Below are positions 1 through 64,000 of a DNA stretch of 64,000 bases, in pieces; the stretch's first letter is position 1; each line of letters starts with the position of its first letter. Made by a program: the position numbers and the translations under genes. The notes below the pieces were generated by a model. That model was not told where the DNA came from, made no database searches, and saw nothing but the letters and a program-made list of their open reading frames with translations. The stretch is taken from contig CAZSTH010000001.1 of the NCBI GenBank assembly GCA_964609835.1, positions 34,087 through 98,086 on the forward strand, written 5' to 3'. Source of the stretch: an uncultured Thermoanaerobaculia bacterium (GTDB lineage Bacteria > Acidobacteriota > Thermoanaerobaculia > Thermoanaerobaculales > Sulfomarinibacteraceae).

Positions 1-451
1 GCGCGTCCGGCAACACCACCGTGCCGATGTCACGACCCTCCATGACGCCGCCCGCGTCCATCGCCAGCCGCTGCTGCAACGGGACCAGGGACCTCCTCAC
101 CGACGGCAACGCCGAAACCGCCGAGGCCATAAGCGAGCACTCCGGGGTCCGCAGCTCGTCCTCGACATCTTCGCCATCGATCAGGACACGGGTGCCCGAG
201 GCGTCCGCATCCACCGTGATCGAGTGGCTCCCCATCAGCTCCACCACCCGCTCCTCGCTTCCGCCGTCGAGCGCGGGGCCGAGACCCGCGCGCAGCGCCA
301 GCAGCCCGACTGCTCTGTACATGGCTCCGGTGTCGAGGTACGGGATTCCGAGCCGCTCCGCCAGCCTCGCTGCCACGCTCGACTTCCCGGCACCAGCCGG
401 TCCGTCGATGGCGATCAGCAGCCGCTCGGTGGATTGATCGGAAGATGCCAC
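1..451 (-). CDS. cmk: cytidylate kinase, N-terminal part (3' end lies beyond window start)
   Basis: Absent from the ORF track because it runs off the window. My reverse translation from GTG 451..449 gives VASSDQSTERLLIAIDGPAGAGKSSVAARLAERLGIPYLDTGAMYRAV...VMEGRDIGTVVLPDA. The P-loop GPAGAGKS plus YLDTGAMYR and GRDIGTVV-PDA are Cmk hallmarks. Confidence 0.85.
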   Translation of the reverse strand, partial: MASSDQSTERLLIAIDGPAGAGKSSVAARLAERLGIPYLDTGAMYRAVGLLALRAGLGPALDGGSEERVVELMGSHSITVDADASGTRVLIDGEDVEDELRTPECSLMASAVSALPSVRRSLVPLQQRLAMDAGGVMEGRDIGTVVLPDA

Positions 452-494
452 GCGCTCGATGCCTTTCCACTGCCGGCGCCGGCAGCGGGGCGGC

Positions 495-500
495 ATTGTA
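495..500 (-). promoter_or_regulatory. putative -10 box TACAAT upstream of cmk
   Basis: Plus strand reads attgta, so TACAAT lies on the minus strand 43 nt upstream of the cmk GTG. It is one of 7 TACAAT copies in the window, all intergenic and gene-oriented. GGAAAGG lies before the start. Confidence 0.4.
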
Positions 501-530
501 CAGCGATTGTCGGCCGACGGAACCTCGGCC

Positions 531-1604
531 TCAGCTCCGCGGCCGCGGCGGCCGGCGGGTCAGGGCCTCGGACGGCGCGACGATCACCGGGATCGTCAAC
601 TTCGGCTTGTCCTCGTCGGTCGTTTCGACCGTAATCTCGCCGTCGATGCTGCCGACCAGCTCACTGTCGCCGACGCCATCGGCGAGCGCCACCCGAAGCC
701 GCTGGTAGCCGTTCTCCGATCCTGGATTGGCGATGGCGGCGAAGAGCTCGGGATGCGACACCGAGACCCGGGTGACCTCGAAACGCCCGCCGTCCCGCCT
801 GCGCAGGCCGACGATGGTCTGGCTGCCGGTCGAAACACCTCCCCCCGGCCACAACCTGACCACGTCCGGCCGGACCTCGACCAGCGCCTGCACCCGGACC
901 GTGTACGGAACCTCCAATTCGTCGAGCTCGGGGTGATTGGTCTGCAGCCGGAGGGTTCCGGCCACCACCCCCACCGGCAGCTCCGGAGATCCGGCCACCT
1001 CGACCCACACGTCACCCGGGAGAGCGTCGAAGGTGCCACGGCGGCCCGGAGACTCCACGCTCTCGACCCGCACGTCGATTGCAGCATGCCCGGCGCTCGC
1101 GCCGTAGATCGCGAGCGGGGCCCGGTCGGCACGTCGCAGCAGCATGCCTCCCCTCAGCTCCTCACCCTCCATCCCCCCCACCGTCATCCGCAGCCGCGGC
1201 TTGCCGATGATCGGCTGGTCGATGTGGACCGTGAATCGGAGCAGGAGGCGCCGGGCGCCGTCGGCGTCGGTTTCCACGTGGATCGACTTCGAGAAGCTGC
1301 CGCTCTGCTGGGCCATGGTCGAGACCGACGCCCGCAGCCGGCCGCTCCCGCCGGGCGCGATCACGCGATCGTAGTCGGCGACCGTGCACCCGCAGGACGG
1401 CTTGACCCGCAGGATGCGTACCGGCACCGGACCGTCATTGCGGAAGGTGTAGGTGGCGTAGGCGGTCCGCCCGGCGATGACGCGCCCCAAATCGAGGCTC
1501 GCCTCCTCGACCCGGAACCGTTCGCCGCTGCCACCGGCAGCCGGTGCCACGGCCCCCGCCGTCAACAGCAGCGCCGCGGCAGCGGTGCAGATTCTCGGAA
1601 CCAT
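531..1604 (-). CDS. secreted DUF1573-domain protein
   Basis: ORF 531..1769 trimmed to the Met at 1604, giving the signal-like N-terminus MVPRICTAAAALLLTAGAVA; the longer start would overlap the upstream gene. FRNDGPVPVRILRVKPSCGCT matches the DUF1573 PSCGCT motif and is followed by beta-rich repeats. Confidence 0.75.
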   Translation of the reverse strand: MVPRICTAAAALLLTAGAVAPAAGGSGERFRVEEASLDLGRVIAGRTAYATYTFRNDGPVPVRILRVKPSCGCTVADYDRVIAPGGSGRLRASVSTMAQQSGSFSKSIHVETDADGARRLLLRFTVHIDQPIIGKPRLRMTVGGMEGEELRGGMLLRRADRAPLAIYGASAGHAAIDVRVESVESPGRRGTFDALPGDVWVEVAGSPELPVGVVAGTLRLQTNHPELDELEVPYTVRVQALVEVRPDVVRLWPGGGVSTGSQTIVGLRRRDGGRFEVTRVSVSHPELFAAIANPGSENGYQRLRVALADGVGDSELVGSIDGEITVETTDEDKPKLTIPVIVAPSEALTRRPPRPRS

Positions 1605-1642
1605 CGTCACGCTCCCCGGCCGCAAGGCCGAAGACGATTGTA

Positions 1643-2407
1643 TCAGCCGGCGATCCGCTGCTCGCCGAGCAGCTGGCCCCCGGTGCCGACCACCTGGCAG
1701 TTGACGGTCAGCTTCCGGCGCGCCCGCCGAGCAGCGTCGGTGGCGAGGCGCACCAGCCCGCTGCAGCACGGGACCTCCATCACGATCACGGTCAAACTCG
1801 CGATCCCGGCATCGTCGATCATCGACACCAGCTTGCGGAGGTAAATGTCCTGTTTCGAGTCCAGCTTCGGACAGGCGATGGCCAGCGAACGGCCAGCCAG
1901 GAACCGTCGATGGAAATCACCCACCGCGAACGCCACGCAGTCGGCGGCGAGCAGCACGTGTGCGCCGAGAAAGAACGGCGCGGTCGCCGATGCGAGATGG
2001 AGCTGGACCGGCCAGTTCGCGAGCTGTGAGGCCACCTCCCGGCCCGGTCCCGGCTCGGCGGGCGCATGAGGTTCGAGAACCCGGGTCCGCGAACCCGGGC
2101 AACCGCCCCCCGGTGCCGAGCCGATCACCGCCATCGGCGTCCCTTTCGAAGGCTGATTCGTTCGGTGGGCGGCGAGGCGGGCCTCCACCGCGGACTCGTC
2201 GAAGGTTTCCGCCTCGCGCCGGACCACCGTCAGCGCTCCTTGCGGACAGTGTCCGAGGCAGGCTCCGAGACCGTCGCAGTAGACGTCGCTCAGCAATTGC
2301 GCCGTGCCGTCGACGATCTCGATCGCCCCTTCGGCACAGGCCGTCACACAATCCCCACAGCCGTCGCAGAGTAGCTCGTCGATCTCGATCACGTCTCGGA
2401 ACGGCAT
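1643..2407 (-). CDS. 4Fe-4S dicluster ferredoxin-domain protein with Cys-rich C-terminal domain
   Basis: The N-terminus carries CDGCGDCVTAC and CDGLGACLGHCP cluster motifs; the C-terminal part has ACPKLD and EVPCCSG. The start abuts the stop of the cupin gene, consistent with an operon. Confidence 0.7.
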   Translation of the reverse strand: MPFRDVIEIDELLCDGCGDCVTACAEGAIEIVDGTAQLLSDVYCDGLGACLGHCPQGALTVVRREAETFDESAVEARLAAHRTNQPSKGTPMAVIGSAPGGGCPGSRTRVLEPHAPAEPGPGREVASQLANWPVQLHLASATAPFFLGAHVLLAADCVAFAVGDFHRRFLAGRSLAIACPKLDSKQDIYLRKLVSMIDDAGIASLTVIVMEVPCCSGLVRLATDAARRARRKLTVNCQVVGTGGQLLGEQRIAG

Positions 2408-2767
2408 TCAGCCCTCCTGTTCGCGCTCGCGCAGCATGGTCAGCAACATGTAGGTGGGCTCCAGAGCCTCGAGCGAGTGCGGCACGCCGGCGGGCATGCG
2501 CACGATCTCACCGGCTTCCGGTGCCACCTCGACGCCGCCGATGACGAGGCGCAGCCGGCCCTCGATGACGTGGACGACGGCATCGAATGGCGCGGTGTGC
2601 TCGGACAGGCTCTGGCCCTTGTCGAACGCGAACAGGGTCAGGCTGCCACCCCCGGTGCGTGCCAGCACCCTCGAGACGATGGCCGCCTCGCCGATCTCGG
2701 CGAGATCCGTCACGGCTACCGCGCGGTCGGTCGGCAGGTCTTCGCGTGTCGTGTTCCTGGATGTCAT
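2408..2767 (-). CDS. cupin domain protein
   Basis: Cupin_2-like pattern GQSLSEHTAPFDAVVHVIEGRLRLVIGG...RMPAGVPHSL. GAGAGGGGA Shine-Dalgarno upstream of ATG 2767. Confidence 0.75.
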   Translation of the reverse strand: MTSRNTTREDLPTDRAVAVTDLAEIGEAAIVSRVLARTGGGSLTLFAFDKGQSLSEHTAPFDAVVHVIEGRLRLVIGGVEVAPEAGEIVRMPAGVPHSLEALEPTYMLLTMLREREQEG

Positions 2768-2830
2768 GTCAGTCCCCTCTCGCGGCCCCGAGCCGCAACT
2801 TCAGTGTGGTCGTGTCCGCAGGCGGTTTCC

Positions 2831-2844
2831 TTGATCCGCATCAA
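2831..2844. promoter_or_regulatory. FNR/CRP-family binding site TTGAT-N4-ATCAA
   Basis: TTGATCCGCATCAA is an exact 10/10 match to the palindromic half-sites. It lies in the 111-bp gap upstream of the cupin/ferredoxin operon, centred about 70 nt before ATG 2767. Confidence 0.5.
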
Positions 2845-2878
2845 GTCGACGGCCCGCACGGCGGCTTCTTCCGCCCGG

Positions 2879-4144
2879 TCAGCGACGCGGATAGACCGGA
2901 GCCCCGGCCATCACACCCACGGTCGCACCCTCGAATTCCTCACGCCATCGCGCGAGTACCGTCTCCGGATCGGAGACCGGCAGGAAACCGAGGTCGCCGG
3001 CGGTGGTGTGGTCGAAGCGCGAGTGGAGGTGGACCCGGAAGCGGGACGTCTTGTCGAGCAGGCGCAGCGTGGTGTGCCCGTATTGCACCCAGGCCTCCGC
3101 CAGCCGATCCATGATCGCTCGTGGTCGCGGGTCGGCGACGAATGGTTCCATCTCCGGCGATCCGAGACCATCGTTGAGGGCGGCGGTAAACAGGAGCTCG
3201 CCGCCCGGCGCGAGAAAATCGCACGCCGCGTCGAGGCCCTTGTGTGCCTGGACCAGCGTCGCATCCGTCGGACCGCCGCCGCCGCTGGCGACCATCAGGT
3301 CGCAGGCCTCCGGAACCGCGACCTCGAACCACTCCCGCGCCGCCACCACCGCGGCATCGAAGGCAGTCCGCCACGACCCGGCGCCGACCCAGGCGATGCC
3401 ACCTTCGGAACCGGCCACGCTGCACACGGCGAAGTCGGGCGGCCTCTCGCCCGCAGCTCGTGCGATCTCTTCCGCCACCGGGTTGCCGTCGAGCACGCCG
3501 GCGCGGCAGCGCCCGTCGGGCCGGCGCTGGCTGCCCTCGCCGCACAGCACGAGCGAATGGTTGGCTTGGATCTCCTCGTAGCCGGCGATTCCGGGGAAGA
3601 CCATCTTCGGGCCGCCGCCGAAGCCCGCGAAGTAGTGGTGCCGCACGCCGCCGACGGTGACCAGGAAATCGGCCTCCACCGCGTCGCGCGCGACCCGCAG
3701 AGGCATTCCGGGCCGCAGCTCGCCGACAGCGACAAGTCGGTCCGCGGCTCGGGCATCATGCTGGCGCGCCCGGAGCTCGGGGGGCAGCGGTCCCAGGAAG
3801 CGGCGCAGATCCTCGTCGTCGATGGGGGGATGGGTGCCGCAGGCGACAATCACCGTGATCGAATCCGCCGTGATCGCCGCGGCCTCGAGCCGAGCGAGGA
3901 CCACCGGCAGGATCGCCGGCAGCGGCAGGGGCCGCGTCCAGTCCGACACCACCAGCGCCGCGCTGCGCTTGCCGCGCGCTCTCTCGACCAGCGGCGGGCC
4001 ATCGAGGGGCCGGTCGACCGCGGCGGCGATCAAGGCGCCGGGATCCCGGCTCGCGGAGGGTCCGTTGCTCGCCAGAGGCCGCACCCTCAATCCTCGCAGG
4101 TCGAGGGCCTCGACGCCGCTGCCGAAGGGCAGTTTGACAATCAC
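2879..4144 (-). CDS. LarA-family (DUF2088) nickel-pincer-dependent racemase/epimerase-like protein
   Basis: VRHHYFAGFGGGPKMVFPGIAG, with Lys at the position of the cofactor-tethering Lys, followed by ANHS. Start set to GTG 4144 (VIVKLPFGSG); the ATG at 4294 would overlap the divergent AMMECR1 gene. Confidence 0.75.
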   Translation of the reverse strand: MIVKLPFGSGVEALDLRGLRVRPLASNGPSASRDPGALIAAAVDRPLDGPPLVERARGKRSAALVVSDWTRPLPLPAILPVVLARLEAAAITADSITVIVACGTHPPIDDEDLRRFLGPLPPELRARQHDARAADRLVAVGELRPGMPLRVARDAVEADFLVTVGGVRHHYFAGFGGGPKMVFPGIAGYEEIQANHSLVLCGEGSQRRPDGRCRAGVLDGNPVAEEIARAAGERPPDFAVCSVAGSEGGIAWVGAGSWRTAFDAAVVAAREWFEVAVPEACDLMVASGGGGPTDATLVQAHKGLDAACDFLAPGGELLFTAALNDGLGSPEMEPFVADPRPRAIMDRLAEAWVQYGHTTLRLLDKTSRFRVHLHSRFDHTTAGDLGFLPVSDPETVLARWREEFEGATVGVMAGAPVYPRR

Positions 4145-4161
4145 CGCATCACGATAGCATT

Positions 4162-4740
4162 GTGGTGGGGATGGACTCCTCTGCCGATCCTCACCCGATC
4201 TCCCCGATAGGTCGCAGGTTCCTTCTCGCGCTGGCGCGCGCGACCATCGCTGAACAGCTCGATCTCCCGGGGGTCGCACCTCCCGGCGAACCACCGCATG
4301 AGGTCGGCAAGCGGCAGGGCGCCTTCGTGACCCTCAAGATCGACCGCCGTCTGCGCGGTTGCATCGGTCACGTTGTCGGCGTGGTCCCGCTGTGGGAGGC
4401 GGTCCGCGACAACGCCGCCGCCGCCGCTTTCCGCGACCCGCGATTTCCGGCCCTCGAGGCCGACGAGCTGGAACGGGTTCGGCTCGAGATCTCGGTCCTG
4501 AGCCCGCTGCGCCCCGTCCCGGCGGACGGGGTGGAGGTGGGACGCCACGGAGTGCTCATCGAGCGCGGGCCGACGCGCGGCCTGCTTCTGCCCCAGGTGG
4601 CGGTGGAGTACGGCTGGGACCGGGAGATTTTCCTCGACCACACCTGCCGCAAGGCCGGCCTCGAGCTCGGCTGCTGGCGTGATCCGGAAACGGTGATCCA
4701 GGTCTTCTCCGCCGAGGTGTTCGGGGAGGACGATCTCTGA
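4162..4740 (+). CDS. AMMECR1 domain protein
   Basis: GAFVTLK..LRGCIGH..RDPRFPAL..LEISVLSPL..GLLLPQVA signature. Start is GTG 4162 or ATG 4171. Confidence 0.85.
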   Translation: MVGMDSSADPHPISPIGRRFLLALARATIAEQLDLPGVAPPGEPPHEVGKRQGAFVTLKIDRRLRGCIGHVVGVVPLWEAVRDNAAAAAFRDPRFPALEADELERVRLEISVLSPLRPVPADGVEVGRHGVLIERGPTRGLLLPQVAVEYGWDREIFLDHTCRKAGLELGCWRDPETVIQVFSAEVFGEDDL

Positions 4741-4830
4741 TTTTGGAACTCGGATTCGTCGAGTGCTCACCGGGAGATGATGTGACCAGCCGGCGTGAGG
4801 GTCGGGCGGGAAATCCGAAATCCGAAGTCC

Positions 4831-6780
4831 TCATCCGGTGACGTTCAGGACGTCCCGCTGGTACGCCTCGATCGAGGGGTATGACCGGAACGGGCGGCCG
4901 CGGGCGGCATCGGGATCCGGCAGCGGCACCGCCTCTGAAATGTCGAGCAGTCGGTCGAGCAGCTTCTGGAACGCGGCCATGGCGTTGTCGGCCGCCACCA
5001 GCGATCTCGGGTCGAAGGCATTGCTAAGCAGGCGCACGGTACGAATCTGCGGGCGGTCGCCCCACGGCGAGTCGAGCAGGAGGTCGACGAGCACGATCGG
5101 GCGCTCGCCGGAGCGAGCGATCCCGCCCACCGCCAGAGCCTGGATCGAGTCCAGCCCGATGCTGCGGAGCCGGCCGTCGATCTCCAGTTCGAGCAGCGAG
5201 CCGTTCAGCCTCCGAGGAATCGCCTGAACCACCTGCAGGGTGTGCGCGGCTCTGCAAACCTCAATCGCACCATTGAGGGTCTCGCCGAAGCCGGATGACG
5301 CAGCCGTCGTCTCCTCCTCGCGTTCCGACGCGCGTGCGCTTCCCAGCTCTTCGCGCGCATCCGGAGGCAGCTCTGGATCCGCGAGCGCAGCATCGATGAC
5401 GGAGGCAACCGAGGGCGCCTCGAGCGTGATCGCCAGGCGCGCGAGGCGCAGCCGCAGCCCCGCAGGTGTCGAGTGGTCCATTCGCCTGAATGCCAGCTCG
5501 ACGGTGTCGCGGGCGCCCTCGTCCCGTCGATCCCGCTCGAGCAGCTCGGCCATGCGCACCGCGAGCGCCGGCTCGACCGGCAGATTGCCGCAGGCATGCA
5601 GCATGTCCTCCCAGTGGGCAATTACGAACTCGTCGTCTCCGCGTCGGACCGCAGAGGCCAGGGCCCTCAGCATGGGCGGCACCGCGGCGGCTGTCATGTC
5701 GTGCTTGAAGCACAGGTTCCACAACGCCATGGCTGCGTCCACGTTGTCCGGATTGACGGCGAGCTCACGTTCGAACGAGCCGACGGCTCCGCGCACGTCG
5801 CCGCTCTCGGCGAGCGCCGACGCCGTCTCGACGGCGGTGTTGTCGACCAGGGTGACCTTGGACTCGATCGAGCCGTGGATGTACTTCTCCTCGATCCTGA
5901 GATAGGCGATCACCGCCGCCGCAACCGCGCCGAAGCCGAAACCCCAGACATGCGCCCAGAACGCGACACCGCCGCCCCCGGCGCCGGGAGCCAGGGTGTC
6001 CATCGCGGCCGCGTAGGCGAGTTCCTTGAAGAACCACAGCGGCAGCATCAGCCACGCCGGTGCCTCGAAGGTGCCGCGAACCACCAGACCGAACCAGTAG
6101 AAGAAGCGGATGTTGGTGCTCCAGTAGCGAACCAGGAATGCACCCATGACGCCGGCAATGGCCCCAGACGCGCCGATCAGGGGCGCGTCGAGCTGCGGGT
6201 ACCGGACCATGAACATCAGCCCTGCGACGACACCGGCGATGATGTAGAAGGCGCCGTACAGTGGCCGCCCCCACACGTCCTCGATGAACGGGCCGGCGAG
6301 AAACAGCAGGAACAGGTTTCCGAACAGGTGCCAGAACCCGCCGTGAAGAAATTGATGGGTGATCACGGTCTCGACGTGGAACCTGGCCGGCACCAAACCC
6401 CACCGCCACATCGGTGATTGCTCCAGCGCCGCGTAGATCTCGCCCACGAGATCTTCGAGGAAGCGCTGCTCCTCGGCAACGATCTCGGGGTTGGCCGGAC
6501 GTTCGGGGCCGAGTTCGCGCATCGCCTCGATTTCGGCCGCCATCTCGTCCGCGCCGTACTGGCCCTCGAAGAAGCTGTAGAGGCGCTCCGGAAGCTGGAG
6601 GTAGGGATGCTCGGCGAAATACTCCAACGCCTGTTGCAGGTTTCCAGCCGCCTCCCGCTCCCCCCCGGAACCCATCAGGGAGGTGAAGATGGAGACGAGG
6701 ACGCACAGACCCATGATTGAGAAGGTCACCCAGGGCAGTCGTCGAACCGTCGTGTGCTCGTGGCCGATGGGTATGATCAT
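4831..6780 (-). CDS. rhomboid-family intramembrane serine protease with ~350-aa C-terminal extension
   Basis: HQFLHGGFWHLFGNLFLLF and GASGAIAGVMGAF (GxSG catalytic Ser) plus multiple TM helices. The C-terminal half is soluble, TPR-like and unassigned. Confidence 0.85.
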   Translation of the reverse strand: MIIPIGHEHTTVRRLPWVTFSIMGLCVLVSIFTSLMGSGGEREAAGNLQQALEYFAEHPYLQLPERLYSFFEGQYGADEMAAEIEAMRELGPERPANPEIVAEEQRFLEDLVGEIYAALEQSPMWRWGLVPARFHVETVITHQFLHGGFWHLFGNLFLLFLAGPFIEDVWGRPLYGAFYIIAGVVAGLMFMVRYPQLDAPLIGASGAIAGVMGAFLVRYWSTNIRFFYWFGLVVRGTFEAPAWLMLPLWFFKELAYAAAMDTLAPGAGGGGVAFWAHVWGFGFGAVAAAVIAYLRIEEKYIHGSIESKVTLVDNTAVETASALAESGDVRGAVGSFERELAVNPDNVDAAMALWNLCFKHDMTAAAVPPMLRALASAVRRGDDEFVIAHWEDMLHACGNLPVEPALAVRMAELLERDRRDEGARDTVELAFRRMDHSTPAGLRLRLARLAITLEAPSVASVIDAALADPELPPDAREELGSARASEREEETTAASSGFGETLNGAIEVCRAAHTLQVVQAIPRRLNGSLLELEIDGRLRSIGLDSIQALAVGGIARSGERPIVLVDLLLDSPWGDRPQIRTVRLLSNAFDPRSLVAADNAMAAFQKLLDRLLDISEAVPLPDPDAARGRPFRSYPSIEAYQRDVLNVTG

Positions 6781-6805
6781 GGACGCTCCGCCGCGGTCCC
6801 TCGTC

Positions 6806-6812
6806 TATTATA
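6806..6812. promoter_or_regulatory. overlapping face-to-face -10 boxes in a 38-bp divergent intergenic region
   Basis: The sequence TATTATA reads TATTAT on the plus strand, 7 nt before ATG 6819. It reads TATAAT on the minus strand, 26 nt before ATG 6780, with GGAG in between. Confidence 0.45.
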
Positions 6813-6818
6813 TCCGCC

Positions 6819-7556
6819 ATGGCCGTGGGAGCCGTGATCCTCGTCGAGCCGTCCCTGCCCGGCAACATCGGTGCCGCGCTGCGCGTCGCGGCCAACTTCG
6901 GCGTCCCGAGGGTCGAGCTGGTCCGCCCCACTCCCCCACCTGACGACCCGGAGGTGCTGGCTTGGGCGTGCGGCGCTGAGCAGCGTGTCCGGTGCCGCAG
7001 CTGGGAGACGCTCTCGGAGGCCGCAGCCGGTTACCGAACCCTCGCCGCCTCAGCCTCCGGCCGCGGCCGCGAGAACCTGCCGGTGATCGGTCCCCGTGAG
7101 GCCATCGCGGTGCTCCGGCAGCGCGGGCTCGAACGCACGGCGCTGGTCTTCGGCAACGAGACACGAGGACTTCGACGGGATCATCTCGACTGTTGCGACC
7201 TCGTCATCCGGGTCCCCACCGAGCCGGAGTTCCCGGTGCTCAATCTCGCTCAGGCGGTGGCGATTCTGGTCGCTGCATTGCGGCTCGCGGAAGGCCAGGA
7301 AGACGACCGGGGGCCGGAACCTGCCGCGCAGCGCCAGGTCGAGGAGATGATGCAGCACCTCCACCGCAGCCTGCTCGGCATCGGGTTCCTCGACCCCCAG
7401 AGCCCACAGCGCATCCTCGGCAAGCTCCGGCGGCTGTTCGGCCGCGCGGGCATCACCGACAACGAGGTCAAGATCGTGCGCGGGATCTGCCGCCAGATGG
7501 AGTGGGCAGCTCGCGCCCGGCCCGGGAGATTCGACGATCGCGAGCCCGAAGGCTGA
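6819..7556 (+). CDS. trmJ: SpoU/TrmJ-type tRNA 2'-O-methyltransferase
   Basis: VILVEPSLPGNIGAALRVAANFG...LVFGNETRGL...PVLNLAQAVAILV is collinear with TrmJ/SpoU motifs. Confidence 0.7.
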   Translation: MAVGAVILVEPSLPGNIGAALRVAANFGVPRVELVRPTPPPDDPEVLAWACGAEQRVRCRSWETLSEAAAGYRTLAASASGRGRENLPVIGPREAIAVLRQRGLERTALVFGNETRGLRRDHLDCCDLVIRVPTEPEFPVLNLAQAVAILVAALRLAEGQEDDRGPEPAAQRQVEEMMQHLHRSLLGIGFLDPQSPQRILGKLRRLFGRAGITDNEVKIVRGICRQMEWAARARPGRFDDREPEG

Positions 7557-7699
7557 TCGGGAACCGACTCTCGAACCAACAAGACACCAACCCACCAGGA
7601 TCCTGACGATGCCGCGCTCGCCGCAGCATCTGTCTTCTTGGGGTCTCCGTGTCCTGGTGGCTCGGTTCACGCGGTGGTCAGAGACTCGAGCACGAGCCT

Positions 7700-8956
7700 T
7701 TACCGTCGATCGACCTCGCGACGCAAGCGCTCTGCCAGCCGCAGCAGCTCGGGATCTGCGGGAAATCGGTCGAGTCCGCGGGACAGTGTGACCGCCGCCT
7801 CGGCGAAGCGACCGGTTTCGAGCTGCACACTTGCCAACGCTGCGACGTGGCGGGGCTCGTCGGGCTCGATCTCGACCGCTCGTTCGAGCGCCAGCAAACC
7901 GTCGGCTTGGCGACCGGCCTGCAGCGCCACCGCCGCGATCCGGTGCAGGAGCCCGACATCCGCAGGCGCCATGCCCCACGCCCGGCGCAGGTGGTCGAGT
8001 GCCTCCTCGTGATCGCCGCGACGCAGCGCCAGGGCTGACAGCGTCACGTACGGCGCGGGCGACGTCCGCTCGAGCGCGATGGCCGCGCGGGCGGCCTCGA
8101 GCGCCCCGTCGCTGTCCCCGAGGCCGTCGCGGGCAACAGCGATCAACGACCAGGAACGCGCCCGCAGGGCGCGCGGGATACGTCTGTCCTGCGCCAGCGC
8201 CTCGAGACTCGCGAGTGCGCTCCGCGACTCTCCCGCCTCCAGCGCCCAGGCGGCCCGCTGGATCACGATCTCGGGGTGACCTCGGAGCGGTTCGAGGACC
8301 GCTGCCGCGCGGTCGCGCTCTCCGTCGGCCCGCAACGAACGCGCCAGCTCGAGGGCTGTCTGAACCCGGCGCCGCGGGTAGAGCGAGCCACGAAGCTCGA
8401 GACCCCAGCGTCGGACCCGGCCCTGGTCCTCCGGCGCCAGCTCCACCGGCGGCGATCGCAGTCCGGGCGCCACCGCGTAGGCGACCACCAGATCCTCGAT
8501 CGCGCGGTCGAGGGCCCCGACGTAGAGCAGCACCAGCGCTCGCAGCCGGCGCAGCGAAGGCGACAGCGGATCCAGCGCCACCGCCCGGTCGATGCGTGCG
8601 ACGGCCTCGGACGGGCGGTCTCCCAGAATCGCGGCATGGGAAAGGTGCGTGAAACCGGCCGGGTCGGTCGGCATCCACAGCGCCTGCAATCGTCCCAGCC
8701 GCGCGAGCCCAAGCACGACGGTCTCACGGGACGCACCGCCGAGATCCCGGACCGCCAGCCGCCGGGCCCGGTGGACGAACGACGGCAGCGCCGCCAACGG
8801 GTTTGCGGCGAGGGCCAGCGCACCCGCCTCGGGGTTGACCGAAGCCGTGCCGGCAACCGCCATCCAACCGAGCCATCCCATCGTGTCGACCGATGCCACG
8901 AAGGCGGCGAGGAGCGCGGCCGCGATCCACTGCAGGCGGCGTCGGCGCACCGTCAC
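7700..8956 (-). CDS. membrane-anchored TPR-repeat protein
   Basis: N-terminal TM segment (LQWIAAALLAAFVASV) followed by Ala/Leu/Arg-rich TPR-like repeats. The GTG start overlaps the murB stop (GTGA). Confidence 0.65.
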   Translation of the reverse strand: MTVRRRRLQWIAAALLAAFVASVDTMGWLGWMAVAGTASVNPEAGALALAANPLAALPSFVHRARRLAVRDLGGASRETVVLGLARLGRLQALWMPTDPAGFTHLSHAAILGDRPSEAVARIDRAVALDPLSPSLRRLRALVLLYVGALDRAIEDLVVAYAVAPGLRSPPVELAPEDQGRVRRWGLELRGSLYPRRRVQTALELARSLRADGERDRAAAVLEPLRGHPEIVIQRAAWALEAGESRSALASLEALAQDRRIPRALRARSWSLIAVARDGLGDSDGALEAARAAIALERTSPAPYVTLSALALRRGDHEEALDHLRRAWGMAPADVGLLHRIAAVALQAGRQADGLLALERAVEIEPDEPRHVAALASVQLETGRFAEAAVTLSRGLDRFPADPELLRLAERLRREVDRR

Positions 8957-9945
8957 GGCTCCACCGCCCGCCCGTCCTTATCGACGAAGCAGAGGGTGGT
9001 CACGATCTCGCGGCCGGTTCGCTCCGCGACCCGCTGTCGGATCAAGCGCACGAGCTGGCGGACCTCGTCGGCGCGCGACGACCTCGCTGTCGTCATGAGG
9101 TTGAGGTCGTGGTTCGACAAACGCACGCCACCGACCGCCAGGTTGCCGCAGTCCGCGCGCTCCAACAACTCTTCGGCCGGCACGCCCTCCGCCGGCAGGA
9201 AGGCGGGGCCGGCGCATCGTGGCTGGCGGGGCGGGCGGGATGGAGCTCTGGTCGGCCCGGACGATCCAGTGGGTTGGGAAGACGCCGCCAGGTGCAGCCG
9301 GGCGCGTACGATGATCCGCCGCTCCATCGCCAGCCGCAGTTCAGCCGTGCCGCGCGGTCTCGGGGAGAGCGCCACCCGCTCTATCGGCGCCCCGGGGCGC
9401 GCGAGGTCGACCCAGTCGAGCAATCCGTCGAGGGTCCCGGCCCCCGCGCTCGTCGCCCAGGCAGCCCCGCCCACCGAACCACTCTCCGCCATCAGCCGAT
9501 CGAGGCCGGAGATGCCGGTTCGTGCCGCGGCGTGGGACACCTGTGCCAGGTTGGCACCGCCTCCGGCGACCGCACCGTCGAGGTCGAGCTCCCACAGTGC
9601 GAGCTGGCCGGCAAGAGTGATGACCGGCACTCTGAGCCCGGCGTTCGGCGGCACCAGCCGGCTGCCGGCGCCGAGCACGAGCCATCGCAGACCGTGGGCG
9701 GCAAGCAGGTCGAGAACCCGCTGGAGCCCGTCAGCACTGCGACATCGGATCAGCAGGTCGGCAACGCCACCGATGCCGAGACCTGTCCAGGCTCGCAGGT
9801 CGACCCGATCGTGGACCTCGGGATCGCCTCGCTCGCGAAGATCGCGCAGGTGCTTTCGGAGGGTCGGGAGACCGTCTCGCAAGAGAAATTCACCGCAGTC
9901 TGAAATTCTGGCATGCCCTTTGCGTGTTCGCCGAGTGCCGGGCAC
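8953..9945 (-). CDS. murB: UDP-N-acetylenolpyruvoylglucosamine reductase
   Basis: LRAWTGLGIGGVADLLI...LVLGAGSRLV...GISGLDRLMAESGSVGGAAW and C-terminal SRADEVRQLVRLIRQRV match the MurB layout. The true start is uncertain: GTG 9945, or downstream TTG 9882. Confidence 0.8.
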   Translation of the reverse strand: MPGTRRTRKGHARISDCGEFLLRDGLPTLRKHLRDLRERGDPEVHDRVDLRAWTGLGIGGVADLLIRCRSADGLQRVLDLLAAHGLRWLVLGAGSRLVPPNAGLRVPVITLAGQLALWELDLDGAVAGGGANLAQVSHAAARTGISGLDRLMAESGSVGGAAWATSAGAGTLDGLLDWVDLARPGAPIERVALSPRPRGTAELRLAMERRIIVRARLHLAASSQPTGSSGPTRAPSRPPRQPRCAGPAFLPAEGVPAEELLERADCGNLAVGGVRLSNHDLNLMTTARSSRADEVRQLVRLIRQRVAERTGREIVTTLCFVDKDGRAVEP

Positions 9946-9970
9946 ACAACGACCTGGTATACGACATCAT
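9890..9970 (-). CDS. possible 26-aa leader ORF (MMSYTRSLCARHSANTQRACQNFRLR) overlapping the murB 5' end
   Basis: ATGATG is preceded by the longest purine Shine-Dalgarno tract in the window (AGGAGGAAGGAGGAGG, complement of 9972..9987). It ends 7 nt before a possible murB TTG start. No homology evidence. Confidence 0.25.
   Translation of the reverse strand: MMSYTRSLCARHSANTQRACQNFRLR
9909..9924 (+). promoter_or_regulatory. sigma-54 (-24/-12) promoter
   Basis: TGGCATG-CCCT-TTGCG matches TGGCAYG-N4-TTGCW, with GG at 9910-9911 and GC at 9922-9923 at exact consensus spacing. It is on the strand opposite the surrounding genes, adjacent to a sigma-54 activator gene. Confidence 0.5.
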
Positions 9971-10012
9971 ACCTCCTCCTTCCTCCTGCGGGCTCCGGCC
10001 CGCACTTTTTTT
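9935..10012 (+). ncRNA. candidate sigma-54-dependent small antisense RNA (about 75 nt)
   Basis: Bounded by the sigma-54 promoter (predicted TSS near 9935) and the intrinsic terminator. It contains a 5' hairpin GUGC-CGG-GCAC and a CU-rich stretch ACCUCCUCCUUCCUCCU complementary to the minus-strand SD/AUG. Confidence 0.4.
9987..10012 (+). terminator. rho-independent terminator
   Basis: TGCGGGC-TCCG-GCCCGCA stem-loop, then C plus T7 (10006..10012). The T run follows the hairpin only on the plus strand. It ends 5 nt before the complement of the activator's stop codon. Confidence 0.6.
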
Positions 10013-10016
10013 GGCG

Positions 10017-13000
10017 TCACGCCATCCCCGGATTCTGGAGGCCGAGCTGCCGGAGATGGTACAGCAGCGCCTGGCGCGAGATCCCGAGTTCGCGAGCGGT
10101 CGCACTCCGGTTGCCGCCGTGACGGCGCAGGGCGGCGGTCAGATAGGCGATTCGGAAGTCCCGCTGTGCCTCGTCCCACGCCTTGACCGGGCCCTCCGGC
10201 GACGTTCCGATCGGGAGGTGATCGCTCCGCACGACTCCGCCGTCAGCCCGTACCATCGCCACCTCGACCGCCTTCTGGAGCTCGCGTGCGTTGCCCGGCC
10301 AGTGGTAGCGGCCGAGCGCCGCTTTCGCCTCCGCCGACCACCGCACCGGCTGTAGCCCGTGGAGGCGGACTGCGTCGCGCTCGAACCGTTCGGCGAGGAG
10401 GCTGATGTCGTCGCGACGCTCGCGCAACGGGGGGATGACGAGCGGACACATCGCCAGTCGGTAATAGAGGTCGTGGCGGAAACGCCCCTCTCGAACCCGC
10501 GCTTCGAGGTCACGGTTGGTGGCGGAGAGGATTCGCACGTCGACCGCCACGACGCCATCGGCGCCGACCGGCCGGACCTCCCGGCTCTCCAGAAACCGCA
10601 ACAGCTTGACCTGCAGCGGCGGATCGAGGTCGCCGATCTCGTCCAGAAACAGGGTGCCCCCGTCTGCCGCCATCACCAGACCCCGGCGGGAGCGATCGGC
10701 CCCGGTGAACGCGCCGCGAACCGAACCGAAAAGCTCGGACTCCAGCAGACTCGATGAAATCGCGTTGACGTTGACGGCCACGAACGAGCCCCGGCGCCCG
10801 GAGAGCCGGTGGAGTGCCCGCGCCGCCACTTCCTTGCCGACTCCGGTCTCGCCGAGGATCACGATCGGGAGGTGGCTCGGCCCGAGGGACCTGAGATCCC
10901 GGCGGACCGTCCGGGCGCCGGCCGAGGCACCTGCAAAGCCGGTGTCGCCTCCGTCGTCGTCATCCGCCTCGTCCGGCCTCGCCGGCGCGAAGACAGCCAC
11001 CAGGCCCTTGACGAGGGTCCAGGCGGGGTCGTCGGTCACCTCGCCACCGAGAGGAACCAGCACGACGCTGCCGGAACGGACCTCGGTACCGGTGCCTCCT
11101 GTTCCGTGGTGCCACAGAACGTCGCCGGACCTCCCGTCTCGCACCTCGAGGCCGGTCACGCCGAGGCTCTGCACCAGCGGCTCCGCCAGCTTCCGATCGA
11201 GGTCAGACCATGATCCCTTCTCCACCACCCGCGCCATCGCGGCGACCACATCCGACCGTCCCTGCTCGCACAGCCGCTCGGCCCACCCGTGGAGACCGGC
11301 CGCGCGCAGCGCGTCAACGGCACGCACCCGAACACCCGGGTCGATCGATACCGCGCTGCCGCCGACCCGCTGCGCCAACGCCACCGCCAGAGCCTTCGCA
11401 GCGGAACCCGTCCTGCCGACCTCGGGATCCCCGGCCGGCTCGGTCGAAGCCGCCTCCACGCACCTCGCCGCCACGGCCACTCCCCACGCATCGTCATCGA
11501 CAGTTGTCGGCTCGCGCCCCTCCATCGCGTCCACCAGCGTGGTCCAGACACGTCCCTCCAGTCCGCCCGCTGCGAGGTGGCGCCTCGCCTCATCGAAGCG
11601 ACCCTCCAGCACCTCAGCCGCGCCCTGCAACAGGGCCAGCCCTTCCCCGACCGCGGGGCTGCCGACGTCGGCCATCGTCTTGAACTCGTCGAGCAGCGTC
11701 CGAAACCGCGCCTCGTCGCCGACTGCCAGCGCGAGCCGGCAGAACTCCCCGGTGACGAACAGGCTGTCGGCCTCCCCCGCGGCGAGCAGCTGCAGGCGCT
11801 CCTCTGCCTGCCGGACCCGAAGCTGGTCCACATCGGCCACCGCCAGGTTGAAGACCGCGATCCGCGTCGCGTGGCGGAACCCGGCGGCCTGCAGCAGGCG
11901 GAGCGCACGCAGCTGGTGAAGCTCCGCGCGCCGGCTCCAGCCGGCGGCGATCGAGGCCGCGCCGAGATCGTTCTCGATCACCCCACACCGTCCCGGGCCA
12001 AGCTCCTCGTCGAGCAGACGTGCAAGCATTCGAACCGCGCTGCGGGGGCGTCCGGAGTCGACCAGGTGCAGGGCGCACCGGTACATGATCCGGCCCACGA
12101 GCTCAGGATGACCGCCCGCGATCTCCCGGCGCCAGCCACGGTCTCGTAGCCGCTCGGGCGTGTCGATCGCCGCGAGGTCGATCTCGAGACGTCTGTGCAA
12201 AGGTCCCGAGAGCTTCTTCAAGCGCCCGCGAAGCTGAGAGCGCATCGCGGCGGCAGCGGCCGCGTCACCGCGACGACTGCGCAGCAGCAACTGCCGCGCT
12301 GCGATCTCCGCGGCCACCCGGTCCGCACCAGCGGCTTCCACCGTATCCTGATCCACGAACCAGGTATCGGCCCGACGGTCGAGACAGCCGATCCAGCCCT
12401 CCAGTGCCGGACGGTCGGCATCGGCGGCGCCCGAGCACATGGCCCTGGCGCCGGAGAGATCCAGGACCGAGAGGCAGGACTCGGAAGCCAGGGCCGCGAG
12501 CCGGGGCCCGAGCGCGGTAGGATCGGCGGTCACCAGCAGGTCGCGAACCGTGGCACCGTCCAGGCCATTCAGCCGGTCCCGGGCCCACGACGCCAGGTTG
12601 TCGGTATCGCCGGATGCCAACGCCTGGTGAAGCAGCCGCCGCGGATCCTCTTCGGGATACAGATCTGCGACCGTGCCGTGGAGCGGGCCGGAGCGCATCA
12701 CTCCCGGCTGGGGGAGGCGCCACCGTGCGCGGCCGGTGATGACCTCGAGACCCGCCGCCGCCTGCTCCAGCTCGCCGAGCGTCAGCCCGCAGTGGAGAGC
12801 CACGAAGGCGGGCGGCAGCCCGTCTGGATCCAGCCGCAGGATCTCCTCCAGTCGATCGCTCGGCCCTCGGTCCCCGACCGAGATTCCGGCGGGCGCGGGA
12901 GATTCGAAAAGACGACGGGCGGCTGCCGTCAAAGCCAAGCGGTCGCTCTCGTCGAGCGGATCGAAGCGGCCGTTGCGCTGGTCGACGGCCTTTCGCGACG

Positions 13001-13877
13001 CCTCGGGATCCGGGCCGGCCACCACCAGGTGGCGTCCAAGGTGCTCGCCATCGACGCCCGGCGGCGCAGGCGGATGCCACCCGGGCGGAAACCGGCCGAT
13101 CGCAACCGCGCTGCCACCCCCGGCCCGCGTCCACCGCGACAGCGCAGCCAGCTCGCGGGGGCCGAACTCTCCGGCCAGGATCAGGAGCCCGCTTCCACCG
13201 TCCCCCACCGGGAGCGGCAGCCCGCGTGCATTTCCTGCCTCTCGCACAAGGGCCGAAGATCCGCGCCTGCGGAAAGCCGCCCACAGGCTCACAGCCAGAC
13301 GGCGGGCGAGCGCCGGTCGTGGAACATCCCAGTAGCTGGTGGCCCCCTGCTCCGGCGGCGGCACCGGGTCCCATCGCAGCAACCACAGGCTGCGGGCGGT
13401 CGAGGGATCGAGCGGGCGCGGCAGGTCGGCAAGCTGACGGGCGAGAGCCCGGGAGAGGAACAGGCCCGGCTCACCCCGCTCGACGTCGATCGCGGCCGGC
13501 CTCAGTCCGGCGACTTCGGCGATCGACTCGATGACCGAACGGCGCATGGTTTCCGCGGCGGCCTGTCCCCCGCCGAGGCGCGCCGCCACGCGCGTCAACG
13601 ATACCGGATATCCACCCAGGCGGGCCTGAACTCCGTCATGGGAGCGGATGACCACGGCCTCGCGGAAACCGCGTCGGCCGATCCAGAGGTCGAACTCGGC
13701 CAGCAGTGCCGCTGCAGCCGTCAACTGGACTGCGATGCGGTACCGATCGAGGCGGCCGAGACGTACACCGGCGAGCGGCTCGCCCACCGGTGCCAGGGTC
13801 GGGTGGCCGTCGCCGATCTCCGGGACCGGCACCGCCGGGTGCTCCACGAGCAGCGCGGCGGGCTCGGGCAGCCTCAT
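10017..13877 (-). CDS. sigma-54-dependent transcriptional activator (bEBP) with very large N-terminal region
   Basis: The C-terminal ~310 aa carry Walker A GETGVGKE, an intact GAFTGA loop (SVRGAFTGAD), LFLDEIGD, HWPGNARELQ and a Fis-type HTH (SATARELGISRQALLYHLRQLGL). Start set to ATG 13877, which overlaps the aroA stop (ATGA). The ORF-track start at 13943 would overlap aroA by 70 nt. Confidence 0.9.
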   Translation of the reverse strand: MRLPEPAALLVEHPAVPVPEIGDGHPTLAPVGEPLAGVRLGRLDRYRIAVQLTAAAALLAEFDLWIGRRGFREAVVIRSHDGVQARLGGYPVSLTRVAARLGGGQAAAETMRRSVIESIAEVAGLRPAAIDVERGEPGLFLSRALARQLADLPRPLDPSTARSLWLLRWDPVPPPEQGATSYWDVPRPALARRLAVSLWAAFRRRGSSALVREAGNARGLPLPVGDGGSGLLILAGEFGPRELAALSRWTRAGGGSAVAIGRFPPGWHPPAPPGVDGEHLGRHLVVAGPDPEASRKAVDQRNGRFDPLDESDRLALTAAARRLFESPAPAGISVGDRGPSDRLEEILRLDPDGLPPAFVALHCGLTLGELEQAAAGLEVITGRARWRLPQPGVMRSGPLHGTVADLYPEEDPRRLLHQALASGDTDNLASWARDRLNGLDGATVRDLLVTADPTALGPRLAALASESCLSVLDLSGARAMCSGAADADRPALEGWIGCLDRRADTWFVDQDTVEAAGADRVAAEIAARQLLLRSRRGDAAAAAAMRSQLRGRLKKLSGPLHRRLEIDLAAIDTPERLRDRGWRREIAGGHPELVGRIMYRCALHLVDSGRPRSAVRMLARLLDEELGPGRCGVIENDLGAASIAAGWSRRAELHQLRALRLLQAAGFRHATRIAVFNLAVADVDQLRVRQAEERLQLLAAGEADSLFVTGEFCRLALAVGDEARFRTLLDEFKTMADVGSPAVGEGLALLQGAAEVLEGRFDEARRHLAAGGLEGRVWTTLVDAMEGREPTTVDDDAWGVAVAARCVEAASTEPAGDPEVGRTGSAAKALAVALAQRVGGSAVSIDPGVRVRAVDALRAAGLHGWAERLCEQGRSDVVAAMARVVEKGSWSDLDRKLAEPLVQSLGVTGLEVRDGRSGDVLWHHGTGGTGTEVRSGSVVLVPLGGEVTDDPAWTLVKGLVAVFAPARPDEADDDDGGDTGFAGASAGARTVRRDLRSLGPSHLPIVILGETGVGKEVAARALHRLSGRRGSFVAVNVNAISSSLLESELFGSVRGAFTGADRSRRGLVMAADGGTLFLDEIGDLDPPLQVKLLRFLESREVRPVGADGVVAVDVRILSATNRDLEARVREGRFRHDLYYRLAMCPLVIPPLRERRDDISLLAERFERDAVRLHGLQPVRWSAEAKAALGRYHWPGNARELQKAVEVAMVRADGGVVRSDHLPIGTSPEGPVKAWDEAQRDFRIAYLTAALRRHGGNRSATARELGISRQALLYHLRQLGLQNPGMA

Positions 13878-15148
13878 CCCTCGCCGGGCCCGACCAGCTT
13901 CTCCCAGGTGCTCCAGAAGTCCGGAAACGACTTGCTGACGCACTCGGGGTCGTCGAGCTCGAGCGGTCCGACCGCCAGCGCAGCCACCGCCATCGCCATC
14001 GCCACCCGGTGATCACCGGCCGAGGTCACCCGCGGCGACGGACCGGGAGTGGGCCGCATCGGCGAGTGGACCTCGATCTCGGACTCGCGGACGGTGAGAC
14101 CCGCCCCCAGTCGTCCCAGATTCCGCACCATCACCGTCAGGCGATCACTCTCCTTGTGCTGCAGGTTCTCCAGCCCGGTCAATCGAGAGCCGGCAGGCGC
14201 ACAGGCCGCGACCACCATCAGCGGCGGAAACAGGTCCGGCGTCTGCTTGAGGTCGGCGACCACAGCCGACCTCACCGGCCCCCTGGCCGCGAGGTAGTTC
14301 TGCCTCCAGTCGGCGCCGAGCCCGGCCGCGGTCAAGACATCGAGGATCGCGCGGTCGCCCTGGCGGCTGACCGCATCCAGGGGCCCCATCTCGACCTGAC
14401 CACCGGCGATCGCCGCGGCCGCCATCATCATGGCGGCCGCCGACCAGTCGCCCTCGACCTCGTACAACGCCAGGCGCAACGGACCGGGGGCGACCCGCCA
14501 CCACCGGCGGTCGTTGTCGACGATGACGCCGCCACCGAACGACCGCAGCACGTCTTCGGTGAGATCCAGGTAGGGTGCGGAGGGCAGCTCGCCCACCACC
14601 TGAAGGTCGATCCCCTGCTTCATGAGGGGCGCCGCCAGCACCAGCGAGGTCACGAATTGAGAGGACACCTGCGGTCTGATCGTCGCCTGTCCGCCCTTCA
14701 TTTCGCGTCCCTCGATGGACATCGGCAGCCGCCCGTTCTCGGTCGCGATCTCCGCACCCAGGGACCGCAGGGTCTCCACCAGGGGCGCCATCGGCCGTTC
14801 CCGCAGGCGGGGACTGCCGTCGAGCTCGTAACGCCCGGGGCTCGCCGCGAGCAGGCCGAGGAGCAACCGAGCGCCGGTACCCGAATCGCCGATGTCGATC
14901 CGGACAGCACCCTCGGGGAGGGTTCGACCTCCGACCTCGAGCTCCCGTCCCCAGTCGACCTTCCAGCCGGCGGTGGTGAGCGCGGCGGCCAGCGCCCGGG
15001 TGTCATCGCAGTCGAGCGGCGAGGTCACGATCCCACCGTCGGCCACGGCGGCGGCGATCAGGGCGCGGTTGGTCAAGCTCTTCGACGTCGGCAGCGTCAC
15101 CGAGCTGCGGAAGCTCGTGCGCGGTCCCGGCAGCACCATTGATGTCAT
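13874..15148 (-). CDS. aroA: 3-phosphoshikimate 1-carboxyvinyltransferase (EPSP synthase)
   Basis: LPTSKSLTNRALIAAAVADG...GDHRVAMAMAVAAL matches the EPSPS pattern. Start trimmed to ATG 15148 (MTSMVLPG) with a GGGGAGGA SD. Confidence 0.9.
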   Translation of the reverse strand: MTSMVLPGPRTSFRSSVTLPTSKSLTNRALIAAAVADGGIVTSPLDCDDTRALAAALTTAGWKVDWGRELEVGGRTLPEGAVRIDIGDSGTGARLLLGLLAASPGRYELDGSPRLRERPMAPLVETLRSLGAEIATENGRLPMSIEGREMKGGQATIRPQVSSQFVTSLVLAAPLMKQGIDLQVVGELPSAPYLDLTEDVLRSFGGGVIVDNDRRWWRVAPGPLRLALYEVEGDWSAAAMMMAAAAIAGGQVEMGPLDAVSRQGDRAILDVLTAAGLGADWRQNYLAARGPVRSAVVADLKQTPDLFPPLMVVAACAPAGSRLTGLENLQHKESDRLTVMVRNLGRLGAGLTVRESEIEVHSPMRPTPGPSPRVTSAGDHRVAMAMAVAALAVGPLELDDPECVSKSFPDFWSTWEKLVGPGEG

Positions 15149-15176
15149 TCCGTCTGTCCTCCCCGCATGCTGCCTC

Positions 15177-15935
15177 TTATTGTATCTCCGGTACCGGCCA
15201 CGAGGTCGGACACAGCTGCTGGTCCACCAACCGCCAGCCGCCATCCCCGTCCACCAGCACCGCCGTGCGGCACTCGAGCCACGCCGGAATGATCAGAGCC
15301 TCCCGGTCGCCCTCGGTGGTCCGCCATGTGGAGTGGAAGTGCCCCCAGAACACGACGTCGATACCGGCGTCCCACGCCGACCGCGCCGAGCGCCTGAGAT
15401 CGTGGAGGGGTTTGGTGTAGCGGAACTTGCGGTTGGTTTCGGCGAGCCGGGCCTCCATGGTGCGGACGATCGCTACAGCCACCGATTGCGGCAGCAGCCT
15501 CGCCCAGATCCGCGCGGGCGTCGATTTGGAAAGCCGCGACCAGAAGCGGTACCGAAGGTCGCGGCGGTTGACGAGGTCGCCGTGGTCGAGTCTGAATCGA
15601 ATGCCGCCGGAGGTGAACTCGAGCCGGCGACCGCTCCAGTCGATCTCCGCCGCGAGCTCGGGCGCATCGAGGAAGAAGTCACGGTTGCCCTCCACGATCG
15701 CCACCCGCGTCCCCTCCGTTCGCCGCAGCTCACGCCAGGCCGCCACGACCTCCCGAACCGGGGCGGTCCAGAACTTGGACATGCCGATCAGATACTGGAA
15801 GCCGTCGCCGAGGTAGACGATCTCGCCGCAGCCGGCGGCGACCGCCGACCGGATCAGGGCGATCATGGCCTCCACATCTCCGTCGGCCTGGCCGACGTGG
15901 GCGTCGGCGATGATGAGACGTTTCACGGCCGCCAT
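15177..15935 (-). CDS. lpxH: UDP-2,3-diacylglucosamine diphosphatase-like metallophosphoesterase
   Basis: Collinear with LpxH motifs: IIADAHVG, YLGDGFQYLIG, VEGNRDFF, DHGDL, WGHFH. The ORF-track entry 15177..16517 is trimmed to ATG 15935, because its upstream part is a shadow frame of serC. Confidence 0.75.
   Translation of the reverse strand: MAAVKRLIIADAHVGQADGDVEAMIALIRSAVAAGCGEIVYLGDGFQYLIGMSKFWTAPVREVVAAWRELRRTEGTRVAIVEGNRDFFLDAPELAAEIDWSGRRLEFTSGGIRFRLDHGDLVNRRDLRYRFWSRLSKSTPARIWARLLPQSVAVAIVRTMEARLAETNRKFRYTKPLHDLRRSARSAWDAGIDVVFWGHFHSTWRTTEGDREALIIPAWLECRTAVLVDGDGGWRLVDQQLCPTSWPVPEIQ
15179..15184 (-). promoter_or_regulatory. putative internal -10 box TACAAT upstream of aroA
   Basis: TACAAT overlaps the lpxH stop codon TAA and lies 30 nt upstream of aroA ATG 15148. 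Confidence 0.35.
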
Positions 15936-15964
15936 GGTAGCCCACCGGCCGGGCGGGCTCGCGC

Positions 15965-17053
15965 TCAACCGTGGTCCGCGGCGAAGCGCTCCATGAACCC
16001 GGCCAAGGTCTCGACCCCCTCGATCGGCATCGCGTTGTAGATCGATGCGCGGCAGCCACCGACCGATCGGTGGCCCTTGAGTCCCACCATCCCCGCAGCC
16101 TTGGCGTCGGAGACGAAACGTGCCTCCAGCTCCTCGGACGGCAACCGGAAGACGACGTTCATGAACGAGCGGCTCCCCTCCTCGACCGGGCAGCGGTAGA
16201 AGTCCGGATGGGTGGCGATGACGTCGTACAGGCGGCCGCCTTTGGCCCGGTTGCGCTCCTCCATCGCGCGCAGCCCACCCTCCTCTTTCACCCACTGGAG
16301 GACGTTGCGGACCATGTAGATCGCGAAAACTGGCGGTGTGTTGTAGAGCGACTCCTTGGCGGCGTAGGTCGCGTACGAGAGCATGCTGGGGAGGCGCTGG
16401 TTGGCCGTGTCGAGCCACGATTTCCGGAGCACCACAACGGTCACGCCCGCGGGCCCGATGTTCTTCTGGGCACCGGCGTAGATGAGGTGGAAGCGGTTGG
16501 CGTCGAAGGGTCGCCACATGAAGTCCGACGACATGTCGGCGACCAGCGGGACCGACCCGGTGTCCGGGAAATCGTGATATTGGGTCCCCTTGATCGTGTT
16601 GTTCGAGGTGATATGGACGTACGCCGCATCCGGGTCGAAGTCGCAGTCGCCTGCCGCCGGGATGCGTGTGAACCCGTCATCCTCGCTCGAGCCCGCGGTA
16701 CGCCCGCGCGCCACGATCTTCGCCTCCTTGAGCGCCTTGGTCGACCAGGTTCCGGTGTTGACGTAATCCGCGGACCCACCTTCGGGAATGAAGTTCATCG
16801 GCAGCATCGCGAACTGAAGTGACGCGCCGCCCTGGATGAACAGCACCTGATGGTCGTCGTCGAGACCGAGCAGCTCGGCCACGAGGTCCATCGCCTGATG
16901 GTGGACGGCGTCATATTCGGGCGATCGGTGCGACGTCTCCATCACCGACATCCCGGTGCCCTCCCAGTCGGGGATCTCGGCTTCGGCTCGCTCGAGGGCG
17001 GGTCTCGGCAGCGTGGCGGGACCGGCGTAGAAGTTCCAGATTCGGCTCATCAC
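15965..17053 (-). CDS. serC: phosphoserine aminotransferase
   Basis: NFYAGPATLP...METSHRSPEY...FIQGGASLQF...GLKGHRSVGGCRASIYNA are SerC signatures. Confidence 0.9.
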   Translation of the reverse strand: MMSRIWNFYAGPATLPRPALERAEAEIPDWEGTGMSVMETSHRSPEYDAVHHQAMDLVAELLGLDDDHQVLFIQGGASLQFAMLPMNFIPEGGSADYVNTGTWSTKALKEAKIVARGRTAGSSEDDGFTRIPAAGDCDFDPDAAYVHITSNNTIKGTQYHDFPDTGSVPLVADMSSDFMWRPFDANRFHLIYAGAQKNIGPAGVTVVVLRKSWLDTANQRLPSMLSYATYAAKESLYNTPPVFAIYMVRNVLQWVKEEGGLRAMEERNRAKGGRLYDVIATHPDFYRCPVEEGSRSFMNVVFRLPSEELEARFVSDAKAAGMVGLKGHRSVGGCRASIYNAMPIEGVETLAGFMERFAADHG

Positions 17054-17060
17054 ACCCTCC

Positions 17061-17942
17061 TCAGGCGGTCTGCTGGACGAAGTCCTCGAGAATTCTCACC
17101 ACGACGTCGCCGATCCGCAACATATTCTCCCGGCTCGAGGCTCCGAGGTGCGGTGTCATGATCACGTTCGGGGCGTCGTAGAGCGGGCACGACTGGTCCG
17201 GAGGGTCGCACTCGTAGACGTCGGTCGCGTACGCGCGCAGCTTGCCCGAACCGAGAGCCGCCACCACGTCCTTTTCGACCACGCAGCCCCCGCGCGCGGT
17301 GTTCACGATCACGACTCCGTCCTTCATGTTGGCGACGGTCTCGGAGTTGATCATCCCCTTTGTGCTGTCGGTGAGAGGAACGTGAAGCGAAATGAAATCA
17401 GATTGCGCGAAGAGCTCGTCGAGATTCACAAGGTCCACGCACTCATGGCTCTTGAGCAGCGGATCGTAGGCGATCACGCGCATCCCGAATGCGATCGCCC
17501 GCCGTGCGAGCTCGGTTCCGATGTTGCCGGCCCCCATCAGGCCGAGCGTCTTGCCCATCAGCTCGGTCCGCTTGAGCTCCTTCTTCAGCCAACTCCGCTG
17601 TTTCATGCCCTCGTGCCCCTCCACCAGCCGCGTCGGCACCGCGATCATGAGCGCGAAGGCCAGCTCGGCTACCGCCACCGCTGACGCCTGCGCGGTGTTG
17701 AACACCTGGATGCCCTTCGAGCGCGCGTACTCGACGTCGATGTTGTCGAGACCGACGCCGCCGCGGATGATCAGGCGCAGGTTCTTGGCCTGATCGATGT
17801 ATTCCCGGGTGCACTTGGTCTTCGAGCGCACCAGCACCACGTCGACCTCGGGCAGCCGGTCCTTGTCACTGGTCACCTCGCCGAACGCCTCCAGCTTGCC
17901 GGGCAACGATGGGTCGAATGCATCGGAAATGAGAATCTTCAT
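17061..17942 (-). CDS. serA: D-3-phosphoglycerate dehydrogenase (short form, D-2-hydroxyacid dehydrogenase family)
   Basis: GLMGAGNIGTELARRA NAD-binding motif, HVPLT, VNTARGG, TPHLGASS. Trimmed to ATG 17942 (MKILISD). Lies in an operon with serC. Confidence 0.8.
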   Translation of the reverse strand: MKILISDAFDPSLPGKLEAFGEVTSDKDRLPEVDVVLVRSKTKCTREYIDQAKNLRLIIRGGVGLDNIDVEYARSKGIQVFNTAQASAVAVAELAFALMIAVPTRLVEGHEGMKQRSWLKKELKRTELMGKTLGLMGAGNIGTELARRAIAFGMRVIAYDPLLKSHECVDLVNLDELFAQSDFISLHVPLTDSTKGMINSETVANMKDGVVIVNTARGGCVVEKDVVAALGSGKLRAYATDVYECDPPDQSCPLYDAPNVIMTPHLGASSRENMLRIGDVVVRILEDFVQQTA

Positions 17943-17956
17943 GGCTCCCCCTCGTC

Positions 17957-19204
17957 TCAGTCTTCGAGCGGCCTGACGATCAGGCCGGAACGCAGCTTGG
18001 GTTCGAACCAGGTCGACTTCGGCGGCATCACGAGTCCGGAGTCGGCAACCGCGAAGAGCTGGTCGATGGATGTCGGATAGAGGGCGAAGGCGACTGCCCA
18101 CTCCCCGGACTCGACTCGACGCTCGAGCTCCTTCAGGCCACGGATCCCGCCCACGAAATCGATGCGCTCGTCCGAGCGTGGATCGCCGATTCCGAGAACC
18201 GAGGCCAGCAGGTTGTTCTGCAGGATTGCCACGTCGAGCCGGTTGACGGGGTCGTCCTCCGGCACGCCTGCGGCTCGTGCCCGCAGGCGATACCATCGGC
18301 CACGCAGGAACATGCCGAACTCCCGAGCCGTCGCGGGGCGGCCGTCATCGCCCGTCTCGTCCACCTCGAACGCCCCGGACACCGCCTCCAGGAATTGCTT
18401 GTCGGTGAGCCCGTTCAAGTCCCTGACGATCCGGTTGTAGTCGAGGATCTTCATCTGGTTGTCGGGGAAGATCACCGACAGGAAGTAGTTGTAGGCTTCA
18501 TCGCCGTGGTGGTCCGGGTTTGCCTCGCGACGGAGGGCCCGGATCCTCGTTCCCGCGGCCGAGCGGTGGTGGCCGTCGGCCACGTAGAGCTCGGGTACCG
18601 ACGCGAAGGCCCCAACCAAGGCGTCCCGTTCGGCGGGACCGTCGACGACCCACAGAACATGCTGGATGCCGTCGTCGGCGATGAAGTCGTAGGCCGGCTC
18701 GGCGGCGGTCAGACGCTCGACCAGGGCGTCGATCTCGGGCCGGGCCCGGTAGGTCAGGAAGACCGGACCGGTGTTGGCGTCGAGGGCGTCGATGTGCCGC
18801 GTGCGGTCATCCTCCTTGACCGGACGCGTGTGCTCGTGCTTCTTGATCAGATCCGCTTCGTACTCGTCGACGCTCGCCCCGGCCACCAGGCCGGTCTGGA
18901 CGTGGTCACCCATCCGCTGCCTGTAGAGGTAGAGGGACGGCTCGTCGTCCCGCAGCAGGACGCCTTCGTGCATCAACCGCCGGAGATTCTCGGCCCCCTT
19001 GGCGTAAACCTTTGGCGCGTAGACGTCAACGCCGGGCTCGAGGTCGATCTCGGGCTTGACCACGTGAAGAAACGACAGTGGCCGGCCGGCTGCCATCTCC
19101 CGCGCCTCCGGGGTGGACACCACGTCGTAGGGGGGGCTCGCGACCTCGGCGCACAGATCCGGCCGGGGGCGCCATCCCCTGAACGGTTGAACTCGCGCCA
19201 TCAC
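17957..19204 (-). CDS. DUF1015 family protein
   Basis: The N-terminal VQPFRGWRP...SPPYDVV and internal YVADGHHR motifs are typical of DUF1015. First gene of the serA/serC array. Confidence 0.8.
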   Translation of the reverse strand: MMARVQPFRGWRPRPDLCAEVASPPYDVVSTPEAREMAAGRPLSFLHVVKPEIDLEPGVDVYAPKVYAKGAENLRRLMHEGVLLRDDEPSLYLYRQRMGDHVQTGLVAGASVDEYEADLIKKHEHTRPVKEDDRTRHIDALDANTGPVFLTYRARPEIDALVERLTAAEPAYDFIADDGIQHVLWVVDGPAERDALVGAFASVPELYVADGHHRSAAGTRIRALRREANPDHHGDEAYNYFLSVIFPDNQMKILDYNRIVRDLNGLTDKQFLEAVSGAFEVDETGDDGRPATAREFGMFLRGRWYRLRARAAGVPEDDPVNRLDVAILQNNLLASVLGIGDPRSDERIDFVGGIRGLKELERRVESGEWAVAFALYPTSIDQLFAVADSGLVMPPKSTWFEPKLRSGLIVRPLED

Positions 19205-19326
19205 ATCCTCCTCGCGCTCGCTCTGGCGGCAGCGGCATCACTCTCCGGACCGCCGCCGTGGATGAGGGAACTGAATCGATGCCGGCCCGGCAGCGCCCCG
19301 TTCCCGCGGCGACCCGGACCGGCGTC

Positions 19327-19355
19327 ATTGTACTGTTTGTGAAACTACGATACAA
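19327..19355 (-). promoter_or_regulatory. putative sigma-70-type promoter (TTGTAT-17-TACAAT) of the DUF1015-serA-serC array
   Basis: On the minus strand the -35 TTGTAT is at 19355..19350, followed by a 17-nt spacer and the -10 TACAAT at 19332..19327, about 120 nt upstream of ATG 19204. Confidence 0.4.
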
Positions 19356-19373
19356 GCGCGACGTGGCGGGAGG

Positions 19374-19961
19374 TCAGGAGAGCACCAGCCGCAGCCGGAT
19401 CCGGCCTTCCCACCCCTTGCCCCAGACCTCGAGGAAGAACGGGCGGCCCGCGGACAGGTCTCGGGGCCGCTCGAAGTACAGGAGGTCGACCATGCCGTAC
19501 CCTCGTCGCAAGGTGACGCTGTCGCGCAGCACGTTGCCGCGACCGGTCTGGAGATCCGGGAAGAAGTTGGTGGGGCCCAGCTTGCGGCTCGAGTACCAGA
19601 CCCGCCACGGGATTCCCCCAGTGGACATCATACGGCGGTCGAGCACCATCTTGCCGTAGTCCCGCCGCCAGTCCCTGACCGACGGCATGACGTAGACAAG
19701 CCCGTCGAGGTCACGCAGCCGGAAACTGTCGCGGTCGAGGGTGACCGGATTCTTGGCGTTGTTCTGAACCCCAACCACGATCGGCAGGTATGGCTGGTCG
19801 AGGCGCTGCGCGGTCAGCGTCAGGACCGCCCACACGCGACCGTTCTCGTCCTCGGCGATCACCTCCGGCCGGGGTTGCTCCGGCTCTGCGGCCGAGGCCG
19901 GACCGAGGACGAGCACGATCGGCGCAGCCAGCATGACGAACGTCGCGGCGAGATGCTTCAC
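19374..19961 (-). CDS. hypothetical secreted protein
   Basis: Start chosen at GTG 19961, giving the signal-like N-terminus VKHLAATFVMLAAPIVLVLGPASA. An alternative is ATG 20021; the 20144 start would overlap the MFS gene. No family recognised. Confidence 0.5.
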   Translation of the reverse strand: MKHLAATFVMLAAPIVLVLGPASAAEPEQPRPEVIAEDENGRVWAVLTLTAQRLDQPYLPIVVGVQNNAKNPVTLDRDSFRLRDLDGLVYVMPSVRDWRRDYGKMVLDRRMMSTGGIPWRVWYSSRKLGPTNFFPDLQTGRGNVLRDSVTLRRGYGMVDLLYFERPRDLSAGRPFFLEVWGKGWEGRIRLRLVLS

Positions 19962-20048
19962 ATCAGATCCCACCGCCACAACCTCCCGGGCCGGCCGGTT
20001 GTTCCGATTCCAGGCCTGCATTCCCGCAGCCACGGCGACGATCCCGCG

Positions 20049-20054
20049 TACAAT
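20049..20054 (+). promoter_or_regulatory. putative -10 box TACAAT upstream of the MFS gene
   Basis: TACAAT lies 29 nt before ATG 20084, with a GGAGGA SD in between. Confidence 0.35.
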
Positions 20055-20083
20055 GCCCGGCGGGCTGCGAGGAACGGAGGACC

Positions 20084-21256
20084 ATGCAACCGCATCGAGA
20101 TCTCTACCGCGCCCTCGGCGCGACCCTCTTCTTCGGCGCGGCATCGGGGATCTTCGCCGCGACCCTCAACAACTACCTGGCCGAGGTCCACCATCTCGGA
20201 GCCGAGGCTCGCGGCTGGCTCGAGTTTCCGCGCGAGCTTCCCGGCTTCTTGATCATCCTCGTCTCAGGCGCGATGCTGACGGTGTTCCGGGAGACCCAGA
20301 TGGCGGCGGCGGCGATGCTGCTGTCCGCTGTCGGCGCGCTCGGGCTCGGCTACCTCGCCCCGGCCCACGCGGCGCTCGTGCTCTTCATCATCGTGTGGTC
20401 GCTGGGCGACCACATCATCTTTGCAGTCGAGGGTCCGATCGGGCTCAAGTTGGCCGCCGGCGGACGGGAGGGGCGCCGGCTGGGTCAGTTCGGAGGCGCC
20501 CGCAACCTCGGCACCATCATCGGTGTCGGCGCCGTCTACGTGCTCGCGCGGATCTACGGGGACCGATTCTCGCTCTTTTACGCGCTGGCTGCCGCGAGCG
20601 CCGTGGCGGCCGGCGTTCTCTACGCAAGGCTCGGCATCGGCACCGGCGACCCCCCGTCCCGCCGCCTCGTTTACAAGCCGCGGTACCGGCTCTTCTACGC
20701 CATCTCGGCCCTGTTCGGCATTCGCAAGCAGATCTTCCTCGCCTTCGGTGCGTGGGTGCTGATCGAGCTGCACGGCGTCACGGTCGGCACCATCGCCCTC
20801 CTCTATTTCATCGGTGCGGCGCTCGCCGTCGTGCTGCGTCCCTTGCTCGGGGAGGTCATCGACTGGCTCGGCGAGCGCACCGTGCTGGCGGCCGACGAGC
20901 TCCTGCTGCTGGCGATCTGCCTCACCTATGCCTTCGCCGGCGACCTGCTGTCCGGTCACTGGGTGCTCGTGGCACGGTACGCGGCCTACGTGCTCGACAT
21001 GATTCTGTTCGCGCTCCGCGTCGCCCGCACCACCTACCTCAAGAAGATCGCCGAAGACCCCGCCGATATCACGCCGACCATCTCGATGGGCATCACCATC
21101 GACCACGCGGTGGCCATGACCTTGCCGGTGCTCTCCGGATATCTCTGGGAGGCCTTCGGTTTTCGCTGGGTCTTCATCCTCGCCGGGACGATCGCGCTCG
21201 TCGGCTTCTTCGTCTGCCTCAGGATCAGCACCCCCGAGCGCCCGCGAAACCGATGA
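20084..21256 (+). CDS. MFS transporter
   Basis: About 12 hydrophobic segments across 390 aa, with an MFS-like loop (GRRLGQFGGARNLG). Substrate unknown. Confidence 0.7.
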   Translation: MQPHRDLYRALGATLFFGAASGIFAATLNNYLAEVHHLGAEARGWLEFPRELPGFLIILVSGAMLTVFRETQMAAAAMLLSAVGALGLGYLAPAHAALVLFIIVWSLGDHIIFAVEGPIGLKLAAGGREGRRLGQFGGARNLGTIIGVGAVYVLARIYGDRFSLFYALAAASAVAAGVLYARLGIGTGDPPSRRLVYKPRYRLFYAISALFGIRKQIFLAFGAWVLIELHGVTVGTIALLYFIGAALAVVLRPLLGEVIDWLGERTVLAADELLLLAICLTYAFAGDLLSGHWVLVARYAAYVLDMILFALRVARTTYLKKIAEDPADITPTISMGITIDHAVAMTLPVLSGYLWEAFGFRWVFILAGTIALVGFFVCLRISTPERPRNR

Positions 21257-21535
21257 TCTTGCGCTCCTGGCCGAGAGAGCTGTCGGCTCCGCGCTGCCGC
21301 GGGAAGAGCCCGATGTGGTGGCGCTGATTCCGCGGGTACGACCGAACGGTGTCGAGGCCCCGGACCTGCGGCCCCTCGCCACTTTGGAAACGGATCGGGT
21401 CGAATGGGATCCCGATCTCGACCTGGTACCCGTCGGCGGGCCGCGTGGCCGCGGACGTCGTCGTTGATGGCATCGGTCTGCACTCCAAAAGGGTTGACCA
21501 TGTACTCGTCCGCGCGGCGCTCGAGATCCGTTTGC

Positions 21536-24193
21536 TCAGGGCGAGTCCCCGAGCCGAGGCAGCAGCAAGGAGTTGAAGACCAGCTTGAAGGTCGCCGGAG
21601 TCGAGCCGCGAAACTGGGGCCGAAACCCGAACAGGACGATCTGGCCCTCTCCCGCCCGCACCCAGACCGCGGCGGGCCGGTTGCGCAGCGCCTTCTCCCC
21701 CTCCAGGTAGCCGCTGAGCAACAGCTCGCGATCGGGGTGGACGGCCACCACCCGGCGGTCGGTGTCGAGGCTCGGAATCGACGTTGCCAGCACCGGCCGC
21801 CCACGCGAGAACGCCCCGCCCTGCCTCGGCATGCCCAAAGTCACAGGGTGCCCCTCGAGAAAGTCGACGGCGAGGAAGGCCCCCGGAACCATCAGCCCCT
21901 TGTCGTCGGCGGATTCGGTCGCGTCACGCACCGGGAGATCCAGGCGTTCGCCGTTCTCATCATCGCCGCCGGTCGCCGCCAGGCCATCAGTGAACAGGCC
22001 CGCCGATCCGCCCCATGACACGACCACGCCGCCGCCCAGGATGAACTCGGTCAGCCGCGCCAGGCCCCGCTTCGAGATCGGCTTCCGGTACTCGGGCGGA
22101 AAGTCGTTGACGACGTAGCGGTCGCCGCGCTTGTACTTGCCCTTCGTGAGCACGTCATGGCTCGCAGCCGGGAACACCACCACGTCGAAGTTGCGCGCCA
22201 GCCCCGCGTCCTCGACGTCTTCAGGATGGAGCACCGTGTACTCGACGCCGTAGCTGTCGAAGAGGTAGCGGGTCCAACCGGCGTCCATGTCGTGGAACCA
22301 GGTTTCCACCAATGCCACCCGCGGCCGGCGCAGCTTCGACGTCGGGACCATGATCTCGGAGTCGAGGACGCGCGGCTCGATCGCCGAGCTCGCCGCCACC
22401 CTCTCGACCGCCCCGGCCGGCGCACCACCGGTCAGGATGACGAAGCTGCCGGGCGGCAGCTGGTCCCCACCGTGCTCGAAGCCGCCGGTCAGCCGCCTGA
22501 CCTCCATGCCTTCCGCGAGGGCGGTGAAAGCCGCACGGTAGGCCTGGTTGCTGGTGCACGGGTAGACCAGCGCCCAGGCGCCCCCGGGCACCTCCGTCAC
22601 GCGGCGCAGCGAGCCGGGTTCCAGCGGCTGCAGGTGGCGGTCGAGCTCGTCGGAACGGGTGTCGATCTGGAGTGCTCGCACACCCATGTGCAGCGGCAGC
22701 GACCAGCTGGTGATGTCGTACGGCCGGATCAGTTCGCCGTCAGGGGTGTAGTGGCGCTCCGGGTAGCGCTGGCGCTCCATCACCTCCTTGACGAAGGGCC
22801 GGTACGGCTGGCTCAGCGGCACCACGATGTCGCCCTCCGAGAGCGCCGTGTCTCCGACCGTGACCGTCCCCCCGAGCCGGTACAGCTCGATTCCGTGCTC
22901 GTCGAGCAGCTCCACCAGCTCGATGACCGCGCCGGGGTCGTGCTGGCGCGAGGGCAGCACGTAGTAGAAGGGCGGCTGGCTCCGACCCTTCTCGACCTCC
23001 TCCCGGCAGAGGTGGTTGCGGTGCTCGAGGATCGCGCGGCGGTGACGGGATGCCGTCCGCAGAATCGAGGACATGGTCGAAAGCTCGTAGGCCACGATCT
23101 CGGAGAGCCCCCAGCGGCCGCCCGGCCATGGGTCGGTCATGTTGACGCCCTTCTTGTACTCTGACAGGCCCTTGCCCCGCACCGTGAGCTCGGTCGGCTC
23201 GACGAAGATTGGCGTCGCGAGCCGGCAGCTCGCCGCCTCGGTCAGGAAGCTGATGACGTTCTTCCAATGCGAGGTCTCGGTCGACCCCGGCCAGTAGTCG
23301 TCGAACAACCAGTTGCTGGCCACGCCCTGCAGGCCGTCGTCCGCCATGTCGCGCCGCAGCTCGGCCCCGAAAACCGCCGACCAGTTCCACAGCCCTTCGT
23401 CGATGACCTGTGCGATCGGGTCGTGGTTTGGCGGCACGAAATAGCGGGGCCCGGTGGAACCCATCTGGTGCTTCTCGACCAGCACGTGCGGATACCACTC
23501 GGTGCTGTAGAGCCGCGAGATGACCCGCGTGTCCTCCTGGGTGAGGGCGACGAAGTCGCGGTTGTTGTCGTGGCCGACGTACCTGTGATAGACGCCCGGC
23601 AGCGACGAGCCCTCGTACGGCGTCCCGAGGTACCTGCGGTAGTGCTCCACCACCATGTCCATTCCGTCGGGGTTGTGGCAGAGCACGAACATCTGCACCA
23701 CGTTATCGAGCGCCTCCACCAACTCGGCGTCATCAGCGGTTGCCATCCGGTAGGCGAAGATCGGCAGCGACTGGCTCGGGCCCACCTCCCCCGAGTGCAT
23801 CGACAAGGTCTCCATCACGAACACGCGCCCCTCCTTGACGAGCTGCTCGCGCTCGTCGGCGCCGAGGTCCGGATCGAGCGCGAGGCGGCGGTTGATCTCC
23901 CGCAGCTCGTCGAGGCGGGCGAGGTTCGCGGGCGACGAGATGAACGCCACGTACATCGTCCGGCCGAGCGGTGACTCACCCACCGTGCGCATCTCGATGC
24001 GCGGCGAGGCCTCCGCCAACCGCTGCATCACGTCCACGAGCTGGCCGTAGTCCATCAGCTCCCGGTCGGCGCCTGGCTCGAAACCGAGAACCTCCCGCGG
24101 GTGGGGCACCGGGGCCTCACCCTGGTGGGCCGGAAGCGTACCGGCGACCACGACCGCGATCGCGAGCCATACCACGCGCTGCAATCTGAGCAT
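21536..24193 (-). CDS. secreted M14-family zinc carboxypeptidase-like protein (large, multi-domain)
   Basis: Signal peptide MLRLQRVVWLAIAVVVAGTLPA; MHSGEVG (HxxE zinc motif), CHNPDG, YVGHDNNRDF. Confidence 0.8.
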   Translation of the reverse strand: MLRLQRVVWLAIAVVVAGTLPAHQGEAPVPHPREVLGFEPGADRELMDYGQLVDVMQRLAEASPRIEMRTVGESPLGRTMYVAFISSPANLARLDELREINRRLALDPDLGADEREQLVKEGRVFVMETLSMHSGEVGPSQSLPIFAYRMATADDAELVEALDNVVQMFVLCHNPDGMDMVVEHYRRYLGTPYEGSSLPGVYHRYVGHDNNRDFVALTQEDTRVISRLYSTEWYPHVLVEKHQMGSTGPRYFVPPNHDPIAQVIDEGLWNWSAVFGAELRRDMADDGLQGVASNWLFDDYWPGSTETSHWKNVISFLTEAASCRLATPIFVEPTELTVRGKGLSEYKKGVNMTDPWPGGRWGLSEIVAYELSTMSSILRTASRHRRAILEHRNHLCREEVEKGRSQPPFYYVLPSRQHDPGAVIELVELLDEHGIELYRLGGTVTVGDTALSEGDIVVPLSQPYRPFVKEVMERQRYPERHYTPDGELIRPYDITSWSLPLHMGVRALQIDTRSDELDRHLQPLEPGSLRRVTEVPGGAWALVYPCTSNQAYRAAFTALAEGMEVRRLTGGFEHGGDQLPPGSFVILTGGAPAGAVERVAASSAIEPRVLDSEIMVPTSKLRRPRVALVETWFHDMDAGWTRYLFDSYGVEYTVLHPEDVEDAGLARNFDVVVFPAASHDVLTKGKYKRGDRYVVNDFPPEYRKPISKRGLARLTEFILGGGVVVSWGGSAGLFTDGLAATGGDDENGERLDLPVRDATESADDKGLMVPGAFLAVDFLEGHPVTLGMPRQGGAFSRGRPVLATSIPSLDTDRRVVAVHPDRELLLSGYLEGEKALRNRPAAVWVRAGEGQIVLFGFRPQFRGSTPATFKLVFNSLLLPRLGDSP

Positions 24194-24216
24194 GTCAGCC
24201 TCCTTCAGCAGCTCTC

Positions 24217-24222
24217 ATTGTA
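24217..24222 (-). promoter_or_regulatory. putative -10 box TACAAT upstream of the M14 peptidase gene
   Basis: TACAAT lies 23 nt upstream of ATG 24193, with a GAAGGAGG SD in between. Confidence 0.4.
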
Positions 24223-24293
24223 GGCTCGCTGTCAAACAGCGGCGACGGTCCCGGACCGCGACTGGTAGGATGCCGCCACCGGAGGTGTCGACC

Positions 24294-25472
24294 ATGGCCA
24301 CGTCGTTTCATCCCCCGCAGCGCACGCTCATGGGACCCGGTCCCTCCGACGTCTCGCCTCGCGTCCTCGAGGCGATGGCGCGGCCGACCCTCGGCCACCT
24401 CGATCCGCGTTTCGTCGCTTTCATGGACGAGGTCAAGGAGTTGCTGCGTTCGGCCTTTCGCACGGTCAACCCGCTCACCATGCCGGTGTCCGGTCCCGGC
24501 TCGGTCGGCATGGAGACCTGCTTCGTCAACCTCGTCGAGCCCGGCGACACCGTGATCGTCTGCATCAACGGCGTCTTCGGCGGCCGCATGCGGGAGAACG
24601 TCGAGCGCTGCGGCGCGACGGCGGTTGTCGTCGAGGACCCGTGGGGGCGCGCGGTGGATCCCGGCAAGGTGGACGCGGCCCTCGCGGCCCACCCGGAGGC
24701 GTCGCTGTTGGCATTCGTTCACGCCGAGACCTCGACCGGCGCTCGCTCCGACGTCGAGACGCTGGTCGATCTGGCGCACGACCACGGCTGCCTCGCCATC
24801 GTCGACGCGGTGACCTCCCTCGCCGGGGTACCGCTGCTGGTGGATGAGTGGCGGATCGACGCCGTCTACTCCGGCAGCCAGAAGTGTTTGTCGTGCACCC
24901 CGGGGCTGTCACCCGTCAGCTTCGGCGATCGCGCGGTGAAGCGGATCCGCAGCCGTTCCAGCCGGATCCAGAGCTGGTTCATGGACATGGATCTGGTGAT
25001 GGGATATTGGGGCGGCGAGGGCCAGCGCACCTACCACCACACCGCACCGGTCAACGCCCTGTACGGCCTCCACGAGGCGTTGGTGATCCTGCACGAGGAG
25101 GGGCTCGAGGCTTCGTGGCAACGCCATCTCCGCTACCACCACGCGCTCCGCGCCGGGTTCGAGGCCATGGGGCTCGAGTTGGCGGTGCCCGAGACCGAAA
25201 GGCTGCCGCAGCTCAACGTCATCCGGGTGCCGGCCGGCATCGACGACGCCAGGGTCCGCGGCCGACTGCTCGACGAGTACCGGCTCGAGGTCGGCGCCGG
25301 CCTCGGTGCGCTCGCAGGCTCGGTGTGGAGGATCGGGCTGATGGGGCACAGCTGCAACCTCGCCAACGTGCTGCTGTGCCTCAACGCCTTCGAGTCCGTG
25401 CTCGCCGGCGAGGGGGCCGCGATCGAGCCCGGCGTCGCCCAGCCGACGGCACTCGCGACATACCACGCGTGA
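24294..25472 (+). CDS. class-V aminotransferase (alanine-glyoxylate / serine-pyruvate type)
   Basis: TLMGPGPSDVSPRVLEAM..., VHAETSTG, SGSQKCL (PLP Lys). Start trimmed to ATG 24294, preceded by GGAGG. Confidence 0.85.
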   Translation: MATSFHPPQRTLMGPGPSDVSPRVLEAMARPTLGHLDPRFVAFMDEVKELLRSAFRTVNPLTMPVSGPGSVGMETCFVNLVEPGDTVIVCINGVFGGRMRENVERCGATAVVVEDPWGRAVDPGKVDAALAAHPEASLLAFVHAETSTGARSDVETLVDLAHDHGCLAIVDAVTSLAGVPLLVDEWRIDAVYSGSQKCLSCTPGLSPVSFGDRAVKRIRSRSSRIQSWFMDMDLVMGYWGGEGQRTYHHTAPVNALYGLHEALVILHEEGLEASWQRHLRYHHALRAGFEAMGLELAVPETERLPQLNVIRVPAGIDDARVRGRLLDEYRLEVGAGLGALAGSVWRIGLMGHSCNLANVLLCLNAFESVLAGEGAAIEPGVAQPTALATYHA

Positions 25473-25504
25473 AGATCAGCGCGGCGCGTCCCGGCGCTGC
25501 GGCG

Positions 25505-26563
25505 TCAGGACTCGCTCTCGAGGCGCACCTCGACCGCCCTGCGGCTGTCGAGCATCACCGCGATCCACTGCAGATCATCGGTGTTCTCGAACATGATCTT
25601 GAGGATCATGGTCAACGGCACCGACAGCAGCATGCCGATCGAGCCCCACATCCAGCCCCAGAACACGAGGGACAGGAAGACCACGAGCGTCGACAGCCCG
25701 AGGGTCCTGCCCAGCAGCATCGGCTCGGCGAAGTTGCCGATCGAGGTGTTGATGACGACGTAGCCGATGGCCACCGCCACGGAGTACCCCACCCCGCCCT
25801 GCACGAGTGCCAGCATCACCGCCGGAATCGCGGCGACGATCGAGCCTATGGTCGGGATGTAGTTGAGCAGGAACGCGAGCAGGCCCCAGACGACCGCGAA
25901 CTCGAGACCGAGGATCCCGGTCCATGTCCCGGCCAGGACTCCCGTCACCAGGCTGGTCACGGTCTTGATGCCGAGGTAGTGCTGGACCTGCCTGACGAAC
26001 TGGCGGAGGTTGTCGAGATCGAACCTGCCGGTGCCGATGGCGGCCTGCATCTTGACCGGAAAGCTGGCCGCCTCGAGGAGCATGAAGATCATGGTCAGGA
26101 TGATCAGGAAGAGGTTCGACAGCACCGCGGCCAGGTTTCGCAACACGCCTCCGAGGAGGTTCATGAGTCGTCCCGGCTGCAGGACGTTGAGGATGTCGAG
26201 GTTCGCGGTGTCAATGTCGCGGGCCTCGAGCCATGACGAGGCGTCGGTCACCAGGCTGTCGAAGCGTTCCTGGTACTGGCTCGCGAAGTTCGCGAACTCG
26301 TTCACCGAGCCCCCGACGATGGCGCCGAAGCCAGTGAAGACTGCGAGCAGAACGATCACGACCGCCAGCACCGACACCGTGACCGGGACCCGCCGACGGG
26401 TCATCCACGACACCGCCGGCGCACAGATGATGGCCAGGAACAGCGCGAGGAGGAACGGAATCACCAGCGTCTGGGCCGCCTTGAGGCCGGCCAGCACGAT
26501 CACCGACGCCGCCCCGATAACCAGCCATCGAGAGCCCGATCCGGGGTGCGCCGTCCGCTCCAT
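25505..26563 (-). CDS. AI-2E family (PerM/UPF0118) transporter
   Basis: Multi-TM protein with LNYIPTIGSIVAAIPAVMLALVQGG and the C-terminal LSVPLT motif typical of the family. Confidence 0.85.
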   Translation of the reverse strand: MERTAHPGSGSRWLVIGAASVIVLAGLKAAQTLVIPFLLALFLAIICAPAVSWMTRRRVPVTVSVLAVVIVLLAVFTGFGAIVGGSVNEFANFASQYQERFDSLVTDASSWLEARDIDTANLDILNVLQPGRLMNLLGGVLRNLAAVLSNLFLIILTMIFMLLEAASFPVKMQAAIGTGRFDLDNLRQFVRQVQHYLGIKTVTSLVTGVLAGTWTGILGLEFAVVWGLLAFLLNYIPTIGSIVAAIPAVMLALVQGGVGYSVAVAIGYVVINTSIGNFAEPMLLGRTLGLSTLVVFLSLVFWGWMWGSIGMLLSVPLTMILKIMFENTDDLQWIAVMLDSRRAVEVRLESES

Positions 26564-26661
26564 TCCCCGAGCTTAACCCAGATGACTCCGAGCGGGAATG
26601 CCGGCTGCGGATATCGGCAGCCCGCCGGTGCGGTTGGAGTGAAAAAAATCACAAATCGCAC

Positions 26662-26689
26662 TGGACGTGACCGAAAATCAGCGTATTCT
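26662..26689 (+). promoter_or_regulatory. weak sigma-70-like promoter candidate (TGGACG-16-TATTCT) for the oad-like operon
   Basis: Located in a relatively AT-rich 207-bp gap, about 80 nt upstream of ATG 26771. Confidence 0.25.
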
Positions 26690-26770
26690 GGTGGCGATTC
26701 CGCGGAGGTGTGCGGCCACCATGACGAACTGCCACATCTCGTGTGACACCATCCAGATCACGAGGACGAC

Positions 26771-26986
26771 TTGATGGATGCCACGCTGCTGCTGTCGGCG
26801 TGCGCGGTGGCCATCGTCGCCGTGTTCGTGCTCCTCAGCGGCCTCGCCGCGGTGATGGCGGGGATCACGCGCCTGTTTCCGGAGCGGTTCACTGACCTCG
26901 ACCCCGTGATCGTGGCCGCCATCTCGAACGCGGTCGCGGTGATCTCGCCGGGCGCCAGGGTGACTCGAATCGAGGAGGAACGATGA
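26771..26986 (+). CDS. Na+-translocating decarboxylase gamma subunit (OadG-like)
   Basis: One N-terminal TM segment, then ITRLFPE...DPVIVAAISNAV, resembling OadG (ITRFFPE...KPVIAAAI). Its stop overlaps the next start (ATGA). Confidence 0.6.
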   Translation: MMDATLLLSACAVAIVAVFVLLSGLAAVMAGITRLFPERFTDLDPVIVAAISNAVAVISPGARVTRIEEER

Positions 26987-28833
26987 TTTTTACCGAACGA
27001 CCGAAGAAGATCCGGGTGATGTTCACTCCCTTCCGGGACGGGCTGCAGAGCTCGTTCGGCGGCAAGGTGCGGCTGCAGGACATCCTGCCGGCAATGGAGT
27101 TCTCGGCCAGGGAGGCCGGCATCCGCCACTTCGAGTTCGGTGGAGGGGCCCGGTACCAGGCCCCGTTCTTCTACGTCGGTGAGGATCCATTCGAGTGCCA
27201 GGACAAGATGCGCGAGGCGGTCGGGCCGGACGTAGATCTCCAGATTCTCACTCGCTCGGTCTCGGGCGTCACGCTGACCACGCAGCGCCTCGACGCGCTC
27301 GAACTGCAGGCCGAACTGATGGCCGAGCACGGCACCACATGGGACCGGAACTTCGACTACATGAACGATGTCGACAACCTGGCCAGAACCGGGAAGCCGA
27401 TCGTCGATGCCGGGATGCACCACCAGGTCTGCGTCGCGCTCATGGGTCTGCCCTTCGAGGACCCGACCGTCCACACCGCCGACTTCTACGTCAACACCAT
27501 TCGACAGTTGCTCGACCGCGGCGTCCACATGGACTCGGTCTGCATGAAGGACGCCTCCGGCACCACCGATCCGAAGACCTGCTACGAGACCGCCAGGGGG
27601 CTCAAGAAGATCCTGCCACCCGAGGTGATCCTGTGGCAGCACACCCACGACACCGCCTCGATGGCTGTCTCCTGCTACATGGCGGGCATCGAGGGCGGCG
27701 TCGACGGCATCGACCTTTCTGTCCGGCCCATGGCATCCGGCACCGTGCAGCCTGACGTGCGCTCGATGTGGCATGCATTGAAAGGGACCGGCTACTCCCT
27801 CGACATCGACCACACCAAGATGGACGAGATCGAGAACCTACTCAACGACGGCATGGCGGACTACGACTTCAACCCCGTCACGACCAGTGCCGACGCGCGC
27901 GTGGTGGGCTTCCCGATGCCGGGCGGCGCGATCGGGCCCAACGTCCACATGATGAAAGAGGCCGGCATCCTCGACCGGTACTCCGAGGTCCTCGCCGAAT
28001 TTCCGGTGGTGGTCAAAGCCGGCGGCGCCTGGACCAGCGTCACGCCGGGCAGCCAGCAGTACTGGCTGCAGGCCTTCAACAACGTCTTGCTCGGCCGCTG
28101 GGAGAAGATCAACGACGGCTACGGCAAGGCAGTGCTCGGCTACTTCGGCCGACCACCGCTGCCGCCGGACCCGAAGGTCGTCGAGATCGCCGCCGAGCAG
28201 CTCGCAAAGCCGCCGTTCGACGGCGATCCGCTGGAGGTCGCCCCGGACAGCCTCAGCGAGGCGCGGGCGGCCCTCGAGGAGCGAGGGCTGCCGACGACCG
28301 ATGAGAATGTCTTCCTGGTCGCGTCGGCAATCATTCCCGGGAAGAACATGGACCTCAACGAGGGCATCCGGCTGCTCACCGGCAAGTCCAAGATCGTGCT
28401 GCCGCTGAAGAAGAAGGAAATCCCGCCGGCCGAATCGGTATCGACCACCGCGCCCGCCGCCGCGCCCGCCGTCTTCAGCGCCCCAGTCACCACCACCTGC
28501 ACGGTGGTGGAGAACGGTCGCCAGCGCACCTTCAATATCACCATCGAGCCGCCGGAGGGTGCAGCCAACCCCGCTGCCGCACCGGCGAGCACCGCCCAGG
28601 CCCCGACCAACGGCACCCCGGTCCTTTCACCGTTCCAGGGCAAGACCGAGCTGGTGGAGATCAACGTCAAGGCCGGCGACACCGTGACCGCGGGTCAGGT
28701 GGTGGCCGCGGTGGAGGCCATGAAGGCCAAGCATGACGTCAAGGCGCCGTGCGACGGTCGCGTGGTGAGCCTCGACGCCGAGATCGGAGCTGATATCGAC
28801 GCCGGCATGCCGATCATGACGATCGGCTCCTAG
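26983..28833 (+). CDS. biotin-dependent carboxyltransferase/decarboxylase alpha subunit (OadA-like)
   Basis: N-terminal HMGL-like TIM-barrel domain (FRDGLQS, MKDASG, HTHDTA), a Pro/Ala linker, and a C-terminal biotinyl domain (VAAVEAMKAKHDVKAP). Confidence 0.8.
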   Translation: MIFTERPKKIRVMFTPFRDGLQSSFGGKVRLQDILPAMEFSAREAGIRHFEFGGGARYQAPFFYVGEDPFECQDKMREAVGPDVDLQILTRSVSGVTLTTQRLDALELQAELMAEHGTTWDRNFDYMNDVDNLARTGKPIVDAGMHHQVCVALMGLPFEDPTVHTADFYVNTIRQLLDRGVHMDSVCMKDASGTTDPKTCYETARGLKKILPPEVILWQHTHDTASMAVSCYMAGIEGGVDGIDLSVRPMASGTVQPDVRSMWHALKGTGYSLDIDHTKMDEIENLLNDGMADYDFNPVTTSADARVVGFPMPGGAIGPNVHMMKEAGILDRYSEVLAEFPVVVKAGGAWTSVTPGSQQYWLQAFNNVLLGRWEKINDGYGKAVLGYFGRPPLPPDPKVVEIAAEQLAKPPFDGDPLEVAPDSLSEARAALEERGLPTTDENVFLVASAIIPGKNMDLNEGIRLLTGKSKIVLPLKKKEIPPAESVSTTAPAAAPAVFSAPVTTTCTVVENGRQRTFNITIEPPEGAANPAAAPASTAQAPTNGTPVLSPFQGKTELVEINVKAGDTVTAGQVVAAVEAMKAKHDVKAPCDGRVVSLDAEIGADIDAGMPIMTIGS

Positions 28834-28841
28834 AGGGTGCC

Positions 28842-29999
28842 ATGGAGGCGCTGAGCATCCTCCTCGCGCGCTCCGGGTTCGCCGCCCTCGGCTGGCAGAA
28901 CCTCGTGATGTTCGCCATCGGCGGGCTGCTCATCTACCTGGCGATCCGCAAGGGTTACGAGCCCCTGCTCCTGATCCCGATCGGGTTCGGCGCCATCCTC
29001 GCCAACCTGCCCAACGCGATGATGTCCGCCTCCGCCGACGCTGCTGCGGGCGCGGCACACGGCACCCACCCGTTGCTGCAGCTGGTCTACAACTTCGGCA
29101 TCAAGACCGAGTTCCTGCCGCCGGTGATCTTCCTCGGGGTCGGCGCACTCACCGATTTCCGGCCATTGCTGAGCCGGCCCCTGACCTTTCTCCTCGGTGC
29201 TGCCGCACAGTTCGGAATCGCGGTGGCCGCCCTCGGCGCCTTCCTGCTCTTCGACTTCAACGCCCGCGAAGCGGCGGCCATCGGGATCATCGGCGGGGCC
29301 GACGGACCGACGTCGATCTTCCTGGCGTCGATCATGGCCCCCCACCTGTTGGGCGCGATTGCGGTCGCGGCCTACAGCTATATGTCTCTGGTGCCGATCA
29401 TCCAGCCTCCGATCATGCGGCTCCTGACCACCCGCACCGAACGCGCCATCGACATGCCGCAGGCCCGGCCGGTCTCGCAGACCGCGGTCGTGCTCTTCCC
29501 CATCGTCACCGCCGTGATCGCCTCGCTCGCGGTGCCGGCCTGCGCGCCCCTCATCGGCATGCTGATGTTCGGCAACCTGCTGCGCGAGTCGACGGTCACG
29601 GACCGCCTCTCGAAGACCGCCGGCGGCGCACTCGTCAATATCGTCACGATCTTCCTCGGGGTCGTCGTCGGTGCCACCATGGAGGGCACCACCTTCATCC
29701 GCTGGCAGACGATCTTCATCCTCGTGCTGGGCGCCGTGGCGTTCTCCTTCAGCACCTTCGGCGGGGTCGTTTTCGCCAAGATCCTCAACCTCGTGCTGCC
29801 GGCGGCCCACCGGATCAACCCCTGCATCGGCGCCGCCGGCGTGTCGGCGGTGCCGATGTCGGCGCGGGTGGTCCAGGACTTCGTGGCCCGCGAGACCGAT
29901 GGCCGGGTCAACCCGTTGATGGCCGCCATGGGGCCGAACGTGGCGGGAGTGATCGGCTCCGCAGTGGCGGCCGGAGTGTTCCTCGCCCTGTTGGGCTGA
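28842..29999 (+). CDS. oadB: Na+-translocating decarboxylase beta subunit
   Basis: YLAIRKGYEPLLLIPIGFGAILANLP and the downstream TM pattern are collinear with OadB/GcdB/MmdB. Confidence 0.9.
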   Translation: MEALSILLARSGFAALGWQNLVMFAIGGLLIYLAIRKGYEPLLLIPIGFGAILANLPNAMMSASADAAAGAAHGTHPLLQLVYNFGIKTEFLPPVIFLGVGALTDFRPLLSRPLTFLLGAAAQFGIAVAALGAFLLFDFNAREAAAIGIIGGADGPTSIFLASIMAPHLLGAIAVAAYSYMSLVPIIQPPIMRLLTTRTERAIDMPQARPVSQTAVVLFPIVTAVIASLAVPACAPLIGMLMFGNLLRESTVTDRLSKTAGGALVNIVTIFLGVVVGATMEGTTFIRWQTIFILVLGAVAFSFSTFGGVVFAKILNLVLPAAHRINPCIGAAGVSAVPMSARVVQDFVARETDGRVNPLMAAMGPNVAGVIGSAVAAGVFLALLG

Positions 30000-30069
30000 G
30001 CTCGTCTTTGACGACAACCCACGGCGCCGGGAGCGGCTGTGGGCACGTCGACCACTCCCGCATGTCACA

Positions 30070-31545
30070 ATGGAAGCGATGCGTACCGCCCTGTCGAGGT
30101 CCGCCGGTCTCACCCTACTGCTCGGCCTGGCGCTGCCCCTGTCGTCGTGCGCCCGGCTCTTCCCCGACCCCCGGCCGTCTTTCGTCCTCATCGTCATCGA
30201 CACGCTGCGGGCGGACTACCTCGGCTGCTACGGTTTCGACGGCGAGATCTCGCCCAACATCGATGCGCTGGCGAGGGAGTCACTGGTTTTCGAGCGCTGC
30301 TCCTCGCAGGCTCCGTGGACCACGCCGTCGGTCGCCTCGATGATGACCTCCCTCCTGCCCGACCTCTACGGCGTGATGCTTCCCGAGGACGCGCCGAGGG
30401 ACCACCGCGAGTGGCGCCGCCAGTGGAACCCGGCCATCCCCGGCGCGGCCGAAACCCTCGCGGAACGCCTGCGAGGCGAAGGCTACCGAACCGGAGCCTT
30501 CGTCGCCAACCCGTTTCTCGTCAGCGGCCTCGGCTTTGACCAGGGCTTCGAGATCTTCGACACCCGACGTGCCCGGGCGTCCGACCGCACCGCCGACCGG
30601 CTCGTCGAGGACAGCGCCGGGTGGCTCGACGAAGCCCTCGGCGGGAACGCTCCGTTCTTTTTCTATCTTCACCTCATGGACGTCCACGGGCCGTACACCG
30701 CTCACGAGCGCCACTACGCCGCCGTGCGGGGGAGCCCCGGCCTGCAAGGAGACGGTCACCGCCTGAGCAATGACGAGTACGACCGCATTCAGCCCTACCT
30801 CCGCGCGCCGCCGTGGGCGCGGCAGCCGCGAGGCCGGTTCGTGCACGAGTGGCGAGCGCGCTACTCGGCAGGGGTCCACGCGGCCGACCGCCGGATCGGG
30901 CGCCTCCTCGACACCCTTCGTGCCCACCGCAGGTGGTCGAAGACGGTGGTGGTCGTGACCTCGGACCACGGCGAGGAACTCTTCGACCACGGTGGGTGGG
31001 ACCACGGCTTCAGTCTCTACCAGCACCAGATCCACGTTCCGCTGATCATCCGCAACCCTGCGGCCCCACAGTTCGCTCGACGGGTTGACGACCAGGTCGG
31101 GCTGGTTGACCTCATGCCGACCCTGGTGACCGTGGCGGGTGCCGAAGTACCGGCAGGGCTTGCCGGTCGGAACCTCTTCGGACCGCGGGCACCCGCACCC
31201 CGTCCGCTCTTCGCGTCCTGCAACAAGGACCGGCCCGATGAGGCGGCGGTTGTCGTCGGCCCGCTGAAGCTCATCGTTGACCTGGAGGTGGGGAGTCGGC
31301 GCGTTTTCGATCTTGACGATGATCCCAAAGAGCTGGCGGAGATCACCACACCAGCGGCACCCGAGATCCAAGAGTTGCAGCGTGTCCTCGAGAGGATGGC
31401 CGCAGCCCGGAAATCTTCGGCCGCGGGCTCGCAGCCGATCCTCGAGCTCAGCGATGAGCAGCTCGAGAGACTCCGGGAGCTGGGCTACGTCGACCCACCC
31501 GCTGATCTCACCATTTCGCGTCGCGAGGTCCGCGAGATGCCGTGA
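30070..31545 (+). CDS. sulfatase-like (alkaline-phosphatase superfamily) lipoprotein
   Basis: FVLIVIDTLRADYLGCYG, QAPWTTPSVASMMTS, VVVVTSDHGEE. Lipobox LSSC. The likely true start is ATG 30079 (MRTALSRSAG...). Confidence 0.8.
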   Translation: MEAMRTALSRSAGLTLLLGLALPLSSCARLFPDPRPSFVLIVIDTLRADYLGCYGFDGEISPNIDALARESLVFERCSSQAPWTTPSVASMMTSLLPDLYGVMLPEDAPRDHREWRRQWNPAIPGAAETLAERLRGEGYRTGAFVANPFLVSGLGFDQGFEIFDTRRARASDRTADRLVEDSAGWLDEALGGNAPFFFYLHLMDVHGPYTAHERHYAAVRGSPGLQGDGHRLSNDEYDRIQPYLRAPPWARQPRGRFVHEWRARYSAGVHAADRRIGRLLDTLRAHRRWSKTVVVVTSDHGEELFDHGGWDHGFSLYQHQIHVPLIIRNPAAPQFARRVDDQVGLVDLMPTLVTVAGAEVPAGLAGRNLFGPRAPAPRPLFASCNKDRPDEAAVVVGPLKLIVDLEVGSRRVFDLDDDPKELAEITTPAAPEIQELQRVLERMAAARKSSAAGSQPILELSDEQLERLRELGYVDPPADLTISRREVREMP

Positions 31546-31726
31546 GCTGTGGCGTTTTCAAGCCGAGGGGCGCGGAGGCGTACTCGACAGCACGTCGAAC
31601 ACTCCGAGGCGAGAAAACTCCGAAGGTCGCGGCCTACCGCGGGCCGCAGCAGCGAGGTGGTGAGAAGTACAGACTCATCTGGACCGCAATTCGCGGTCAC
31701 CTGGGAGAGCGGCCGCGACTTGCGAA

Positions 31727-31936
31727 TCAGAACAGGGTATAGATGAACGGCGCCGCCGCCGACCCGGAAAGCACGATCAGCACGGTGACCAGGAGCAACA
31801 CCAGAATAATCGGCGTCAGCCACCACTTCTTGTTGTGCATCAAAAAGTCGAAGAACTCCCGCACGATCCCCTGCTGCGGCGCCTCGGCCTCGCGCTCGAA
31901 CTCGTTGTCCCGGAACTCCTCTTCACTCATCGTCAC
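31727..31936 (-). CDS. DUF5989-like small membrane protein
   Basis: 69 aa with an acidic N-terminus, then FLMHNKKWWLTPIILVLLLVTVLIVL. This is typical of the small partner of SxtJ/carbamoyltransferase clusters. Confidence 0.7.
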   Translation of the reverse strand: MTMSEEEFRDNEFEREAEAPQQGIVREFFDFLMHNKKWWLTPIILVLLLVTVLIVLSGSAAAPFIYTLF

Positions 31937-31939
31937 ACC

Positions 31940-32359
31940 TCAGAACTGTCGGAAGTAGCGTTTCGCCTCGTCGGCCGTTGCCTCCCGCTCCGCCCAGTAA
32001 CTGGGGGCCTCGGCGTCAAACCGGCGCCTCATGGGATCATACCCCACGAGCCGCATGACGAGCCCGATCGGAGTCAGTACGAGGTAGTAGACCGCGGCCA
32101 GCACCACATGCGACACCACGAAGCCGATCGGCCACGCCAGGTACGACATGCCGACGAAGACGGCCCGCATGAACGGCGGTGCGAGCCAGCCCACGACCGG
32201 CACCACGAGCGCCGCGATCCACAGCCCCGCAGCGATCGCCTGGTTGTCGAATTTGAAGCAGGCGACGGCCCCGAACAGGGTCAGGAAACCCAGCCACACG
32301 AAACCGAACTGGTTGAGCTGGCGGCGGCTCGGGTCGGTGTTGATCTGAATCACGCTCAT
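31940..32359 (-). CDS. SxtJ-family membrane protein
   Basis: 139 aa. RQLNQFGFVWLGFL..., 3-4 TM segments, and C-terminal YWAERE...RYFRQF resembling SxtJ. Confidence 0.65.
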   Translation of the reverse strand: MSVIQINTDPSRRQLNQFGFVWLGFLTLFGAVACFKFDNQAIAAGLWIAALVVPVVGWLAPPFMRAVFVGMSYLAWPIGFVVSHVVLAAVYYLVLTPIGLVMRLVGYDPMRRRFDAEAPSYWAEREATADEAKRYFRQF

Positions 32360-32450
32360 GATCTCACCATTCCGACCCCGATCCCTGTCCCGAGCCAGCC
32401 GATGGTGCCCCCCTCAGTCGGGGACGGAAACCTGCAAGTGCTCGGCACGG

Positions 32451-34283
32451 TCAATCCAGCTCGAACTGCGCGAGGTACTTCTCGCGGTCGGGGACGGCTT
32501 CGGTCGGCTGCTCGTCCTTGAGGAGGATGCAGTTCTCGAGCACCAGGACGTCCATGTCGGTGCCCAAAAAACAGTTCAGGGCGTCCTCCGGGGTGCACAC
32601 GATGGGCTCGCCGCGGACGTTGAAGGAGGTGTTGATCATGACCGGGCATCCGGTGCGCTCGGCGTAGCGCGTCATCAGGCGGTGGAGCCGCGGGTGGCGT
32701 TCCGGGTCGACCGTCTGCACCCGCGCCGAGCTGTCGACGTGGGTGATGGCCGGGACCTCGGAGCGGATCAGTTTGAGCTTGTCGAGACCCTGGTGACCGT
32801 CCTGATCGACCTCTCGCCGCCGCGTCTCGGTCACGTTCGCCACCAGCAGCATGTAGGGGCTGTCGGCCTCCTCCTCCATCTCGAACCACTCGCTGACGTG
32901 CTCGCGCAGGACGATCGGCGCGAACGGCCGGAACGACTCACGGAACTTGATCTTGAGGTTCATCACCGACTGCATGTCGCGGCTGCGCGCGTCACCGATG
33001 ATCGACCGGCAGCCGAGGGCCCTCGGACCGAACTCCATCCGCCCCTGAAACAGGCCCACCACCCGTTCGTTCGAGATGTGATCGATGATCTCGCGATCGA
33101 GCTCGACCTCGTCTTCGATCCGCCGGTAGACCGACCCAACGCGGTCGAGGAGGCCGCGGATCGATGCGTCGTCGAAGCGCGGACCGAGCAGCGAACCGCG
33201 CTGGGCGTCCGGTGCCCCGACCGAGCGGCGGTTGCCGAGCAGCTGATGCCAGATGAACAGCGCGGCCCCGAGCGCGCCGCCGGCGTCGCCTGCCGCCGGC
33301 TGGATCCAGATGCGTTCGAACGGCCCCTCACGCAGGATCCTCCCGTTGGCGACGCAGTTCAGTGCCACCCCGCCGGCTAGGCACAGGTTCCGCGTCCCGG
33401 TCTCCACCTGGACGTGGCGGCCCGCCTGCAGCACGATCTCCTCGGTGACCTTCTGAATCGACGCGGCGAGGTCCATCTCGCGTTGGGTCAGCGGCGACTC
33501 CGGCGTGCGCGCCGGGCCCCCGAAGAGCTCCTCGAAGCGCCGAGACGTCATCGTCAGCCCCTGGCAGTAGTTGAAGTAGGAGAGGTCGAGACGGAACGAC
33601 CCGTCCGGCTTGAGGTCCAACAGGTGCTCGAGGATGCGGTCCCGGTAGCGTGCCTCGCCGTACGGCGCCAGGCCCATCAGCTTGTACTCACCCGAGTTGA
33701 CCTTGAAGCCGCAGAAGTAGGTGAACGCCGAGTAGAGCAGCCCCAGCGAGTGCGGAAAACGCAGTTCGTGGCTCAACTCGACGCGGTTGCCGCGGCCGGT
33801 TCCCCAGCTCGCGGTCGCCCACTCCCCCACCCCGTCGAGGGTCAGGACCGCTGACTCCTCGAAGGGCGATGGGAAAAACGCCGATGCGGCGTGCGACTCG
33901 TGGTGCTCGGTGAAGACGATTCGGCGCCTGAAGGCGCCGTCGAGTTCGCGCCGGATCTCCCGCGGCAGATGGAGCTTCTGCCGCAGCCACAACGGCATCG
34001 CCTTCAAAAACGAGCGGAAGCCCACCGGCGCGTAGGCGAGGTAGGTCTCGAGGATGCGCTCGAACTTGAGGAACGGCTTGTCGTAGAAGCCCACGTAGTC
34101 GAGGTCGCCGGGCGCGAGTCCCGCTTCGGACAGGCAGTAGGCGATCGCATGGGACGGAAAGCCGTAATCGTGTTTCACCCGCGTGAAGCGCTCCTCCTGC
34201 GCGGCGGCGACGATTTCCCCGTCCACAACCAGCGCGGCAGCGGAGTCGTGGTAATACGCTGAGATGCCGAGGATCGCGGTCAT
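32451..34283 (-). CDS. carbamoyltransferase (NodU/CmcH family)
   Basis: ILGISAYYHDSAAALVVDGEIVAAAQEERFTRVKHD, GGVALNCVANG, NTSFNVRGEPIV. Confidence 0.9.
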   Translation of the reverse strand: MTAILGISAYYHDSAAALVVDGEIVAAAQEERFTRVKHDYGFPSHAIAYCLSEAGLAPGDLDYVGFYDKPFLKFERILETYLAYAPVGFRSFLKAMPLWLRQKLHLPREIRRELDGAFRRRIVFTEHHESHAASAFFPSPFEESAVLTLDGVGEWATASWGTGRGNRVELSHELRFPHSLGLLYSAFTYFCGFKVNSGEYKLMGLAPYGEARYRDRILEHLLDLKPDGSFRLDLSYFNYCQGLTMTSRRFEELFGGPARTPESPLTQREMDLAASIQKVTEEIVLQAGRHVQVETGTRNLCLAGGVALNCVANGRILREGPFERIWIQPAAGDAGGALGAALFIWHQLLGNRRSVGAPDAQRGSLLGPRFDDASIRGLLDRVGSVYRRIEDEVELDREIIDHISNERVVGLFQGRMEFGPRALGCRSIIGDARSRDMQSVMNLKIKFRESFRPFAPIVLREHVSEWFEMEEEADSPYMLLVANVTETRRREVDQDGHQGLDKLKLIRSEVPAITHVDSSARVQTVDPERHPRLHRLMTRYAERTGCPVMINTSFNVRGEPIVCTPEDALNCFLGTDMDVLVLENCILLKDEQPTEAVPDREKYLAQFELD

Positions 34284-34311
34284 GCTTCGAGTCTACCCGA
34301 GACGGGCGACT

Positions 34312-35664
34312 CTACTCCGGTGTTCCGAGATACCCGAGCAGCAGCTCCTTCTTGTCAGCCATCAGCCCGGCGGTCCGCGCCTCCAGCACCAGCCGCAGCA
34401 GCGGCTCGGTGTTGGACGGACGGACGTTGAACCACCAGTCGTCGTACTGCACGGTGATGCCGTCGAGATCGTCGATCCGGCCGTCCGAAAAGACCTCGCC
34501 GAGCCGGCGGATCATGCCCTCCTTGTCATCGACGTGGAAGTTGATCTCGCCGGTTGCGTGGTACCGCTCGAGCGGCGCCACCAGCTCGGACAGCGGTTGG
34601 CCGGTCTCGCGAATGTGGTTGAGAACCTCGATCACGGTCATGATCGACGAGTCCGTCGTGTAGTTTCGGCGGAAGTAGAAGTGGCCGGCAAGTTCGCCGC
34701 CGAACGGGGAGTCGTGCTCGCGCATGGTCGCCTTCATGAAGGAGTGGCCGACGCGCTCCCGCACCGGCACGCCGCCCGCTTCCTCGATCGCCTCCTTGGT
34801 GGCCCACGACGAACGCAGGTCGTAGATGATCGAGGCACCGGGCTCGTCGCGCAGGAAACGAGGCGCCAGCAGGCCCGTGATCTTGTCCGCCGAGATCGCC
34901 CGCCCACGCTCGTCGATCAGGATCGCGCGGTCGGCATCACCGTCGAACGCCACCCCGAGATCGCAGCCGTTCTCCTTGACCGCGATCTCGACGTCGACCA
35001 GATTCTCGGCCTTCAGCGGATTGGCCTCGTGGTTGGGAAAGCTGCCGTCGAGCTCGAAGTAGAGCGGCACCAGATCGACGTTCAGGCGCTCGAGGATCGG
35101 CAGGTAGATTGTGGCCATGCCATTGGCGGCGTCGGCCGCCAGCTTGACCCGAGGATCCTCGTCCATCAGCTGGTCGAGGACGTGCTCTGAGTACTCCTCG
35201 AAGACCGAGCGCTCCTCCTCCCCCGCCTGGGGCGGCAGATCGGTCGCGATGTCAGACGCCGTCACCAGCCGTTCGAGCTCGGCGATGCCGGTGTCGTAGG
35301 AGACCGGGATCGCCTCCCGGCGCGAAATCTTGAACCCGTTGTAGGCCGAAGGGTTGTGGCTCGCCGTGACCTGGATGCCGCCGGAGGCGCCGAGGTGGCC
35401 GGTGGCGAAGTAGTTCTGCGGCGTGTCGGCGACGCCGATGTCGATGACCGCGATGCCGCGCGCCCGGAGCCCGTCCTTGAGCGCTCGCGACAGCGGTATC
35501 GAGTGTGGCCGCATATCGCGCGACACAACGACCATCGGCCCACACGCCAGATCGAGCTCGTCCAGAAGGTCGCGGAAGTGGTACCCGATGCGGAAGGCAA
35601 TCGCCTCGTTGACCTGGTCGGGGTAGGTGCCGCGGATGTCGTAGGCCTTGAAGATCCCTGCCAT
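34312..35664 (-). CDS. phosphomannomutase/phosphoglucomutase
   Basis: FKAYDIRG, TASHNPSAYNGFK (catalytic Ser loop), GVAFDGDADR, GGELAGH. Confidence 0.9.
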   Translation of the reverse strand: MAGIFKAYDIRGTYPDQVNEAIAFRIGYHFRDLLDELDLACGPMVVVSRDMRPHSIPLSRALKDGLRARGIAVIDIGVADTPQNYFATGHLGASGGIQVTASHNPSAYNGFKISRREAIPVSYDTGIAELERLVTASDIATDLPPQAGEEERSVFEEYSEHVLDQLMDEDPRVKLAADAANGMATIYLPILERLNVDLVPLYFELDGSFPNHEANPLKAENLVDVEIAVKENGCDLGVAFDGDADRAILIDERGRAISADKITGLLAPRFLRDEPGASIIYDLRSSWATKEAIEEAGGVPVRERVGHSFMKATMREHDSPFGGELAGHFYFRRNYTTDSSIMTVIEVLNHIRETGQPLSELVAPLERYHATGEINFHVDDKEGMIRRLGEVFSDGRIDDLDGITVQYDDWWFNVRPSNTEPLLRLVLEARTAGLMADKKELLLGYLGTPE

Positions 35665-35722
35665 GATCTCTCCTTCGAAGTCTATGTCGTGCGCAGCGCG
35701 CGCAAAAGGCTACCACTTCTTC

Positions 35723-35770
35723 CCGCGTTTCAGGGCGGGTCGCCCCGAACCGGTCTGTCCTGAAACGCGG
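35723..35770. repeat. 12-bp inverted repeat CCGCGTTTCAGG / CCTGAAACGCGG separated by 24 nt
   Basis: Perfect arms at 35723..35734 and 35759..35770 in the PMM/SRAP divergent intergenic region. A third CGTTTCAG copy lies about 60 nt further on. Confidence 0.6.
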
Positions 35771-35885
35771 AGAATCGAATCGAAGCTCCCACGGTCCTCG
35801 AAATGATATCCGAGTCGGCGGCGGCGGGCGTTTCAGCGGGCGACTCTCGAGACCGGGAACGGGAGCGGAAACCGAACCGATCACG

Positions 35886-35906
35886 GGAGAGGCTACAATC
35901 CTCTCC
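35886..35906 (+). promoter_or_regulatory. -10 box TACAAT enclosed by a perfect 7-bp palindrome, abutting the SRAP start codon
   Basis: GGAGAGG-cTACAAT-CCTCTCC, then ATG 35907. The -10 box is at 35894..35899, 7 nt from the ATG, with no SD. Confidence 0.45.
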
Positions 35907-36572
35907 ATGTGCGGGCGTTTCGCGCTCATCGTGGATGCGTCGGTGCTGGCAGAGGTCTTCGAGGTCGAACCGCCGGACCTGCTGCGGCCGCGCTTCAACA
36001 TCGCGCCGACCCAGACCGTGCCGGTCGTCCGCGCCGGGCGGGAGGCCCCGCGCGAGCTGGCCGAAGTGCGCTGGGGCCTCGTCCCCTCGTGGGCGAAGGA
36101 CGAGAAAATCGGGGCGCGGATGATCAATGCCCGAGGCGAGACCGTCGCCGAAAAACCCTCGTTTCGGTCGGCTGCGAAGGGCCGGCGCTGCCTGGTACCG
36201 GCCAGCGGATTCTACGAGTGGGCGGAGACCGGCGGCGGCAAGCAGCCCCACTTCATCCACTTCGCCGACGCGCGGCCGTTCGCCTTCGCGGGCCTGTGGG
36301 AGCGTTGGCACAAGGGCGGCTGCGCACCGCTCGAAACCTTCACGATCATCACCACGACGCCCAACTCCGTGGTGGCGGAGATTCACGACCGCATGCCGGT
36401 CATCCTCCGCGCCGAGACCTGGGACGAGTGGCTCGCGCCCGCGCCGCTGCCGGACGAGCGGCTCGCCGAGCTGTTGGCCCCACACCCCCCCGAGGGCATG
36501 GAGGCTTACCCCGTCAGCCGTCACGTCAACAGCCCGCGCAACGACGACCCGGAGTGCATCGCGCGGGTGTGA
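35907..36572 (+). CDS. SOS-response-associated peptidase (SRAP/YedK family)
   Basis: MCGRFAL (catalytic Cys2), RFNIAPTQ, FYEW, and the FAGLWE pattern. Confidence 0.9.
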   Translation: MCGRFALIVDASVLAEVFEVEPPDLLRPRFNIAPTQTVPVVRAGREAPRELAEVRWGLVPSWAKDEKIGARMINARGETVAEKPSFRSAAKGRRCLVPASGFYEWAETGGGKQPHFIHFADARPFAFAGLWERWHKGGCAPLETFTIITTTPNSVVAEIHDRMPVILRAETWDEWLAPAPLPDERLAELLAPHPPEGMEAYPVSRHVNSPRNDDPECIARV

Positions 36573-36626
36573 CCCGACATCCGCCTCGATGTCGCCGAAG
36601 CGGACTTCGGGACGACAAGCCGTGCG

Positions 36627-36632
36627 TATAAT
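36627..36632 (+). promoter_or_regulatory. putative -10 box TATAAT upstream of the GYF/AIM24 gene
   Basis: A perfect TATAAT lies 28 nt before ATG 36661, with a GGAGG SD at 36652..36656. Confidence 0.4.
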
Positions 36633-36660
36633 CACGTGAAGCCCGAATTCTGGAGGTTCC

Positions 36661-37671
36661 ATGAGTGACCGAATGTGGTACGTGGCCGTTGACGGACAGT
36701 CGATCGGACCCATGAGCGAGGCGGAGTTGGTGGACGCCCTGCAAGCGGGCTCCTACGCCCCTGACGTCCAGGTGTACTGCCAGGGCGTGACCGAGTGGGC
36801 AGCGGCCAACACGGTGCCGGCGCTCTCCGAGCACTCCCCACCGCCGCCACCGCCCACCGCCCGCAGAGGCTCGACCGCCGACGAGGTGGACTTCGAGATC
36901 CACGGCGAGGAGATGCAGTTCGTCGAGGTCGAGCTCGATCCGGGCGAGAGCGTGGTCGCCGAGGCCGGCGCCATGATGTACATGGGCGAGGGCATCGAGA
37001 TGGAGACTATCTTCGGCGACGGGGCGAAGCAGAACAGCTCTTTCGTCGACATGCTGGTCGGCGCCGGCAAGCGGGTACTCACCGGCGAGAGCCTGTTCAT
37101 GACGATCTTCGGCCACCGCGGCACCGGCAAGAGCCGGGTCGCCTTCGCCTCGCCGTATCCCGGGAAGATCATCCCAGTCAACCTCGCCCTCCACGGCAAT
37201 CAGATCATCTGCCAGAAGGACGCCTTCCTGTGCGCCGCCAAGGGGGTGTCGGTGAGCATCGCGTTCCAGAAACGGATCGGCACCGCGCTGTTCGGCGGCG
37301 AGGGCTTCATCATGCAGAAGCTCGAGGGCGACGGGCTGGCGTTCGTGCACGCAGGCGGCACCATCATCGAGCGTAAGCTCGGGCCGGGAGAGAGGCTGCG
37401 GGTCGATACCGGGTGCCTGGTGGCGTTGGAGTCGTCGGTCGACTACGACATCGAGTTCGTCCGCAGCGTCAAGTCCGCCATCTTCGGCGGCGAGGGCTTC
37501 TTCTTCGCCCGCCTGCAGGGCGCCGGCAAGGTCTGGCTGCAGTCGCTGCCATTCTCGCGCCTGGCCGGCCGCATCTGGCAGGCGGCACCGCAGACCGGCG
37601 GCCGCACCAAGGGCGAGGGCTCGGTCCTCGGCAAGATGGGCGGTATCGGCGGCTTCTTCGACGGCAGTTAA
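36661..37671 (+). CDS. GYF_2 (DUF4339)-domain / TIGR00266 (AIM24-like) fusion protein
   Basis: The N-terminal [22 protein letters not shown]...[12 protein letters not shown] resembles GYF_2. After a Pro-rich linker, [20 protein letters not shown]...[21 protein letters not shown]...[10 protein letters not shown] resembles AIM24/TIGR00266. Confidence 0.75.
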
Positions 37672-37714
37672 CCCCTTTCCCGATGTCGTGCCGGCCGGCA
37701 CGGCATCGGGAGCC

Positions 37715-40561
37715 TCAGTCCCCAATCACCCGCGCCGCGAATGCGTCGAGGACCCGCAGGTACGGCTCGATGGACGGGATGAAGTGCCGTTCCTCGGCGG
37801 AGTGCGGCCCGATGCCGGTCTGGCCCCACACCACCTGATGGCCGCCGGGCGCGAAGCGCGCCGACGACCCGGGCTTCTTCCGTCCGAGCACCGCAGGCGC
37901 CCCCGAAACCTCTTCCACCGCCGCCGCCAGCGTCTGGAGCAGGGCATTGTCGGCGGGGCAGCTGACGCCAGGCTCCATCAGCGCGACGTCGAGCTCGAGG
38001 CCGAGCTCGGTGCACAGCCGCCCGGTGGCGGCGACCAGGCCGTCGAGGTCGTCGCCCGGGATCGGGCGGATCTCGAGGCCGAGCGTGCCGAGCGACGCGG
38101 TGATGTTGAACACGCCGGCTTCCCCGACGTTGAGGAACGGCAGCCGCGCGGTGGTCTCCCAGCCGTCGGCGCTGGTCAGCGTCAGGTGCCGCCTGAAGAG
38201 CGCCTTGAGAGCCGACTGGATCTCCACCAGCGAGTCGAGGAGGTCGGCCGGACTGCCGCTGGTGCCGGTGTGCCCGGCGATCCCACGCGCGGTCACCGTC
38301 GCGCGCAGGATACCGCGGCTCTCGGGACAAACCTCGCCGAACAGCTCGTCGCCACGCTCGCCCGTCCGCTCGCCCACCACCATCAGCGCCGGCTGCCAGC
38401 CGCTCTCGCGATGCAGGGTCTCGAGAACGTGCGGGGTCCCGAAGGGGTCGCTTTCGCCATTTTCCTCGTTGCCGACCAGGAGCAGATTGAACGGCGGGTA
38501 GGGCGGGCCCTTGGCGGCCTGCTCACCCATCCACACCATGCAGCTTGCTACCACCGTCTTCATGTCGGCGGAACCGCGGCCCCACAGGTATTCACCTTCG
38601 ATCCGCGGCTCGAACTGGCCGTCATCCGGATCCGGGCGCACGACGTCGAAGTGCCCGGAGAGCGTGACCGCAGCCGGCCGGGCGTCGCGAAAACCGGCGA
38701 GCACCGCGGGGTAGCGCCCGCGATCGAAGAGACGAACCTCGAGACCGGCCGAGGCGAGCTGGTTGGCGATGAACCCGGCGCACGAGAAAACCTGTTCGAC
38801 CCGCTCGTCAGGGCAATTGGTGACCGATGGGATGCGCACGAGGCTGGCGGCCAGCCGCAGCACGTCGGCGGTGCGGTCGTCAACGCAGCCCGCCCGAGCC
38901 AGCTCTCGCGTCGGCCCCAGCCGCACCGGCATCGCCGGCCGCTCTTCCGCCAGCCGGCCGAGGCCGGAGACCAGTGGTGCCAGCTTGGACCAGTCGCGCC
39001 CGTACGAGGACGCTTCGGAGGCGATGTCATTGATCTCCTCTGAGAGGCGCCGCCGACGCTGCTCGAACCAGGTCTCGAGTAGCTCCGGAGGGACTACGAG
39101 CGCTCCTGACGGCGCCGTGCGCGGAGCCTTTCCCAACTCGTCGAGCAGCCAGCGCCGCAGCGCGTTTGCCGGGTTCTGGCCGCCGCCGGCCATCTCCCGC
39201 AGCGGCTCCAGCAGGTCGCCCGCGTCGAGCGCCTCCGCCAGCGGCCGGACGTCCTCGAGGAGTTCGGCCAGGAACTCGCGGGTGGCCAGACGGTGGCCGC
39301 GGATGGGATGCTCGATCTTTGCCTCCAACCCGTGGACCGCCGCGGCGACTTCATTGGCCCGCGCACGATCGACGTCGGCCGCGCCGTACGCGTAGCCCTC
39401 CCCGTACGACGGGTCGGCGTAGATTCGCAGCATCAGGAGGTCCTTGAACAGGACCTTTGCGATCGACAGTGGGAGGTCGTCGCCTCCCTCGTCGGTACGG
39501 ACCTCGACCCGGTTCATGGCGAGATCGACCCGGGCGCAGAGGTTCTCCACCACGAGAGCCTGCTCGGCGTCTTCGAGGGTGCCGTGCTCTCCGATCGAGT
39601 AGATGCCGCGCGAGTAAAGCTCGCGCAGTTGTTCGCTGGTGGCCATGATGTTGCGGCGGACCGGGTCGACGTCCGACCGCGCCCGCACCGGGGTCCAGTT
39701 ATTGGCGCCGAACCGGACCCCGGACCGCACCAACCGGTAGGAGATCTCGAGGTAGTCGGCGTGGCTCGCGTAGAGCCCGGGGACGTCGAGCTGCTCGGGG
39801 TTGGGGAACGACAACAGCCGGCAGGAATCGTGATCGGTGAGCACGACCTCGCAGCGCCCCTCGACCTCTTCGGTAGCCAGCGGCGATGCGGCGCTGACCG
39901 CGATGAACGCGGGGCACAGGGGCCGCAGCAGGCGCGTCGCCCGGACAATCGCCCGGTTCCGGTGATCCTCCAGCGTGCGTCCCCTGCGCTCGGACGCGGG
40001 CAGATGGAAAAAGTCCCAGGACAGCATCGCCTCCGGGTAGCTGTGGTTGGTGTGGATGCCGGCGGTGGCGAGGCGTTTTCCGAATAGCTGCACGCAGCGG
40101 CCCAGATAGCGGCGCCGGGCCAGGTTCCACCCGTCAGGAATGCTGTCGGCACCGACCCGGACCCGGTACGGAATGTTGCCGTGGAGCGCGATCAGCGCGA
40201 CTCCGTAGGCGCGGCCGACGCCGGCGAGCACGTCCATCAGGATCCCCTCCAGGACCCGTGACTGCGCGGCGGTCGAGCGTGCGGAGTAGCACGGCGCGGT
40301 GGTCAGCTCGGTCATCCAATTGAAGACCTCGAGCTGGAAGTGATCGCGCGCCCACTCGGGGAGGGCCTCAGCGAAGAGATAGTCTGCGAACGACCTGCGC
40401 TCGGGACCGTAGCCCACGTGCCCCATCGGCGCGAGGTCGCGTCCGAGAACGTTGAACTCCACCTCGAGACCTGACGTGCCGCCGCGCGGATCCCCCTGTT
40501 GCGAGTTCTCCAGCGCCAGCCGGACCTTGTCCGCGAACCGTGACCAGTCGCTCAGGCGCAC
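37715..40561 (-). CDS. fusion protein: glutamate-cysteine-ligase-like carboxylate-amine ligase (N) :: M20-family metallopeptidase/deacylase (C)
   Basis: N-terminal ~560 aa: GLEVEFNVL, AGIHTNHS, NRVEVRTDEGG, matching the GCL/GS-fold ligase pattern. C-terminal ~380 aa: LSGHFDVV, WGRGSADMK, LLLVGNEENGE, matching M20 ArgE/DapE/CPG2 motifs. Confidence 0.8.
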   Translation of the reverse strand: MRLSDWSRFADKVRLALENSQQGDPRGGTSGLEVEFNVLGRDLAPMGHVGYGPERRSFADYLFAEALPEWARDHFQLEVFNWMTELTTAPCYSARSTAAQSRVLEGILMDVLAGVGRAYGVALIALHGNIPYRVRVGADSIPDGWNLARRRYLGRCVQLFGKRLATAGIHTNHSYPEAMLSWDFFHLPASERRGRTLEDHRNRAIVRATRLLRPLCPAFIAVSAASPLATEEVEGRCEVVLTDHDSCRLLSFPNPEQLDVPGLYASHADYLEISYRLVRSGVRFGANNWTPVRARSDVDPVRRNIMATSEQLRELYSRGIYSIGEHGTLEDAEQALVVENLCARVDLAMNRVEVRTDEGGDDLPLSIAKVLFKDLLMLRIYADPSYGEGYAYGAADVDRARANEVAAAVHGLEAKIEHPIRGHRLATREFLAELLEDVRPLAEALDAGDLLEPLREMAGGGQNPANALRRWLLDELGKAPRTAPSGALVVPPELLETWFEQRRRRLSEEINDIASEASSYGRDWSKLAPLVSGLGRLAEERPAMPVRLGPTRELARAGCVDDRTADVLRLAASLVRIPSVTNCPDERVEQVFSCAGFIANQLASAGLEVRLFDRGRYPAVLAGFRDARPAAVTLSGHFDVVRPDPDDGQFEPRIEGEYLWGRGSADMKTVVASCMVWMGEQAAKGPPYPPFNLLLVGNEENGESDPFGTPHVLETLHRESGWQPALMVVGERTGERGDELFGEVCPESRGILRATVTARGIAGHTGTSGSPADLLDSLVEIQSALKALFRRHLTLTSADGWETTARLPFLNVGEAGVFNITASLGTLGLEIRPIPGDDLDGLVAATGRLCTELGLELDVALMEPGVSCPADNALLQTLAAAVEEVSGAPAVLGRKKPGSSARFAPGGHQVVWGQTGIGPHSAEERHFIPSIEPYLRVLDAFAARVIGD

Positions 40562-40586
40562 GCCGCCACCTCCCGGCCCGAACCGA

Positions 40587-41876
40587 TCACAGCGATGACA
40601 GCGCCCCCCACAGCCGGTCGAGGGCGGCGCTCGTGGTCTCGGGCGCCAGAGCGTACGAGAAGCGGATCCAGCGGGCTCCGAACTCGGAGAAGTACGCCCC
40701 GGGGACGACCGCGATCCCGTGCCGCTCTGCCAGCAGCGAGCCGAGCGACGCGGTGTCCTCGAGTTCGGCCCGCTCGAGCCACGGACTCATGTCGAGGAAG
40801 GCGTAGTAGCCCTTGCCGAGGATGTGCCCGATGCCGTGCCCATCCAGGAACGCCGCCACCAGCTCGCGGCTGGCGTTGGTCGGCGCCACGATCTCTGCCG
40901 CTACCGTGTCGAATCCCTCGCGATAAGCCGAGATCGCAACCGCCTGGCTGTGGAAAGAGGGAATCACCGCGTGGGACGCACGGCTCTGGATGAACTTGAT
41001 GATCTTCTCCGACGCCAGCAGGTGCGCGTTGCGGATGTTCGAGGCCCCGAGCGACTTGGTGATGCCGTCGAGGAAAATGCAGCGCTCGCGCTCCTCCGGG
41101 TCGAGGGAGCGCAGGAAGGAGTTGAGGTCGTGCGGCTCCTCGTCCGTCACCCGGTGGTAGATCCAGTCGAAGAGGACATAGGGAATGCCCGCTGCAAACG
41201 CGGCACGGGCGATGGCGATCTGCTGCTCGGGCTCGAGGCTGCGGCCGGTCGGGTTGTCTGGGCTGGTCACCACCAGCAGTGCAAGGCGGCGGCCCTCCAG
41301 ACCGGCTGCGAAGTCGGCGCAAGCGGCGACGCCGTCCGCCGTCAGGACCCACGCGTCCGACTCCTCGCCGGGAGCGAGCATGACGTTGGCGCCGACCGCG
41401 TAGGGACCCCAGTTGTACGAGATCCACGGCACCCGGGAGGCGACCACGAAGTCGCCCCACCGCCCGTGGCCGAGAAACTGGACGGCGTCGTAGGCTTTGA
41501 CGAGGGCATCACGGCCTCCCTGGCACGCGATGACGTTGCCGGGGCCCCACCCCGTGGCGGAGTCGAGGCCCCAGTAGTCCTCCACCACCGCCCGTCGGAA
41601 CTCGGGCGTCCCGAACGGCTTGTCATAGCCGGTGCCGTGCTCGATCTGGAGCTGGTGGGCCATCCCGAGGAGTCTGGCCGGAACCCCGGGCAGGCTCTGG
41701 CCGCCATCGCCCTGGCTTGCGTCGAAGACGGTCCCCTGCGGGTCGCGATCGAGGTAGACCTTCAGGGCCTCGTTGATCTCGAACATTCGACTCCCGGGAA
41801 TCGCGAGCATCCGCGACGGGCTCGAGTCGACCGCGATCAGCTGTTCCGGCCCCACCACCAGCTTCGGATCTCCCAT
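40587..41876 (-). CDS. class I/II PLP-dependent aminotransferase
   Basis: TSPDNPTG, FDWIYH, GITKSLGASNIR (PLP Lys), IRFSYA. Start trimmed to ATG 41876 with a GGAAGGAAG SD. Lies 25 nt upstream of the fusion gene. Confidence 0.85.
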   Translation of the reverse strand: MGDPKLVVGPEQLIAVDSSPSRMLAIPGSRMFEINEALKVYLDRDPQGTVFDASQGDGGQSLPGVPARLLGMAHQLQIEHGTGYDKPFGTPEFRRAVVEDYWGLDSATGWGPGNVIACQGGRDALVKAYDAVQFLGHGRWGDFVVASRVPWISYNWGPYAVGANVMLAPGEESDAWVLTADGVAACADFAAGLEGRRLALLVVTSPDNPTGRSLEPEQQIAIARAAFAAGIPYVLFDWIYHRVTDEEPHDLNSFLRSLDPEERERCIFLDGITKSLGASNIRNAHLLASEKIIKFIQSRASHAVIPSFHSQAVAISAYREGFDTVAAEIVAPTNASRELVAAFLDGHGIGHILGKGYYAFLDMSPWLERAELEDTASLGSLLAERHGIAVVPGAYFSEFGARWIRFSYALAPETTSAALDRLWGALSSL

Positions 41877-41958
41877 GGCCACTTCCTTCCGGCCGGCGCG
41901 TCCCGGCGCGGCGCCATTGTGCCAAAATTCGGCGGCGCCCCCGGTGATCCCGCCGGTT

Positions 41959-44073
41959 TCAGCCCACCAGCCAGGTGTCATCGACCGGATGATAGCTCGC
42001 CAGGCCCTCGCGGAGGCGTTCAAGCTCGTTGCCGGTCATCCGCGCGCAGCGTTCGCGCGTCGCCGCGATCATCGCCGCATCGCGGGCGAGGTCGGCAAAA
42101 CGAAAAGCTGCCGGACCCCACTGCCGGGTTCCCGTCAGCTCGCCCGGCCCGCGGAGACGGAGGTCAGCCTCCGCGATTTCGAAGCCGTCGCCGGTTTGGC
42201 ACACCGCCTCGAGGCGCTGGCGCGCGGCCTCGCCCGGCTCGTCATCGACCAGCAGGATGCACCAGGAGGCCCGCTCGCCGCGGCCGACCCGTCCGCGCAG
42301 CTGGTGGAGCTGGGACAGCCCGAAATGCTGCGCCGATTCGATCACCATCACAGTTGCCTCCGGCACGTCCACGCCGACCTCGACGACCGTGGTCGCGAGC
42401 AGGAGCCGATCGTCCCCCGAGCGGAACCGCGCCGTCACCAGCTCCCGTTCCTCGCGGCTCAGCCTGCCGTGGAGGATGCCGACACCGAACTCCGAAAACG
42501 CCTCCCGAACCTCGGCCTCGCGGTCCTCGATCGACGCCAGCTCGAGGTCCTCGTTGGCGTCGATGTGCGGACACACTATGAAGCCCCGCCCGCCCTCCTC
42601 GAGCTCACTGCGCAGGAAACGGTAGATGCGCGATCGGGCACCCACGGTCCTCAGCTCGGTCCGCACCGGCCGCCGGCCCGGTGGCATCTCGTCGACCAGC
42701 GACAGATCGAGATCGCCGTACACGGTCATCGTCAGGGAGCGCGGAATCGGCGTCGCCGTCATCACTAGCAGGTGCGGCGAATGCCCCTTGCGAAGCAGGG
42801 CAGTGCGTTGGGTGACGCCGAATCGGTGCTGCTCGTCGACCACCACCATCCCAAGCCTTCGGTAGATCACCGCCTCTTGAAACAGCGCGTGGGTGCCGAC
42901 AACCAACCGGATGGACCCATCCGCCACTCCACCGACCACCTGCCGGCGCTCCCGTGCGCTCAGGGAGCCGACCAGGAGCGCCGGCGGATACCCCGCCGTG
43001 TCGAGCACTTCCAGCGACCTCAGGTGCTGCTCGGCCAGGAGCTCGGTCGGCGCCATCATCGCCACCTGGAACCCGGCTTCGAGCACCAGAGACATAGCGA
43101 GAGCCGCAACCACGGTCTTGCCCGAGCCGACATCGCCCTGAACCAGGCGGGCCATGGGGCGCGGCCGCCCGAGGTCGGCTGCAATCTCGGCCACCACCCT
43201 CTCCTGAGCCGCTGTCAACCGGAACGGCAGCAGCGAGCGCACACCCCTGTCGGCCCCCCGCGCCGGCACCACCTGCGGCGCCTTCATGTCCCGACGCCGC
43301 CGCCGCGTACGCTCCACCGCGCACGCGTAGGCCATCAGCTCGTCGAATGCGAGCCGCGTGTGGGCTCCTGAACGACCTTCCTCGAGCGCATGCAGCGCCA
43401 CCTCCCGCGCCGCCGGGTCGGCGGGAAGCTGCGGTCGATGGAGCGCGACCAGGCTGTCCGCTATGCTCGGCAGTCCGGTGTCGCGCCGGATCGCGGCCGG
43501 CAGCGGGTCTAGGCAGCCGCTCGCCGCGACCAGGCATTGTTCAATCCACCGCCGCACGGCCCGTGATCCGAAGCGGCCGAGGCGGGGGTAGACCGGCACG
43601 ACACCTTCGGCGCCGTCCTCGCCGGGCTCGATCTCGGGGTTGACGAGCTCGAGGCCACCGCCGCGCCGGCGGCGGAGCCGTCCCCAGAGATAGAGCACGG
43701 GCTCGTTCTCGAGCCGGGCGCGGACCCACGGCTGATTGAACCACACAGCGGATAGGTGTGCGTGGCCGTCTTTGACCACTCCGTCCACGATGGTGAGCCG
43801 GCGCTTCGGGATGCGGCGCTCCCGGATCGCCGTGACGCGGCCGCGTACCAGCACCGGGCCACCCTCGCCCTGCAGCGAGTCGAGGCGCGCGACGCGGGAC
43901 CGGTCCTCCCACCGCCGGGGCAGAACGAACAGCAGATCCCGGACGGTCTTCAGGCGCTCGGCAGCGAGAGCCTCCGCCGATCGCGGGCCGATGCCCTTGA
44001 GCGCTGTCAGCGGGTCGTCGGGACCAAGCGGGCGGCCGCCGTCACTCAATCGCCGTTGGTCTCGAAGCGGCAC
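41959..44073 (-). CDS. recG: ATP-dependent DNA helicase RecG
   Basis: Wedge domain followed by GDVGSGKT, DEQHRFG, MTATPIPR and QLHQLRGRVGRG. An alternative TTG start at 44049 overlaps the upstream stop. Confidence 0.95.
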   Translation of the reverse strand: MPLRDQRRLSDGGRPLGPDDPLTALKGIGPRSAEALAAERLKTVRDLLFVLPRRWEDRSRVARLDSLQGEGGPVLVRGRVTAIRERRIPKRRLTIVDGVVKDGHAHLSAVWFNQPWVRARLENEPVLYLWGRLRRRRGGGLELVNPEIEPGEDGAEGVVPVYPRLGRFGSRAVRRWIEQCLVAASGCLDPLPAAIRRDTGLPSIADSLVALHRPQLPADPAAREVALHALEEGRSGAHTRLAFDELMAYACAVERTRRRRRDMKAPQVVPARGADRGVRSLLPFRLTAAQERVVAEIAADLGRPRPMARLVQGDVGSGKTVVAALAMSLVLEAGFQVAMMAPTELLAEQHLRSLEVLDTAGYPPALLVGSLSARERRQVVGGVADGSIRLVVGTHALFQEAVIYRRLGMVVVDEQHRFGVTQRTALLRKGHSPHLLVMTATPIPRSLTMTVYGDLDLSLVDEMPPGRRPVRTELRTVGARSRIYRFLRSELEEGGRGFIVCPHIDANEDLELASIEDREAEVREAFSEFGVGILHGRLSREERELVTARFRSGDDRLLLATTVVEVGVDVPEATVMVIESAQHFGLSQLHQLRGRVGRGERASWCILLVDDEPGEAARQRLEAVCQTGDGFEIAEADLRLRGPGELTGTRQWGPAAFRFADLARDAAMIAATRERCARMTGNELERLREGLASYHPVDDTWLVG

Positions 44074-44843
44074 TGGATCGTGCCGAAGACGACGGCGTCC
44101 CCGGGCGTTAGCGGCGCGGCGCGGCCCGCTACCAGCCGGACGCCGTTGACGAACGTCCCGTTCATGGTTCCCACGTCCTCGACGAGGCTGAAGGAACCGT
44201 CATCCTCGCGGCGAACGCGGGCATGCCGGCGCGAGATCGATCGCTTGCCATCCACCGGGGTCAGGTCCACGTCCGGCATGATCCCGGTGACCGGGTCGAT
44301 CCGGCCGATCGTTGTCTCCTTCGATTCCGACAGCGGGAAGGAGATCCCGCTCGAGACCTCCACCAACCGGGCATGCGGGTCGAGAGGGGCGGCCGGCGCC
44401 GGCTCCTTGATTCCCGACTCCTCGATGTCGACCTCGTGGCCCACCGCGTCCTCGAGCAGCTCGGTCGTCTGCTGCAGTCTCCGCACCAACTTGCGCATCA
44501 TGCGGATCGCGATCTCCGGGTTGTGCTTGAGAATGAACGTGAATGCGGACTGGTCGATCATCACCAGCTGGACGTCCTCCACGGCGTGCGCGGAAGCCGA
44601 TCGCGGGCGCTCGTCCTCGAGCATGCACATCTCGCCGAAGAAGTCGCCCTTGCCGAGGGTCGCGAGCACCTGCTCCCGGCCGCCGAGCCGTTTCCTGATC
44701 TCGACCTGACCGCCCTCGATCACGTACATCGCGAGGCCGAGGTCGCCCTCGGCAAAGATCACGCTGCCCTTCGGAAACTCGGTTCGCATCGGTTCCAGAG
44801 AGTCGTGGGTATCGCTCGTGGACTTGACCTTGAACTTCGCCAT
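44046..44843 (-). CDS. cyclic-nucleotide-binding domain / FHA domain protein
   Basis: The cNMP cassette GDFFGEMCML...RPRSASAHA carries the FGE..RSA phosphate-binding motif. The C-terminal FHA domain shows TTIGR...ISRRHARV...GTMNGTFVNG. Confidence 0.85.
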   Translation of the reverse strand: MAKFKVKSTSDTHDSLEPMRTEFPKGSVIFAEGDLGLAMYVIEGGQVEIRKRLGGREQVLATLGKGDFFGEMCMLEDERPRSASAHAVEDVQLVMIDQSAFTFILKHNPEIAIRMMRKLVRRLQQTTELLEDAVGHEVDIEESGIKEPAPAAPLDPHARLVEVSSGISFPLSESKETTIGRIDPVTGIMPDVDLTPVDGKRSISRRHARVRREDDGSFSLVEDVGTMNGTFVNGVRLVAGRAAPLTPGDAVVFGTIQCRFETNGD

Positions 44844-44844
44844 C

Positions 44845-45771
44845 TCAGCTCCACACCACGCAACCGAGCCGCGTGTCGACGGAGACCTCGGCGCCGATCG
44901 GCAGTGCCAGGTTCACGGCGCCGTGGCCGAACGGCAGGTCAACCACCACCGGCGCGCCCTCGGGAGCCGATTCTTCGAGCATGCAACACCACCTTCGCGA
45001 CCGTTCCGGAGCCGGGCGGCAATCACGCAAGCTCCCGCCAATCAATGCTTTCACCTTCCGCAATCTACCAGAGGACCGAAGGTGGGTCAACATCCGGTCG
45101 AGCCTGTAGAGGGGCTCGCCAACGTCCTCGAGAAACACCACCGAGCCCGCGAAGTCGGGCTCCCAGTCGGTGCCGATCAGGGACACCAGCACGCTGAGAT
45201 TCCCGCCGACGGAGGCCCCGACGGCAGCTCCGTGGCGCACCACCTGTCGCTCGCCGAATCTGAACAGACACTCGCCGCGGAGGCTCCCCTCCATCAGGTG
45301 GCGCAGCCGTGCGGCGTTGCGCGGGCGGTGCAGGCCTGCCGCGACCATCGGACCGTGGACCTGAACCGTTCCGCCCCGGCGCGCCAGCGGGTTGAGCAAC
45401 GCCGTCACATCGGAGAAGCCGACCAGCGCTACGTCGAGTTCGTGCAGCAGGTCCCAGCCCAGCCGGTCGAGAAGCCGGGTAGCACCGTAGCCGCCCCTGG
45501 CCGCCACGATCCAGCGCGCCCCGTGCTCCACGACCTCGGCCAGCCCGGCCAAACGCTCCTCGTCGTCACCGGCGAGGTAGCCCGCCCTCCGTCCCACGTT
45601 CTCCGCCACCACCACCGGGTGGCCCCAACCACGCACGACACCGAGGCCGGCCTCGAGGCGCTCTCGATCGACCGGCCCCGACAGCGCCGCCACGCCGATC
45701 GGCTCGCCGCGCTCGAGTCGCTTGAACGTCGCGTTCACGCTCTCAGCATGCCACGGATCGCGAGGTCGCAC
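44845..45771 (-). CDS. ldcA: LD-carboxypeptidase (S66 family, LdcA-like)
   Basis: IGVAALSGPV, AGYLAGDDEERLAGL, AARGGYGATRLL, DLPFGHG. The start may lie a few codons downstream. Confidence 0.8.
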   Translation of the reverse strand: MRPRDPWHAESVNATFKRLERGEPIGVAALSGPVDRERLEAGLGVVRGWGHPVVVAENVGRRAGYLAGDDEERLAGLAEVVEHGARWIVAARGGYGATRLLDRLGWDLLHELDVALVGFSDVTALLNPLARRGGTVQVHGPMVAAGLHRPRNAARLRHLMEGSLRGECLFRFGERQVVRHGAAVGASVGGNLSVLVSLIGTDWEPDFAGSVVFLEDVGEPLYRLDRMLTHLRSSGRLRKVKALIGGSLRDCRPAPERSRRWCCMLEESAPEGAPVVVDLPFGHGAVNLALPIGAEVSVDTRLGCVVWS

Positions 45772-45820
45772 GCCACTTTCCCGCCATCCAGGTGCGCGGC
45801 GTCACCCTCCGGCACGGTCC

Positions 45821-45859
45821 CCTTCAGCATTTCGTGCCGCCCGACGGCGCGGGCGGCAC

Positions 45860-45872
<13 letters not shown>
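45821..45872 (-). other. perfect 22-bp hairpin overlapping the 3' end of rnpB (terminator-like, no U tract)
   Basis: The arms at 45821..45842 and 45851..45872 are exact reverse complements, with an 8-nt loop. The arm at 45860..45872 is also the 3' strand of RNase P helix P1. Confidence 0.7.
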
Positions 45873-46245
<373 letters not shown>

Positions 46246-46310
46246 GCAGGATACACCCTGGAGCGTCAAGCCGCCAGTCCGGGGTCCGCGTCCGTTTCCG
46301 CGTTCGGGGA

Positions 46311-46359
46311 ACGGTGACGGTCAGCGGTGACGGTTGACGGAGACGGTGACGGTCAGCGG
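46311..46359. repeat. 17-nt direct repeat ACGGTGACGGTCAGCGG (x2, 32-nt period) within a GACGG-rich tract
   Basis: Copies at 46311..46327 and 46343..46359. GACGG occurs about 6 times between 46311 and 46359, 65-115 nt upstream of the rnpB 5' end. Confidence 0.6.
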
Positions 46360-46414
46360 ACACAGTGGCGGTCCGCATCGGCAACCGCGTCGCGAAACCA
46401 GGAGAACCCAGGGG

Positions 46415-47098
46415 TTAGACCACCCTGTTCATGCAGGTGACGGCGTACCCCGACAGCGACCCGGGCACGAAGCGGCAGTGGAGGCGGAAGCCGCGCTGGC
46501 GCACCTCGACTAGGGCCGCCTCGCCGTCAACCGTCCGGAAGCTTCGGCTGGCCTTGCGCAGCAGCCTCGACCGCAGCAGGTGGGAGACCTCTTCGAGGGT
46601 CTCGATGTCCTGCAGCAGCAGGGTCAGCCGCAGCGGGCTCGCGAGCTCGATGCTGGCCTCGAGGACCGCGGACTCGAAGGCCTCCACCATCTCCTCGACC
46701 TCCAACCCTCGCCCCCGCCACACTCCCAGCGGCTCCACGGTCAGCGACGACATCCCGCGCCTGACCGCGTCCTTCAAAATCGAGGACAGCGCCCGGCGGA
46801 CATTGCCGGCGCGGCAGGTCGGCTTGGCCTCGAGGTCGTGCACCACAGCCTGGTAGCTCCAGTAGGCGTCATCGGTACGGCTCCGCAGCAAAAGGTACCG
46901 CCCCACCGGGATCGGTCGATGTTCGGCGATCGCGACGTACGCGGCGTCGAGCCCGTCGTCACGGTCGAGGTCGAGGATGCCCGGCCCGGCCATCACCAGG
47001 TTGCGATCCTCCTGGACGACCGTCGCATCCGGGTGCAATCGTCTCCCGAGGGCCTCGTTCAGATCGAGGTCGAGTCGCAGGCTGAACTCGCGGACCAC
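46415..47098 (-). CDS. hypothetical protein, weakly macro-domain-like
   Basis: 227 aa with a GTG start. VVQEDRNLVMAGPG, AVVHDLE and MSSLTVEPLG loosely recall macro-domain motifs (IVNAAN..GGG, IIHAVGP, SIAFPAIS). No firm assignment. Confidence 0.5.
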   Translation of the reverse strand: MVREFSLRLDLDLNEALGRRLHPDATVVQEDRNLVMAGPGILDLDRDDGLDAAYVAIAEHRPIPVGRYLLLRSRTDDAYWSYQAVVHDLEAKPTCRAGNVRRALSSILKDAVRRGMSSLTVEPLGVWRGRGLEVEEMVEAFESAVLEASIELASPLRLTLLLQDIETLEEVSHLLRSRLLRKASRSFRTVDGEAALVEVRQRGFRLHCRFVPGSLSGYAVTCMNRVV

Positions 47099-47189
47099 CA
47101 GAACATTCTACCCCGTATTTCTCACCATCCCGCTCCTGCCGACCGCGATCTGCAGCGACGTGCGGCGCCTTCTCGCCTCGGATTCGACC

Positions 47190-48323
47190 TCAGTTGCCGT
47201 TGCCGCCCGTCGCCCGTTTCGCCATGTCGGGCGTGATCCGCAGCCGGTGCCGGCCGTCCCCCATCTCCTCCATGTCCTCGTGCTGCCAGGGGTCGAACTC
47301 GAGGCGGTTGACGATCTTGTTGAAGACCGTGCGCAGGGCCCGGGCCCCGGTCCGGATGTTCTGCTCCGCCGCCTCGGCGATCATCGCAGCCGCCACGTCG
47401 TCAAGCTCCAACTGGATGTCCATGACCTCGAAGAACGCCTTCGACCGCAGATAGGGCGAGTCGAGGGACTCCAGCAGGATCTCCTTGAGCACCTGTACGT
47501 CGAGGTCGCGGAGCAACACCACATTGTCGAAGCGGGCCATGAACTGCGGCACCATGCCGTACTCGAAGAGGTCCTCGGGCTTCAGGAAGTCCGCGAGCGC
47601 GAAGCGGGTCTCGATCCGGACCTGGCCGTCGGCGGTCTGCACCGCCTGCGACTTGAGCTTCTCACCGCTCGAGGGATTGATCACCCGCAGGTAGACCTGG
47701 TCGTAGAGACCCTCGAAGGCACCACCGCAGATGAACATCATGTGCCGCGTGTCGATGTTAAGGGTGACCGCCTTCTCCTCGTCGCCCACGCAGGCGAAGG
47801 TCTTGTAGGTCACGACCTCCCCCTCCATCAGGGTCAGCAGGCCCTGTTGCAGGACGACCCCAATGGGATTGGGCTTGCCCGCGACGATCGACGACATCTT
47901 GTCCACCTCGTCGATGCAGATGGTGGCTCGCTCCATGGTCTCACGCAGCGCGTCCGGGCTCGGCTGCTCGCCCACCAGGGCCCGCGCCCGCTGCTCGACC
48001 GCCTCCAGCAGCCGCGCCGGCTGGAACTCCATTCGCTCCGAGTCGACCAGCAGGTTGGCGTTGATGATGGTCATCGCCCGGAACGGCCGGTATTCCGGCA
48101 CGTCGTGGTACATCCGCTGGATGTTGTTCATGATGGTGGTCTTACCGGTGCCGGAGTTCCCGATCAGCAGGATATTGCCCGGCACCCTGCCGGTGGTGTG
48201 CTTGTAGACGGCGACCGACACGTAGCGAAGGGCCGAGTTCTGCCCGAGCACGCCCTTGCGGAGCTCGTCGAAGATCTCCGGCGGCGCGATCTTCTCGAGC
48301 GGTCGCAGCTGACCATCGCTCAT
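47190..48323 (-). CDS. ClpX-like AAA+ ATPase lacking zinc-finger, GYVG pore loop and IGF loop
   Basis: Collinear with ClpX: VLGQNSALRYVSVAVYKH, Walker A GNSGTGKT, Walker B ICIDEVDK, VLQQGLLTLMEG, MFICGGAFEGL, PEDLFEYGMVPQFMARF, TGARALRTV. Start ATG 48323 overlaps the stop of the upstream gene (ATGA). Confidence 0.85.
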   Translation of the reverse strand: MSDGQLRPLEKIAPPEIFDELRKGVLGQNSALRYVSVAVYKHTTGRVPGNILLIGNSGTGKTTIMNNIQRMYHDVPEYRPFRAMTIINANLLVDSERMEFQPARLLEAVEQRARALVGEQPSPDALRETMERATICIDEVDKMSSIVAGKPNPIGVVLQQGLLTLMEGEVVTYKTFACVGDEEKAVTLNIDTRHMMFICGGAFEGLYDQVYLRVINPSSGEKLKSQAVQTADGQVRIETRFALADFLKPEDLFEYGMVPQFMARFDNVVLLRDLDVQVLKEILLESLDSPYLRSKAFFEVMDIQLELDDVAAAMIAEAAEQNIRTGARALRTVFNKIVNRLEFDPWQHEDMEEMGDGRHRLRITPDMAKRATGGNGN

Positions 48324-49507
48324 CACGCGACCTCCCACACCCCTTCCCGCTGCACCAGCTCGGTCCCGTCCACCTGCACCGACCGGCCGCAACCGCCGGG
48401 TCGGAAGTCGGTGACGATGTCCACGTGCTGCGCCGAGCGGTTGAGCACGCCCCGCTTCGCGAGATCGTCGATCCGCTCCTTGCCCGCATCGGAGGCGGCG
48501 TTCTCGACGAAGCACTCGTCGTAGCTGGCGCCGATCGCGATGTGGAGGGTTCCCCCGACCTTCTCGACGAACAGCGGGTGCTTGAGCACTTGGTCGAGGC
48601 CCGGGTTCATCCCCAGCGCGACCTCCCCGAGCCGGTGCGAACCGTCGTCGGTCTCGATGATCGCCGCGAGGTGATCCTGTCCCACCTGTGCCGAGTAGTC
48701 GACGATGCGTCCGCCGTCGAAGCGCAGGTAGATGCCGCTGATGTCATTGCCGCCGTAGCTCACCGGCAGGTCGACGAAGATCTCGCCCTGCGCGCTGTTG
48801 GCGTCCGGGCTCGTGAAGATCTCACCGTCGGGGAAGTTTCGGAGGCCGTAGGACATGACCGCGCGGCCCTCGCTGATGTCGAGCTTGAGCGACAGCTCGC
48901 GAGCATCGTCGGGGTGCTCGGTCACGATGCGGATCTTGGTGCCGTCGTCGATCACCGGCGCGAGCTTCCGCTCGGCCTCGAGCAGCGGCCTCGGATCGGT
49001 GGTGGAGGCGCCCACGATGAATCGCTCGTAGGTTTCGTACGCCATCTCCTCCTGGGCGGCCGCGGCGGGGGTCGGGAAGAGCGTGATCACCCAGGGCTTG
49101 GACAGGCGGATGTTGGCGAACGGCCGGTCGGCTGCCGCGAGGGCCTGGGTCTGCTGCGCCGAGAGCCCTTTGAACTGTTCCGGGGCCTCGGCTCCGAGGA
49201 CCTCCACGTACTTGGTCATGCTCTCGTAGCGTTGGCGGTGCCACTCAGGAACCCGCTGCAGCTGCCCGTCGGTCGCGGAGCGGCCCATCGCCGCCGACCA
49301 CACGCGTCCGCGGTCGTTGTCCGGCGGCACGAGACAGACGTCCGGCACCGCGCCCGCCTCGATCACCTTGCGCTGCAGAACCGCCATCAGCGGCCAGCAG
49401 ATCCCTTCGCCCTTGATCATCACGCGATCGTCGGCGCCGACGCCGCCGAGCGAGTGGTCGAGCAGGTAACCCGCCCATACCTCGAGATCGTGTTCGTCGA
49501 TCATCAC
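48323..49507 (-). CDS. M29-family aminopeptidase (AmpS/PepS-like)
   Basis: LRNFPDGEIFTSP, GEVALGMNPG, VGGTLHIAIG and HVDIV match the M29 pattern. Start is GTG 49507 or ATG 49504, with a GGGGAG SD. Confidence 0.85.
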   Translation of the reverse strand: MMIDEHDLEVWAGYLLDHSLGGVGADDRVMIKGEGICWPLMAVLQRKVIEAGAVPDVCLVPPDNDRGRVWSAAMGRSATDGQLQRVPEWHRQRYESMTKYVEVLGAEAPEQFKGLSAQQTQALAAADRPFANIRLSKPWVITLFPTPAAAAQEEMAYETYERFIVGASTTDPRPLLEAERKLAPVIDDGTKIRIVTEHPDDARELSLKLDISEGRAVMSYGLRNFPDGEIFTSPDANSAQGEIFVDLPVSYGGNDISGIYLRFDGGRIVDYSAQVGQDHLAAIIETDDGSHRLGEVALGMNPGLDQVLKHPLFVEKVGGTLHIAIGASYDECFVENAASDAGKERIDDLAKRGVLNRSAQHVDIVTDFRPGGCGRSVQVDGTELVQREGVWEVA

Positions 49508-49537
49508 AACTCCCCTGCCGCAGAGGCGGCGGTCGGC

Positions 49538-49543
49538 ATTGTA
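49538..49543 (-). promoter_or_regulatory. putative -10 box TACAAT upstream of the M29/ClpX-like pair
   Basis: TACAAT lies 30 nt upstream of the M29 start, in the 52-nt gap after the SDR gene. Confidence 0.4.
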
Positions 49544-49559
49544 GCTCGGAAGCCGTGGG

Positions 49560-50420
49560 CTATGGGGCTCCGGGGGTCACCGCTCGACCGAGCCGCTCGA
49601 GACCGAACCGCCGCGACAGGATGCGGTCGCGAAGCCGGACCGGCAGCAGGGCCAGGAAGGGGAGCAACCGCGATCCCGATCCGAGGCGCAGCGTGTGCGG
49701 CGGGCGCTCGCCCGTCACCGCCGCGACCACTGCACGAGCGAACTCCTCGACGCCGATGGAACGGTGCTCCGAGAAGCGTGCGCGGGCCTCGATCGCGTCC
49801 TGAACCGTGCTGTAGACAGAGCCCTTCCGATAACGGTCGACCCCGCCCATTGCGGTCGTGCTGAAGCGGGTCGCGACTGCACCAGGCTGCACGGTCACGA
49901 CGTCGATCCCGAACGGAGCGAGCTCCATCCGCAGCGCATCCGAAAGCAGGTGGACCGCAGCCTTGGAGCCGCTGTAGGCGCCGCCGAACGGAGCCGCGAT
50001 GATTCCCGACGCGCTGCCGATGTTGACGATGGTGCCCGAGCCCGCACCGATCATGTGCGGAACCACGGCCTGCGTCACCGCCACCAGCCCGACGACGTTG
50101 GTCTCGAGCTGCCGCCGTAGCTCGGCCAGATCGAGCTCGGATACCGGACCGATCAGACCGTAACCGGCGTTGTTGACCACGATGTCGACCCGACCCGCCC
50201 ACTCGAGGCAGGATGCAACTGCAGCGTCGATCGTCGCCGGCGAGGTGACGTCGAGAGCCGCCGTCGCGACCGCCTCTCGCGCGATGTCGGCCAGGCTTTC
50301 CGGCCTCCTGGCTGTCGCCATCACCCGGTGACCCGCGACGGCGAACGCCCCCACCAGCTCGCGCCCGATCCCTGACGAGCAACCGGTCACCAGAGCGACC
50401 CGTTCAGCCGCGTTCGCCAT
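49560..50420 (-). CDS. short-chain dehydrogenase/reductase
   Basis: TGCSSGIG cofactor motif, NNAG, and YSGSKAA (YxxxK). Confidence 0.9.
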   Translation of the reverse strand: MANAAERVALVTGCSSGIGRELVGAFAVAGHRVMATARRPESLADIAREAVATAALDVTSPATIDAAVASCLEWAGRVDIVVNNAGYGLIGPVSELDLAELRRQLETNVVGLVAVTQAVVPHMIGAGSGTIVNIGSASGIIAAPFGGAYSGSKAAVHLLSDALRMELAPFGIDVVTVQPGAVATRFSTTAMGGVDRYRKGSVYSTVQDAIEARARFSEHRSIGVEEFARAVVAAVTGERPPHTLRLGSGSRLLPFLALLPVRLRDRILSRRFGLERLGRAVTPGAP

Positions 50421-50514
50421 GCAACACCTCCGCGGCGACCTGTCGATGGCCGCATCCTACAGCCTCCAGCCTCGACCCCCTCTCCCAATTTAGAATCGAG
50501 TATCATCACCGACC

Positions 50515-53500
50515 ATGGGACCCCCCGAAGGTACCGAACCCACTTTCGAAGATCTCCGGGAACGGCCGCCGGCCGAAGCTGCCGGCGTCATCGCGCGCCA
50601 GCTGGTGGACGAAGACGCCCCACAGCGCCGGGACAGCCGACTGGTCGACCTCCTGGACGACCGCCGAGCCGGCGACCAGATCCTGGAGCACCTGCCGTTG
50701 GAGGCGCTGGAAACCCTGGCTCGGCGGTGTGCGGGGCGGTTGGATCCGTCGAGTCCGGAGCCGTCGAGCAACGCCGTCGCATGGCAGCTGCTGGACGTCC
50801 TCCGAAGGCGGGAGGTGCTGGTCCGGATCGCCGCGGACGGGACCGTCGACAGCTGGGCGGAGCTGCTGCTCGAGCTGGTGGAACGGTCGCACTTCACCTT
50901 CGCGCGCCTCTTCCAGCAGCGTGCCGCGGGCTACGGCGAGCGGCCCCTCTTCGAGCTTCCCGCCAACGGCGGCAGCCGCAAGGTCAGCTGGCGGCAAGCC
51001 TCGGGACGGGTCGACCTGATCGCCCGATCTCTGCTCGCGCTCACCGCAGCCACCGGACAGCAGCCGGTGGGCATCCTGTCCCGGAACCGGCTCGACATGG
51101 CGCTCGTCGATCTCGCCTGCCTGACCAGCGGCATCGTCAATGTCGTGGTACCGGCCAATGCGACCGAGACCGACGTCGCATTCATCCTCGAACACGCCGA
51201 TGTCGGTGCCGTCGTGGTCTCCGACCGCGAGCAGGTCCAGAAGATCCTCAACGTTCGTGATCGGCTGCCACGGCTGGGACCGTTGGTGGCCCTCGACCCC
51301 GCGGCGGCCGGGCGTCACGGCGCGATCGCCTTCGAGCAGCTGATGGCAAGATCGTCGGAGGTGGCACCGGAGCAGCTCGAGGAGCGCCGGAGCGCGCAGC
51401 GCGTCGACGACCTGGCGACCGTCATGTACACCTCGGGAACCACCGGCACCCCAAAGGGCATCTGCTTCACCCAGCGCAACATCGTGTCCAAGCGCTTCGC
51501 GCGGGCGCTCGCGCTGCCGGAGATCGGCGAGGGCGACCGCTTCCTCTGTTATCTACCGCTCTTCCACACCTTCGGCCGATTCCTCGAGATGACCGGCTGC
51601 GTGTTCTGGGGCGCCACCTACTGCTTCGCAGACGATCCGAGTGTCGAGACCCTGACGCGGCAGATGCGTGGCCTGGGCACCACGGTCTTCATCAGCGTGC
51701 CGATGAAGTGGATGCAGCTCTACGATCTCGTGCGGCAGAGCGTGGATGTGGTGGCGGCAACCGACGACGAGATCCGGACCGCCCTGCGCGAGGTGACCGG
51801 ACCCGCACTGCGTTGGGGCCTGTCCGCCGCCGGCTACCTCGACCCTGAGGTCTTCCACTTCTTCCAGCGCAACGGTGTCGAGCTGATGAGCGGCTTCGGC
51901 ATGACCGAAGCCACCGGCGGCATCACCATGACCCCGCCCGGGCACTACAAGGACGACTCGCTCGGGCCCGCGCTTCCCGGCGTCGAAACCGACCTCGCGG
52001 CCGACGGGGAGATGGTGATCCGCGGCCCGTATGTGATGCGCGGCTACCTCGACCCTCCGGACGGAGTGCCGTCCTTCGACGACCGCGGCTGGTTCCATAC
52101 CGGCGACCTCATGGAGCGCGACGAGGACGGCTACTACCGGATCGTCGACCGCAAAAAGGAGATCTACAAGAACATCCACGGCGAGACCATCGCCCCGCAG
52201 AAGATCGAGAACCTCTTCCGGGACTTCGACTCGGTGGGCAGGGTCTTCCTCGTCGGCGACCACCGTCCCTACAACACGGCCCTCGTCTATCCCAACCCTG
52301 AGTTCGAGGAGATCGACCTGGCGTCGCTTTCGCCCAATGATCTGAAGGACCACTTCAGGTCGTTGGTGGTGAGCGCCAACTCCTTCCTGGCGCCGTACGA
52401 GCGGATCATCGACTTCGCCATCATCGACCGCGACTTCGACGCCGACCGCGGCGAACTCACGCCCAAGGGCACCTACCGGCGCAAGAACATCGAGCGCGCC
52501 TTTTCCGACCGCATCAGCCTCCTCTACCGGCGCCGCACGCTGACGGTCGGCGGCGCGAACGTGGTGGTGCCCAACTGGTTCTTCCAGGCGCTGGGCATGA
52601 CGGCCCAGGATCTCATCGTCGACGGTGACGAGCTTCGGCTGCGGTCCGAGGGCACCACGCTGGCCATCCGCGCCGAGGGCGAGGGCGCGGTCAGGGTCGG
52701 CTCGGTGGTCTACACCCTGCAGCAGAAGGCCGTCGACCTCGGTCATCTCCTCTCGATTCCCCGCCTGTGGCTCGGCAACGAGGCGCTGGTTGGCTTCGCA
52801 CCGCTCGCCCCCGAGCAGCGCAACCGCCGCCGGCGGCGGCGGGTGTCCGCAGAATGGCTGCGGCGCACCAGTCCCTATCGCGCGAGAACCGCCGACGGTG
52901 ACGCCATCTCCGCGCTGATGAGGCGCCAGGAGGCGGAGCTCCGCGACGTCCACCAGGCCGCGCTCCTGCTGGCGAGCGACGACGAGGGGGTGGCGGTGCA
53001 GGCGGTCAGGATCCTTGACCACCTCCTTCACATCGACGACAGCGGGCTCAACGATTTCACGCTCAGGATCCTGCGGCGAGCGGCGGACTCACCGCTTGGC
53101 CGCGTCCGCCAGCGTGCCTTCCAGGTCCTGGCGTCGGTGGAGCTCGACTCCCGGTACCGGAACACACTGGCTCGCTTCTTCGACAACGGCCACAACGTCC
53201 TCGATGCCGAGACCATCTCGGTGCTCGTCGACCGCGACCTCACCTCCCACCAGATCGAATGCTTCATCGCCGAGGCCGAGTCGCGGTGGATCCGCGGCGC
53301 CGGCGGCGGCGCCGACTACGACGTCGTCCGCGCCATGTGTGCCTTTCTCGCCCGTTACGGTGCGGCACATCCGAGCCAGTATCGCCGCCTCCGAGGCTTC
53401 TTCACGCGATCGATGATGATCGCCTCCGACCAAACCGCTCGGGACATGGCGGCGGCCGGCAAGCGCGAGCTCGCCGACGGCTTCCGGCTGTGGCTCGGCG

Positions 53501-55269
53501 CCCCGTCCCGGGTCGCGGTCGACCCCGAGACCGACCTCGAGTACCGCTGGGAAGACGTCGTCGAGTTCTCTGACGAGGTGGACACCGAAACCAGGGACCG
53601 GATCCTCGACGCCTTGCGGACCACGCCGGTGTTGCGCGAGGCTTCGTTCCTGATCGGCACCGCTGCGCGACCGGTTCGGCTCGAGGACATCCTCCCTGGC
53701 GGCGTCTGGGTCCGCCTCCTCGGCACCTCTCACGGCAAGTCGGTCTATCGAGTCGCCGTGCGAACCCGCGACCGGGAGCAGTTCGACCTCGCCCTCAACC
53801 TCAACCACGACCTCTCTCCCGACGACGTTCAGGAGGAGATCAACTGGCTGATCGTCTGCAGCGAAAGCAACGGGCGCGGCCCCTTGGTGGAGGTCTTCGG
53901 CGGGTGGTGGCACGAACATCATCTGTGGACCGAGGAGTTCATTCCCGGAGAGACGCTCGACAGGGCGCTGGCGCGGCTCGCGCGCAAGCATGCCGAACAG
54001 CCGGAGCGGATGACCCTGTGGTGGCCCTTCGCAGCCTGGGCGGCCGTCAGCGCCTACGTCGACTTCTGGAACCGCACCGGGCGTCGCCTGGTGGTGGCGG
54101 ATCCCTCGCCTGCGAACGTCATTGTCCCGCTGCACGACTACCACACCGGAGCGCGGCTGGTGTCGATCTCCTCGCGCGCTCCCTTCGACTCCCTTCCGAC
54201 CATGCTGCGGAGCTTCCAACACCATTTCATCGCGCCGGCCGAGGCGGCTCACCCGGAGCTTCGGGGCCTCGCCGGGTGGCAGGTCCTGTTCTCGGCGGTG
54301 CTCGAGGTGATCGGCGTCGAGGGCGGCGCCGCCGAGCTGCGGGCGGTCCTCGAAGCCTCAACCAGCGAGGATGCCGAGATGGCAGCCAGCCTCGAGGAGT
54401 TCCTGAGCGCGGTCGGAAAGCGCGGCTTCCTGCCGCGGAGGCTCTTCTTCGCTGCCAAGCGATACCACCGCTGGGAGGAGCTCAACCCCGACGCCACCTT
54501 GAGCGCTCGCGCGAGGACCCTCCAGGAGATCTACCAGACCTACGACCTCGGCGAGCTGGACGCAGTTTTACCGGAGGCGAGAGCGCGCTTCTTCCGCGAG
54601 ACCGTGCTGCAGAACGCCTGCGGCGAGCTGGTGGCCGGGCTCGAGGAGCTGATCAGCCGGCTCCGCTGTGCCGAGCTCGCTCGGGACGAGATGAGCGCCG
54701 CGGTTGCCGACCTGCGCGCCCACCTCTCGCTCGCGCCGGAGGAGGACTACTTCCTCGCCCGCCTCTCCTATCCCCATCTCCGCCCGGACGACGAGGCCGA
54801 GTACGTCGAGGCGGCAGCCGGGGGCATCCAGCAGAGCGAGATGGTGGTCACGCACGAGGACTCCGAAGGCATGCGCTATCAGATCCGCCACGCCCTCAGC
54901 GCCAAGGAGGTGGGGCGCCTCCACCGGCTGTTCCTGACCGCCAAGCTGCCAGTCCAGTTCCGGCCGGAGCATCGTTTTCTGGTCGCCATCAGCGATCGCG
55001 GTAACCTCATCGGCGGGCTGTTTTACGAGCTCGAACCCGAGGCTCAAACCGCCCACATGGACAAGATCGTGGTCGCCGACGCGTTCCACGGGCGGGGCAT
55101 CGCTGCCAATTTGCTGGAGGAGCTCAAGCACCGGCTTCGAACCGGCGGGTGCGGCGCGCTAACCACGGGCTTCTTCCGCCCTCAGTTCTTCTACCGGATG
55201 GGTTTTAGCGTCGAGCGCCGCTACGCCGGGCTGTACCTCTCGCTGGTGGACGGCGGCGGGGAGGGGTGA
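50515..55269 (+). CDS. 1584-aa multidomain protein: acyl-adenylate-forming ligase (FACL-like) / helical and kinase-like middle region / C-terminal GNAT acyltransferase
   Basis: AMP-binding motifs MYTSGTTGTPKG, GFGMTEATG, GWFHTGDL and DRKKEIYK in the first ~690 aa. The middle contains EEFIPGETLD...VVADPSPANVIVP, resembling ABC1/UbiB-type kinases. The end has VADAFHGRGIAANLLEELK...MGF (GNAT). Confidence 0.85.
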   Translation: MGPPEGTEPTFEDLRERPPAEAAGVIARQLVDEDAPQRRDSRLVDLLDDRRAGDQILEHLPLEALETLARRCAGRLDPSSPEPSSNAVAWQLLDVLRRREVLVRIAADGTVDSWAELLLELVERSHFTFARLFQQRAAGYGERPLFELPANGGSRKVSWRQASGRVDLIARSLLALTAATGQQPVGILSRNRLDMALVDLACLTSGIVNVVVPANATETDVAFILEHADVGAVVVSDREQVQKILNVRDRLPRLGPLVALDPAAAGRHGAIAFEQLMARSSEVAPEQLEERRSAQRVDDLATVMYTSGTTGTPKGICFTQRNIVSKRFARALALPEIGEGDRFLCYLPLFHTFGRFLEMTGCVFWGATYCFADDPSVETLTRQMRGLGTTVFISVPMKWMQLYDLVRQSVDVVAATDDEIRTALREVTGPALRWGLSAAGYLDPEVFHFFQRNGVELMSGFGMTEATGGITMTPPGHYKDDSLGPALPGVETDLAADGEMVIRGPYVMRGYLDPPDGVPSFDDRGWFHTGDLMERDEDGYYRIVDRKKEIYKNIHGETIAPQKIENLFRDFDSVGRVFLVGDHRPYNTALVYPNPEFEEIDLASLSPNDLKDHFRSLVVSANSFLAPYERIIDFAIIDRDFDADRGELTPKGTYRRKNIERAFSDRISLLYRRRTLTVGGANVVVPNWFFQALGMTAQDLIVDGDELRLRSEGTTLAIRAEGEGAVRVGSVVYTLQQKAVDLGHLLSIPRLWLGNEALVGFAPLAPEQRNRRRRRRVSAEWLRRTSPYRARTADGDAISALMRRQEAELRDVHQAALLLASDDEGVAVQAVRILDHLLHIDDSGLNDFTLRILRRAADSPLGRVRQRAFQVLASVELDSRYRNTLARFFDNGHNVLDAETISVLVDRDLTSHQIECFIAEAESRWIRGAGGGADYDVVRAMCAFLARYGAAHPSQYRRLRGFFTRSMMIASDQTARDMAAAGKRELADGFRLWLGAPSRVAVDPETDLEYRWEDVVEFSDEVDTETRDRILDALRTTPVLREASFLIGTAARPVRLEDILPGGVWVRLLGTSHGKSVYRVAVRTRDREQFDLALNLNHDLSPDDVQEEINWLIVCSESNGRGPLVEVFGGWWHEHHLWTEEFIPGETLDRALARLARKHAEQPERMTLWWPFAAWAAVSAYVDFWNRTGRRLVVADPSPANVIVPLHDYHTGARLVSISSRAPFDSLPTMLRSFQHHFIAPAEAAHPELRGLAGWQVLFSAVLEVIGVEGGAAELRAVLEASTSEDAEMAASLEEFLSAVGKRGFLPRRLFFAAKRYHRWEELNPDATLSARARTLQEIYQTYDLGELDAVLPEARARFFRETVLQNACGELVAGLEELISRLRCAELARDEMSAAVADLRAHLSLAPEEDYFLARLSYPHLRPDDEAEYVEAAAGGIQQSEMVVTHEDSEGMRYQIRHALSAKEVGRLHRLFLTAKLPVQFRPEHRFLVAISDRGNLIGGLFYELEPEAQTAHMDKIVVADAFHGRGIAANLLEELKHRLRTGGCGALTTGFFRPQFFYRMGFSVERRYAGLYLSLVDGGGEG

Positions 55270-56144
55270 TGTCCGGAATCACGATCCGACGTGCGGGAAG
55301 GCTCTTCGATAGCCTCGAGAGCCGGTGGCTGAAGATGGCGACCCAGCGCCGGATCGCGTCGTCGCTGGTGGTGGCCTTCGTGATCGCCCTGCTGCTGGTG
55401 GAGCTGCGGCGTCTCGGCCCGCTCCCGGCGACGATGGAGCGCTGGCTGCCGAGCAACCACTTCGAGGCGATCCTGGTGCCCTTCACTCTGCTGCTGCTCG
55501 CGGAGGTCGTGTCGCTGGTCTTCGCGCTCGCCCAGTCGGTGGCGATGGCTGTCGGCAAGCAGCTGGAGATCATGTCGCTGATTCTGATCCGTCAGTCATT
55601 CAAGGAGCTCACCTTTCTCCCCGAGCCGATCGTGTGGGATCTCTCCTCGGCGGAGGTCACCCGCCGAGTGCTCTACATTCTCTCGGACTCCGCCGGCGCC
55701 CTCGTGATCTTCGGGCTGCTGGTGGTCTACTTCAGGCTCCAGGCCCACCAACCCATCTCGCAGGACCCCGACGAGCGCTCGAGCTTCGTAGGCGCCAAGA
55801 AGCTGATCGCGCTGGTGTTGCTTGCCAGCATCGTCGTCATCGGCGGCGAGGTTGTGTGGGCGTGGGTGGTCGGGGCCGGAGCTCCCTCGTTCTTCGAGAT
55901 CTTCTACACCGTGCTGATCTTCGCCGACGTCTTCATCGTCCTCACCTCGCTGCGCTACAGCGTCGCCTACGCCGTCGTCTTCCGCTACTTCGGCTTCGCG
56001 GTGGCGACCGTCCTGATCCGCCTCGCGCTCACCGCACCGCGCATCGTCGACGCCGGCCTCGGGGTGGCGGCAACCCTGTTCGCGATCGCGCTCACCTGGG
56101 TCTACAACAAGACCATGGCGGCGGTCGCGGAAGCCACCACCTGA
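55266..56144 (+). CDS. integral membrane protein of unknown function, translationally coupled to the giant ligase/GNAT gene
   Basis: The start (GTG 55266 or ATG 55269) overlaps stop TGA 55267..55269. About 6 TM segments. No family recognised. Confidence 0.7.
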   Translation: MMSGITIRRAGRLFDSLESRWLKMATQRRIASSLVVAFVIALLLVELRRLGPLPATMERWLPSNHFEAILVPFTLLLLAEVVSLVFALAQSVAMAVGKQLEIMSLILIRQSFKELTFLPEPIVWDLSSAEVTRRVLYILSDSAGALVIFGLLVVYFRLQAHQPISQDPDERSSFVGAKKLIALVLLASIVVIGGEVVWAWVVGAGAPSFFEIFYTVLIFADVFIVLTSLRYSVAYAVVFRYFGFAVATVLIRLALTAPRIVDAGLGVAATLFAIALTWVYNKTMAAVAEATT

Positions 56145-56224
56145 AATCCTCGTCAACTCCGTTTCCGCGGCCGCCGTCTGCGGCCGCGGAAATCGACAGC
56201 CGGTGACCCGGCGAGCACAATCGC

Positions 56225-59200
56225 CTACCGATAACCGAACAGCATGGTGTAGACGATCAGCGCGATCAGGGTCAGGCCGATGCCGAGCGCCGTGAAGCCG
56301 ATGATCCTGGCGGCGCGCGCCAGTCCGGGATGGGCGGGCCCGGCGATCCGCTCCTCGAGCTGCTCGGGAGTCGCCCGGCCGATGAACTCGTCATACTCGG
56401 CAGGCTTGTCGTGCTTGAGCTCCTCGACGCCGACCCGACCGGTGAAGATCACCGGGTCCATCGGGAACTTGTCCGGGCGGAAGTGCGTGTTGAAGAAGTG
56501 GATGGTGAAGATGAAGGCGACCGCCAGCAGGGCCTCGTCGGAGTGGATGATGGTGGCGACGTTGATCGCCCAACCCGGCAAAACGATGGTGAAGAGCTCG
56601 GGGAACCACAGCACGAGGCCGGTGGAACCGATCACGAAAACGCCCCAGAAGACCGCAAAGTAGTCGAACTTCTCCCAGTAGGTGTAGCGCCCGTAGACCG
56701 GTCGCGGACCGCGGCCGAAGAACCAGCGAATCGACTCGAAGACCTGACGGATGTCGGTGAAGTTGAACATCAACGAGTTTTTGTCGAAGATGAAACCGAA
56801 CAGGCCCTTGCCCGAGCCGCGGAAGCCGTGCCACAGCTGGCGCAGGTGGTAGAGGAAGAGCACCGACAGGACGACGGCGCCGATGCGGTGCAGCAGCGCC
56901 ATGGTGTCGAAGCCCCCGAACAGCTGCGAAACGACCATCGCCCAGCCCATGTACGAGAACTTGAGCGCCATGCCGGTCAGCGCGAGCGTGAAGAAGCTGA
57001 CGATCATCACGAAGTGCATGATGCGCTGGGTGAGCGAGAAGCGGCGGTAGAAGCGGGTCTCTGCGGCATTCTTGTGGGCGATCCACTGCTCCTTCGTTCG
57101 CCACAGCCGGAACAGCCACAACATCGTGTGGAGGATGGCGAAGCTCAAGGTCCCCACCAGCAGCGTGGTCATGAAGATGAACGTCCAGTACAGGAACGGG
57201 TACTTGTCCTTGTCGTGGTGGGTCGCGTGGGTCAGGTAGCCCGCGAACTGGCGATGGGCCTTGGGGTGGCAGGTGGCGCAGGTCGCGACCACGTTCCAGT
57301 GGCTGAGGGTGGACTCGGGATCGTCCGACGGCAGGATGTTGTGGGTGCCGTGGCAGTCGTAGCACTTGGCCGCACCCTCGGAGCCGAGTTGCGTGATCTT
57401 GCCGTGATGGGTGTCGAAGAAGGTCTCGGCGAAGTCCTCGTGGCATTGACCGCACTGGTTCATCATCATGAAGCGGAAGCCCTGAGCATCGACCCGCGTG
57501 ATCTCGTGCGACATGTGGCAGCTCTCGCAGGTGGGTAGCTGCTCGGTCGTCGTGACGTTGTCAGGCCAGTGGATCGAGGCACGAAACTCCTCCTCGATCC
57601 CCTTGTGGCAGGCGCCGCATGTGGAGGTGATGTTGGCGGGGTTGACCGACGAGCCGGGATCGTCCTGCGGCAGCGCGGTGTGCGCAGTGTGGCAATCGAC
57701 GCAGCTCGCCGACACCACCAGGCCGCTGCCGATCAGTCCCCGTCCGTGCGTGCTTTCGAGATAGGTCTCGAAGATGTCGCGGTCGTCGCCAAGCCGCTCG
57801 GCCGCCGCCTTTCCGGCAGCGTGGCAGGCCCCGCACAATTCGGGGACGTTGCGGGCGTAGGTCGGCGAGGTCGGCAGCCGGTAGCCGGTCGTCGCGTGGG
57901 AGTCGCCGTGGCAGCTCTCGCAGGTCGGCGCGTCGGCGTCGCCGGCCGCCGCGAGCTGGCCGTGGCGGCTGAGGTCGTGCTCCTGCACCTGCTGCGCGTG
58001 GCAGATCGCGCAGTCCACCGGTGATTCGATGGTTGCGCACGCGCGCTCCGGGTGGCCGGGCGCCACCTCGGTGTGGCATTGGGCGCAGGCGACGGCGGCA
58101 TGCTCCGACAAGCCCAGGACCTCCTGGTCGATGAAGAGCGACACCGTGGTGCCGTCGCGAATCGTTTCCAGCTCCGGGTTCCCGTGGCACTCGAGGCAGC
58201 GCCGCGAGCTCGCCTCCCGCGGCGAGATCGGACGGCGACGGATCTTGTGCGGCTGGTGGCACTCGACGCACGACGGGATCTTGTGGGGCTCCTCCTCCCA
58301 CAGCCGTCCCTCGACGACCTTGACGTGGACCTCCTCGATCCTCGCGTGGCACTGCATGCACATCCCGGCCACGTTCTCGCGGGCGATCGACGACGCCGGG
58401 TTGTTGTGGTCGAGAATGTCGTGGGCGGTGTGGCACGAGGTGCAGACCGCGGTCACCGTCAGACCCTTCTCGAACAACGCCTCGCCGTGGACCGACATCG
58501 AGAAGTTCTCGAGGATCCGGTCCTGCGGGATCTCGTGCTGCAGCGACACCTCGGTGCCCTCGCGATGGCAGCGGCCGCACAGCAGCGGCACGTTGACCAC
58601 GTTGGTGGGTGCCTGCGGATCCGTGTGGGGCAGGATCGCGTGGTGGTCGTGGCAGATGATGCAGTTGGGGGCGACCGGATCGCCTTTGACCGCCGCGCGA
58701 CCGTGCAGCGACGCGCGGTTCTGCGCCGCCACCTCGGCGTGGCACTCTCCGCAGGCCTGGATCTGTGCCAGCGGTTCCACCGGCGCCACGACCTCGTGGC
58801 CGCTGTGGCAGTCGACACAGGTGGCCGCGGAGCGGCCGCTGACGACCTTCGCGTGGGGGCTGCGATCCACCTGTTGGAGAGCCCGGGCGTGACAGCGCGC
58901 GCACAGCGAGTCGACCCGGGAACCGTGGGTCCGCGCCTCGGTGTCCGAGGATGACCGCACGTCGTGGGTGCCGTGGCAGCTCGTGCACGCGGCGGCCGGC
59001 GAGGTCGGGTCCCGCGCCCAGCTCCGGTGCGGACCCGCGGCCAGCTCCGCCGCCATGTCGTCGTGGCACATGGCGCAATCCACCGCTTCCAGCTCCTCGC
59101 CGTGCGGCAGCTCCGCTCCGTCGAGCTCCATGTGGCAGTCGATGCACGCGAAGTCGGCGTGCACCGACGCGGCATAGCCGGCCGGATGAACGAAAACGGA

Positions 59201-59377
59201 GACCTCGGCGCCACCACGAAAGCCGGTCAGGTCGGGGTCTTCGTGGCACATCAAGCAGTCGTCGTTCTCCTGCGCGCGGACTGGGGAGACCCATCCGATG
59301 AGCACGATGCACGTCAACACCACGAACGCGCGGACCGCAGCCCCGTGGGGATTGATGCTGGCGCCTCGACCGATCAT
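56225..59377 (-). CDS. 23-haem c-type cytochrome fused to a C-terminal dihaem-type cytochrome b membrane domain (CbcL-like architecture)
   Basis: I counted 23 CxxCH motifs after a signal peptide (…WVSPVRA/QEND). The C-terminus has 5-6 TM segments with an FdnI/HydC-like pattern (RFSLTQRIMHF..LTG, LLHRIG, IIHSDEA, FTIHFFNTHF). Start set to ATG 59377, preceded by GGAGGAGGCGAGGAG; the ORF-track start is 59431. Confidence 0.9.
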   Translation of the reverse strand: MIGRGASINPHGAAVRAFVVLTCIVLIGWVSPVRAQENDDCLMCHEDPDLTGFRGGAEVSVFVHPAGYAASVHADFACIDCHMELDGAELPHGEELEAVDCAMCHDDMAAELAAGPHRSWARDPTSPAAACTSCHGTHDVRSSSDTEARTHGSRVDSLCARCHARALQQVDRSPHAKVVSGRSAATCVDCHSGHEVVAPVEPLAQIQACGECHAEVAAQNRASLHGRAAVKGDPVAPNCIICHDHHAILPHTDPQAPTNVVNVPLLCGRCHREGTEVSLQHEIPQDRILENFSMSVHGEALFEKGLTVTAVCTSCHTAHDILDHNNPASSIARENVAGMCMQCHARIEEVHVKVVEGRLWEEEPHKIPSCVECHQPHKIRRRPISPREASSRRCLECHGNPELETIRDGTTVSLFIDQEVLGLSEHAAVACAQCHTEVAPGHPERACATIESPVDCAICHAQQVQEHDLSRHGQLAAAGDADAPTCESCHGDSHATTGYRLPTSPTYARNVPELCGACHAAGKAAAERLGDDRDIFETYLESTHGRGLIGSGLVVSASCVDCHTAHTALPQDDPGSSVNPANITSTCGACHKGIEEEFRASIHWPDNVTTTEQLPTCESCHMSHEITRVDAQGFRFMMMNQCGQCHEDFAETFFDTHHGKITQLGSEGAAKCYDCHGTHNILPSDDPESTLSHWNVVATCATCHPKAHRQFAGYLTHATHHDKDKYPFLYWTFIFMTTLLVGTLSFAILHTMLWLFRLWRTKEQWIAHKNAAETRFYRRFSLTQRIMHFVMIVSFFTLALTGMALKFSYMGWAMVVSQLFGGFDTMALLHRIGAVVLSVLFLYHLRQLWHGFRGSGKGLFGFIFDKNSLMFNFTDIRQVFESIRWFFGRGPRPVYGRYTYWEKFDYFAVFWGVFVIGSTGLVLWFPELFTIVLPGWAINVATIIHSDEALLAVAFIFTIHFFNTHFRPDKFPMDPVIFTGRVGVEELKHDKPAEYDEFIGRATPEQLEERIAGPAHPGLARAARIIGFTALGIGLTLIALIVYTMLFGYR

Positions 59378-59418
59378 CTCCTCGCCTCCTCCGCGCCCGA
59401 TCCCTCGAGCTCCCGCCG

Positions 59419-59447
59419 AATGTATCTTCATGTGACGAATTATTCAA
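59419..59447 (-). promoter_or_regulatory. putative sigma-70-type promoter TTGAAT-17-TACATT for the 23-haem gene
   Basis: On the minus strand the -35 is at 59447..59442 and the -10 at 59424..59419, in the most AT-rich stretch of the divergent intergenic region. Confidence 0.35.
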
Positions 59448-59660
59448 GTTTGTCGTTTGCGGCGAATTGAGATAAAGACTCTTTTCAATAACCGGTTCCT
59501 GAGCCTCCGGGACGCTTTCGCGATCAGGGACCGTGTCGGGCGGCGTTCGATCGCCGATCCTGGACCCTCGCCACCGGTTCCACAGGGCGGTCTGGTCCAC
59601 GCGGCACCGGTGATGGTATTCTCCGGTCACGGTCGAGCAAATGTGCAAGGGAGAGCCGTC

Positions 59661-61118
59661 GTGATCCGAGATTTCCTGGACCGCCGAGGCCCCGGCAAGC
59701 TGTTCAATTACGCCAACAACCTCGTCACGATCACGGGAACCGTCCTGACCACGATGACGGGGCTGCTGATCGTCATCTTCGTCGTGGTGCAGTTCTTCGG
59801 CCACCTCGACAACCCCTACATCGGAATCTTCGCCTACCTGGTCCTCCCCGTGTTCTTCGTCGCGGGTTTGCTCATGATTCCCGCCGGAATGTGGTGGCGC
59901 CGCCGACGCCTGGTTCGCAGCGGCGCCTCCGCCGCCGAACGCTCCGCCTACCCGACCCTCGATTTCAACCGGCCGGAGATCCGACGCATCGCGCTCGTGG
60001 TGCTGGGGCTGACCGTCATCAACATCGTGATCCTCGGGTCGGCCTCCCTGTTCGCCGTCGAGCACATGGAGACCGTCCGGTTCTGCGGCGAAACCTGCCA
60101 CACCGTGATGCAGCCGGAGTACACGGCCTACCAGAAATCCCCCCACTCCCGGGTCGCCTGCGTCGACTGCCACATCGGGCCCGGGACATCGTGGTTCGTC
60201 AAATCCAAGCTCGACGGCCTCCGCCAGGTCTGGCGAACGGCTCTCGACAGCTACGACCGGCCGATTTCGACGCCGCTGCACACCCTGCGCCCGGCGCGGG
60301 AGACCTGCGAACAATGCCACTGGCCGACCAAGCATTTCGGCGACAAGCTACGGATCTTCTCGCGCACGGCCAGCGACGAGGCGAACACGCCGTCCTACAC
60401 CGCGCTGCTGCTCAAGACCGGCGGCGGCAGCCTCGACCTCGGTCGCCACGGCGGCATCCACTGGTGGCACATCTACTCCGACAATCGCATCCGATACGTC
60501 TCCGACGAGTCGCGGGATCACATCAGCTGGGTGGAGCTCCGTACCGCCGCGGGCGAGGTGCGAACCTACACGAGAGACGGCGACCCGCCACCCTCACCGG
60601 CGGAGATCGAAGCAGCCAAGATCATGGACTGCGTCGACTGCCACAATCGTCCGACCCACACATTTCCAGTCCCCGCAAAGGCCGTCGACAGCCTCCTCGA
60701 CACCCATCCGCGGCTCCGGTCTCTGCCCTATTTCAAGCGCGAGGCGGTGGCGGCAATCGAGGGCGAGTACCCGACCCGCGCGGACGGTATCGCGGCCGTG
60801 ACCTCAGCGCTCGAAGAGTTCTACCGGCAACAGTATCCAAGCCTCGCCACGACCGACTGGGAGATCATCCGGTCCGCGGCGCGGCAGGCGGCAGAGATCT
60901 ACGGGCGCATCGTGTTTCCGGCCATGGACACCGATTGGGAAACTCATCCCAACCACATCGGACACGACGACTTCCCCGGCTGCTGGCGCTGCCACGACGA
61001 CGAGATGTCGACGTCGGACGGCGAGCACTCGATCCCGATGGATTGCGAGAATTGCCATGTCTTCCTGGTCCAGGACAGCCCGAACGCTCCCGAGTTCGCG
61101 TATGCGCTCGAAGAGTGA
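59661..61118 (+). CDS. membrane-anchored hexahaem c-type cytochrome (NapC/NirT-related, ImcH-like layout)
   Basis: Three N-terminal TM helices, then CGETCH, CVDCH, CEQCH, CVDCH, CWRCH and CENCH. Start set to GTG 59661 with an AAGGGAGAG SD; alternatives are ATG 59613 or 59457. Confidence 0.85.
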   Translation: MIRDFLDRRGPGKLFNYANNLVTITGTVLTTMTGLLIVIFVVVQFFGHLDNPYIGIFAYLVLPVFFVAGLLMIPAGMWWRRRRLVRSGASAAERSAYPTLDFNRPEIRRIALVVLGLTVINIVILGSASLFAVEHMETVRFCGETCHTVMQPEYTAYQKSPHSRVACVDCHIGPGTSWFVKSKLDGLRQVWRTALDSYDRPISTPLHTLRPARETCEQCHWPTKHFGDKLRIFSRTASDEANTPSYTALLLKTGGGSLDLGRHGGIHWWHIYSDNRIRYVSDESRDHISWVELRTAAGEVRTYTRDGDPPPSPAEIEAAKIMDCVDCHNRPTHTFPVPAKAVDSLLDTHPRLRSLPYFKREAVAAIEGEYPTRADGIAAVTSALEEFYRQQYPSLATTDWEIIRSAARQAAEIYGRIVFPAMDTDWETHPNHIGHDDFPGCWRCHDDEMSTSDGEHSIPMDCENCHVFLVQDSPNAPEFAYALEE

Positions 61119-61398
61119 GGGCCGCGTGCTCAAAACGCGAGCAGCGTCCTGACACGCCGGTATTGTCGCGCCGGTTGCCGTTCGAAAACGGCGGGGGTCG
61201 GTTGTCTTGGCGTCTATCCGCGTTTATTTTGCACGGCGTACCCTAGGACACCTCCGCGCAAATCTATGATTTCCTGAGCCTTGCCGGAGAAGCGTTGGTT
61301 CCCTCCCCAGGAGCGGGACAGTTCCCATCTGAGTTTCCGGGTGGGTACGTGCTAGTCTCAATAATCGGAGAGGGAATTCTCCCTGGGGGCGCACCGAG

Positions 61399-62550
61399 AT
61401 GGAGTGGTTGGAGCAGAACATCGATGCCTACCGCATCGTGTCCGAAATTCTGGGTCAGCTGCGGATCGCCGTCCGCGAGGGCCTGGAGCGGGCGTACGCC
61501 GATGACTGGTTCCGTGAGGGCCTTCCGCAGGAAGTCTTCGACCGGCTGGTTGCCGCCAAGGAGCGTGAAAAGTCGATCGACTGGTACGAGGGCCAGTACC
61601 AGCAGATCATGGACTACGCGACCTTTCCAGACCTGATCCAGATCCTCGAGAAGAACTCCGACCTGTTTCCCGCGTTCGTCGGCCTCGCCCCCAGCCCGGC
61701 CCTCCTCCACGCCCGCTTCCTCGAGCTTGACGTCATGCGCGCCAAGCTCGGGCGCGCCCGCCCCATCAGCGAGACCGAGCTGTCGTTCCTCGGAACCTTC
61801 CACCTCCGTTTCCGCAAGGCCGTTGCGGAGGCCAATGCGGAAGGTCCCGACGATGCGCCCCCGAAGGTCCACGAGGTGCCCCGCTCCGAATCCCCGGGCG
61901 ACGACGAGAAGGTGCCGCCGACGTCCGCGAAACAGAAGGGCCCTGGCCGCGACGAGCCGACCCGGCCGCAACGGCCGGCGTCCATTTCGGCTCCTGACGA
62001 GGCGGATGAGAAAAAGAAGAAAAGGAAGAAGAAGGCCGCCTCCGAGGAGGACGACATTCCGACCAAGGAGATCTCGTCTTCGGACGCGGACCGCACGGCG
62101 GCGGGCGAGGACCTGGACGACGGCGACGACGACCGCGACGCTGAAGACCAGGAGGCCACCGGCTCCGATCTCGAGGAAGAGGCCTCTCCTCGCGAGGCGC
62201 CCGCGACCGTCACCACCAAGATCAGCGACGCGCTCGAAGACAACAACCACGTCGAGATCCTCCGCCATCTCTACCGGGAGGTGACCCGGATCGCCGAGGG
62301 GGTGTGGAGCAACGAGACGACACCGGCGCCGCTGATCTGGGAGCAGGTCACGGCCAGCGACTGGTACGAGCGCAACTTCTCACGTCTCGGGCTGCAGCCG
62401 TTGTCCGCGTTCTACGACGTAGCGGCCAAGATCGAGGCCAGAACCCGCGATGGCATCGACAAGAAACAACTCCAGGAGCTCCTCAAGGACTCCAACTTCG
62501 CGCGCACGCTGCTCCAGCTCAGGGACATGTTCCAGGCCAACGACATCTGA
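61399..62550 (+). CDS. Swt1-like-HEPN-related protein with central highly charged disordered region
   Basis: The N-terminal LRIAVREGLERAYADDWFREGLPQEVFDRL...MDYATFPDLIQILEKNSDLF...LDVMRAKLGRARPISETE resembles the Swt1-like HEPN pattern, but RAKLGR replaces RNxxAH. The middle contains EKKKKRKKKAASEEDD within D/E-rich tracts. Confidence 0.65.
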   Translation: MEWLEQNIDAYRIVSEILGQLRIAVREGLERAYADDWFREGLPQEVFDRLVAAKEREKSIDWYEGQYQQIMDYATFPDLIQILEKNSDLFPAFVGLAPSPALLHARFLELDVMRAKLGRARPISETELSFLGTFHLRFRKAVAEANAEGPDDAPPKVHEVPRSESPGDDEKVPPTSAKQKGPGRDEPTRPQRPASISAPDEADEKKKKRKKKAASEEDDIPTKEISSSDADRTAAGEDLDDGDDDRDAEDQEATGSDLEEEASPREAPATVTTKISDALEDNNHVEILRHLYREVTRIAEGVWSNETTPAPLIWEQVTASDWYERNFSRLGLQPLSAFYDVAAKIEARTRDGIDKKQLQELLKDSNFARTLLQLRDMFQANDI

Positions 62551-62559
62551 ATGTCGGAT

Positions 62560-63987
62560 TTACGCGGGCGGAAACTGTTCCGTGTAGGCGGCGTAGCGGC
62601 GGAGAATGCGACGCGTGTAGCCCACCGCCCGCCGGCAACGGCACACACCAGCCGGGAACTGTCGCGCCACCTCCGGATCGTCCAGCAGCAGCATCGCTGT
62701 CTCGACCGACCCCGCCCAGCGGTCCGGATCGAAGTCCATCTCCGCCGCCAACCGGCGAGCGTCGAAGACGTGGCGCGGACCAACGTTGTAGGAGGCGACC
62801 GCCATCGCCACCCGGTCCGGCAACGGCAGATCCAGGAACTCGTCCATCAACCGCCGCAGGTATCTCGCACCAGCTTCTGCAGCCTCTCCAGGGTGGTGGG
62901 GGTCGTCGACGCCCAGCTCCGCCCAGGTGAAGGGCATGAACTGGAACAGTCCGGCCGATCCGCCCGGCCCCACCGCCTCCGGATCGAATCGCGACTCCTC
63001 GTACATCAGCGACGCCAGCAGCCGCCAGTCGATTTCGTGGCGGCGGCCGACGAACTTCAAGAGCTCGTCGTAGGGGCTCAACGCGCCGTCGGGAATCGGC
63101 AGGGAGGTACGGATCCTCGGCGGCTCCCACGAGCCGAGCTCGTTGAGCACCAGCTGCTTGACCAGGCCCGACCGGCGGGCTTCGCCGATGAAGCGGTTGG
63201 CGGCACGGTGGAGGCGGGGTGACGACGGGTTGAGCAGCCACACCAGCTTGACATTCGGGATGACCGTCGGTCCGCGCTGCAGGTCGGGCCGGTTGGCCAG
63301 CTCGAGCCTGGCCGCGTCCTCGTCGACGACGGCCACCGGCAGCTCGCCCCGAGCCACGTCGAGAAGCGACGCGAACGCGTCGTGGGTGGCCGGCGACCTG
63401 GGGCGCATGGGCGCCGCCAGCGGCATCAGCCGGCAGAGGCTCGCCACCGGGCGGGAGGCGGCGATGCGCACGCCCGACAGGTCTTCGATCCCACCCGCCG
63501 GCCGGGCTCGAGCCGACATCACCGCAACCAGGTCGACCCTGCGGTACGGAACCGTGGCCAACAACGAGCCCTCGTCCTCCGGAGCCACCGGCTCGTGGAG
63601 TGCCGCGAGGTCGCCGTGGCCGCGCCGCAGCCACACCACCGGATCGACGTCACGCGGCGGGATCGCCAGCTCGAGCCGCACTCCCAGGGTCCGCGCGAAG
63701 CTCGAGGCAAGGTCATATTCGAAGCCCTCGAGCCCACCGTGCTCGACGGTGCACGTGGTGGCCGAGTTTCTGGTCACGAGGCGGAGCGCGCCCGCCTGCT
63801 GAACCTCACGCAGATCGCGGCACTCCGCCACCGGAGTGCCGCGCGCGAGCACCTTCTCCGCGAACAAGAAGTGGTCGACGGCCATCCTCAGCCGGCGGTT
63901 GGTGGGCCGGACCGCCCACACCAGCCCTCGCGGCGGGGCGACGGGTCCCAGGACCCCCAGCTCCCGGCCCACGCCCATGCGCAACAC
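62560..63987 (-). CDS. MltF-like lytic transglycosylase (SBP_bac_3 domain + SLT domain)
   Basis: The C-terminal LMYEESRFDPEAVGPGGSAGLFQFMPFTW...SYNVGP is an SLT catalytic domain. The N-terminal half resembles a periplasmic solute-binding fold. The 5' end may extend beyond the window. Confidence 0.8.
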   Translation of the reverse strand: MLRMGVGRELGVLGPVAPPRGLVWAVRPTNRRLRMAVDHFLFAEKVLARGTPVAECRDLREVQQAGALRLVTRNSATTCTVEHGGLEGFEYDLASSFARTLGVRLELAIPPRDVDPVVWLRRGHGDLAALHEPVAPEDEGSLLATVPYRRVDLVAVMSARARPAGGIEDLSGVRIAASRPVASLCRLMPLAAPMRPRSPATHDAFASLLDVARGELPVAVVDEDAARLELANRPDLQRGPTVIPNVKLVWLLNPSSPRLHRAANRFIGEARRSGLVKQLVLNELGSWEPPRIRTSLPIPDGALSPYDELLKFVGRRHEIDWRLLASLMYEESRFDPEAVGPGGSAGLFQFMPFTWAELGVDDPHHPGEAAEAGARYLRRLMDEFLDLPLPDRVAMAVASYNVGPRHVFDARRLAAEMDFDPDRWAGSVETAMLLLDDPEVARQFPAGVCRCRRAVGYTRRILRRYAAYTEQFPPA

Positions 63988-64000
63988 GAGATCGGAATCA

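Follow-up and report, generated by a model that had tools for sequence, protein, structure and literature searches.

The window analysed here, a 64,000-nucleotide stretch of DNA from an uncultured Thermoanaerobaculia bacterium, carries a gene for a ClpX-like ATPase directly downstream of a gene for an M29-family aminopeptidase. The genes and features of this locus, with the evidence used for each, are the following:

46415..47098, minus strand: orphan protein of 227 aa, predicted to fold like a macrodomain (AF2, Foldseek).
47190..48323, minus strand: ClpX-derived AAA+ ATPase of 377 aa, from an uncharacterised family (NCBIfam, Pfam, PDB, Foldseek).
48321..48325, minus strand: stop/start junction TGATG, in which the TGA of the M29 gene and the ATG of the ATPase gene share 1 nt (sequence).
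48323..49507, minus strand: M29-family aminopeptidase of 394 aa, apparently catalytically competent (Pfam, catalytic residues).
49538..49543, minus strand: TACAAT hexamer, a putative box (sequence).
49560..50420, minus strand: short-chain dehydrogenase (SDR) gene (Pfam adh_short, 2.4e-48).

The M29-ATPase unit sits in a region of the acidobacterial core genome. The wider neighbourhood consists of housekeeping genes (RNase P RNA, recG and ldcA).

Concerning the ATPase, its scores against the two NCBIfam ClpX equivalogs are far below the cut-offs (139.3 bits against 359 for NF003745 and 104.2 bits against 370.75 for TIGR00382), and the Pfam model AAA_2 (PF07724, of the ClpX/HslU/ClpB-D2 type) is passed with 47.3 bits (cut-off 27). 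The best PDB match was E. coli ClpX, aligned from end to end, with an E-value of 3e-25 for the single sequence and of 6e-48 with the family profile, and the protein is about 28% identical to ClpX. In the same way, ClpX chains were the top Foldseek match of the AF2 model (pLDDT 87.8; E 4e-21, TM 0.70). The first-pass annotation had regarded this protein as a ClpX paralogue over its entire AAA+ module, and both the alignments and the fold match bear this out. Judging from sequence and predicted fold, the ATPase is derived from ClpX, but it is not ClpX, because its scores stay so far under both equivalog thresholds. When a canonical clpX was searched for in the 64-kb window, the sole match was this paralogue, and no clpP was noticed there.

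Homologues of the ATPase form more than 120 clusters at an identity of at least 84%. The family is uncharacterised and mostly acidobacterial, and relatives are annotated as ClpX by JGI. The ATPase is under strong purifying selection, stronger than its neighbours, as indicated by the identities in one close relative (L001: ATPase 88%, macro-like protein 77%, M29 76%, SDR 64%) and in another (L005: ATPase 79% versus 72 and 57% for the neighbours). Moreover, the GC3 of the homologues is around 0.9 or higher, which is typical of expressed genes in such genomes. A PADLOC scan of the ATPase, the M29 protein and the 227-aa protein gave no significant match to a defence system; the ATPase showed weak matches at the P-loop level (the best one to DolB, 1.4e-6, residues 16-73), and the other two proteins showed none.

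The motifs related to ATP hydrolysis were located as follows:

48135..48161, minus strand: Walker A, GNSGTGKTT, residues 55-63, invariant in the family.
47898..47921, minus strand: Walker B, ICIDEVDK, residues 135-142, with D138 and E139 invariant.
47532..47534, minus strand: Arg finger, R264, invariant with ClpX included in the alignment.
47331..47351, minus strand: sensor-2, TGARALR, residues 325-331, with G326, A327 and R328 invariant.

The ATPase also keeps VLQQGLLTLMEG and the FICGGAF box. At the sequence level, the family retains the full ATP-hydrolysis machinery of ClpX, that is, Walker A and B, the Arg finger and sensor-2.

On the other hand, the elements by which ClpX handles its substrates and ClpP are gone. 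The N-terminal C4 zinc-binding domain (ZBD) is absent, as the AAA+ module is preceded by no more than 13 residues and the first Cys is residue 136. The positions of the four loops were found to be occupied as follows:

48012..48062, minus strand: pore-1 loop position, NANLLVDSERMEFQPAR, near-invariant among orthologues and without GYVG (alignments, conservation).
47844..47879, minus strand: shortened pore-2 loop position, GKPNPIGVVLQQ (alignments).
47751..47816, minus strand: predicted beta-hairpin at the RKH-loop position, without RKH (alignment; AF2 strands 170-179 and 182-191).
47601..47672, minus strand: IGF-loop position, SSGEKLKSQAVQTADGQVRIETRF, without IGF, predicted as a beta-hairpin and highly conserved in all orthologue clades (alignment, AF2).

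The GYVG of ClpX aligns with E-R-M-E in the ATPase according to HMMER and MAFFT, and paralogues of about 40% identity have no pore-1 aromatic residue either. Three residues past the ClpX Tyr position there is F100, in an invariant MEF. This residue could still face the pore in the orthologues, although these paralogues lack it. The pore-2 loop is 3 residues shorter than that of ClpX with MAFFT and 4 shorter in the HMMER pairwise alignment, the segment aligned to the RKH loop reads VGDEEK, and the IGF of ClpX aligns with EKL. In place of the lost loops, the orthologues carry two near-invariant motifs, NANLLVDxxRxEF and the hairpin SGExLxSxAxxADGQVRIExRF.

One HMMER and two MAFFT alignments, independent of each other, agreed on the missing motifs, with IGF or [ILMV]G[FY] taken as an IGF-type docking tripeptide. 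As a control, six other ZBD-less ClpX-like proteins were considered. Their pore-1 loop reads GYxG in four cases and GCxG in the other two, and a tripeptide of the [IVMF]G[FY] type is kept at the IGF position in all six (read as IGF, MGF, VGF or FGL). Since the same alignment recovers both motifs in these proteins, the loss of the loops in the ATPase is not an alignment artefact. The absence of the zinc finger, of GYVG and of the IGF docking loop, all of them proposed in the first-pass annotation, therefore stands, and the mis-alignment that it had considered is ruled out. Furthermore, as the pore-1 and IGF motifs persist in other ClpX-like proteins that have no zinc finger, it is the combined loss that defines this mostly acidobacterial family.

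Regarding the aminopeptidase, it matches Pfam Peptidase_M29 (PF02073) with an E-value of 1.7e-48 and 165.9 bits (cut-off 27), and NCBIfam returned no model for it or for the 227-aa protein. The six EEHYHD catalytic and metal residues are all present when aligned to AmpS (E229, E295, H322, Y329, H361 and D363), which is consistent with an apparently active enzyme. Its length and architecture are ordinary, with no additional docking domain. At the junction of both genes the sequence is GCG TGA TGA GC, where the first TGA is the M29 stop and ATGA includes a second in-frame stop. Hence, the ATPase ATG does overlap the M29 stop as previously described, but the motif is TGATG, with 1 nt shared, and not ATGA. 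A true ATGA overlap was found in the close relatives L001-L004, and the genes are separated by gaps of 60-170 nt in more distant members of the clade (sub-clades at 73-82%).

The pair had also been credited with its own TACAAT box. The hexamer is indeed present at 49543..49538, but a scan for sigma-70-type promoters across 45700-50600 called none, so the box carries no weight. A promoter proper to the M29-ATPase pair is also unproven because just 52 nt separate the end of the upstream SDR gene from the start of M29. The SDR gene, present upstream in only some close relatives, could possibly be co-transcribed with M29 though it is not a stable neighbour. A terminator scan across 45700-50600 gave none between the genes.

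The conservation of the M29 neighbour was surveyed by scoring adjacency at ATPase loci, counting distinct loci that could be evaluated; genes in the homologue loci were called by GC3, given the high GC. The matches listed in a scan of genome contigs were mostly true ClpX, with at least 14 loci of the family usable, and the contexts of the nearest relatives share whole-region synteny, which makes them uninformative on functional linkage. In one clade, M29 lies directly upstream of the ATPase in 39 of 39 distinct loci. Within it, M29 has diverged to 68-80% identity and the outer flanks are variable (SDR, SLT, a Ser/Thr kinase insertion and the macro-like gene come and go), so that the M29-ATPase pair is the sole invariant adjacency. 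This pair is a stable unit in that clade.

Outside this set, M29 adjacency was found in none of the 3 distinct loci of a nested subclade, where a DUF1573-like gene is found instead, in none of the 31 evaluable loci of two sister orthologue clades, whose ATPase is 61-69% identical to that of the window, and in none of the 11 loci of the paralogue subfamilies of about 40% identity, where the neighbours are fabH, ftsY, vapBC and others. The upstream genes of L089 and L091 were considered as degenerate M29 and rejected, being DUF1573-like and unrelated to M29. A 404-aa upstream ORF in L128, considered as a possible M29, was also rejected, since it matched neither M29 nor any other Pfam family. Several loci of one sister clade carry upstream a Zincin_1 protein, a putative metallopeptidase, at 280-750 nt from the ATPase (3.9 kb in L086). 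At 152 of 377 positions, the residue is at least 90% conserved and identical in orthologues with and without an M29 neighbour, and these positions include the motifs that replace the pore-1 and IGF loops. A single position out of 377 tells both groups apart, and for this reason the ATPase shows no trace of an interface specific to M29. The adjacency of M29 is thus not conserved in homologues, which the first-pass annotation had itself named as grounds for rejection, and the proposal of an ATPase dedicated to the aminopeptidase is not sustained by this survey.

Considering these results, we favour, with a probability of about 0.55, an AAA+ remodeller or regulator that is independent of ClpP, does not thread and has M29 as a lineage-specific operon partner. 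The ATPase would most likely assemble as an ATP-hydrolysing ring working without ClpP and without canonical polypeptide threading, as an ATP-driven remodeller or switch, and its new conserved surfaces may serve to bind some partner or substrate that all its lineages have in common. M29 would be co-expressed with it, probably through translational coupling in this sub-lineage, without being its defining partner. Because the M29 pairing holds in one lineage only, the ATPase probably has no exclusive tie to the peptidase. The point against this reading is that a functional link classically shows itself as a sole invariant adjacency amid changing flanks.

In a rival reading, the ATPase would be the dedicated partner of M29, forming a new ATP-dependent exopeptidase machine in which it would act as a chaperone or remodeller that presents N-termini or regulates the peptidase. 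The overlap of stop and start in the window and in L001-L004, the intact catalytic residues, the pairing kept throughout the clade despite the divergence of M29, and the different metallopeptidase upstream in several sister-clade loci agree with it. Nevertheless, we consider it unlikely: the adjacency is missing in the nested, sister and paralogue loci, no clade-specific surface is visible on the ATPase, the overlap gives way to gaps in the distant sub-clades, M29 is ordinary and has no docking domain, and the Zincin_1 gene is hundreds of nucleotides away or more. The ATPase also lacks the pore-1 aromatic residue for threading substrates. The feeding of N-termini to the exopeptidase, a role suggested at first, is mechanistically implausible if done by threading, since the pore loops are absent. 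In a more elaborate version, which we find improbable, the ring would have swapped ClpP for the exopeptidase in this acidobacterial lineage and so given rise to an ATP-dependent aminopeptidase machine. The invariant hairpin at the IGF position would dock the hexamer on an M29 dimer, and the macro-like protein may act as adaptor. In the sister lineages, the ring would rely on an M29 gene located in another part of the genome or on a different peptidase, for example Zincin_1.

The functional partner could also be the 227-aa protein, alone or in a three-gene module. The ATPase would then be linked to a signal based on ADP-ribose or derived from a nucleotide, or would have the 227-aa protein as its adaptor. 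The gene of this protein usually follows that of the ATPase, being found downstream in most loci of the M29-linked clade and in two of the three distinct nested-subclade loci without M29 (L089 and L093), and it belongs to an orphan family confined to the same lineage (255 homologues, those listed all being unnamed or hypothetical). A macro fold is predicted for it, as the AF2 model matched TTHA0132, PARP9 macro 2, DarG and YmdB by Foldseek (E 7e-7 to 1e-5, TMt 0.6-0.7). However, the Pfam search gave no match, Macro included, even at E<=1, and the model has a pLDDT of 74.5, falling below 50 at residues 32-68, the would-be ligand loop. In addition, the gene is missing within 3.5 kb in L104, L101, L111, L106 and L091 of the same clade, a 2.7-kb kinase gene often lies between it and the ATPase, and neither sister clade has it, the gene after the ATPase there often encoding an ankyrin-repeat protein. 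Therefore, this role seems improbable.

The last two readings are effectively refuted. An ordinary ClpX working with ClpP, with loop losses due to alignment errors, would fit the JGI names, the fold and the ATPase motifs, but it is contradicted by the equivalog scores, the three concordant alignments and the six control proteins, and is barely credible. Even less so is a remnant of ClpX that is decaying or has no function, which would account for the loss of multiple functional elements but not for the extreme conservation across lineages, the invariant ATPase motifs and the GC3 of the homologues.

Returning to the remodeller or regulator, its significance lies in the fact that the entire family has discarded all the pore loops and IGF docking loops, the defining features of ClpX. 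The ClpX scaffold would have been re-used for a ClpP-independent and probably non-threading job. Acidobacteriota, a phylum dominant in soil, have been little studied, and automated pipelines label the family as ClpX or AAA family ATPase, leaving it invisible in their annotations. The lineage in which the M29 pairing is stable provides a concrete and testable handle on the function of the ATPase, and the near-invariant motifs at the pore-1 and IGF positions are obvious targets for mutagenesis. If an M29-ATPase complex did exist, it would be the first AAA+-assisted aminopeptidase and an AAA+/peptidase pairing of an undescribed kind.

Compared with known systems, the window M29 shares family membership and the six EEHYHD residues with AmpS, PepS and AmpT (1ZJC, 4ICQ, 2AYI), whereas its N-terminal half is divergent and phmmer aligns only residues 222-383 to the solved structures. 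To our knowledge, the characterised M29 enzymes are stand-alone, with no known AAA+ partner. With HslU (ClpY), also of the HCLR clade, the ATPase aligns in the small domain and the sensor-2 region. However, it has no I-domain, only terminal segments align, and TIGR00390 gives 62.2 bits against a cut-off of 362. HslU keeps the GYVG pore loop. ClpX is the best match in sequence and fold (E. coli 6wsg, 4i34, 6po1), with the large and small AAA+ domains, Walker A/B, the VQQALLK-like helix, the ICGGAF box, the Arg finger and the sensor-2 GAR(A/G)LR in common. The ATPase differs from it in the absence of the C4 zinc-binding domain, GYVG, RKH and IGF, in the shorter pore-2 loop, and in extra conserved insertions past the Walker A helix (YHDVPEYRPFRAM) and before Walker B.

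In the literature searched on ClpX-like proteins with M29 aminopeptidases, ClpX paralogues and IGF loss, only ClpX3 of Myxococcus xanthus (MXAN_2743) was relevant, an atypical ClpX without the N-terminal domain and the RKH motif whose deletion gives a conditional (heat) phenotype (PMC11423568). Stand-alone ClpX paralogues can therefore be functional. Compared by description, ClpX3 shares 43.5% identity with E. coli ClpX and is thus far nearer to it than the ATPase is. Like the ATPase, ClpX3 is a stand-alone paralogue, not adjoining clpP, that has neither the zinc-finger domain nor RKH.

The window has a GC content of 68%, and the nearest relatives stem from Acidobacteriota MAGs labelled Holophagae, Thermoanaerobaculia or Acidobacteriota. 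The genes around the ClpX-like ATPase are the following:

50515-55269, plus strand, 1584-aa protein with AMP-binding (acyl-CoA synthetase-like) and GNAT acetyltransferase domains
49560-50420, minus strand, short-chain dehydrogenase (SDR)
48323-49507, minus strand, M29 peptidase, 394 aa (Pfam PF02073)
47190-48323, minus strand, AAA+ ATPase, 377 aa
46415-47098, minus strand, orphan gene, 227 aa
45863-46238, minus strand, RNase P RNA, bacterial class A (269.8 bits, full-length model match)
next in order, minus strand, LD-carboxypeptidase
44046-44843, minus strand, cNMP-binding/FHA protein
41959-44073, minus strand, recG

The 1584-aa gene and the SDR gene point away from each other, and synteny of the former extends to the related loci L001-L004. 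The RNase P RNA sits between the 227-aa and LD-carboxypeptidase genes, and the mechanical ORFs over it are spurious. With the mechanically listed GTG as its start, recG shares about 28 nt with the cNMP-binding/FHA gene, so the two may be coupled; the same layout occurs in L001-L003. PADLOC gave no significant defence-system match; the ATPase/M29 region is housekeeping, neither mobile nor a defence island.

The first-pass annotation had described the ATPase as a ClpX paralogue along its whole AAA+ module, and this is confirmed by an end-to-end alignment with ClpX. The PDB search matched it to E. coli ClpX (3e-25 by phmmer, 6e-48 with the family profile), with HslU and ClpB/ClpC matching in parts only, and the top 50 Foldseek matches of its AlphaFold2 model (pLDDT 87.8) were ClpX chains (E 4e-21, TM 0.70). 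The arginine finger R264, sensor-2 (325-331) and both Walker motifs (A at 55-63, B at 135-142) are all in place, and none of them varies across the family and ClpX. The ATPase is an AAA+ protein derived from ClpX, and its nucleotide site is intact.

The proposed absence of the zinc finger, the GYVG pore-1 loop and the IGF tripeptide was also borne out. The stretch ahead of the AAA+ module is just 13 residues long, and no cysteine occurs before the one at residue 136; E-R-M-E occupies the position aligned with GYVG, and EKL replaces IGF. Furthermore, the RKH loop is missing and pore-2 is shortened by three or four residues according to the alignment. Six other zinc-finger-less ClpX-like proteins served as a control in the same alignment. 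All six kept [IVMF]G[FY], four had GYxG and two GCxG, in the same columns, so the combined loss is real and family-defining. The ATPase is devoid of every element that ClpX uses for substrate recognition, grip, translocation or ClpP docking.

Regarding the M29 protein, it matched PF02073 at 1.7e-48 and its EEHYHD motif is complete (6/6: E229, E295, H322, Y329, H361 and D363, by alignment to S. aureus AmpS). It probably has aminopeptidase activity. The junction with the ATPase gene reads GCG-TGA-TGA-GC. A stop/start overlap therefore exists as claimed, but it is a TGATG in which the true M29 stop and the ATPase ATG share one base; the claimed ATGA does occur in the relatives L001-L004. Overlap is restricted to the window's own sub-clade, with gaps of 60-170 nt in sub-clades whose ATPase is 73-82% identical. 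The TACAAT hexamer noted as the pair's own box is present, but the scan called no sigma-70-type promoter, and just 52 nt separate the end of the SDR gene from the M29 start.

Conservation of the M29 adjacency was surveyed in 14 loci from species-representative genomes, 10 from an exact-protein look-up and 80 metagenome loci. The window M29, ATPase, 227-aa and SDR proteins and alternative neighbours were mapped onto all of them by tblastn, and a neighbour-joining tree was built from 96 distinct ATPase sequences. The orthologues form three major clades. In clade 1 (ATPase 71-100% identical to that of the window), M29 is directly upstream in 39/39 distinct loci labelled M29, window included, and is 68-80% identical. 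The outer flanks vary: SDR is upstream in some close relatives only, and in L090 the pair is preceded by SLT and UDPGP genes and followed by an FHA-sigma54 activator; M29-ATPase is consequently the one invariant adjacency of the clade. A 2.7-kb kinase gene is occasionally inserted 3' of the ATPase in clade 1. It encodes about 886 aa (Ser/Thr kinase and Tricorn/PD40 beta-propeller), lies between the ATPase and macro-like genes at L001:7246-9906, L002:7451-10120 and several L1xx loci, and is absent from the window.

The pairing is stable in this one lineage only. A nested clade-1 subclade (L091/92, L093, L089/94) has a DUF1573-like gene upstream in place of M29. No adjacent M29 was found in clade 2 (ATPase 64-69% identical) or clade 3 (61-67%), jointly 0/31 evaluable distinct loci, nor in any of the 11 loci of the paralogues, whose neighbours are fabH, ftsY, vapBC and others. 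In clade 2 the ATPase often has Zincin_1 on its upstream side, at a distance of 280-750 nt, and an ankyrin-repeat gene on its downstream side, and clade 3 upstream genes include Ser/Thr kinase, ABC, TPR and TonB genes. The small Zincin_1 protein (PF06262; L006, L085, L087, L115 and L134) is a second, different putative metallopeptidase beside the same ATPase, though at a distance. In addition, a 40%-identical paralogue directly precedes ftsY, the SRP receptor gene (L018:5971-7988 and L011:6007-8101; 4-nt overlap in L018).

When 39 M29-linked ATPases were compared with 42 unlinked orthologues, 152/377 positions were conserved at 90% or more with the same residue in both groups, including NANLLVDxxRxEF at the pore-1 position and the SGExLxSxAxxADGQVRIExRF hairpin at the IGF position. 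Only one position was conserved but different (Q101 versus R101). Any binding target of these replacement motifs is shared by lineages with and without adjacent M29. The first-pass annotation had proposed an AAA+ machine dedicated to the aminopeptidase, an interpretation that finds support in part. The pair is real and clade-stable, but the ATPase family extends beyond the link to M29 and the ATPase has no M29-specific features, which leaves this model unlikely. The literature search turned up no M29 peptidase with a described AAA+ partner, and that the two proteins form a genuine ATP-dependent aminopeptidase complex is quite improbable.

A module centred on the 227-aa protein was also considered. 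Its gene is 3' of the ATPase in most clade-1 loci, two without M29 among them, but it is missing in several clade-1 loci and in both sister clades, and such a module seems very doubtful. The protein has only 255 detectable homologues, with no name beyond "hypothetical protein" among the matches listed and no Pfam domain. Its AF2 model, which has a pLDDT of 74.5 and low confidence over residues 32-68, matched the macro domains of TTHA0132, PARP9 macro 2, DarG, YmdB and alphavirus nsP3 (E ~1e-6), and the predicted macrodomain-like fold has a C-terminal beta extension.

Conservation of the window ATPase is extreme: more than 120 clusters at the 90% identity level are at least 84% identical to it. 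Among 1.84 billion cluster representatives searched exhaustively, just 53 had E<=1e-30, the full-length groups being one at 74% identity and about eight at 39-44%; below these, scores drop to ~100-110 bits, where canonical-length ClpX sequences begin. One Thermoanaerobaculia MAG (DASWME01) holds two paralogues, L008 and L013 (43% and 40% identical), meaning that the family has branched into subfamilies. Near L008 there is a 667-aa protein with a HELGH motif and no Pfam match. Another member from the representative search, P0124 (716 aa, 44% identity), is fused C-terminally to a xylose-isomerase-like TIM barrel (PF01261); its N-terminal extension is rich in cysteine but does not resemble the zinc finger of ClpX. 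Sequence identity is consistently higher for the ATPase than for M29, the 227-aa protein and SDR (88% versus 76, 77 and 64% in L001; 79% versus 72 and 57% for the neighbours in L005; 77% versus 73 and 66% in L090), and the ATPase is under strong purifying selection. Canonical ClpX function, despite the shared scaffold, and gene decay, despite the lost loops, are effectively excluded.

The favoured reading, to which we give a probability of roughly 55%, is a ClpP-independent, non-threading ring remodeller or switch with a lineage-specific M29 partner. The ATPase would assemble as a ring and act without ClpP and without canonical polypeptide threading, and its conserved replacement loops could let it serve as an ATP-driven remodeller or switch. 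M29 would be an operon partner, co-regulated or a client, rather than the partner that defines the machine.

Compared with ClpX, the ATPase uses the same scaffold yet falls outside by every sequence-based ClpX-specific membership test, scoring 139 and 104 bits against two NCBIfam ClpX equivalogs with cut-offs of 359 and 371; databases mis-annotate this uncharacterised ClpX-derived family as ClpX. Among described proteins the closest precedent is ClpX3 of M. xanthus, which has neither the N-terminal domain nor RKH and is unlinked to clpP; its deletion causes a heat-sensitive phenotype (PMC11423568). By overall identity (43.5%), ClpX3 is much nearer to ClpX than the ATPase is.

Follow-up and report, generated by a model that had tools for sequence, protein, structure and literature searches.

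A single gene on the plus strand of the window (the whole stretch of 64,000 nucleotides that was analysed) encodes a protein of 1584 aa in which a ligase, a scaffold with a pseudokinase-like fold, and a GNAT domain are joined in one chain (50515..55269). We tentatively favour a self-contained machine, in which the GNAT domain would use acyl-CoA made by the ligase on a non-catalytic scaffold, and in which the acceptor would probably be a protein lysine. The protein is the product of one intact gene, as the sequence-only reading had assumed: the frame runs from ATG to stop with zero internal stops, and its composition is of the coding type, with a GC3 of 0.88 versus a GC2 of 0.46, the same as in other real genes of the window (GC 68%). 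A check for splitting of the frame by sequencing errors was negative, and the apparently 'split' copies of the gene are frameshifted long-read assemblies. Domain HMM searches with Pfam place an AMP-binding ligase at aa 133-673 and a GNAT domain at aa 1481-1565. The protein starts with an extension that has no Pfam match (aa 1-132; 50515..50910); in an alignment of close homologues, its first ~55 aa are variable and are followed by a conserved AWxLLDxxRR...W motif. No membrane segments were found in the 1584 aa. All features of the protein described below lie on the plus strand. AF2 models cover the C-terminal 894 aa (pLDDT 89, pTM 0.81) and aa 1000-1425 (pLDDT 92.3), and conservation was counted in two sets, namely 25 close homologues and 62 members of the wide family down to 25% identity.

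The three-part layout has not arisen by chance, since it recurs in every complete homologue examined. A profile search across 1.84 billion representatives yielded 387 matches, and among the 150 matches listed the middle module lies at ~750-1440 in every complete protein (1450-1710 aa). Full-length homologues are 44-71% identical, and six divergent members tested by Pfam all retain the AMP-binding and GNAT domains. The taxonomic distribution of this architecture spans at least 360 species genomes (387 clusters at 50% identity) and several phyla; carriers belong to Acidobacteriota, Gemmatimonadota, Eisenbacteria, Zixibacteria, and others, including candidate phyla. The family is thus large, and it is deeply conserved in Acidobacteriota, Gemmatimonadota, and several candidate phyla. 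Its members bear generic names ('GNAT family N-acetyltransferase' or 'long-chain acyl-CoA synthetase') and occur in hundreds of uncultured species. One carrier, Acidobacteria bacterium Mor1, is cultured, and experiments are therefore feasible. A full-text literature search found no description of the three-part architecture, in keeping with the earlier statement that no characterised member is known.

The assignment of the N-terminal ~690 aa to a fatty-acyl-CoA-ligase-type enzyme is borne out by Pfam scores above threshold and by core motifs that are conserved in 59-62 of the 62 wide-family members. The large N-terminal domain (aa 133-512; 50911..52050) matches PF00501 (AMP-binding; E 3.3e-63) with 214 bits at a gathering threshold of 29.9, and the C-terminal domain (aa 554-673; 52174..52533) matches PF23562 (AMP-binding_C_3; E 6.6e-12) with 46.3 bits at a gathering threshold of 20.8. 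Motifs A3 (YTSGTTGTPKG), A5 (GFGMTEATGG), A7 (HTGD), and A8 (DRKK), as well as the A10 lysine K651 (within ELTPKG), are all present, and the C-terminal domain carries the ACSL-type signature GWFHTGD...DRKKEIYK. Alignments of family members show T306-G315, E465, and T467 to be invariant; in the wide family, G308, K314, E465, D531, R546, and K651 reach 59-62/62 (D531 and R546 62/62, K651 61/62), with K547 as the exception among the core motifs. Among the NCBIfam models, FadD11 and long-chain-fatty-acid-CoA ligase score highest, TIGR03098 is one of the weaker matches, and none of the 25 listed models (FadD11, FadD3, MenE etc.) reached its equivalog cut-off, the best being FadD11 with 220 bits versus 950. 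Going by its sequence, the N-terminal part is an adenylating ligase of the ACSL/FadD type whose catalytic residues are intact.

The GNAT fold ascribed to the C-terminus has likewise been substantiated, given that PF00583 scores above cut-off and that the AF2 model matches many GNAT structures. Pfam, a PDB profile search, and Foldseek delimit a GNAT acyltransferase domain at aa ~1427-1576 (54793..55242), in which PF00583 (Acetyltransf_1; aa 1481-1564) obtains 36.7 bits (cut-off 20.7) and PF13508 30.5 bits (cut-off 27). The R/Q-x-x-G-x-G/A motif A, which binds the CoA pyrophosphate, was found: it reads H1525-G-R-G1528-I-A1530 here and R-x-x-G-x-A in most homologues (R 20/25, G 23/25, and A 24/25 among close homologues; G1528 in 56/62 wide members). 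By sequence profile, Tetrahymena GCN5 is the best solved match (E 1.3e-4); AAC3-I and further small GNATs come next, and PCAF/KAT2A after them. The AF2 model superposes on GCN5/PCAF with an rmsd of 2.4-2.6 Å over ~130-140 residues (1qst 2.5 Å; PCAF 4nsq 2.4 Å), at a modest identity of 19-22% to GCN5. In Foldseek, antibiotic N-acetyltransferases score about level with GCN5 and rank slightly ahead, but superpose less well. The GCN5/PCAF-type catalytic glutamate on strand beta4 is missing and His1514 is found there instead, the 'AE' of GCN5 aligning against A1513-H1514. This histidine is present in 25/25 members of the close subfamily; in the wide family the position holds His in 27/62, Tyr in 10, Leu in 8, and other residues in the remainder, which makes the GNAT mechanism, or activity in every member, uncertain. 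Overall, both enzymatic ends, ligase and GNAT, look active from their motifs.

The variable general-base position could also indicate that the C-terminal modules serve regulation only: the GNAT domain would sense acyl-CoA/CoA without catalysis, the pseudokinase would sense nucleotides, and the ligase would be tuned allosterically without any acyl transfer. Inactive enzyme domains do act as acetyl-CoA-binding regulators in Pat (PMC8556138), and the GNAT and kinase-like domains are predicted as one rigid body. We nevertheless regard this reading as improbable. Many active GNATs have no single essential general base (PMC8556138), and the invariance of motif A and of many GNAT core and C-terminal residues (e.g. 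TTGFFRP) in the close subfamily exceeds the needs of ligand sensing alone.

Between the two ends, Pfam and NCBIfam returned no match over aa ~690-1480. The sequence-only reading had described this region as a single, mostly helical kinase segment, which needs to be revised: AF2 (pLDDT 89-92) predicts four units instead. The first, which follows the ligase (aa ~697-735; 52603..52719), is a small beta domain that shows as strands in the model and has no family match, and the second is a HEAT-like helical solenoid of nine consecutive helices (aa ~792-994; 52888..53496), for which two divergent family members give weak Pfam HEAT_2/HEAT matches. A degenerate protein-kinase-like fold follows (aa ~1000-1246; 53512..54252; pLDDT 92.3), and a helical extension (aa ~1255-1418; 54277..54768; pLDDT >90) lies between this kinase-like core and the GNAT domain, on which it is packed. 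The extension contains many residues that are invariant in the close-homologue alignment, such as R1316, W1320, T1342, and Y1343. In the prediction, the HEAT-like arm, the kinase-like domain, and the GNAT domain make up a single rigid body.

The order of elements in the kinase-like domain (beta1-3, alphaC, beta4-5, hinge, alphaD, alphaE, catalytic loop) corresponds to a bilobal kinase-like fold. Foldseek with the model of aa 1000-1425 gave 178 PDB matches at E<=1e-3, and the best 50, which are those listed, are almost all protein kinases; they include PRPK, JAK, Eph, FGFR, PRPF4B, and YopO, together with one antibiotic phosphotransferase, that of corramycin. PRPK matches the kinase-like domain with a TM of 0.52-0.55, the target-normalised TM reaching 0.55. 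The C-terminal 894-aa model finds its top match in the helical-plus-kinase unit of Vps34 (E 3e-5, >600 columns), albeit at a TM of 0.2-0.3 and an rmsd of ~19 Å, and the isolated kinase-like domain matches ePK and Bud32 better than Vps34. Pfam kinase families, including PI3_PI4_kinase, did not match the domain at E<=10. The motifs from which a kinase had been suspected are EEFIPGETLD (aa 1140-1149), which comprises the end of strand beta5, the hinge (EEFIPGE, aa 1140-1146), and the start of helix alphaD, and VVADPSPANVIVP (aa 1193-1205), which comprises beta6, the catalytic loop, and beta7. Since they sit at the hinge and catalytic loop of the model, the kinase-like call was right.

The ABC1/UbiB label attached to it, however, finds no support: the fold matches are PRPK/Bud32, JAK, Eph, and FGFR, with Vps34 for the helical-plus-kinase unit. 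ABC1/UbiB proteins are defined by a KxGQ motif, an Ala-rich nucleotide loop, H-x-D-x4-N, and DFG. PF03109 matched neither the full protein at E<=1 nor any of 20 members at E<=10; a scan of the kinase-like region found neither KxGQ nor A[AS]A[AS], HxDxxxxN, or D[FLYW]G, but only D1196-x4-N1201; and COQ8/UbiB structures are missing from the best 50 of the 178 fold matches.

In the kinase-like domain, the Gly-loop reads G1070xxHGK1075, the alphaC glutamate is Glu1108, and D1196-x4-N1201 is a remnant of the catalytic loop. Strand beta3 reads A1093-x-N1095 and has no Lys, and the DFG position is occupied by Ser1217. D1196 is conserved in 20/25 close and 17/62 wide members and N1201 in 21/25 and 48/62; together with D1208 (56/62) and S1217 (52/62), N1201 is among the domain's best-conserved positions. 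The D1196/N1201 pair switches jointly to E/D in three close homologues, and the arginines R1067, R1079, R1085, R1187, and R1214 are invariant in the close subfamily. The alphaC Glu is kept in 26/62 wide members, and K1075 and G1074 are not conserved there. With neither a beta3 Lys nor a DFG Asp, and with a catalytic Asp that varies between members, the domain looks like a pseudokinase. The earlier suggestion of a pseudokinase or sensing module, made for want of a clear DFG, is thus a fair reading, the canonical catalytic set being absent.

A working atypical enzyme would be very hard to reconcile with these losses, and we give it only a marginal chance. It could be a kinase with relocated residues, as in WNK kinases, whose Lys is located in the Gly-rich loop, or an AMPylase or ligase akin to SelO/SidJ, and it would give the protein a third catalytic activity. 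The position of K1075 in the Gly-rich loop, the strong conservation of N1201, D1208, and S1217, and the joint exchange at D1196-x4-N1201 (kept in 20-21/25 close homologues) would agree with such an enzyme. K1075 and the alphaC Glu are not maintained in the wide family, however, where D1196 is also largely lost, and no kinase family matches at the sequence level.

The self-contained machine that we favour keeps to the activate-then-transfer mechanism of the sequence-only reading, which is plausible, and would operate in three steps. Given the intact ligase motifs, the ACSL/FadD-type domain would adenylate a free carboxylic acid, for which a fatty acid is the likeliest candidate, and then thioesterify it to CoA. 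The C-terminal GCN5-like GNAT domain would acylate an amine with that acyl-CoA, as its intact acyl-CoA-binding motif and the fusion itself suggest; the commonest reason for such fusions is that one part makes and the other uses the same metabolite. Judging by its fold and its residue loss, the ~790-aa middle would phosphorylate nothing: the HEAT-like arm and the pseudokinase would form a rigid body with the GNAT domain and would serve as a dock for the acceptor or as a gate on the GNAT domain that responds to a phosphate-bearing ligand (nucleotide or CoA). We lean slightly towards a protein lysine as acceptor rather than a small molecule or lipid, because GCN5, a protein lysine acetyltransferase, is the best solved sequence match and because the docking of proteins is a typical task of HEAT repeats and pseudokinases. 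Among such targets could be K651, the A10 lysine of the ligase itself. It might also be that the GNAT domain draws acetyl-CoA from the general pool and not the ligase product. Further points against the machine are that genes for a carrier protein, a transporter, or biosynthesis are not conserved beside the fusion gene, that the resemblance of the GNAT domain to GCN5 is modest, and that its general-base position varies in the wide family.

Modification of K651 is at the heart of the main rival explanation, a fatty-acid-CoA ligase with a built-in off-switch of the Pat/AcuA type. Here, the GNAT domain would acetylate or acylate K651 at high acetyl- or acyl-CoA, either in cis or between the subunits of an oligomer, and the dead-kinase domain would sense nucleotide or CoA, in the role that falls to AcuB or, in Pat, to a dead NDP-forming synthetase domain. 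We consider this rather unlikely, and yet a self-regulating ligase of the Pat/AcuA kind agrees with the evidence almost as well as activation followed by transfer does. K651 is almost invariant, no solved structure matches the GNAT domain better by sequence than GCN5, and strong conservation together with single-gene contexts would befit a metabolic enzyme with a housekeeping role. A gene for citrate (Si)-synthase, a consumer of acetyl-CoA, adjoins the fusion gene in 32 of ~83 related loci, where the order and orientation of the two genes vary. The succession of a degenerate nucleotide-enzyme-like domain and a C-terminal GNAT is the topology of type I bacterial lysine acetyltransferases, which canonically act on AMP-forming ligases (PMC8556138). 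AcuA binds AcsA in a stable 1:1 complex (PMC11255334), and AcuB is a separate adenine-nucleotide sensor in the AcsA-AcuA system (PMC13121692). On the other hand, no citrate synthase gene lies near the fusion gene in the window, and sirtuin or deacetylase genes are absent from the window and do not recur in related loci. In known Pat/AcuA substrates, the target lysine is surrounded by a PX4GK motif, and this motif is missing from the A10 region here (ELTPKGTxRRK). Neither Mtb Pat (Rv0998) nor AcuA is among the PDB profile matches, in which GCN5 is present, and we know of no modifying enzyme that is permanently fused 1:1 to its own target.

Immediately downstream on the plus strand, an ORF for a 292-aa integral membrane protein with 6-7 predicted TM segments (55266..56144) overlaps the stop of the fusion gene by 4 nt, an arrangement that recurs in 11 related loci. 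It belongs to an orphan family: its homologues (60-85% identity) all carry the name 'hypothetical', and neither it nor they have a match in Pfam or NCBIfam. In this clade, it may be co-transcribed with the fusion gene, translationally coupled to it, and its partner. On the minus strand, a short-chain dehydrogenase/reductase gene (SDR; 49560..50420; PF00106, E 2e-48) lies divergently 94 nt upstream; this cluster recurs in 12 related loci, and the SDR is a conserved neighbour in the window's clade only. Both neighbours would suit a synthase that makes N-acylated small molecules or lipids (such as N-acyl amino acids, N-acyl amines, aminolipids, or lyso-lipid head groups), the product of which would be handled by the adjacent membrane proteins. 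Further points in its favour are an AsmA/DUF748-like gene directly upstream in nine Gemmatimonadota loci, PlsC-type acyltransferase and MFS genes beside the fusion gene at one related locus (L003) and an MFS gene beside it at another (L087), and antibiotic and amine N-acetyltransferases among the fold matches. Pairs of a ligase and a GNAT-fold enzyme also exist, namely ACSM with glycine N-acyltransferase, and N-acyl amino acid synthases with an exosortase-associated ligase; the TIGR03098 match can be set beside them. Still, we judge such a synthase unlikely. Neighbours differ by lineage and none is universal. The protein itself has no membrane segment, GCN5 outscores small-molecule GNATs by sequence profile, and a HEAT/pseudokinase scaffold of ~790 aa is hard to justify for a small acceptor.

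If the coupling of ligase and GNAT is true, this would be the first single-chain enzyme known for fatty acid activation and transfer to nitrogen, and a new source of N-acyl products or of bacterial protein fatty-acylation. A more speculative version, to which we assign a low probability, is a 'metabolic writer', in which acyl-CoA is made on the spot and the GCN5-like domain on its HEAT/pseudokinase scaffold fatty-acylates the protein's own lysines or those of partners, for example central-metabolism enzymes. Protein acylation would then be tied directly to the supply of free fatty acid and ATP, and the protein would represent a sixth architectural type of bacterial lysine acyltransferase and a compact analogue of eukaryotic local acyl-CoA synthetase and Gcn5 on the Tra1 pseudokinase scaffold. 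A self-switching ligase, if true, would be a new architectural type among bacterial lysine acetyltransferases, with a pseudokinase recruited as a bacterial metabolic sensor. Either way, the family offers a concrete, testable example for the role of a bacterial pseudokinase domain.

Several known systems resemble parts of this protein. It shares its adenylation core motifs, PF23562, and the GWFHTGD...DRKKEIYK signature with the ACSL/FadD15/FadD11 synthetases of the ANL superfamily, but scores far below every NCBIfam equivalog cut-off, has only remote solved relatives (E ~1e-24), and adds an N-terminal extension of 130 aa and ~900 C-terminal residues. Like ABC1/UbiB (COQ8), the middle has a protein-kinase-like fold with an E-x-I-x-G hinge and a D-x4-N remnant, but lacks the PF03109 match, KxGQ, the Ala-rich loop, and DFG. 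It shares its fold with PRPK/Bud32, and the helical-plus-kinase unit of Vps34 is the top match of the C-terminal 894 aa, yet it has no sequence-level relationship to them, lacks the beta3 Lys and DFG Asp, and superposes poorly on Vps34. GCN5/PCAF are the best solved relatives of the GNAT domain by sequence profile and superpose closely, but differ in their ~20% identity, in the catalytic Glu replaced here by His1514, and in the bromodomain, which is absent from this bacterial protein. Similar to Pat/PatZ and AcsA-AcuA-AcuB, a C-terminal GNAT follows a large degenerate nucleotide-enzyme-like domain and is tied to an AMP-forming ligase. Here, however, the ligase is of the ACSL type rather than Acs and resides in the same chain, and the regulatory domain is HEAT plus kinase-like instead of NDP-forming acyl-CoA synthetase, cNMP, ACT, or Bateman; Pfam found none of the regulatory domains of Pat types I-III (NDP-forming acyl-CoA synthetase-like, cNMP, ACT, NADP Rossmann). 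The five-type scheme of bacterial GNAT acetyltransferases lacks this architecture (PMC8556138). In ACSM with glycine N-acyltransferase, in the exosortase-linked ligase with N-acyl amino acid synthase, and in Aas, a ligase likewise feeds an acyltransferase. The former two pairs consist of separate proteins, and the bifunctional Aas has its ligase fused to a PlsC-type acyltransferase and works via ACP; in contrast to all three, only the fusion protein described here contains a HEAT/pseudokinase module.

The gene at 50515..55269 (+) of the window is real and does not result from frame errors, since it runs from ATG to stop without interruption over 1584 aa, its codon-position GC (GC1 0.70, GC2 0.46, GC3 0.88) follows the pattern of other real genes in a window of 68% GC, and an identical 1584-aa protein occurs, without a name, on a 99-kb NCBI contig in a public collection. 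The single continuous frame proposed in a sequence-only reading of this DNA is thereby upheld. A promoter and terminator scan at the locus gave no signal exceeding shuffled expectation. The 90% identity cluster of the protein (window 50515-55266) is represented by a 56-aa fragment, and searches restricted to representatives would therefore miss it.

The chain combines an intact ligase, a degenerate kinase-like fold and an intact acyl-CoA-binding GNAT domain in a fixed architecture. At the N-terminus, where an adenylating domain of the fatty-acyl-CoA ligase type had been claimed, Pfam detects an AMP-binding domain at aa 133-512 (E 3e-63), followed at aa 554-673 by PF23562, a C-terminal domain of the ACSL type. 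The residues G308, K314, E465, D531 and R546, together with K651, the A10 lysine, are conserved in 59-62 of 62 relatives with identities down to 25%. Judged by its sequence, the domain is a long-chain-type member of the adenylate-forming superfamily. It falls outside every named orthologue group, given that the best NCBIfam models (FadD11 and generic long-chain-fatty-acid-CoA ligases) all score well under their curated cut-offs and that the closest solved structures, i.e. luciferases, carboxylic acid reductase, FadD5/FadD8 and Thermus LC-FACS, are remote (E ~1e-24).

The C-terminal GNAT assignment is likewise borne out by Pfam (aa 1481-1565). A family profile searched against PDB sequences ranks Tetrahymena GCN5 first (E 1.3e-4), followed by AAC3-I and other small GNATs, with PCAF/KAT2A further down, and the GNAT part of the structural model superimposes on GCN5 and PCAF with an rmsd of 2.4-2.6 A (Foldseek). 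In the profile alignment, His1514 aligns with the catalytic Glu of GCN5, and the acyl-CoA pyrophosphate motif R/Q-x-x-G-x-G/A is conserved, the window protein having His at position one. That the C-terminal modules act in a purely regulatory manner seems improbable to us.

Between these domains, Pfam and NCBIfam searches of the full protein yield no match from aa ~690 to ~1480; Pfam finds none in the middle region of 20 family members at E<=10, and PDB sequences searched with phmmer or with a profile return GNAT matches only. The kinase-like domain is detectable by structure only; folds were assigned by Foldseek against the PDB as the sole structure library. In an AlphaFold2 model of aa 691-1584 (input alignment of 54 sequences; pLDDT 89.3, pTM 0.81), a small beta domain spans aa ~697-735, nine helices form a solenoid at aa ~792-994, and a bilobal alpha/beta domain at aa ~1059-1246 is followed by a helical extension reaching aa ~1418 and by the GNAT domain (aa ~1427-1576). 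The high pTM suggests that these five units are packed together as a single body and not strung out along the chain. The solenoid region gives weak Pfam HEAT matches in two divergent family members. When the model was compared with the PDB, the helical-plus-kinase unit of Vps34 ranked first (E 3e-5, >600 aligned columns, with a TM of only 0.2-0.3), above the kinase domains of JAK, FGFR, Eph and CK2 and GNATs including GCN5 and PCAF. Modelled alone, aa 1000-1425 (pLDDT 92.3, pTM 0.89) produced 178 PDB matches at E<=1e-3; those listed include PRPK/Bud32 (TM 0.52-0.55), JAK1/2/3, EphA3, FGFR2, PRPF4B, YopO and corramycin phosphotransferase.

The sequence-only reading had recognized hinge and catalytic-loop motifs in this region and likened them to those of ABC1/UbiB kinases. 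The positions were right: EEFIPGETLD (aa 1140-1149) takes in the last part of beta5, the hinge and the beginning of alphaD, and VVADPSPANVIVP (aa 1193-1205) leads from beta6 via the catalytic loop to beta7. The UbiB label fails all tests applied, as PF03109 has no match in 20 members at E<=10, the KxGQ motif, Ala-rich loop and DFG are all absent, and no COQ8/UbiB structure is among the top 50 fold matches. The beta3 Lys is missing (A1093-x-N1095 instead), Ser1217 occupies the position of the DFG Asp (23/25 close homologues, 52/62 in the wide family), and the catalytic Asp, D1196, is kept by 20 of the 25 close homologues and only 17 of the 62 wide-family members; the alphaC Glu, E1108, is found in 25/25 and 26/62, respectively. 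These substitutions agree with the earlier suggestion of a possible pseudokinase, and we read the domain as such, one that may still bind a phosphate-containing ligand. Because R1079, T1084, G1129, W1185, N1201, P1205, D1208 and S1217 are its best conserved residues in the wide family, some site close to the former active cleft is still under selection. A kinase with relocated residues, in which K1075 of the Gly loop would serve as in WNK kinases (their catalytic Lys is relocated to this loop), is unlikely, and we give very little credence to an active atypical kinase.

The architecture is widespread. A search with aa 691-1584 retrieved 160 relatives, the complete ones being ~1500-1565 aa long with AMP-binding and GNAT domains, and when GTDB species were scanned, each represented by one genome, relatives turned up in at least 360 genomes. 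Carriers include Acidobacteriota, namely Thermoanaerobaculia (Candidatus Sulfomarinibacteraceae, with the best match at 71% identity, and Polarisedimenticolaceae), Holophagae and Vicinamibacterales, numerous Gemmatimonadota and a handful of MAGs bearing the labels Myxococcota or Methylomirabilota; a relative is also carried by one isolate in culture, Acidobacteria bacterium Mor1 (CP011806, locus L085). Going by its best matches and by synteny shared with the related locus L001, the window itself most likely belongs to a Thermoanaerobaculia bacterium allied to Sulfomarinibacteraceae. A divergent branch is found in Eisenbacteria, Zixibacteria, Krumholzibacteriota and Calditrichota, with one member named 'FadD15', and six divergent members retain the layout in Pfam. 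A profile of the scaffold only (aa 791-1425) gave 387 matches among 1.84 billion representatives. Among the 150 of these listed (all stronger than the ~88 weakest, which have E between 1e-10 and 1e-3), all show the same architecture or are fragments, complete proteins are all 1450-1710 aa long with the module in the same place, and none places an ancestor of the scaffold in another domain context. Stand-alone scaffold and GNAT proteins (856-923 aa, on long contigs) were considered as true splits; the one examined, P0034, comes from a long-read assembly in which fragments of an AMP-binding domain lie immediately before it, which points to frameshifts. In one long-read MAG (L002, 6005-10772), the orthologue is called as three ORFs of 469, 186 and 923 aa, probably also through frameshift errors. 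Owing to such records, databases overcount stand-alone 'GNAT' proteins of ~860-920 aa.

The gene overlaps by 4 nt, at its stop codon, with a GTG-initiated orphan ORF of 292 aa (55266-56144, +), whose product is predicted to have 6-7 membrane segments and matches no Pfam or NCBIfam family. Its relatives, all named 'hypothetical protein', share 60-85% identity across many metagenomes. It is more conserved than the enzyme upstream, and it follows the homologous gene in 11 related loci. A divergent short-chain dehydrogenase/reductase gene (49560-50420, -) lies 94 nt upstream, a pairing shared by 12 related loci, all within the clade of the window; neither neighbour was seen beyond this clade. Elsewhere in the window are a 1308-aa sigma-54-dependent activator (10017-13943, -), of which Pfam recognizes the C-terminal ~300 aa (AAA+ domain, HTH_8) but no part of the ~1000 residues before them; a GYF_2 and AIM24 domain protein (36661-37671, +); a 948-aa protein (37715-40561, -) with a C-terminal M20 peptidase (aa 634-942) as its only match and ~630 N-terminal residues lacking a domain; and a 265-aa protein joining cyclic-nucleotide-binding and FHA domains (44046-44843, -), syntenic with the related locus L001. 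A 1068-aa protein (56225-59431, -) carries numerous modules of multihaem cytochrome c (c7, c3, paired CXXCH) and a C-terminal cytochrome b561-like membrane domain; it stands beside a NapC/NirT-type cytochrome (59457-61118, +) and has a large homologue in 21 related loci.

Clustering of neighbours over 86 loci revealed no universal partner gene. In nine Gemmatimonadota loci, an AsmA/DUF748-like gene lies immediately upstream on the same strand (e.g. L041, 1969-3891, +), while a PlsC-type acyltransferase and an MFS transporter adjoin the gene in L003 (1933-4682) and an MFS transporter alone in L087 (704-1903). These neighbours hint at a possible membrane-lipid connection. Lineage-specific membrane and lipid-related neighbours favour an N-acyl synthase acting on a small molecule or lipid; this reading leaves the large scaffold unexplained, and we regard it as unlikely.

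The sole widely shared neighbour is citrate (Si)-synthase of the PRK09569 type, present in 32 of about 83-86 loci, mostly Gemmatimonadota and some Acidobacteriota (L003, L004, L027-L029, L038, L040-L045, L047-L053, L055, L056, L058-L062, L066, L067, L072-L075 and L078), and absent from the window. It adjoins the gene or lies up to ~6 kb away, on either side of it and in both orientations. Such linkage would suit acetyl-CoA feedback on fatty acid activation and thus the main rival explanation, an off-switch in the manner of Pat/AcuA that is fused to the ligase it targets, which we consider possible but rather doubtful. The A10 region lacks PX4GK, the sequence context of the target lysine in known Pat/AcuA substrates, and no deacetylase is linked: the 64-kb window contains no sirtuin, deacetylase or beta-oxidation genes, and in the related loci, too, the gene has no neighbours coding for a deacetylase, a carrier protein or beta-oxidation. 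On the other hand, type I bacterial acetyltransferases, which classically act on AMP-forming ligases, share the order of a large dead nucleotide-enzyme domain and then a GNAT (PMC8556138), and precedents exist in the stable complex of AcsA and AcuA (PMC11255334) and in nucleotide sensing by AcuB in this system (PMC13121692).

We tentatively favour use of the acyl group in cis: the ligase would produce acyl-CoA, the GNAT of the same chain would consume it, and the HEAT/pseudokinase body would serve as a docking platform or gate for this reaction. Since the GNAT consumes the kind of metabolite that the ligase produces, and since the fusion is invariant, this is the simplest reading. As for the acceptor, we lean towards a protein lysine, because the solved structure closest in sequence is that of GCN5, a protein lysine acetyltransferase, and because HEAT repeats and pseudokinases usually bind proteins.

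A full-text literature search retrieved no description of a ligase, scaffold/pseudokinase and GNAT architecture, in line with the initial remark that no characterised member is known, and the scheme that sorts bacterial GNAT acetyltransferases into five types does not include it (PMC8556138). We rate it as a widespread, uncharacterised domain architecture assembled from known folds. This large family, conserved in several phyla, is open to experiment, and its function is predicted from sequence and models. Every part comes from a known superfamily, and the combination differs from all the known systems with which it was compared, namely ACSL ligases, Pat/AcuA, GCN5/PCAF, atypical kinases, UbiB, ACSM/GLYAT pairs and Aas.

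Follow-up and report, generated by a model that had tools for sequence, protein, structure and literature searches.

What does a gene do that appears to weld a long chain of c-type haems to a cytochrome b embedded in the membrane? A first-pass annotation had pointed to such a gene in a 64,000-nucleotide stretch of DNA, here called the window, from an uncultured Thermoanaerobaculia bacterium. We collected its features, and those of its surroundings, in Table 1. Residues of the protein are numbered throughout along the long open reading frame (ORF), which starts at 59431 and in which Met19 corresponds to the start at 59377.

Table 1. Features of the fused cytochrome gene and its divergent neighbour
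Feature	Coordinates	Strand	Basis
1050-aa fused multihaem cytochrome c/dihaem cytochrome b gene (long CbcL-type)	56225..59377	-	uninterrupted ORF, Shine-Dalgarno site, homologues
Predicted sixth, C-terminal TM helix, residues 1040-1067, as in CbcL	56231..56314	-	hydropathy, AlphaFold2
Predicted FdnI/HydC-type four-helix dihaem cytochrome b core, residues 797-985	56477..57043	-	PF01292, phmmer, Foldseek, invariance
Predicted TM0, periplasm-to-cytoplasm helix, near-invariant His768	57110..57196	-	hydropathy, AlphaFold2 helix 741-778, conservation
Membrane-proximal haem motifs 21-23 and linker to TM0	57197..57514	-	hhalign; weak NrfB match
Repeat unit 2b, haem motifs 18-20	57515..57820	-	hhalign vs unit 1b
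Repeat unit 2a, haem motifs 13-17	57821..58255	-	hhalign vs unit 1a; AlphaFold2
Codon of invariant unpaired Cys465	58037..58039	-	77/77 conservation; hhalign to His110
Repeat unit 1b, haem motifs 10-12	58256..58564	-	hhalign vs unit 2b
Four-haem insertion, haem motifs 6-9	58565..58888	-	hhalign, motif presence/absence, spacing
Repeat unit 1a, haem motifs 1-5	58889..59269	-	hhalign vs unit 2a
Predicted Sec signal peptide, residues 19-54 of long ORF	59270..59377	-	hydropathy, AlphaFold2 helix, sequence reading
Divergent intergenic region, 283 bp, common to both cytochrome genes	59378..59660	.	
Promoter-like element CTTGAAT-N17-TACATT	59419..59448	-	conserved in six Thermoanaerobaculales loci
ImcH-family inner-membrane cytochrome, 485 aa	59661..61118	+	Cytochrom_NNT, motifs, TM, homology

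The frame is open without interruption from 56225 to 59431 on the minus strand. The start originally given, 59377, proved right: a Shine-Dalgarno sequence, GGAGGAGG, lies about 8 nt 5' of this ATG, homologues are 1044-1054 aa long, and the alternative upstream ATG at 59431 falls inside the promoter-like element. When the six related Thermoanaerobaculales loci were aligned, invariant columns were found over that element only.

Could the fusion itself be an artefact, produced by mis-assembly, by a frameshift joining separate c and b genes, or by a decaying pseudogene? In a few relatives (Melioribacter-like L062 and L073; Acidobacteriota L072) the 19-haem and b parts are indeed separate adjacent ORFs. 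However, 120 full-length homologues, 54-82% identical, keep the architecture of a single polypeptide that the first-pass annotation described. GC3 is 0.91 across the entire ORF, and synteny is conserved among independent assemblies. Nor is the frame an accident of assembly: among the 120 best homologues, 83 likewise carry 23 motifs, at a length near 1050 aa, and no motif column is lost in 58 of the 77 aligned sequences. The homologue set in practice refutes the artefact reading, to which we attach a negligible probability.

We then considered the periplasmic part. The N-terminus is of the Sec type, as claimed, with the h-region AFVVLTCIVLIGWV in a hydrophobic stretch at residues 28-54; AlphaFold2 places a helix at 28-47, with low pLDDT. 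Cleavage probably occurs after VRA, to judge from a direct reading of the sequence. We counted exactly the 23 CxxCH motifs originally reported, at residues 59-722; they hold 46 of the 48 Cys of the protein, and a motif scan of the whole ORF found no CxxxCH, CxxxxCH or CxxCK. There are 26 conserved His outside the motifs, which would suffice as distal ligands to make all 23 haems low-spin. Because distal His are available in sufficient number and no catalytic-type motif is present, the domain looks like a wire and not an enzyme.

The profile searches that had been suggested at the outset placed Cytochrome_C7, Cytochrom_c3_2 and Paired_CXXCH_1 well above cut-off. Matches to known linear wires were weaker. 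Residues 575-707 align with residues 22-155 of NrfB (2ozy_A) at an E value of 0.0055, the Pfam NrfB-like match is sub-threshold (E 0.0027), and the DmsE/MtrA decahaem model TIGR03508 scored 87.1 bits against a cut-off of 192.2. An AlphaFold2 model of residues 393-745 (haems 13-23) reached a pLDDT of 87.5 and a pTM of 0.79. With this model, Foldseek found no solved template for the haem domain and no match to MtrA, only a weak likeness to hydroxylamine-oxidoreductase-type proteins (TM-score 0.2-0.35). Like NrfB and MtrA/DmsE, the domain would have bis-His haems only; all sequence matches to these proteins lie below curated cut-offs.

How might so long a domain have arisen? Profile comparison by hhalign matched unit 1a to unit 2a over the full length (probability 99.9%, E 3e-37), and likewise 1b to 2b (99.9%, E 2e-32). 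The four-haem insertion is a copy of the last four haems of 1a/2a (99.7-99.8%). The commoner 19-haem relatives lack it and those with 21 haems have half of it, as judged from motif presence in the alignment; its placement was also compared by motif spacing with published 19-haem proteins. These comparisons suggest that an eight-haem unit was duplicated and that four haems were then inserted at the membrane-distal end. We regard this modular build as a new finding about the c-domain.

One residue stands out in the second repeat. Cys465 is unpaired and invariant in all 77 aligned sequences, and hhalign sets it against the invariant His110 of the first repeat. The segment that contains it has Cys in 73 of 73 long relatives and His in single-unit paralogues. 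Because an invariant unpaired Cys takes the place of the distal His, Cys465 is a candidate axial ligand, and one mid-chain haem may be His/Cys-ligated. Haems of this kind are known in the sulfur-cycle enzymes TsdA, SoxXA and DsrJ.

The membrane part had been described as five or six transmembrane (TM) segments followed by a final C-terminal one. We found six helices in all: five segments by hydropathy, and a sixth, TM4 (953-983), from the AlphaFold2 helices (approximately 741-778, 800-824, 841-873, 918-942, 953-983 and 1035-1066). Ni_hydr_CYTB (PF01292) lies just above its cut-off, by 0.4 bits (30.5 versus 30.1, residues 797-975). Aligned by phmmer with FdnI, the cytochrome b556 gamma subunit of Escherichia coli formate dehydrogenase-N (1KQF chain C), H806, H848, H963 and H978 correspond to haem ligands H18, H57, H155 and H169. 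The FdnI/HydC His pattern reported earlier, which the loss of any of these four ligands would have undone, is therefore intact. All four are invariant in the family and in 9-17-haem paralogues whose b-domains are only 27-35% identical. The four-helix bundle is shared with FdnI and HydC/HyaC, and so is the ligand pattern, in which helices 1 and 2 contribute one His each and helix 4 contributes two. When the model was compared with the PDB by Foldseek, FdnI (1kqf_C) ranked first, at a TM-score of 0.79 normalised to the target. On alignment and model, the four ligands would serve one haem b on the periplasmic side and one on the cytoplasmic side. The most conserved stretch of the whole protein falls at the FdnI menaquinone-site position, beside the cytoplasm-side haem: the invariant loop GRYTYWEKFDY (914-924) aligns with the menaquinone-site residues N110, G112 and Q113.

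Is the protein then an FdnI? We rejected this identity. It has the fold and ligands of FdnI, but the FdnI-gamma model TIGR01583 gave 34.7 bits against a cut-off of 115.85, and there are no formate dehydrogenase genes in the 64-kb window; neither these nor hydrogenase genes, the partners of FdnI and HydC, lie near the gene. The protein also has two helices more than FdnI (TM0 and TM5), and it is fused to its electron partner, whereas the FdnI type docks an Fe-S subunit. Two further TM histidines, His768 and His862, are conserved. We note that a simple CbcL model leaves unaccounted for these two histidines and the invariant Cys at a distal-ligand position.

The layout had first been likened to that of a Geobacter protein, CbcL (GSU0274 in G. 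sulfurreducens). CbcL belongs to the CbcL/MtrH/MtoC family as delimited by Zacharoff et al. and by Zhong and Shi in 2018 (PMC6295460), and it has 619 aa with nine CX2CH motifs followed by six TM of the HydC/FdnI type, TM6 lying at 589-611 (PMC6295460 Table S2). The window protein has the same layout: an export signal, a periplasmic multi-CX2CH domain, and six TM, in positions that parallel those of CbcL (PMC6295460 Table S2), around a HydC/FdnI-like dihaem b core. By this layout, and by its agreement with a listed homologue described below, it is probably a member of the family. It differs in length (1050 versus 619 aa) and, as had been remarked, in a far longer c-domain (23 motifs versus 9). 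It differs as well in the Cys that replaces a distal His in mid-chain, and in the last haem spacings before the membrane (...30,25,30,28 versus ...29,28,43,28 in CbcL).

The novelty that the first-pass annotation implied was overstated. Homologues with 3-23 haems from 15 phyla were already in print in 2018, at identities of 28.6% or more within the set, with 19-haem members from Ignavibacteria, Bacteroidetes, Omnitrophica, Gemmatimonadetes and others (PMC6295460). That set also holds GBD91784.1, with 1034 aa, 23 motifs and six TM (PMC6295460), so the architecture was already catalogued. Motif-to-motif spacings of GBD91784.1 and the window protein are equal to within one residue, and the two proteins correspond TM by TM as well. 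The window protein represents the longest known form of the family. A multihaem c part with a dihaem FdnI-like b part also occurs in CbcBA of G. sulfurreducens and other split bc-type quinol oxidases, an arrangement that the split genes of L062 and L073 resemble. There, CbcA carries 7 haems and ends in a TM helix of its own, and the four-helix CbcB is made separately (bioRxiv 10.1101/2023.05.03.539133); in the window protein a single chain carries the b part and all 23 c haems.

A divergently transcribed neighbour, which tells more than anything else in the surroundings, had been overlooked. It is the only other cytochrome c gene in the window. Its product matches Pfam Cytochrom_NNT (37.9 bits) and has three N-terminal TM by hydropathy (ORF residues 89-118, 119-147 and 174-203), a CX3CH motif (CGETCH) directly after TM3, and then five CX2CH. 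It is 39% identical over 476 aa (E 6e-123) to a Zixibacteria RBG-1 ORF (L053 8486-9988) whose length and motif positions match EQB63199.1 (PMC6295460 Table S3). Three N-terminal TM, a membrane-adjacent CX3CH as first motif and a NapC/NirT-like region are shared with ImcH (GSU3259) of G. sulfurreducens. Motif spacing is 25/49/108/117/21 in the neighbour, 24/49/106/117/20 in GSU3259 and 24/49/108/117/20 in the Koribacter homologue (PMC6295460 Table S3). Unlike ImcH, the neighbour has six haem motifs and not seven; the missing C-terminal one is likewise missing from the Anaeromyxobacter, Solibacter and Zixibacteria homologues (PMC6295460 Table S3). E127, K173, Q179 and Y188, the residues of the quinol site and haem-1 pocket of Geobacter ImcH (bioRxiv 10.1101/2023.05.03.539133), recur as E137, K183, Q189 and Y198 at the same offsets from the haem-1 His. 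The K and Q are conserved in 23 of 23 neighbours of related loci. With every family feature that we looked for present, we assign the neighbour, by homology, to the ImcH family of quinol oxidases.

Is this pairing peculiar to the window? Of 84 loci, 24 have an ImcH-like gene no more than 10 kb away; among the 59 loci whose flanks are full the number is 19, and two-thirds of these 59 have none nearby. In 20 of the 84 it is directly adjacent to the long CbcL-like gene, in divergent, upstream or downstream arrangements. The names attached to these loci cover at least ten lineages, among them Acidobacteriota, Bacteroidota, Zixibacteria, Calditrichota and Phycisphaerae. In G. sulfurreducens, by contrast, imcH is monocistronic (PMC4251993); in the window the imcH-like gene has the cbcL-like gene as its direct neighbour.

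Housekeeping genes surround the pair, and the window contains no partner reductase. No cytochrome-rich conduit cluster was seen there, in keeping with the earlier remark that no outer-membrane conduit gene is visible; beta-barrel genes were not specifically screened for across the window. The closest relatives come from Ca. Sulfomarinibacteraceae/Thermoanaerobaculales, for which metal-oxide respiration through cytochrome/beta-barrel clusters has been proposed (PMC8528874). Relatives occur in at least 578 species-level genomes, many of the long CbcL-type ones from sediments and soils. The best 80 loci bear names such as Acidobacteriota, Gemmatimonadota, Bacteroidota, Ignavibacteria, Zixibacteria, Planctomycetota, Calditrichota and Woeseiaceae.

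We propose, with a probability of about 0.6, that the product of the window gene is a quinol:periplasm oxidoreductase in the inner membrane, of the CbcL/MtrH/MtoC family, and that it oxidises menaquinol and sends electrons out along its haem chain. Menaquinol would be oxidised at the cytoplasm-side site, the protons remaining in the cytoplasm. Electrons would cross the membrane through the two b haems, aided by the membrane potential, and run from haem 23, next to the membrane, to the most distant haem, haem 1, and on to periplasmic or outer-membrane acceptors. Energy conservation would be given up in exchange for the reduction of low-potential acceptors. By analogy, this would be the mechanism proposed for Geobacter CbcL, which is needed when electrons go to extracellular acceptors of low potential. 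The reaction attributed to CbcL is a dissipative oxidation of menaquinol on the N side, and that attributed to ImcH an electroneutral one on the P side (bioRxiv 10.1101/2023.05.03.539133). The ImcH-type neighbour would correspondingly oxidise menaquinol on the periplasmic side without net charge movement, and the conserved adjacency suggests that the CbcL-type protein works with it or as its alternative. Both could plausibly discharge through the long haem domain.

Might electrons instead flow inward? Direction is not readable from the sequence: the family occurs in both Fe(III) reducers and Fe(II) oxidisers without a distinguishing directional feature (PMC6295460). The b-domain is built like that of FdnI, which works inward, and 13 related loci have Rieske/cytochrome b genes no more than 10 kb away. 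Electrons would then enter the haem chain from Fe(II) or a reduced mineral, from a partner cell or from a periplasmic dehydrogenase, and menaquinone would be reduced at the cytoplasm-side site in a proton-motive loop; this is the direction in which FdnI works and the one proposed for MtoC. However, quinol oxidation is the only role so far assigned to the conserved partner ImcH, respiration of metal oxides and not oxidation of iron is predicted or known for the lineage (PMC8528874), and the window holds no donor-side enzyme. We therefore consider reverse flow quite improbable. Somewhat less doubtful, though still unlikely, is a role like that of CymA or NrfH, as a general periplasmic hub feeding reductases of soluble acceptors (tetrathionate, nitrite, sulfur compounds or N2O) and not an extracellular pathway; the length would then serve docking of many partners or electron storage, and 25 redox centres would buffer electrons. 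If Cys465 does bind a haem, the parallel would be with the His/Cys haems of TsdA, SoxXA and DsrJ. Conduit genes do not adjoin the CbcL-type gene in the Thermoanaerobaculales loci, and Ca. Sulfomarinibacter genomes encode an octahaem tetrathionate reductase and other periplasmic reductases (PMC8528874). Against a hub, no reductase gene is a recurrent neighbour among the 84 loci, and other lineages cluster the gene with beta-barrel or porin-like proteins and large extracytoplasmic cytochromes. In Maribellus sp. YY47, whose gene is a 19-haem form, the cluster comprises a DUF5777 beta-barrel, a ResB/CcsA maturation gene, a cytochrome b encoded on its own and three multihaem cytochromes besides the 19-haem one; Gemmatimonadota-type clusters hold a porin-like 488-aa protein and 10- and 16-haem cytochromes.

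The two cytochromes could form one machine, a wire with two entries, a Cys-haem gate and, if extended, a chain reaching the outer membrane; this is speculative, and we rate it as improbable. The ImcH-like entry would be periplasmic and energy-conserving; entry through the b haems would lie on the cytoplasmic side, with the membrane potential as driving force. In the second repeat, the universally conserved exchange of His for Cys would give one mid-chain haem His/Cys ligation and a very low potential, making it a gate or sensing point. In solved haem wires each haem accounts for roughly 0.8-1 nm. A chain of 23, if extended, would span about 18-23 nm, enough to reach the outer membrane without soluble shuttles. 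If the one-machine reading is true, a cell could shift yield against driving force with the downstream path unchanged.

These findings bear on the family in several ways. The recurrent adjacency offers a candidate partner for ImcH, a need stated by its discoverers (PMC4251993). The modular 11-, 19-, 21- and 23-haem forms are a natural series in which to test whether wire length matters, and the invariant Cys makes a specific prediction that can be tested by spectroscopy. Of all the steps in extracellular and mineral respiration, the exit of electrons from the quinone pool is the one least understood outside Geobacter and Shewanella. Because the long CbcL-type family is widespread, with many members from sediments and soils, it may be a major route for this step.

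The minus-strand ORF from 59431 to 56225 is uninterrupted and encodes exactly 23 CxxCH motifs, at residues 59-722 (residue numbers follow this long ORF), within which lie 46 of the protein's 48 cysteines. A search of the same sequence for CxxCK, CX3CH and CX4CH motifs found none. The first-pass annotation had placed the start at 59377. We concur, because an SD sequence, GGAGGAGG, provides a ribosome-binding site upstream of that ATG, because the homologues are 1044-1054 aa long, and because the upstream ATG at 59431, which we dropped on these grounds, falls within the spacer of a conserved promoter-like element. A short TCTCAA sequence some 35 nt upstream of this element is conserved as well. 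The resulting 1050-aa product carries the expected signal peptide, of the Sec type. A lipoprotein signal was considered and rejected: the lipobox pattern is not matched by the "VLTC" context, Cys41 is outside the invariant columns, and we read the sequence as a Sec/SPase I signal. Pfam profiles identified c7, c3 and paired-CXXCH domains, along with Ni_hydr_CYTB at residues 797-975, barely over threshold; NCBIfam gave sub-threshold matches only.

The protein belongs to a family that is already published. Its best 120 homologues are full length and 54-82% identical, and at least 578 loci were matched in species-representative genomes. The best 80 of these loci all have 14-23 motifs, the lower counts reflecting truncated or split loci; their record titles name Thermoanaerobaculia, Holophagae, Bryobacterales, Gemmatimonadota, Woeseiaceae, Bacteroidota, Ignavibacteria, Zixibacteria, KSB1, Calditrichota, Planctomycetota, Latescibacterota and others. 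Among the matches listed, Ca. Sulfomarinibacteraceae/Thermoanaerobaculales MAGs are closest to the window (79%), and the synteny of the window agrees with theirs. Zhong & Shi (2018, PMC6295460) described CbcL/MtrH/MtoC homologues of 416-1034 aa with 3-23 CX2CH motifs, mostly with six TM helices, from 15 phyla. One entry in their Table S2, GBD91784.1, has six TM helices and 23 motifs, the spacings of which equal those of our protein within one residue. CbcL itself (GSU0274) has the same six-helix layout but 9 motifs (PMC6295460). Hence the likeness to CbcL noticed in the first pass was real, as was the far greater length of the c domain, and the long form had already been catalogued in 2018, although it is uncharacterised. 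Literature searches linking CbcL with Thermoanaerobaculia returned nothing, a search on "23 heme" returned nothing relevant, and PMC13013709 names ImcH/CbcL homologues in passing. In two Melioribacter-like loci (L062 11127-14048 and L073 9926-12868) and one from Acidobacteriota (L072 9854-12847), the 19-haem and cytochrome b parts are separate adjacent ORFs, as a result of either natural splitting or frameshifts.

Hydropathy gave five TM segments and the AlphaFold2 model six, the additional one being TM4 (953-983), in keeping with the five or six plus a final C-terminal segment first proposed. Foldseek with the whole model returned the E. coli cytochrome b FdnI (1kqf_C) as the top PDB match, with a target-normalised TM-score of 0.79, and the match covered the b domain only. 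In a phmmer alignment, H806, H848, H963 and H978 fall on the FdnI haem ligands H18, H57, H155 and H169. All four are invariant in 77 aligned family members and in 38 b domains, including 27-35%-identical paralogues with 9-17 haems. The suspected FdnI/HydC-type histidine pattern is thus present in full. The FdnI menaquinone-site loop (N110, G112, Q113) aligns with GRYTYWEKFDY, at the cytoplasmic end of TM3, where conservation within the protein is highest. The topology follows from the charge distribution and from the periplasmic location of the haem domain: TM0 crosses inward, the quinone site of the four-helix core faces the cytoplasm, and TM5 leads back to the periplasm. Two further histidines beyond the FdnI-type ligands, H768 and H862 (14 residues past H848), are nearly invariant even in the 27-35%-identical paralogues; candidate roles are a third haem, a quinone path or a proton path.

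Twenty-six non-motif histidines of the periplasmic part are at least 90% conserved among 58 sequences with 23 motifs. Hence all the c haems could be bis-His, with no hint of a catalytic haem. BLASTP self-comparison found no internal repeats; hhalign, comparing profiles of family sub-alignments, resolved them. Motifs 1-5 correspond to motifs 13-17 (99.9%, E 3e-37) and motifs 10-12 to motifs 18-20 (99.9%, E 2e-32), and motifs 6-9 duplicate the last four haems of the five-haem module. In relatives with 21 or 19 motifs, the two or four missing ones fall precisely at the position of motifs 6-9, and published 11-haem relatives have the motif spacing of a single unit (Zhong & Shi 2018, PMC6295460). 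Together these data look like the trace of an 8-haem unit duplication, taking 11 haems to 19, followed by a membrane-distal insertion yielding 21 and 23.

One residue sets the second repeat apart. The unpaired Cys465 aligns with the invariant His110 of repeat 1. A cysteine is present in this segment in 73 of 73 long relatives, only 23 of which have a histidine there as well; repeat 1 and the single-unit paralogues have a histidine and no cysteine in the equivalent segment. Since the mature protein has no partner cysteine, the most economical reading is that Cys465 may be the axial ligand of a mid-chain His/Cys haem. Separately, Met656 and Met657, just before motif 21, are 97-98% conserved among 23-haem sequences, and either could be an alternative axial ligand. 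A confident model of haems 13-23 (pLDDT 87.5, pTM 0.79) gave only weak Foldseek matches to hydroxylamine-oxidoreductase-type proteins, with no close solved relative and no MtrA-like template. That the chain physically spans the periplasm is a hypothesis rather than a result.

The divergently transcribed neighbour has exactly the features of the ImcH family and, judged by its sequence, is an ImcH-family quinol oxidase. Its CX3CH motif (CGETCH) lies directly past TM3 and precedes the five CX2CH motifs, and its motif spacing, 25/49/108/117/21, agrees with the spacings of ImcH homologues listed by Zhong & Shi in Table S3. It shares 39% identity over 476 aa with an ORF of Zixibacteria RBG-1 that matches the listed ImcH homologue EQB63199.1 in length and motif positions. 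The haem-1 pocket residues of Geobacter ImcH (E127, K173, Q179 and Y188) each have a counterpart at the same offset, and the K and Q are kept in 23 of 23 ImcH-like neighbours of related loci. When all ORFs from 84 related loci carrying long CbcL-type genes were clustered without supervision, the ImcH-like protein emerged as the commonest true neighbour. It is found in 24 of the 84 loci (19 of the 59 flanked on each side by 2.5 kb or more) and is directly adjacent, with a gap below 400 bp, in 20 of the 84. The pairing occurs in three arrangements and at least 10 named lineages. In G. sulfurreducens imcH is monocistronic (PMC4251993), and in their text Zhong & Shi mention co-occurrence of the genes within genomes, not adjacency. 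Locus tags in their tables (e.g. A2X96_02390, 02395; PMC6295460) suggest adjacency in some Desulfuromonadales MAGs also.

The genes on either side of the pair in the window are unrelated: the AMP-ligase/GNAT giant, a lytic transglycosylase, peptidases and RecG. The 292-aa membrane protein was considered as a cytochrome partner and rejected; its gene overlaps the ligase gene and was assigned to the AMP-ligase/GNAT operon. Among related MAGs, synteny with the cytochrome gene is kept by both of these genes in L001 and by the ligase in L004 too. The first pass had seen no outer-membrane conduit gene in the window. This stands for cytochrome-rich conduit clusters, none of which was seen; beta-barrel genes lay outside the specific whole-window screen. 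Flieder et al. (PMC8528874) reported cytochrome/beta-barrel clusters elsewhere in Ca. Sulfomarinibacter genomes, syntenic with those of the Fe/Mn-reducing Thermoanaerobaculum aquaticum.

In related loci, a shorter paralogue that combines 11 haems with cytochrome b often stands in tandem, and 13 loci have Rieske and PetB-type cytochrome b genes no more than 10 kb from the long CbcL-type gene; therefore several different quinol-oxidising modules are clustered together. After the fusion gene, Gemmatimonadota-type loci have the porin-like 488-aa protein and a 16-haem cytochrome. Across the loci tabulated for this protein, the cytochrome after it has 12 or 16 haems and 8-, 10- and 11-haem genes precede the fusion, and the cluster looks like a candidate porin-cytochrome conduit. 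In Maribellus sp. YY47 the order is Crp-family regulator, 6-haem cytochrome, DUF5777 beta-barrel, 7-haem cytochrome, cytochrome b, 19-haem fusion, ImcH-like protein, c554-like tetrahaem and ResB/CcsA.

Features of the window and of related loci (L numbers) carrying long CbcL-type genes
Feature	Position	Strand	Remarks
Fused multihaem cytochrome c/dihaem cytochrome b, 1050 aa	window 56225..59377	-	long CbcL-type
Promoter-like element CTTGAAT-N17-TACATT	window 59419..59448	-	sole conserved block in the divergent intergenic region, six Thermoanaerobaculales loci
Cys465 codon	window 58037..58039	-	invariant unpaired Cys, repeat 2
Met656 and Met657	window 57461..57466	-	before motif 21
His768	window 57128..57130	-	TM0, cytoplasmic end
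His862	window 56846..56848	-	TM2, cytoplasmic end
ImcH-family neighbour, 485 aa	window 59661..61118	+	divergent; three TM, CX3CH, five CX2CH
AMP-ligase/GNAT protein, 1584 aa	window 50515..55269	+	AMP-binding ligase N-terminal, GNAT acetyltransferase C-terminal, ~800 aa unassigned between
Polytopic membrane protein, 292 aa	window 55266..56144	+	no Pfam match; 4-nt overlap with stop of 1584-aa gene
383-aa protein	window 61399..62550	+	long acidic, lysine-rich low-complexity middle; no Pfam/NCBIfam match; same position in L001, L004
Rieske/cytochrome b loci	L011, L017, L022, L027, L029, L036, L040, L048, L053, L064, L066, L077, L078
Porin-like 488-aa signal-peptide protein	L021, L022, L026-L029		Gemmatimonadota/Akkermansiaceae MAGs; porin-like composition; no Pfam match; directly after fusion
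Maribellus sp. YY47 (cultured isolate) apparent operon	L084 4768-18344		separate Ni_hydr_CYTB cytochrome b; fused ResB/CcsA maturation gene

The first observation is confirmed and the interpretation of the protein supported: at the level of predicted structure, the data show a low-spin 23-haem chain joined covalently to a dihaem b bundle of the FdnI type, which has a conserved quinone pocket on the cytoplasmic side. In line with current views of CbcL (bioRxiv 10.1101/2023.05.03.539133), menaquinol would be oxidized at the N side with release of protons to the cytoplasm, and electrons would be driven outward through the b haems and along the c chain. The main rivals are an inward flow of electrons, as proposed for MtoC, and a role as a hub for periplasmic reductases. 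With outward flow, the route through the b haems would trade proton-motive yield for reach toward low-potential acceptors, and the ImcH-like partner would offer an electroneutral P-side route. Adjacency raises the hypothesis, which is not a result, that ImcH-like and CbcL-type proteins share the long haem domain as an outlet. A futile quinone cycle from ImcH to the b haems was considered and rejected for energetic reasons.

To a family already known, this analysis adds three leads: the conserved pairing with ImcH, the modular expansion of the haem domain and the invariant cysteine. Maribellus sp. YY47 is a possible experimental model.
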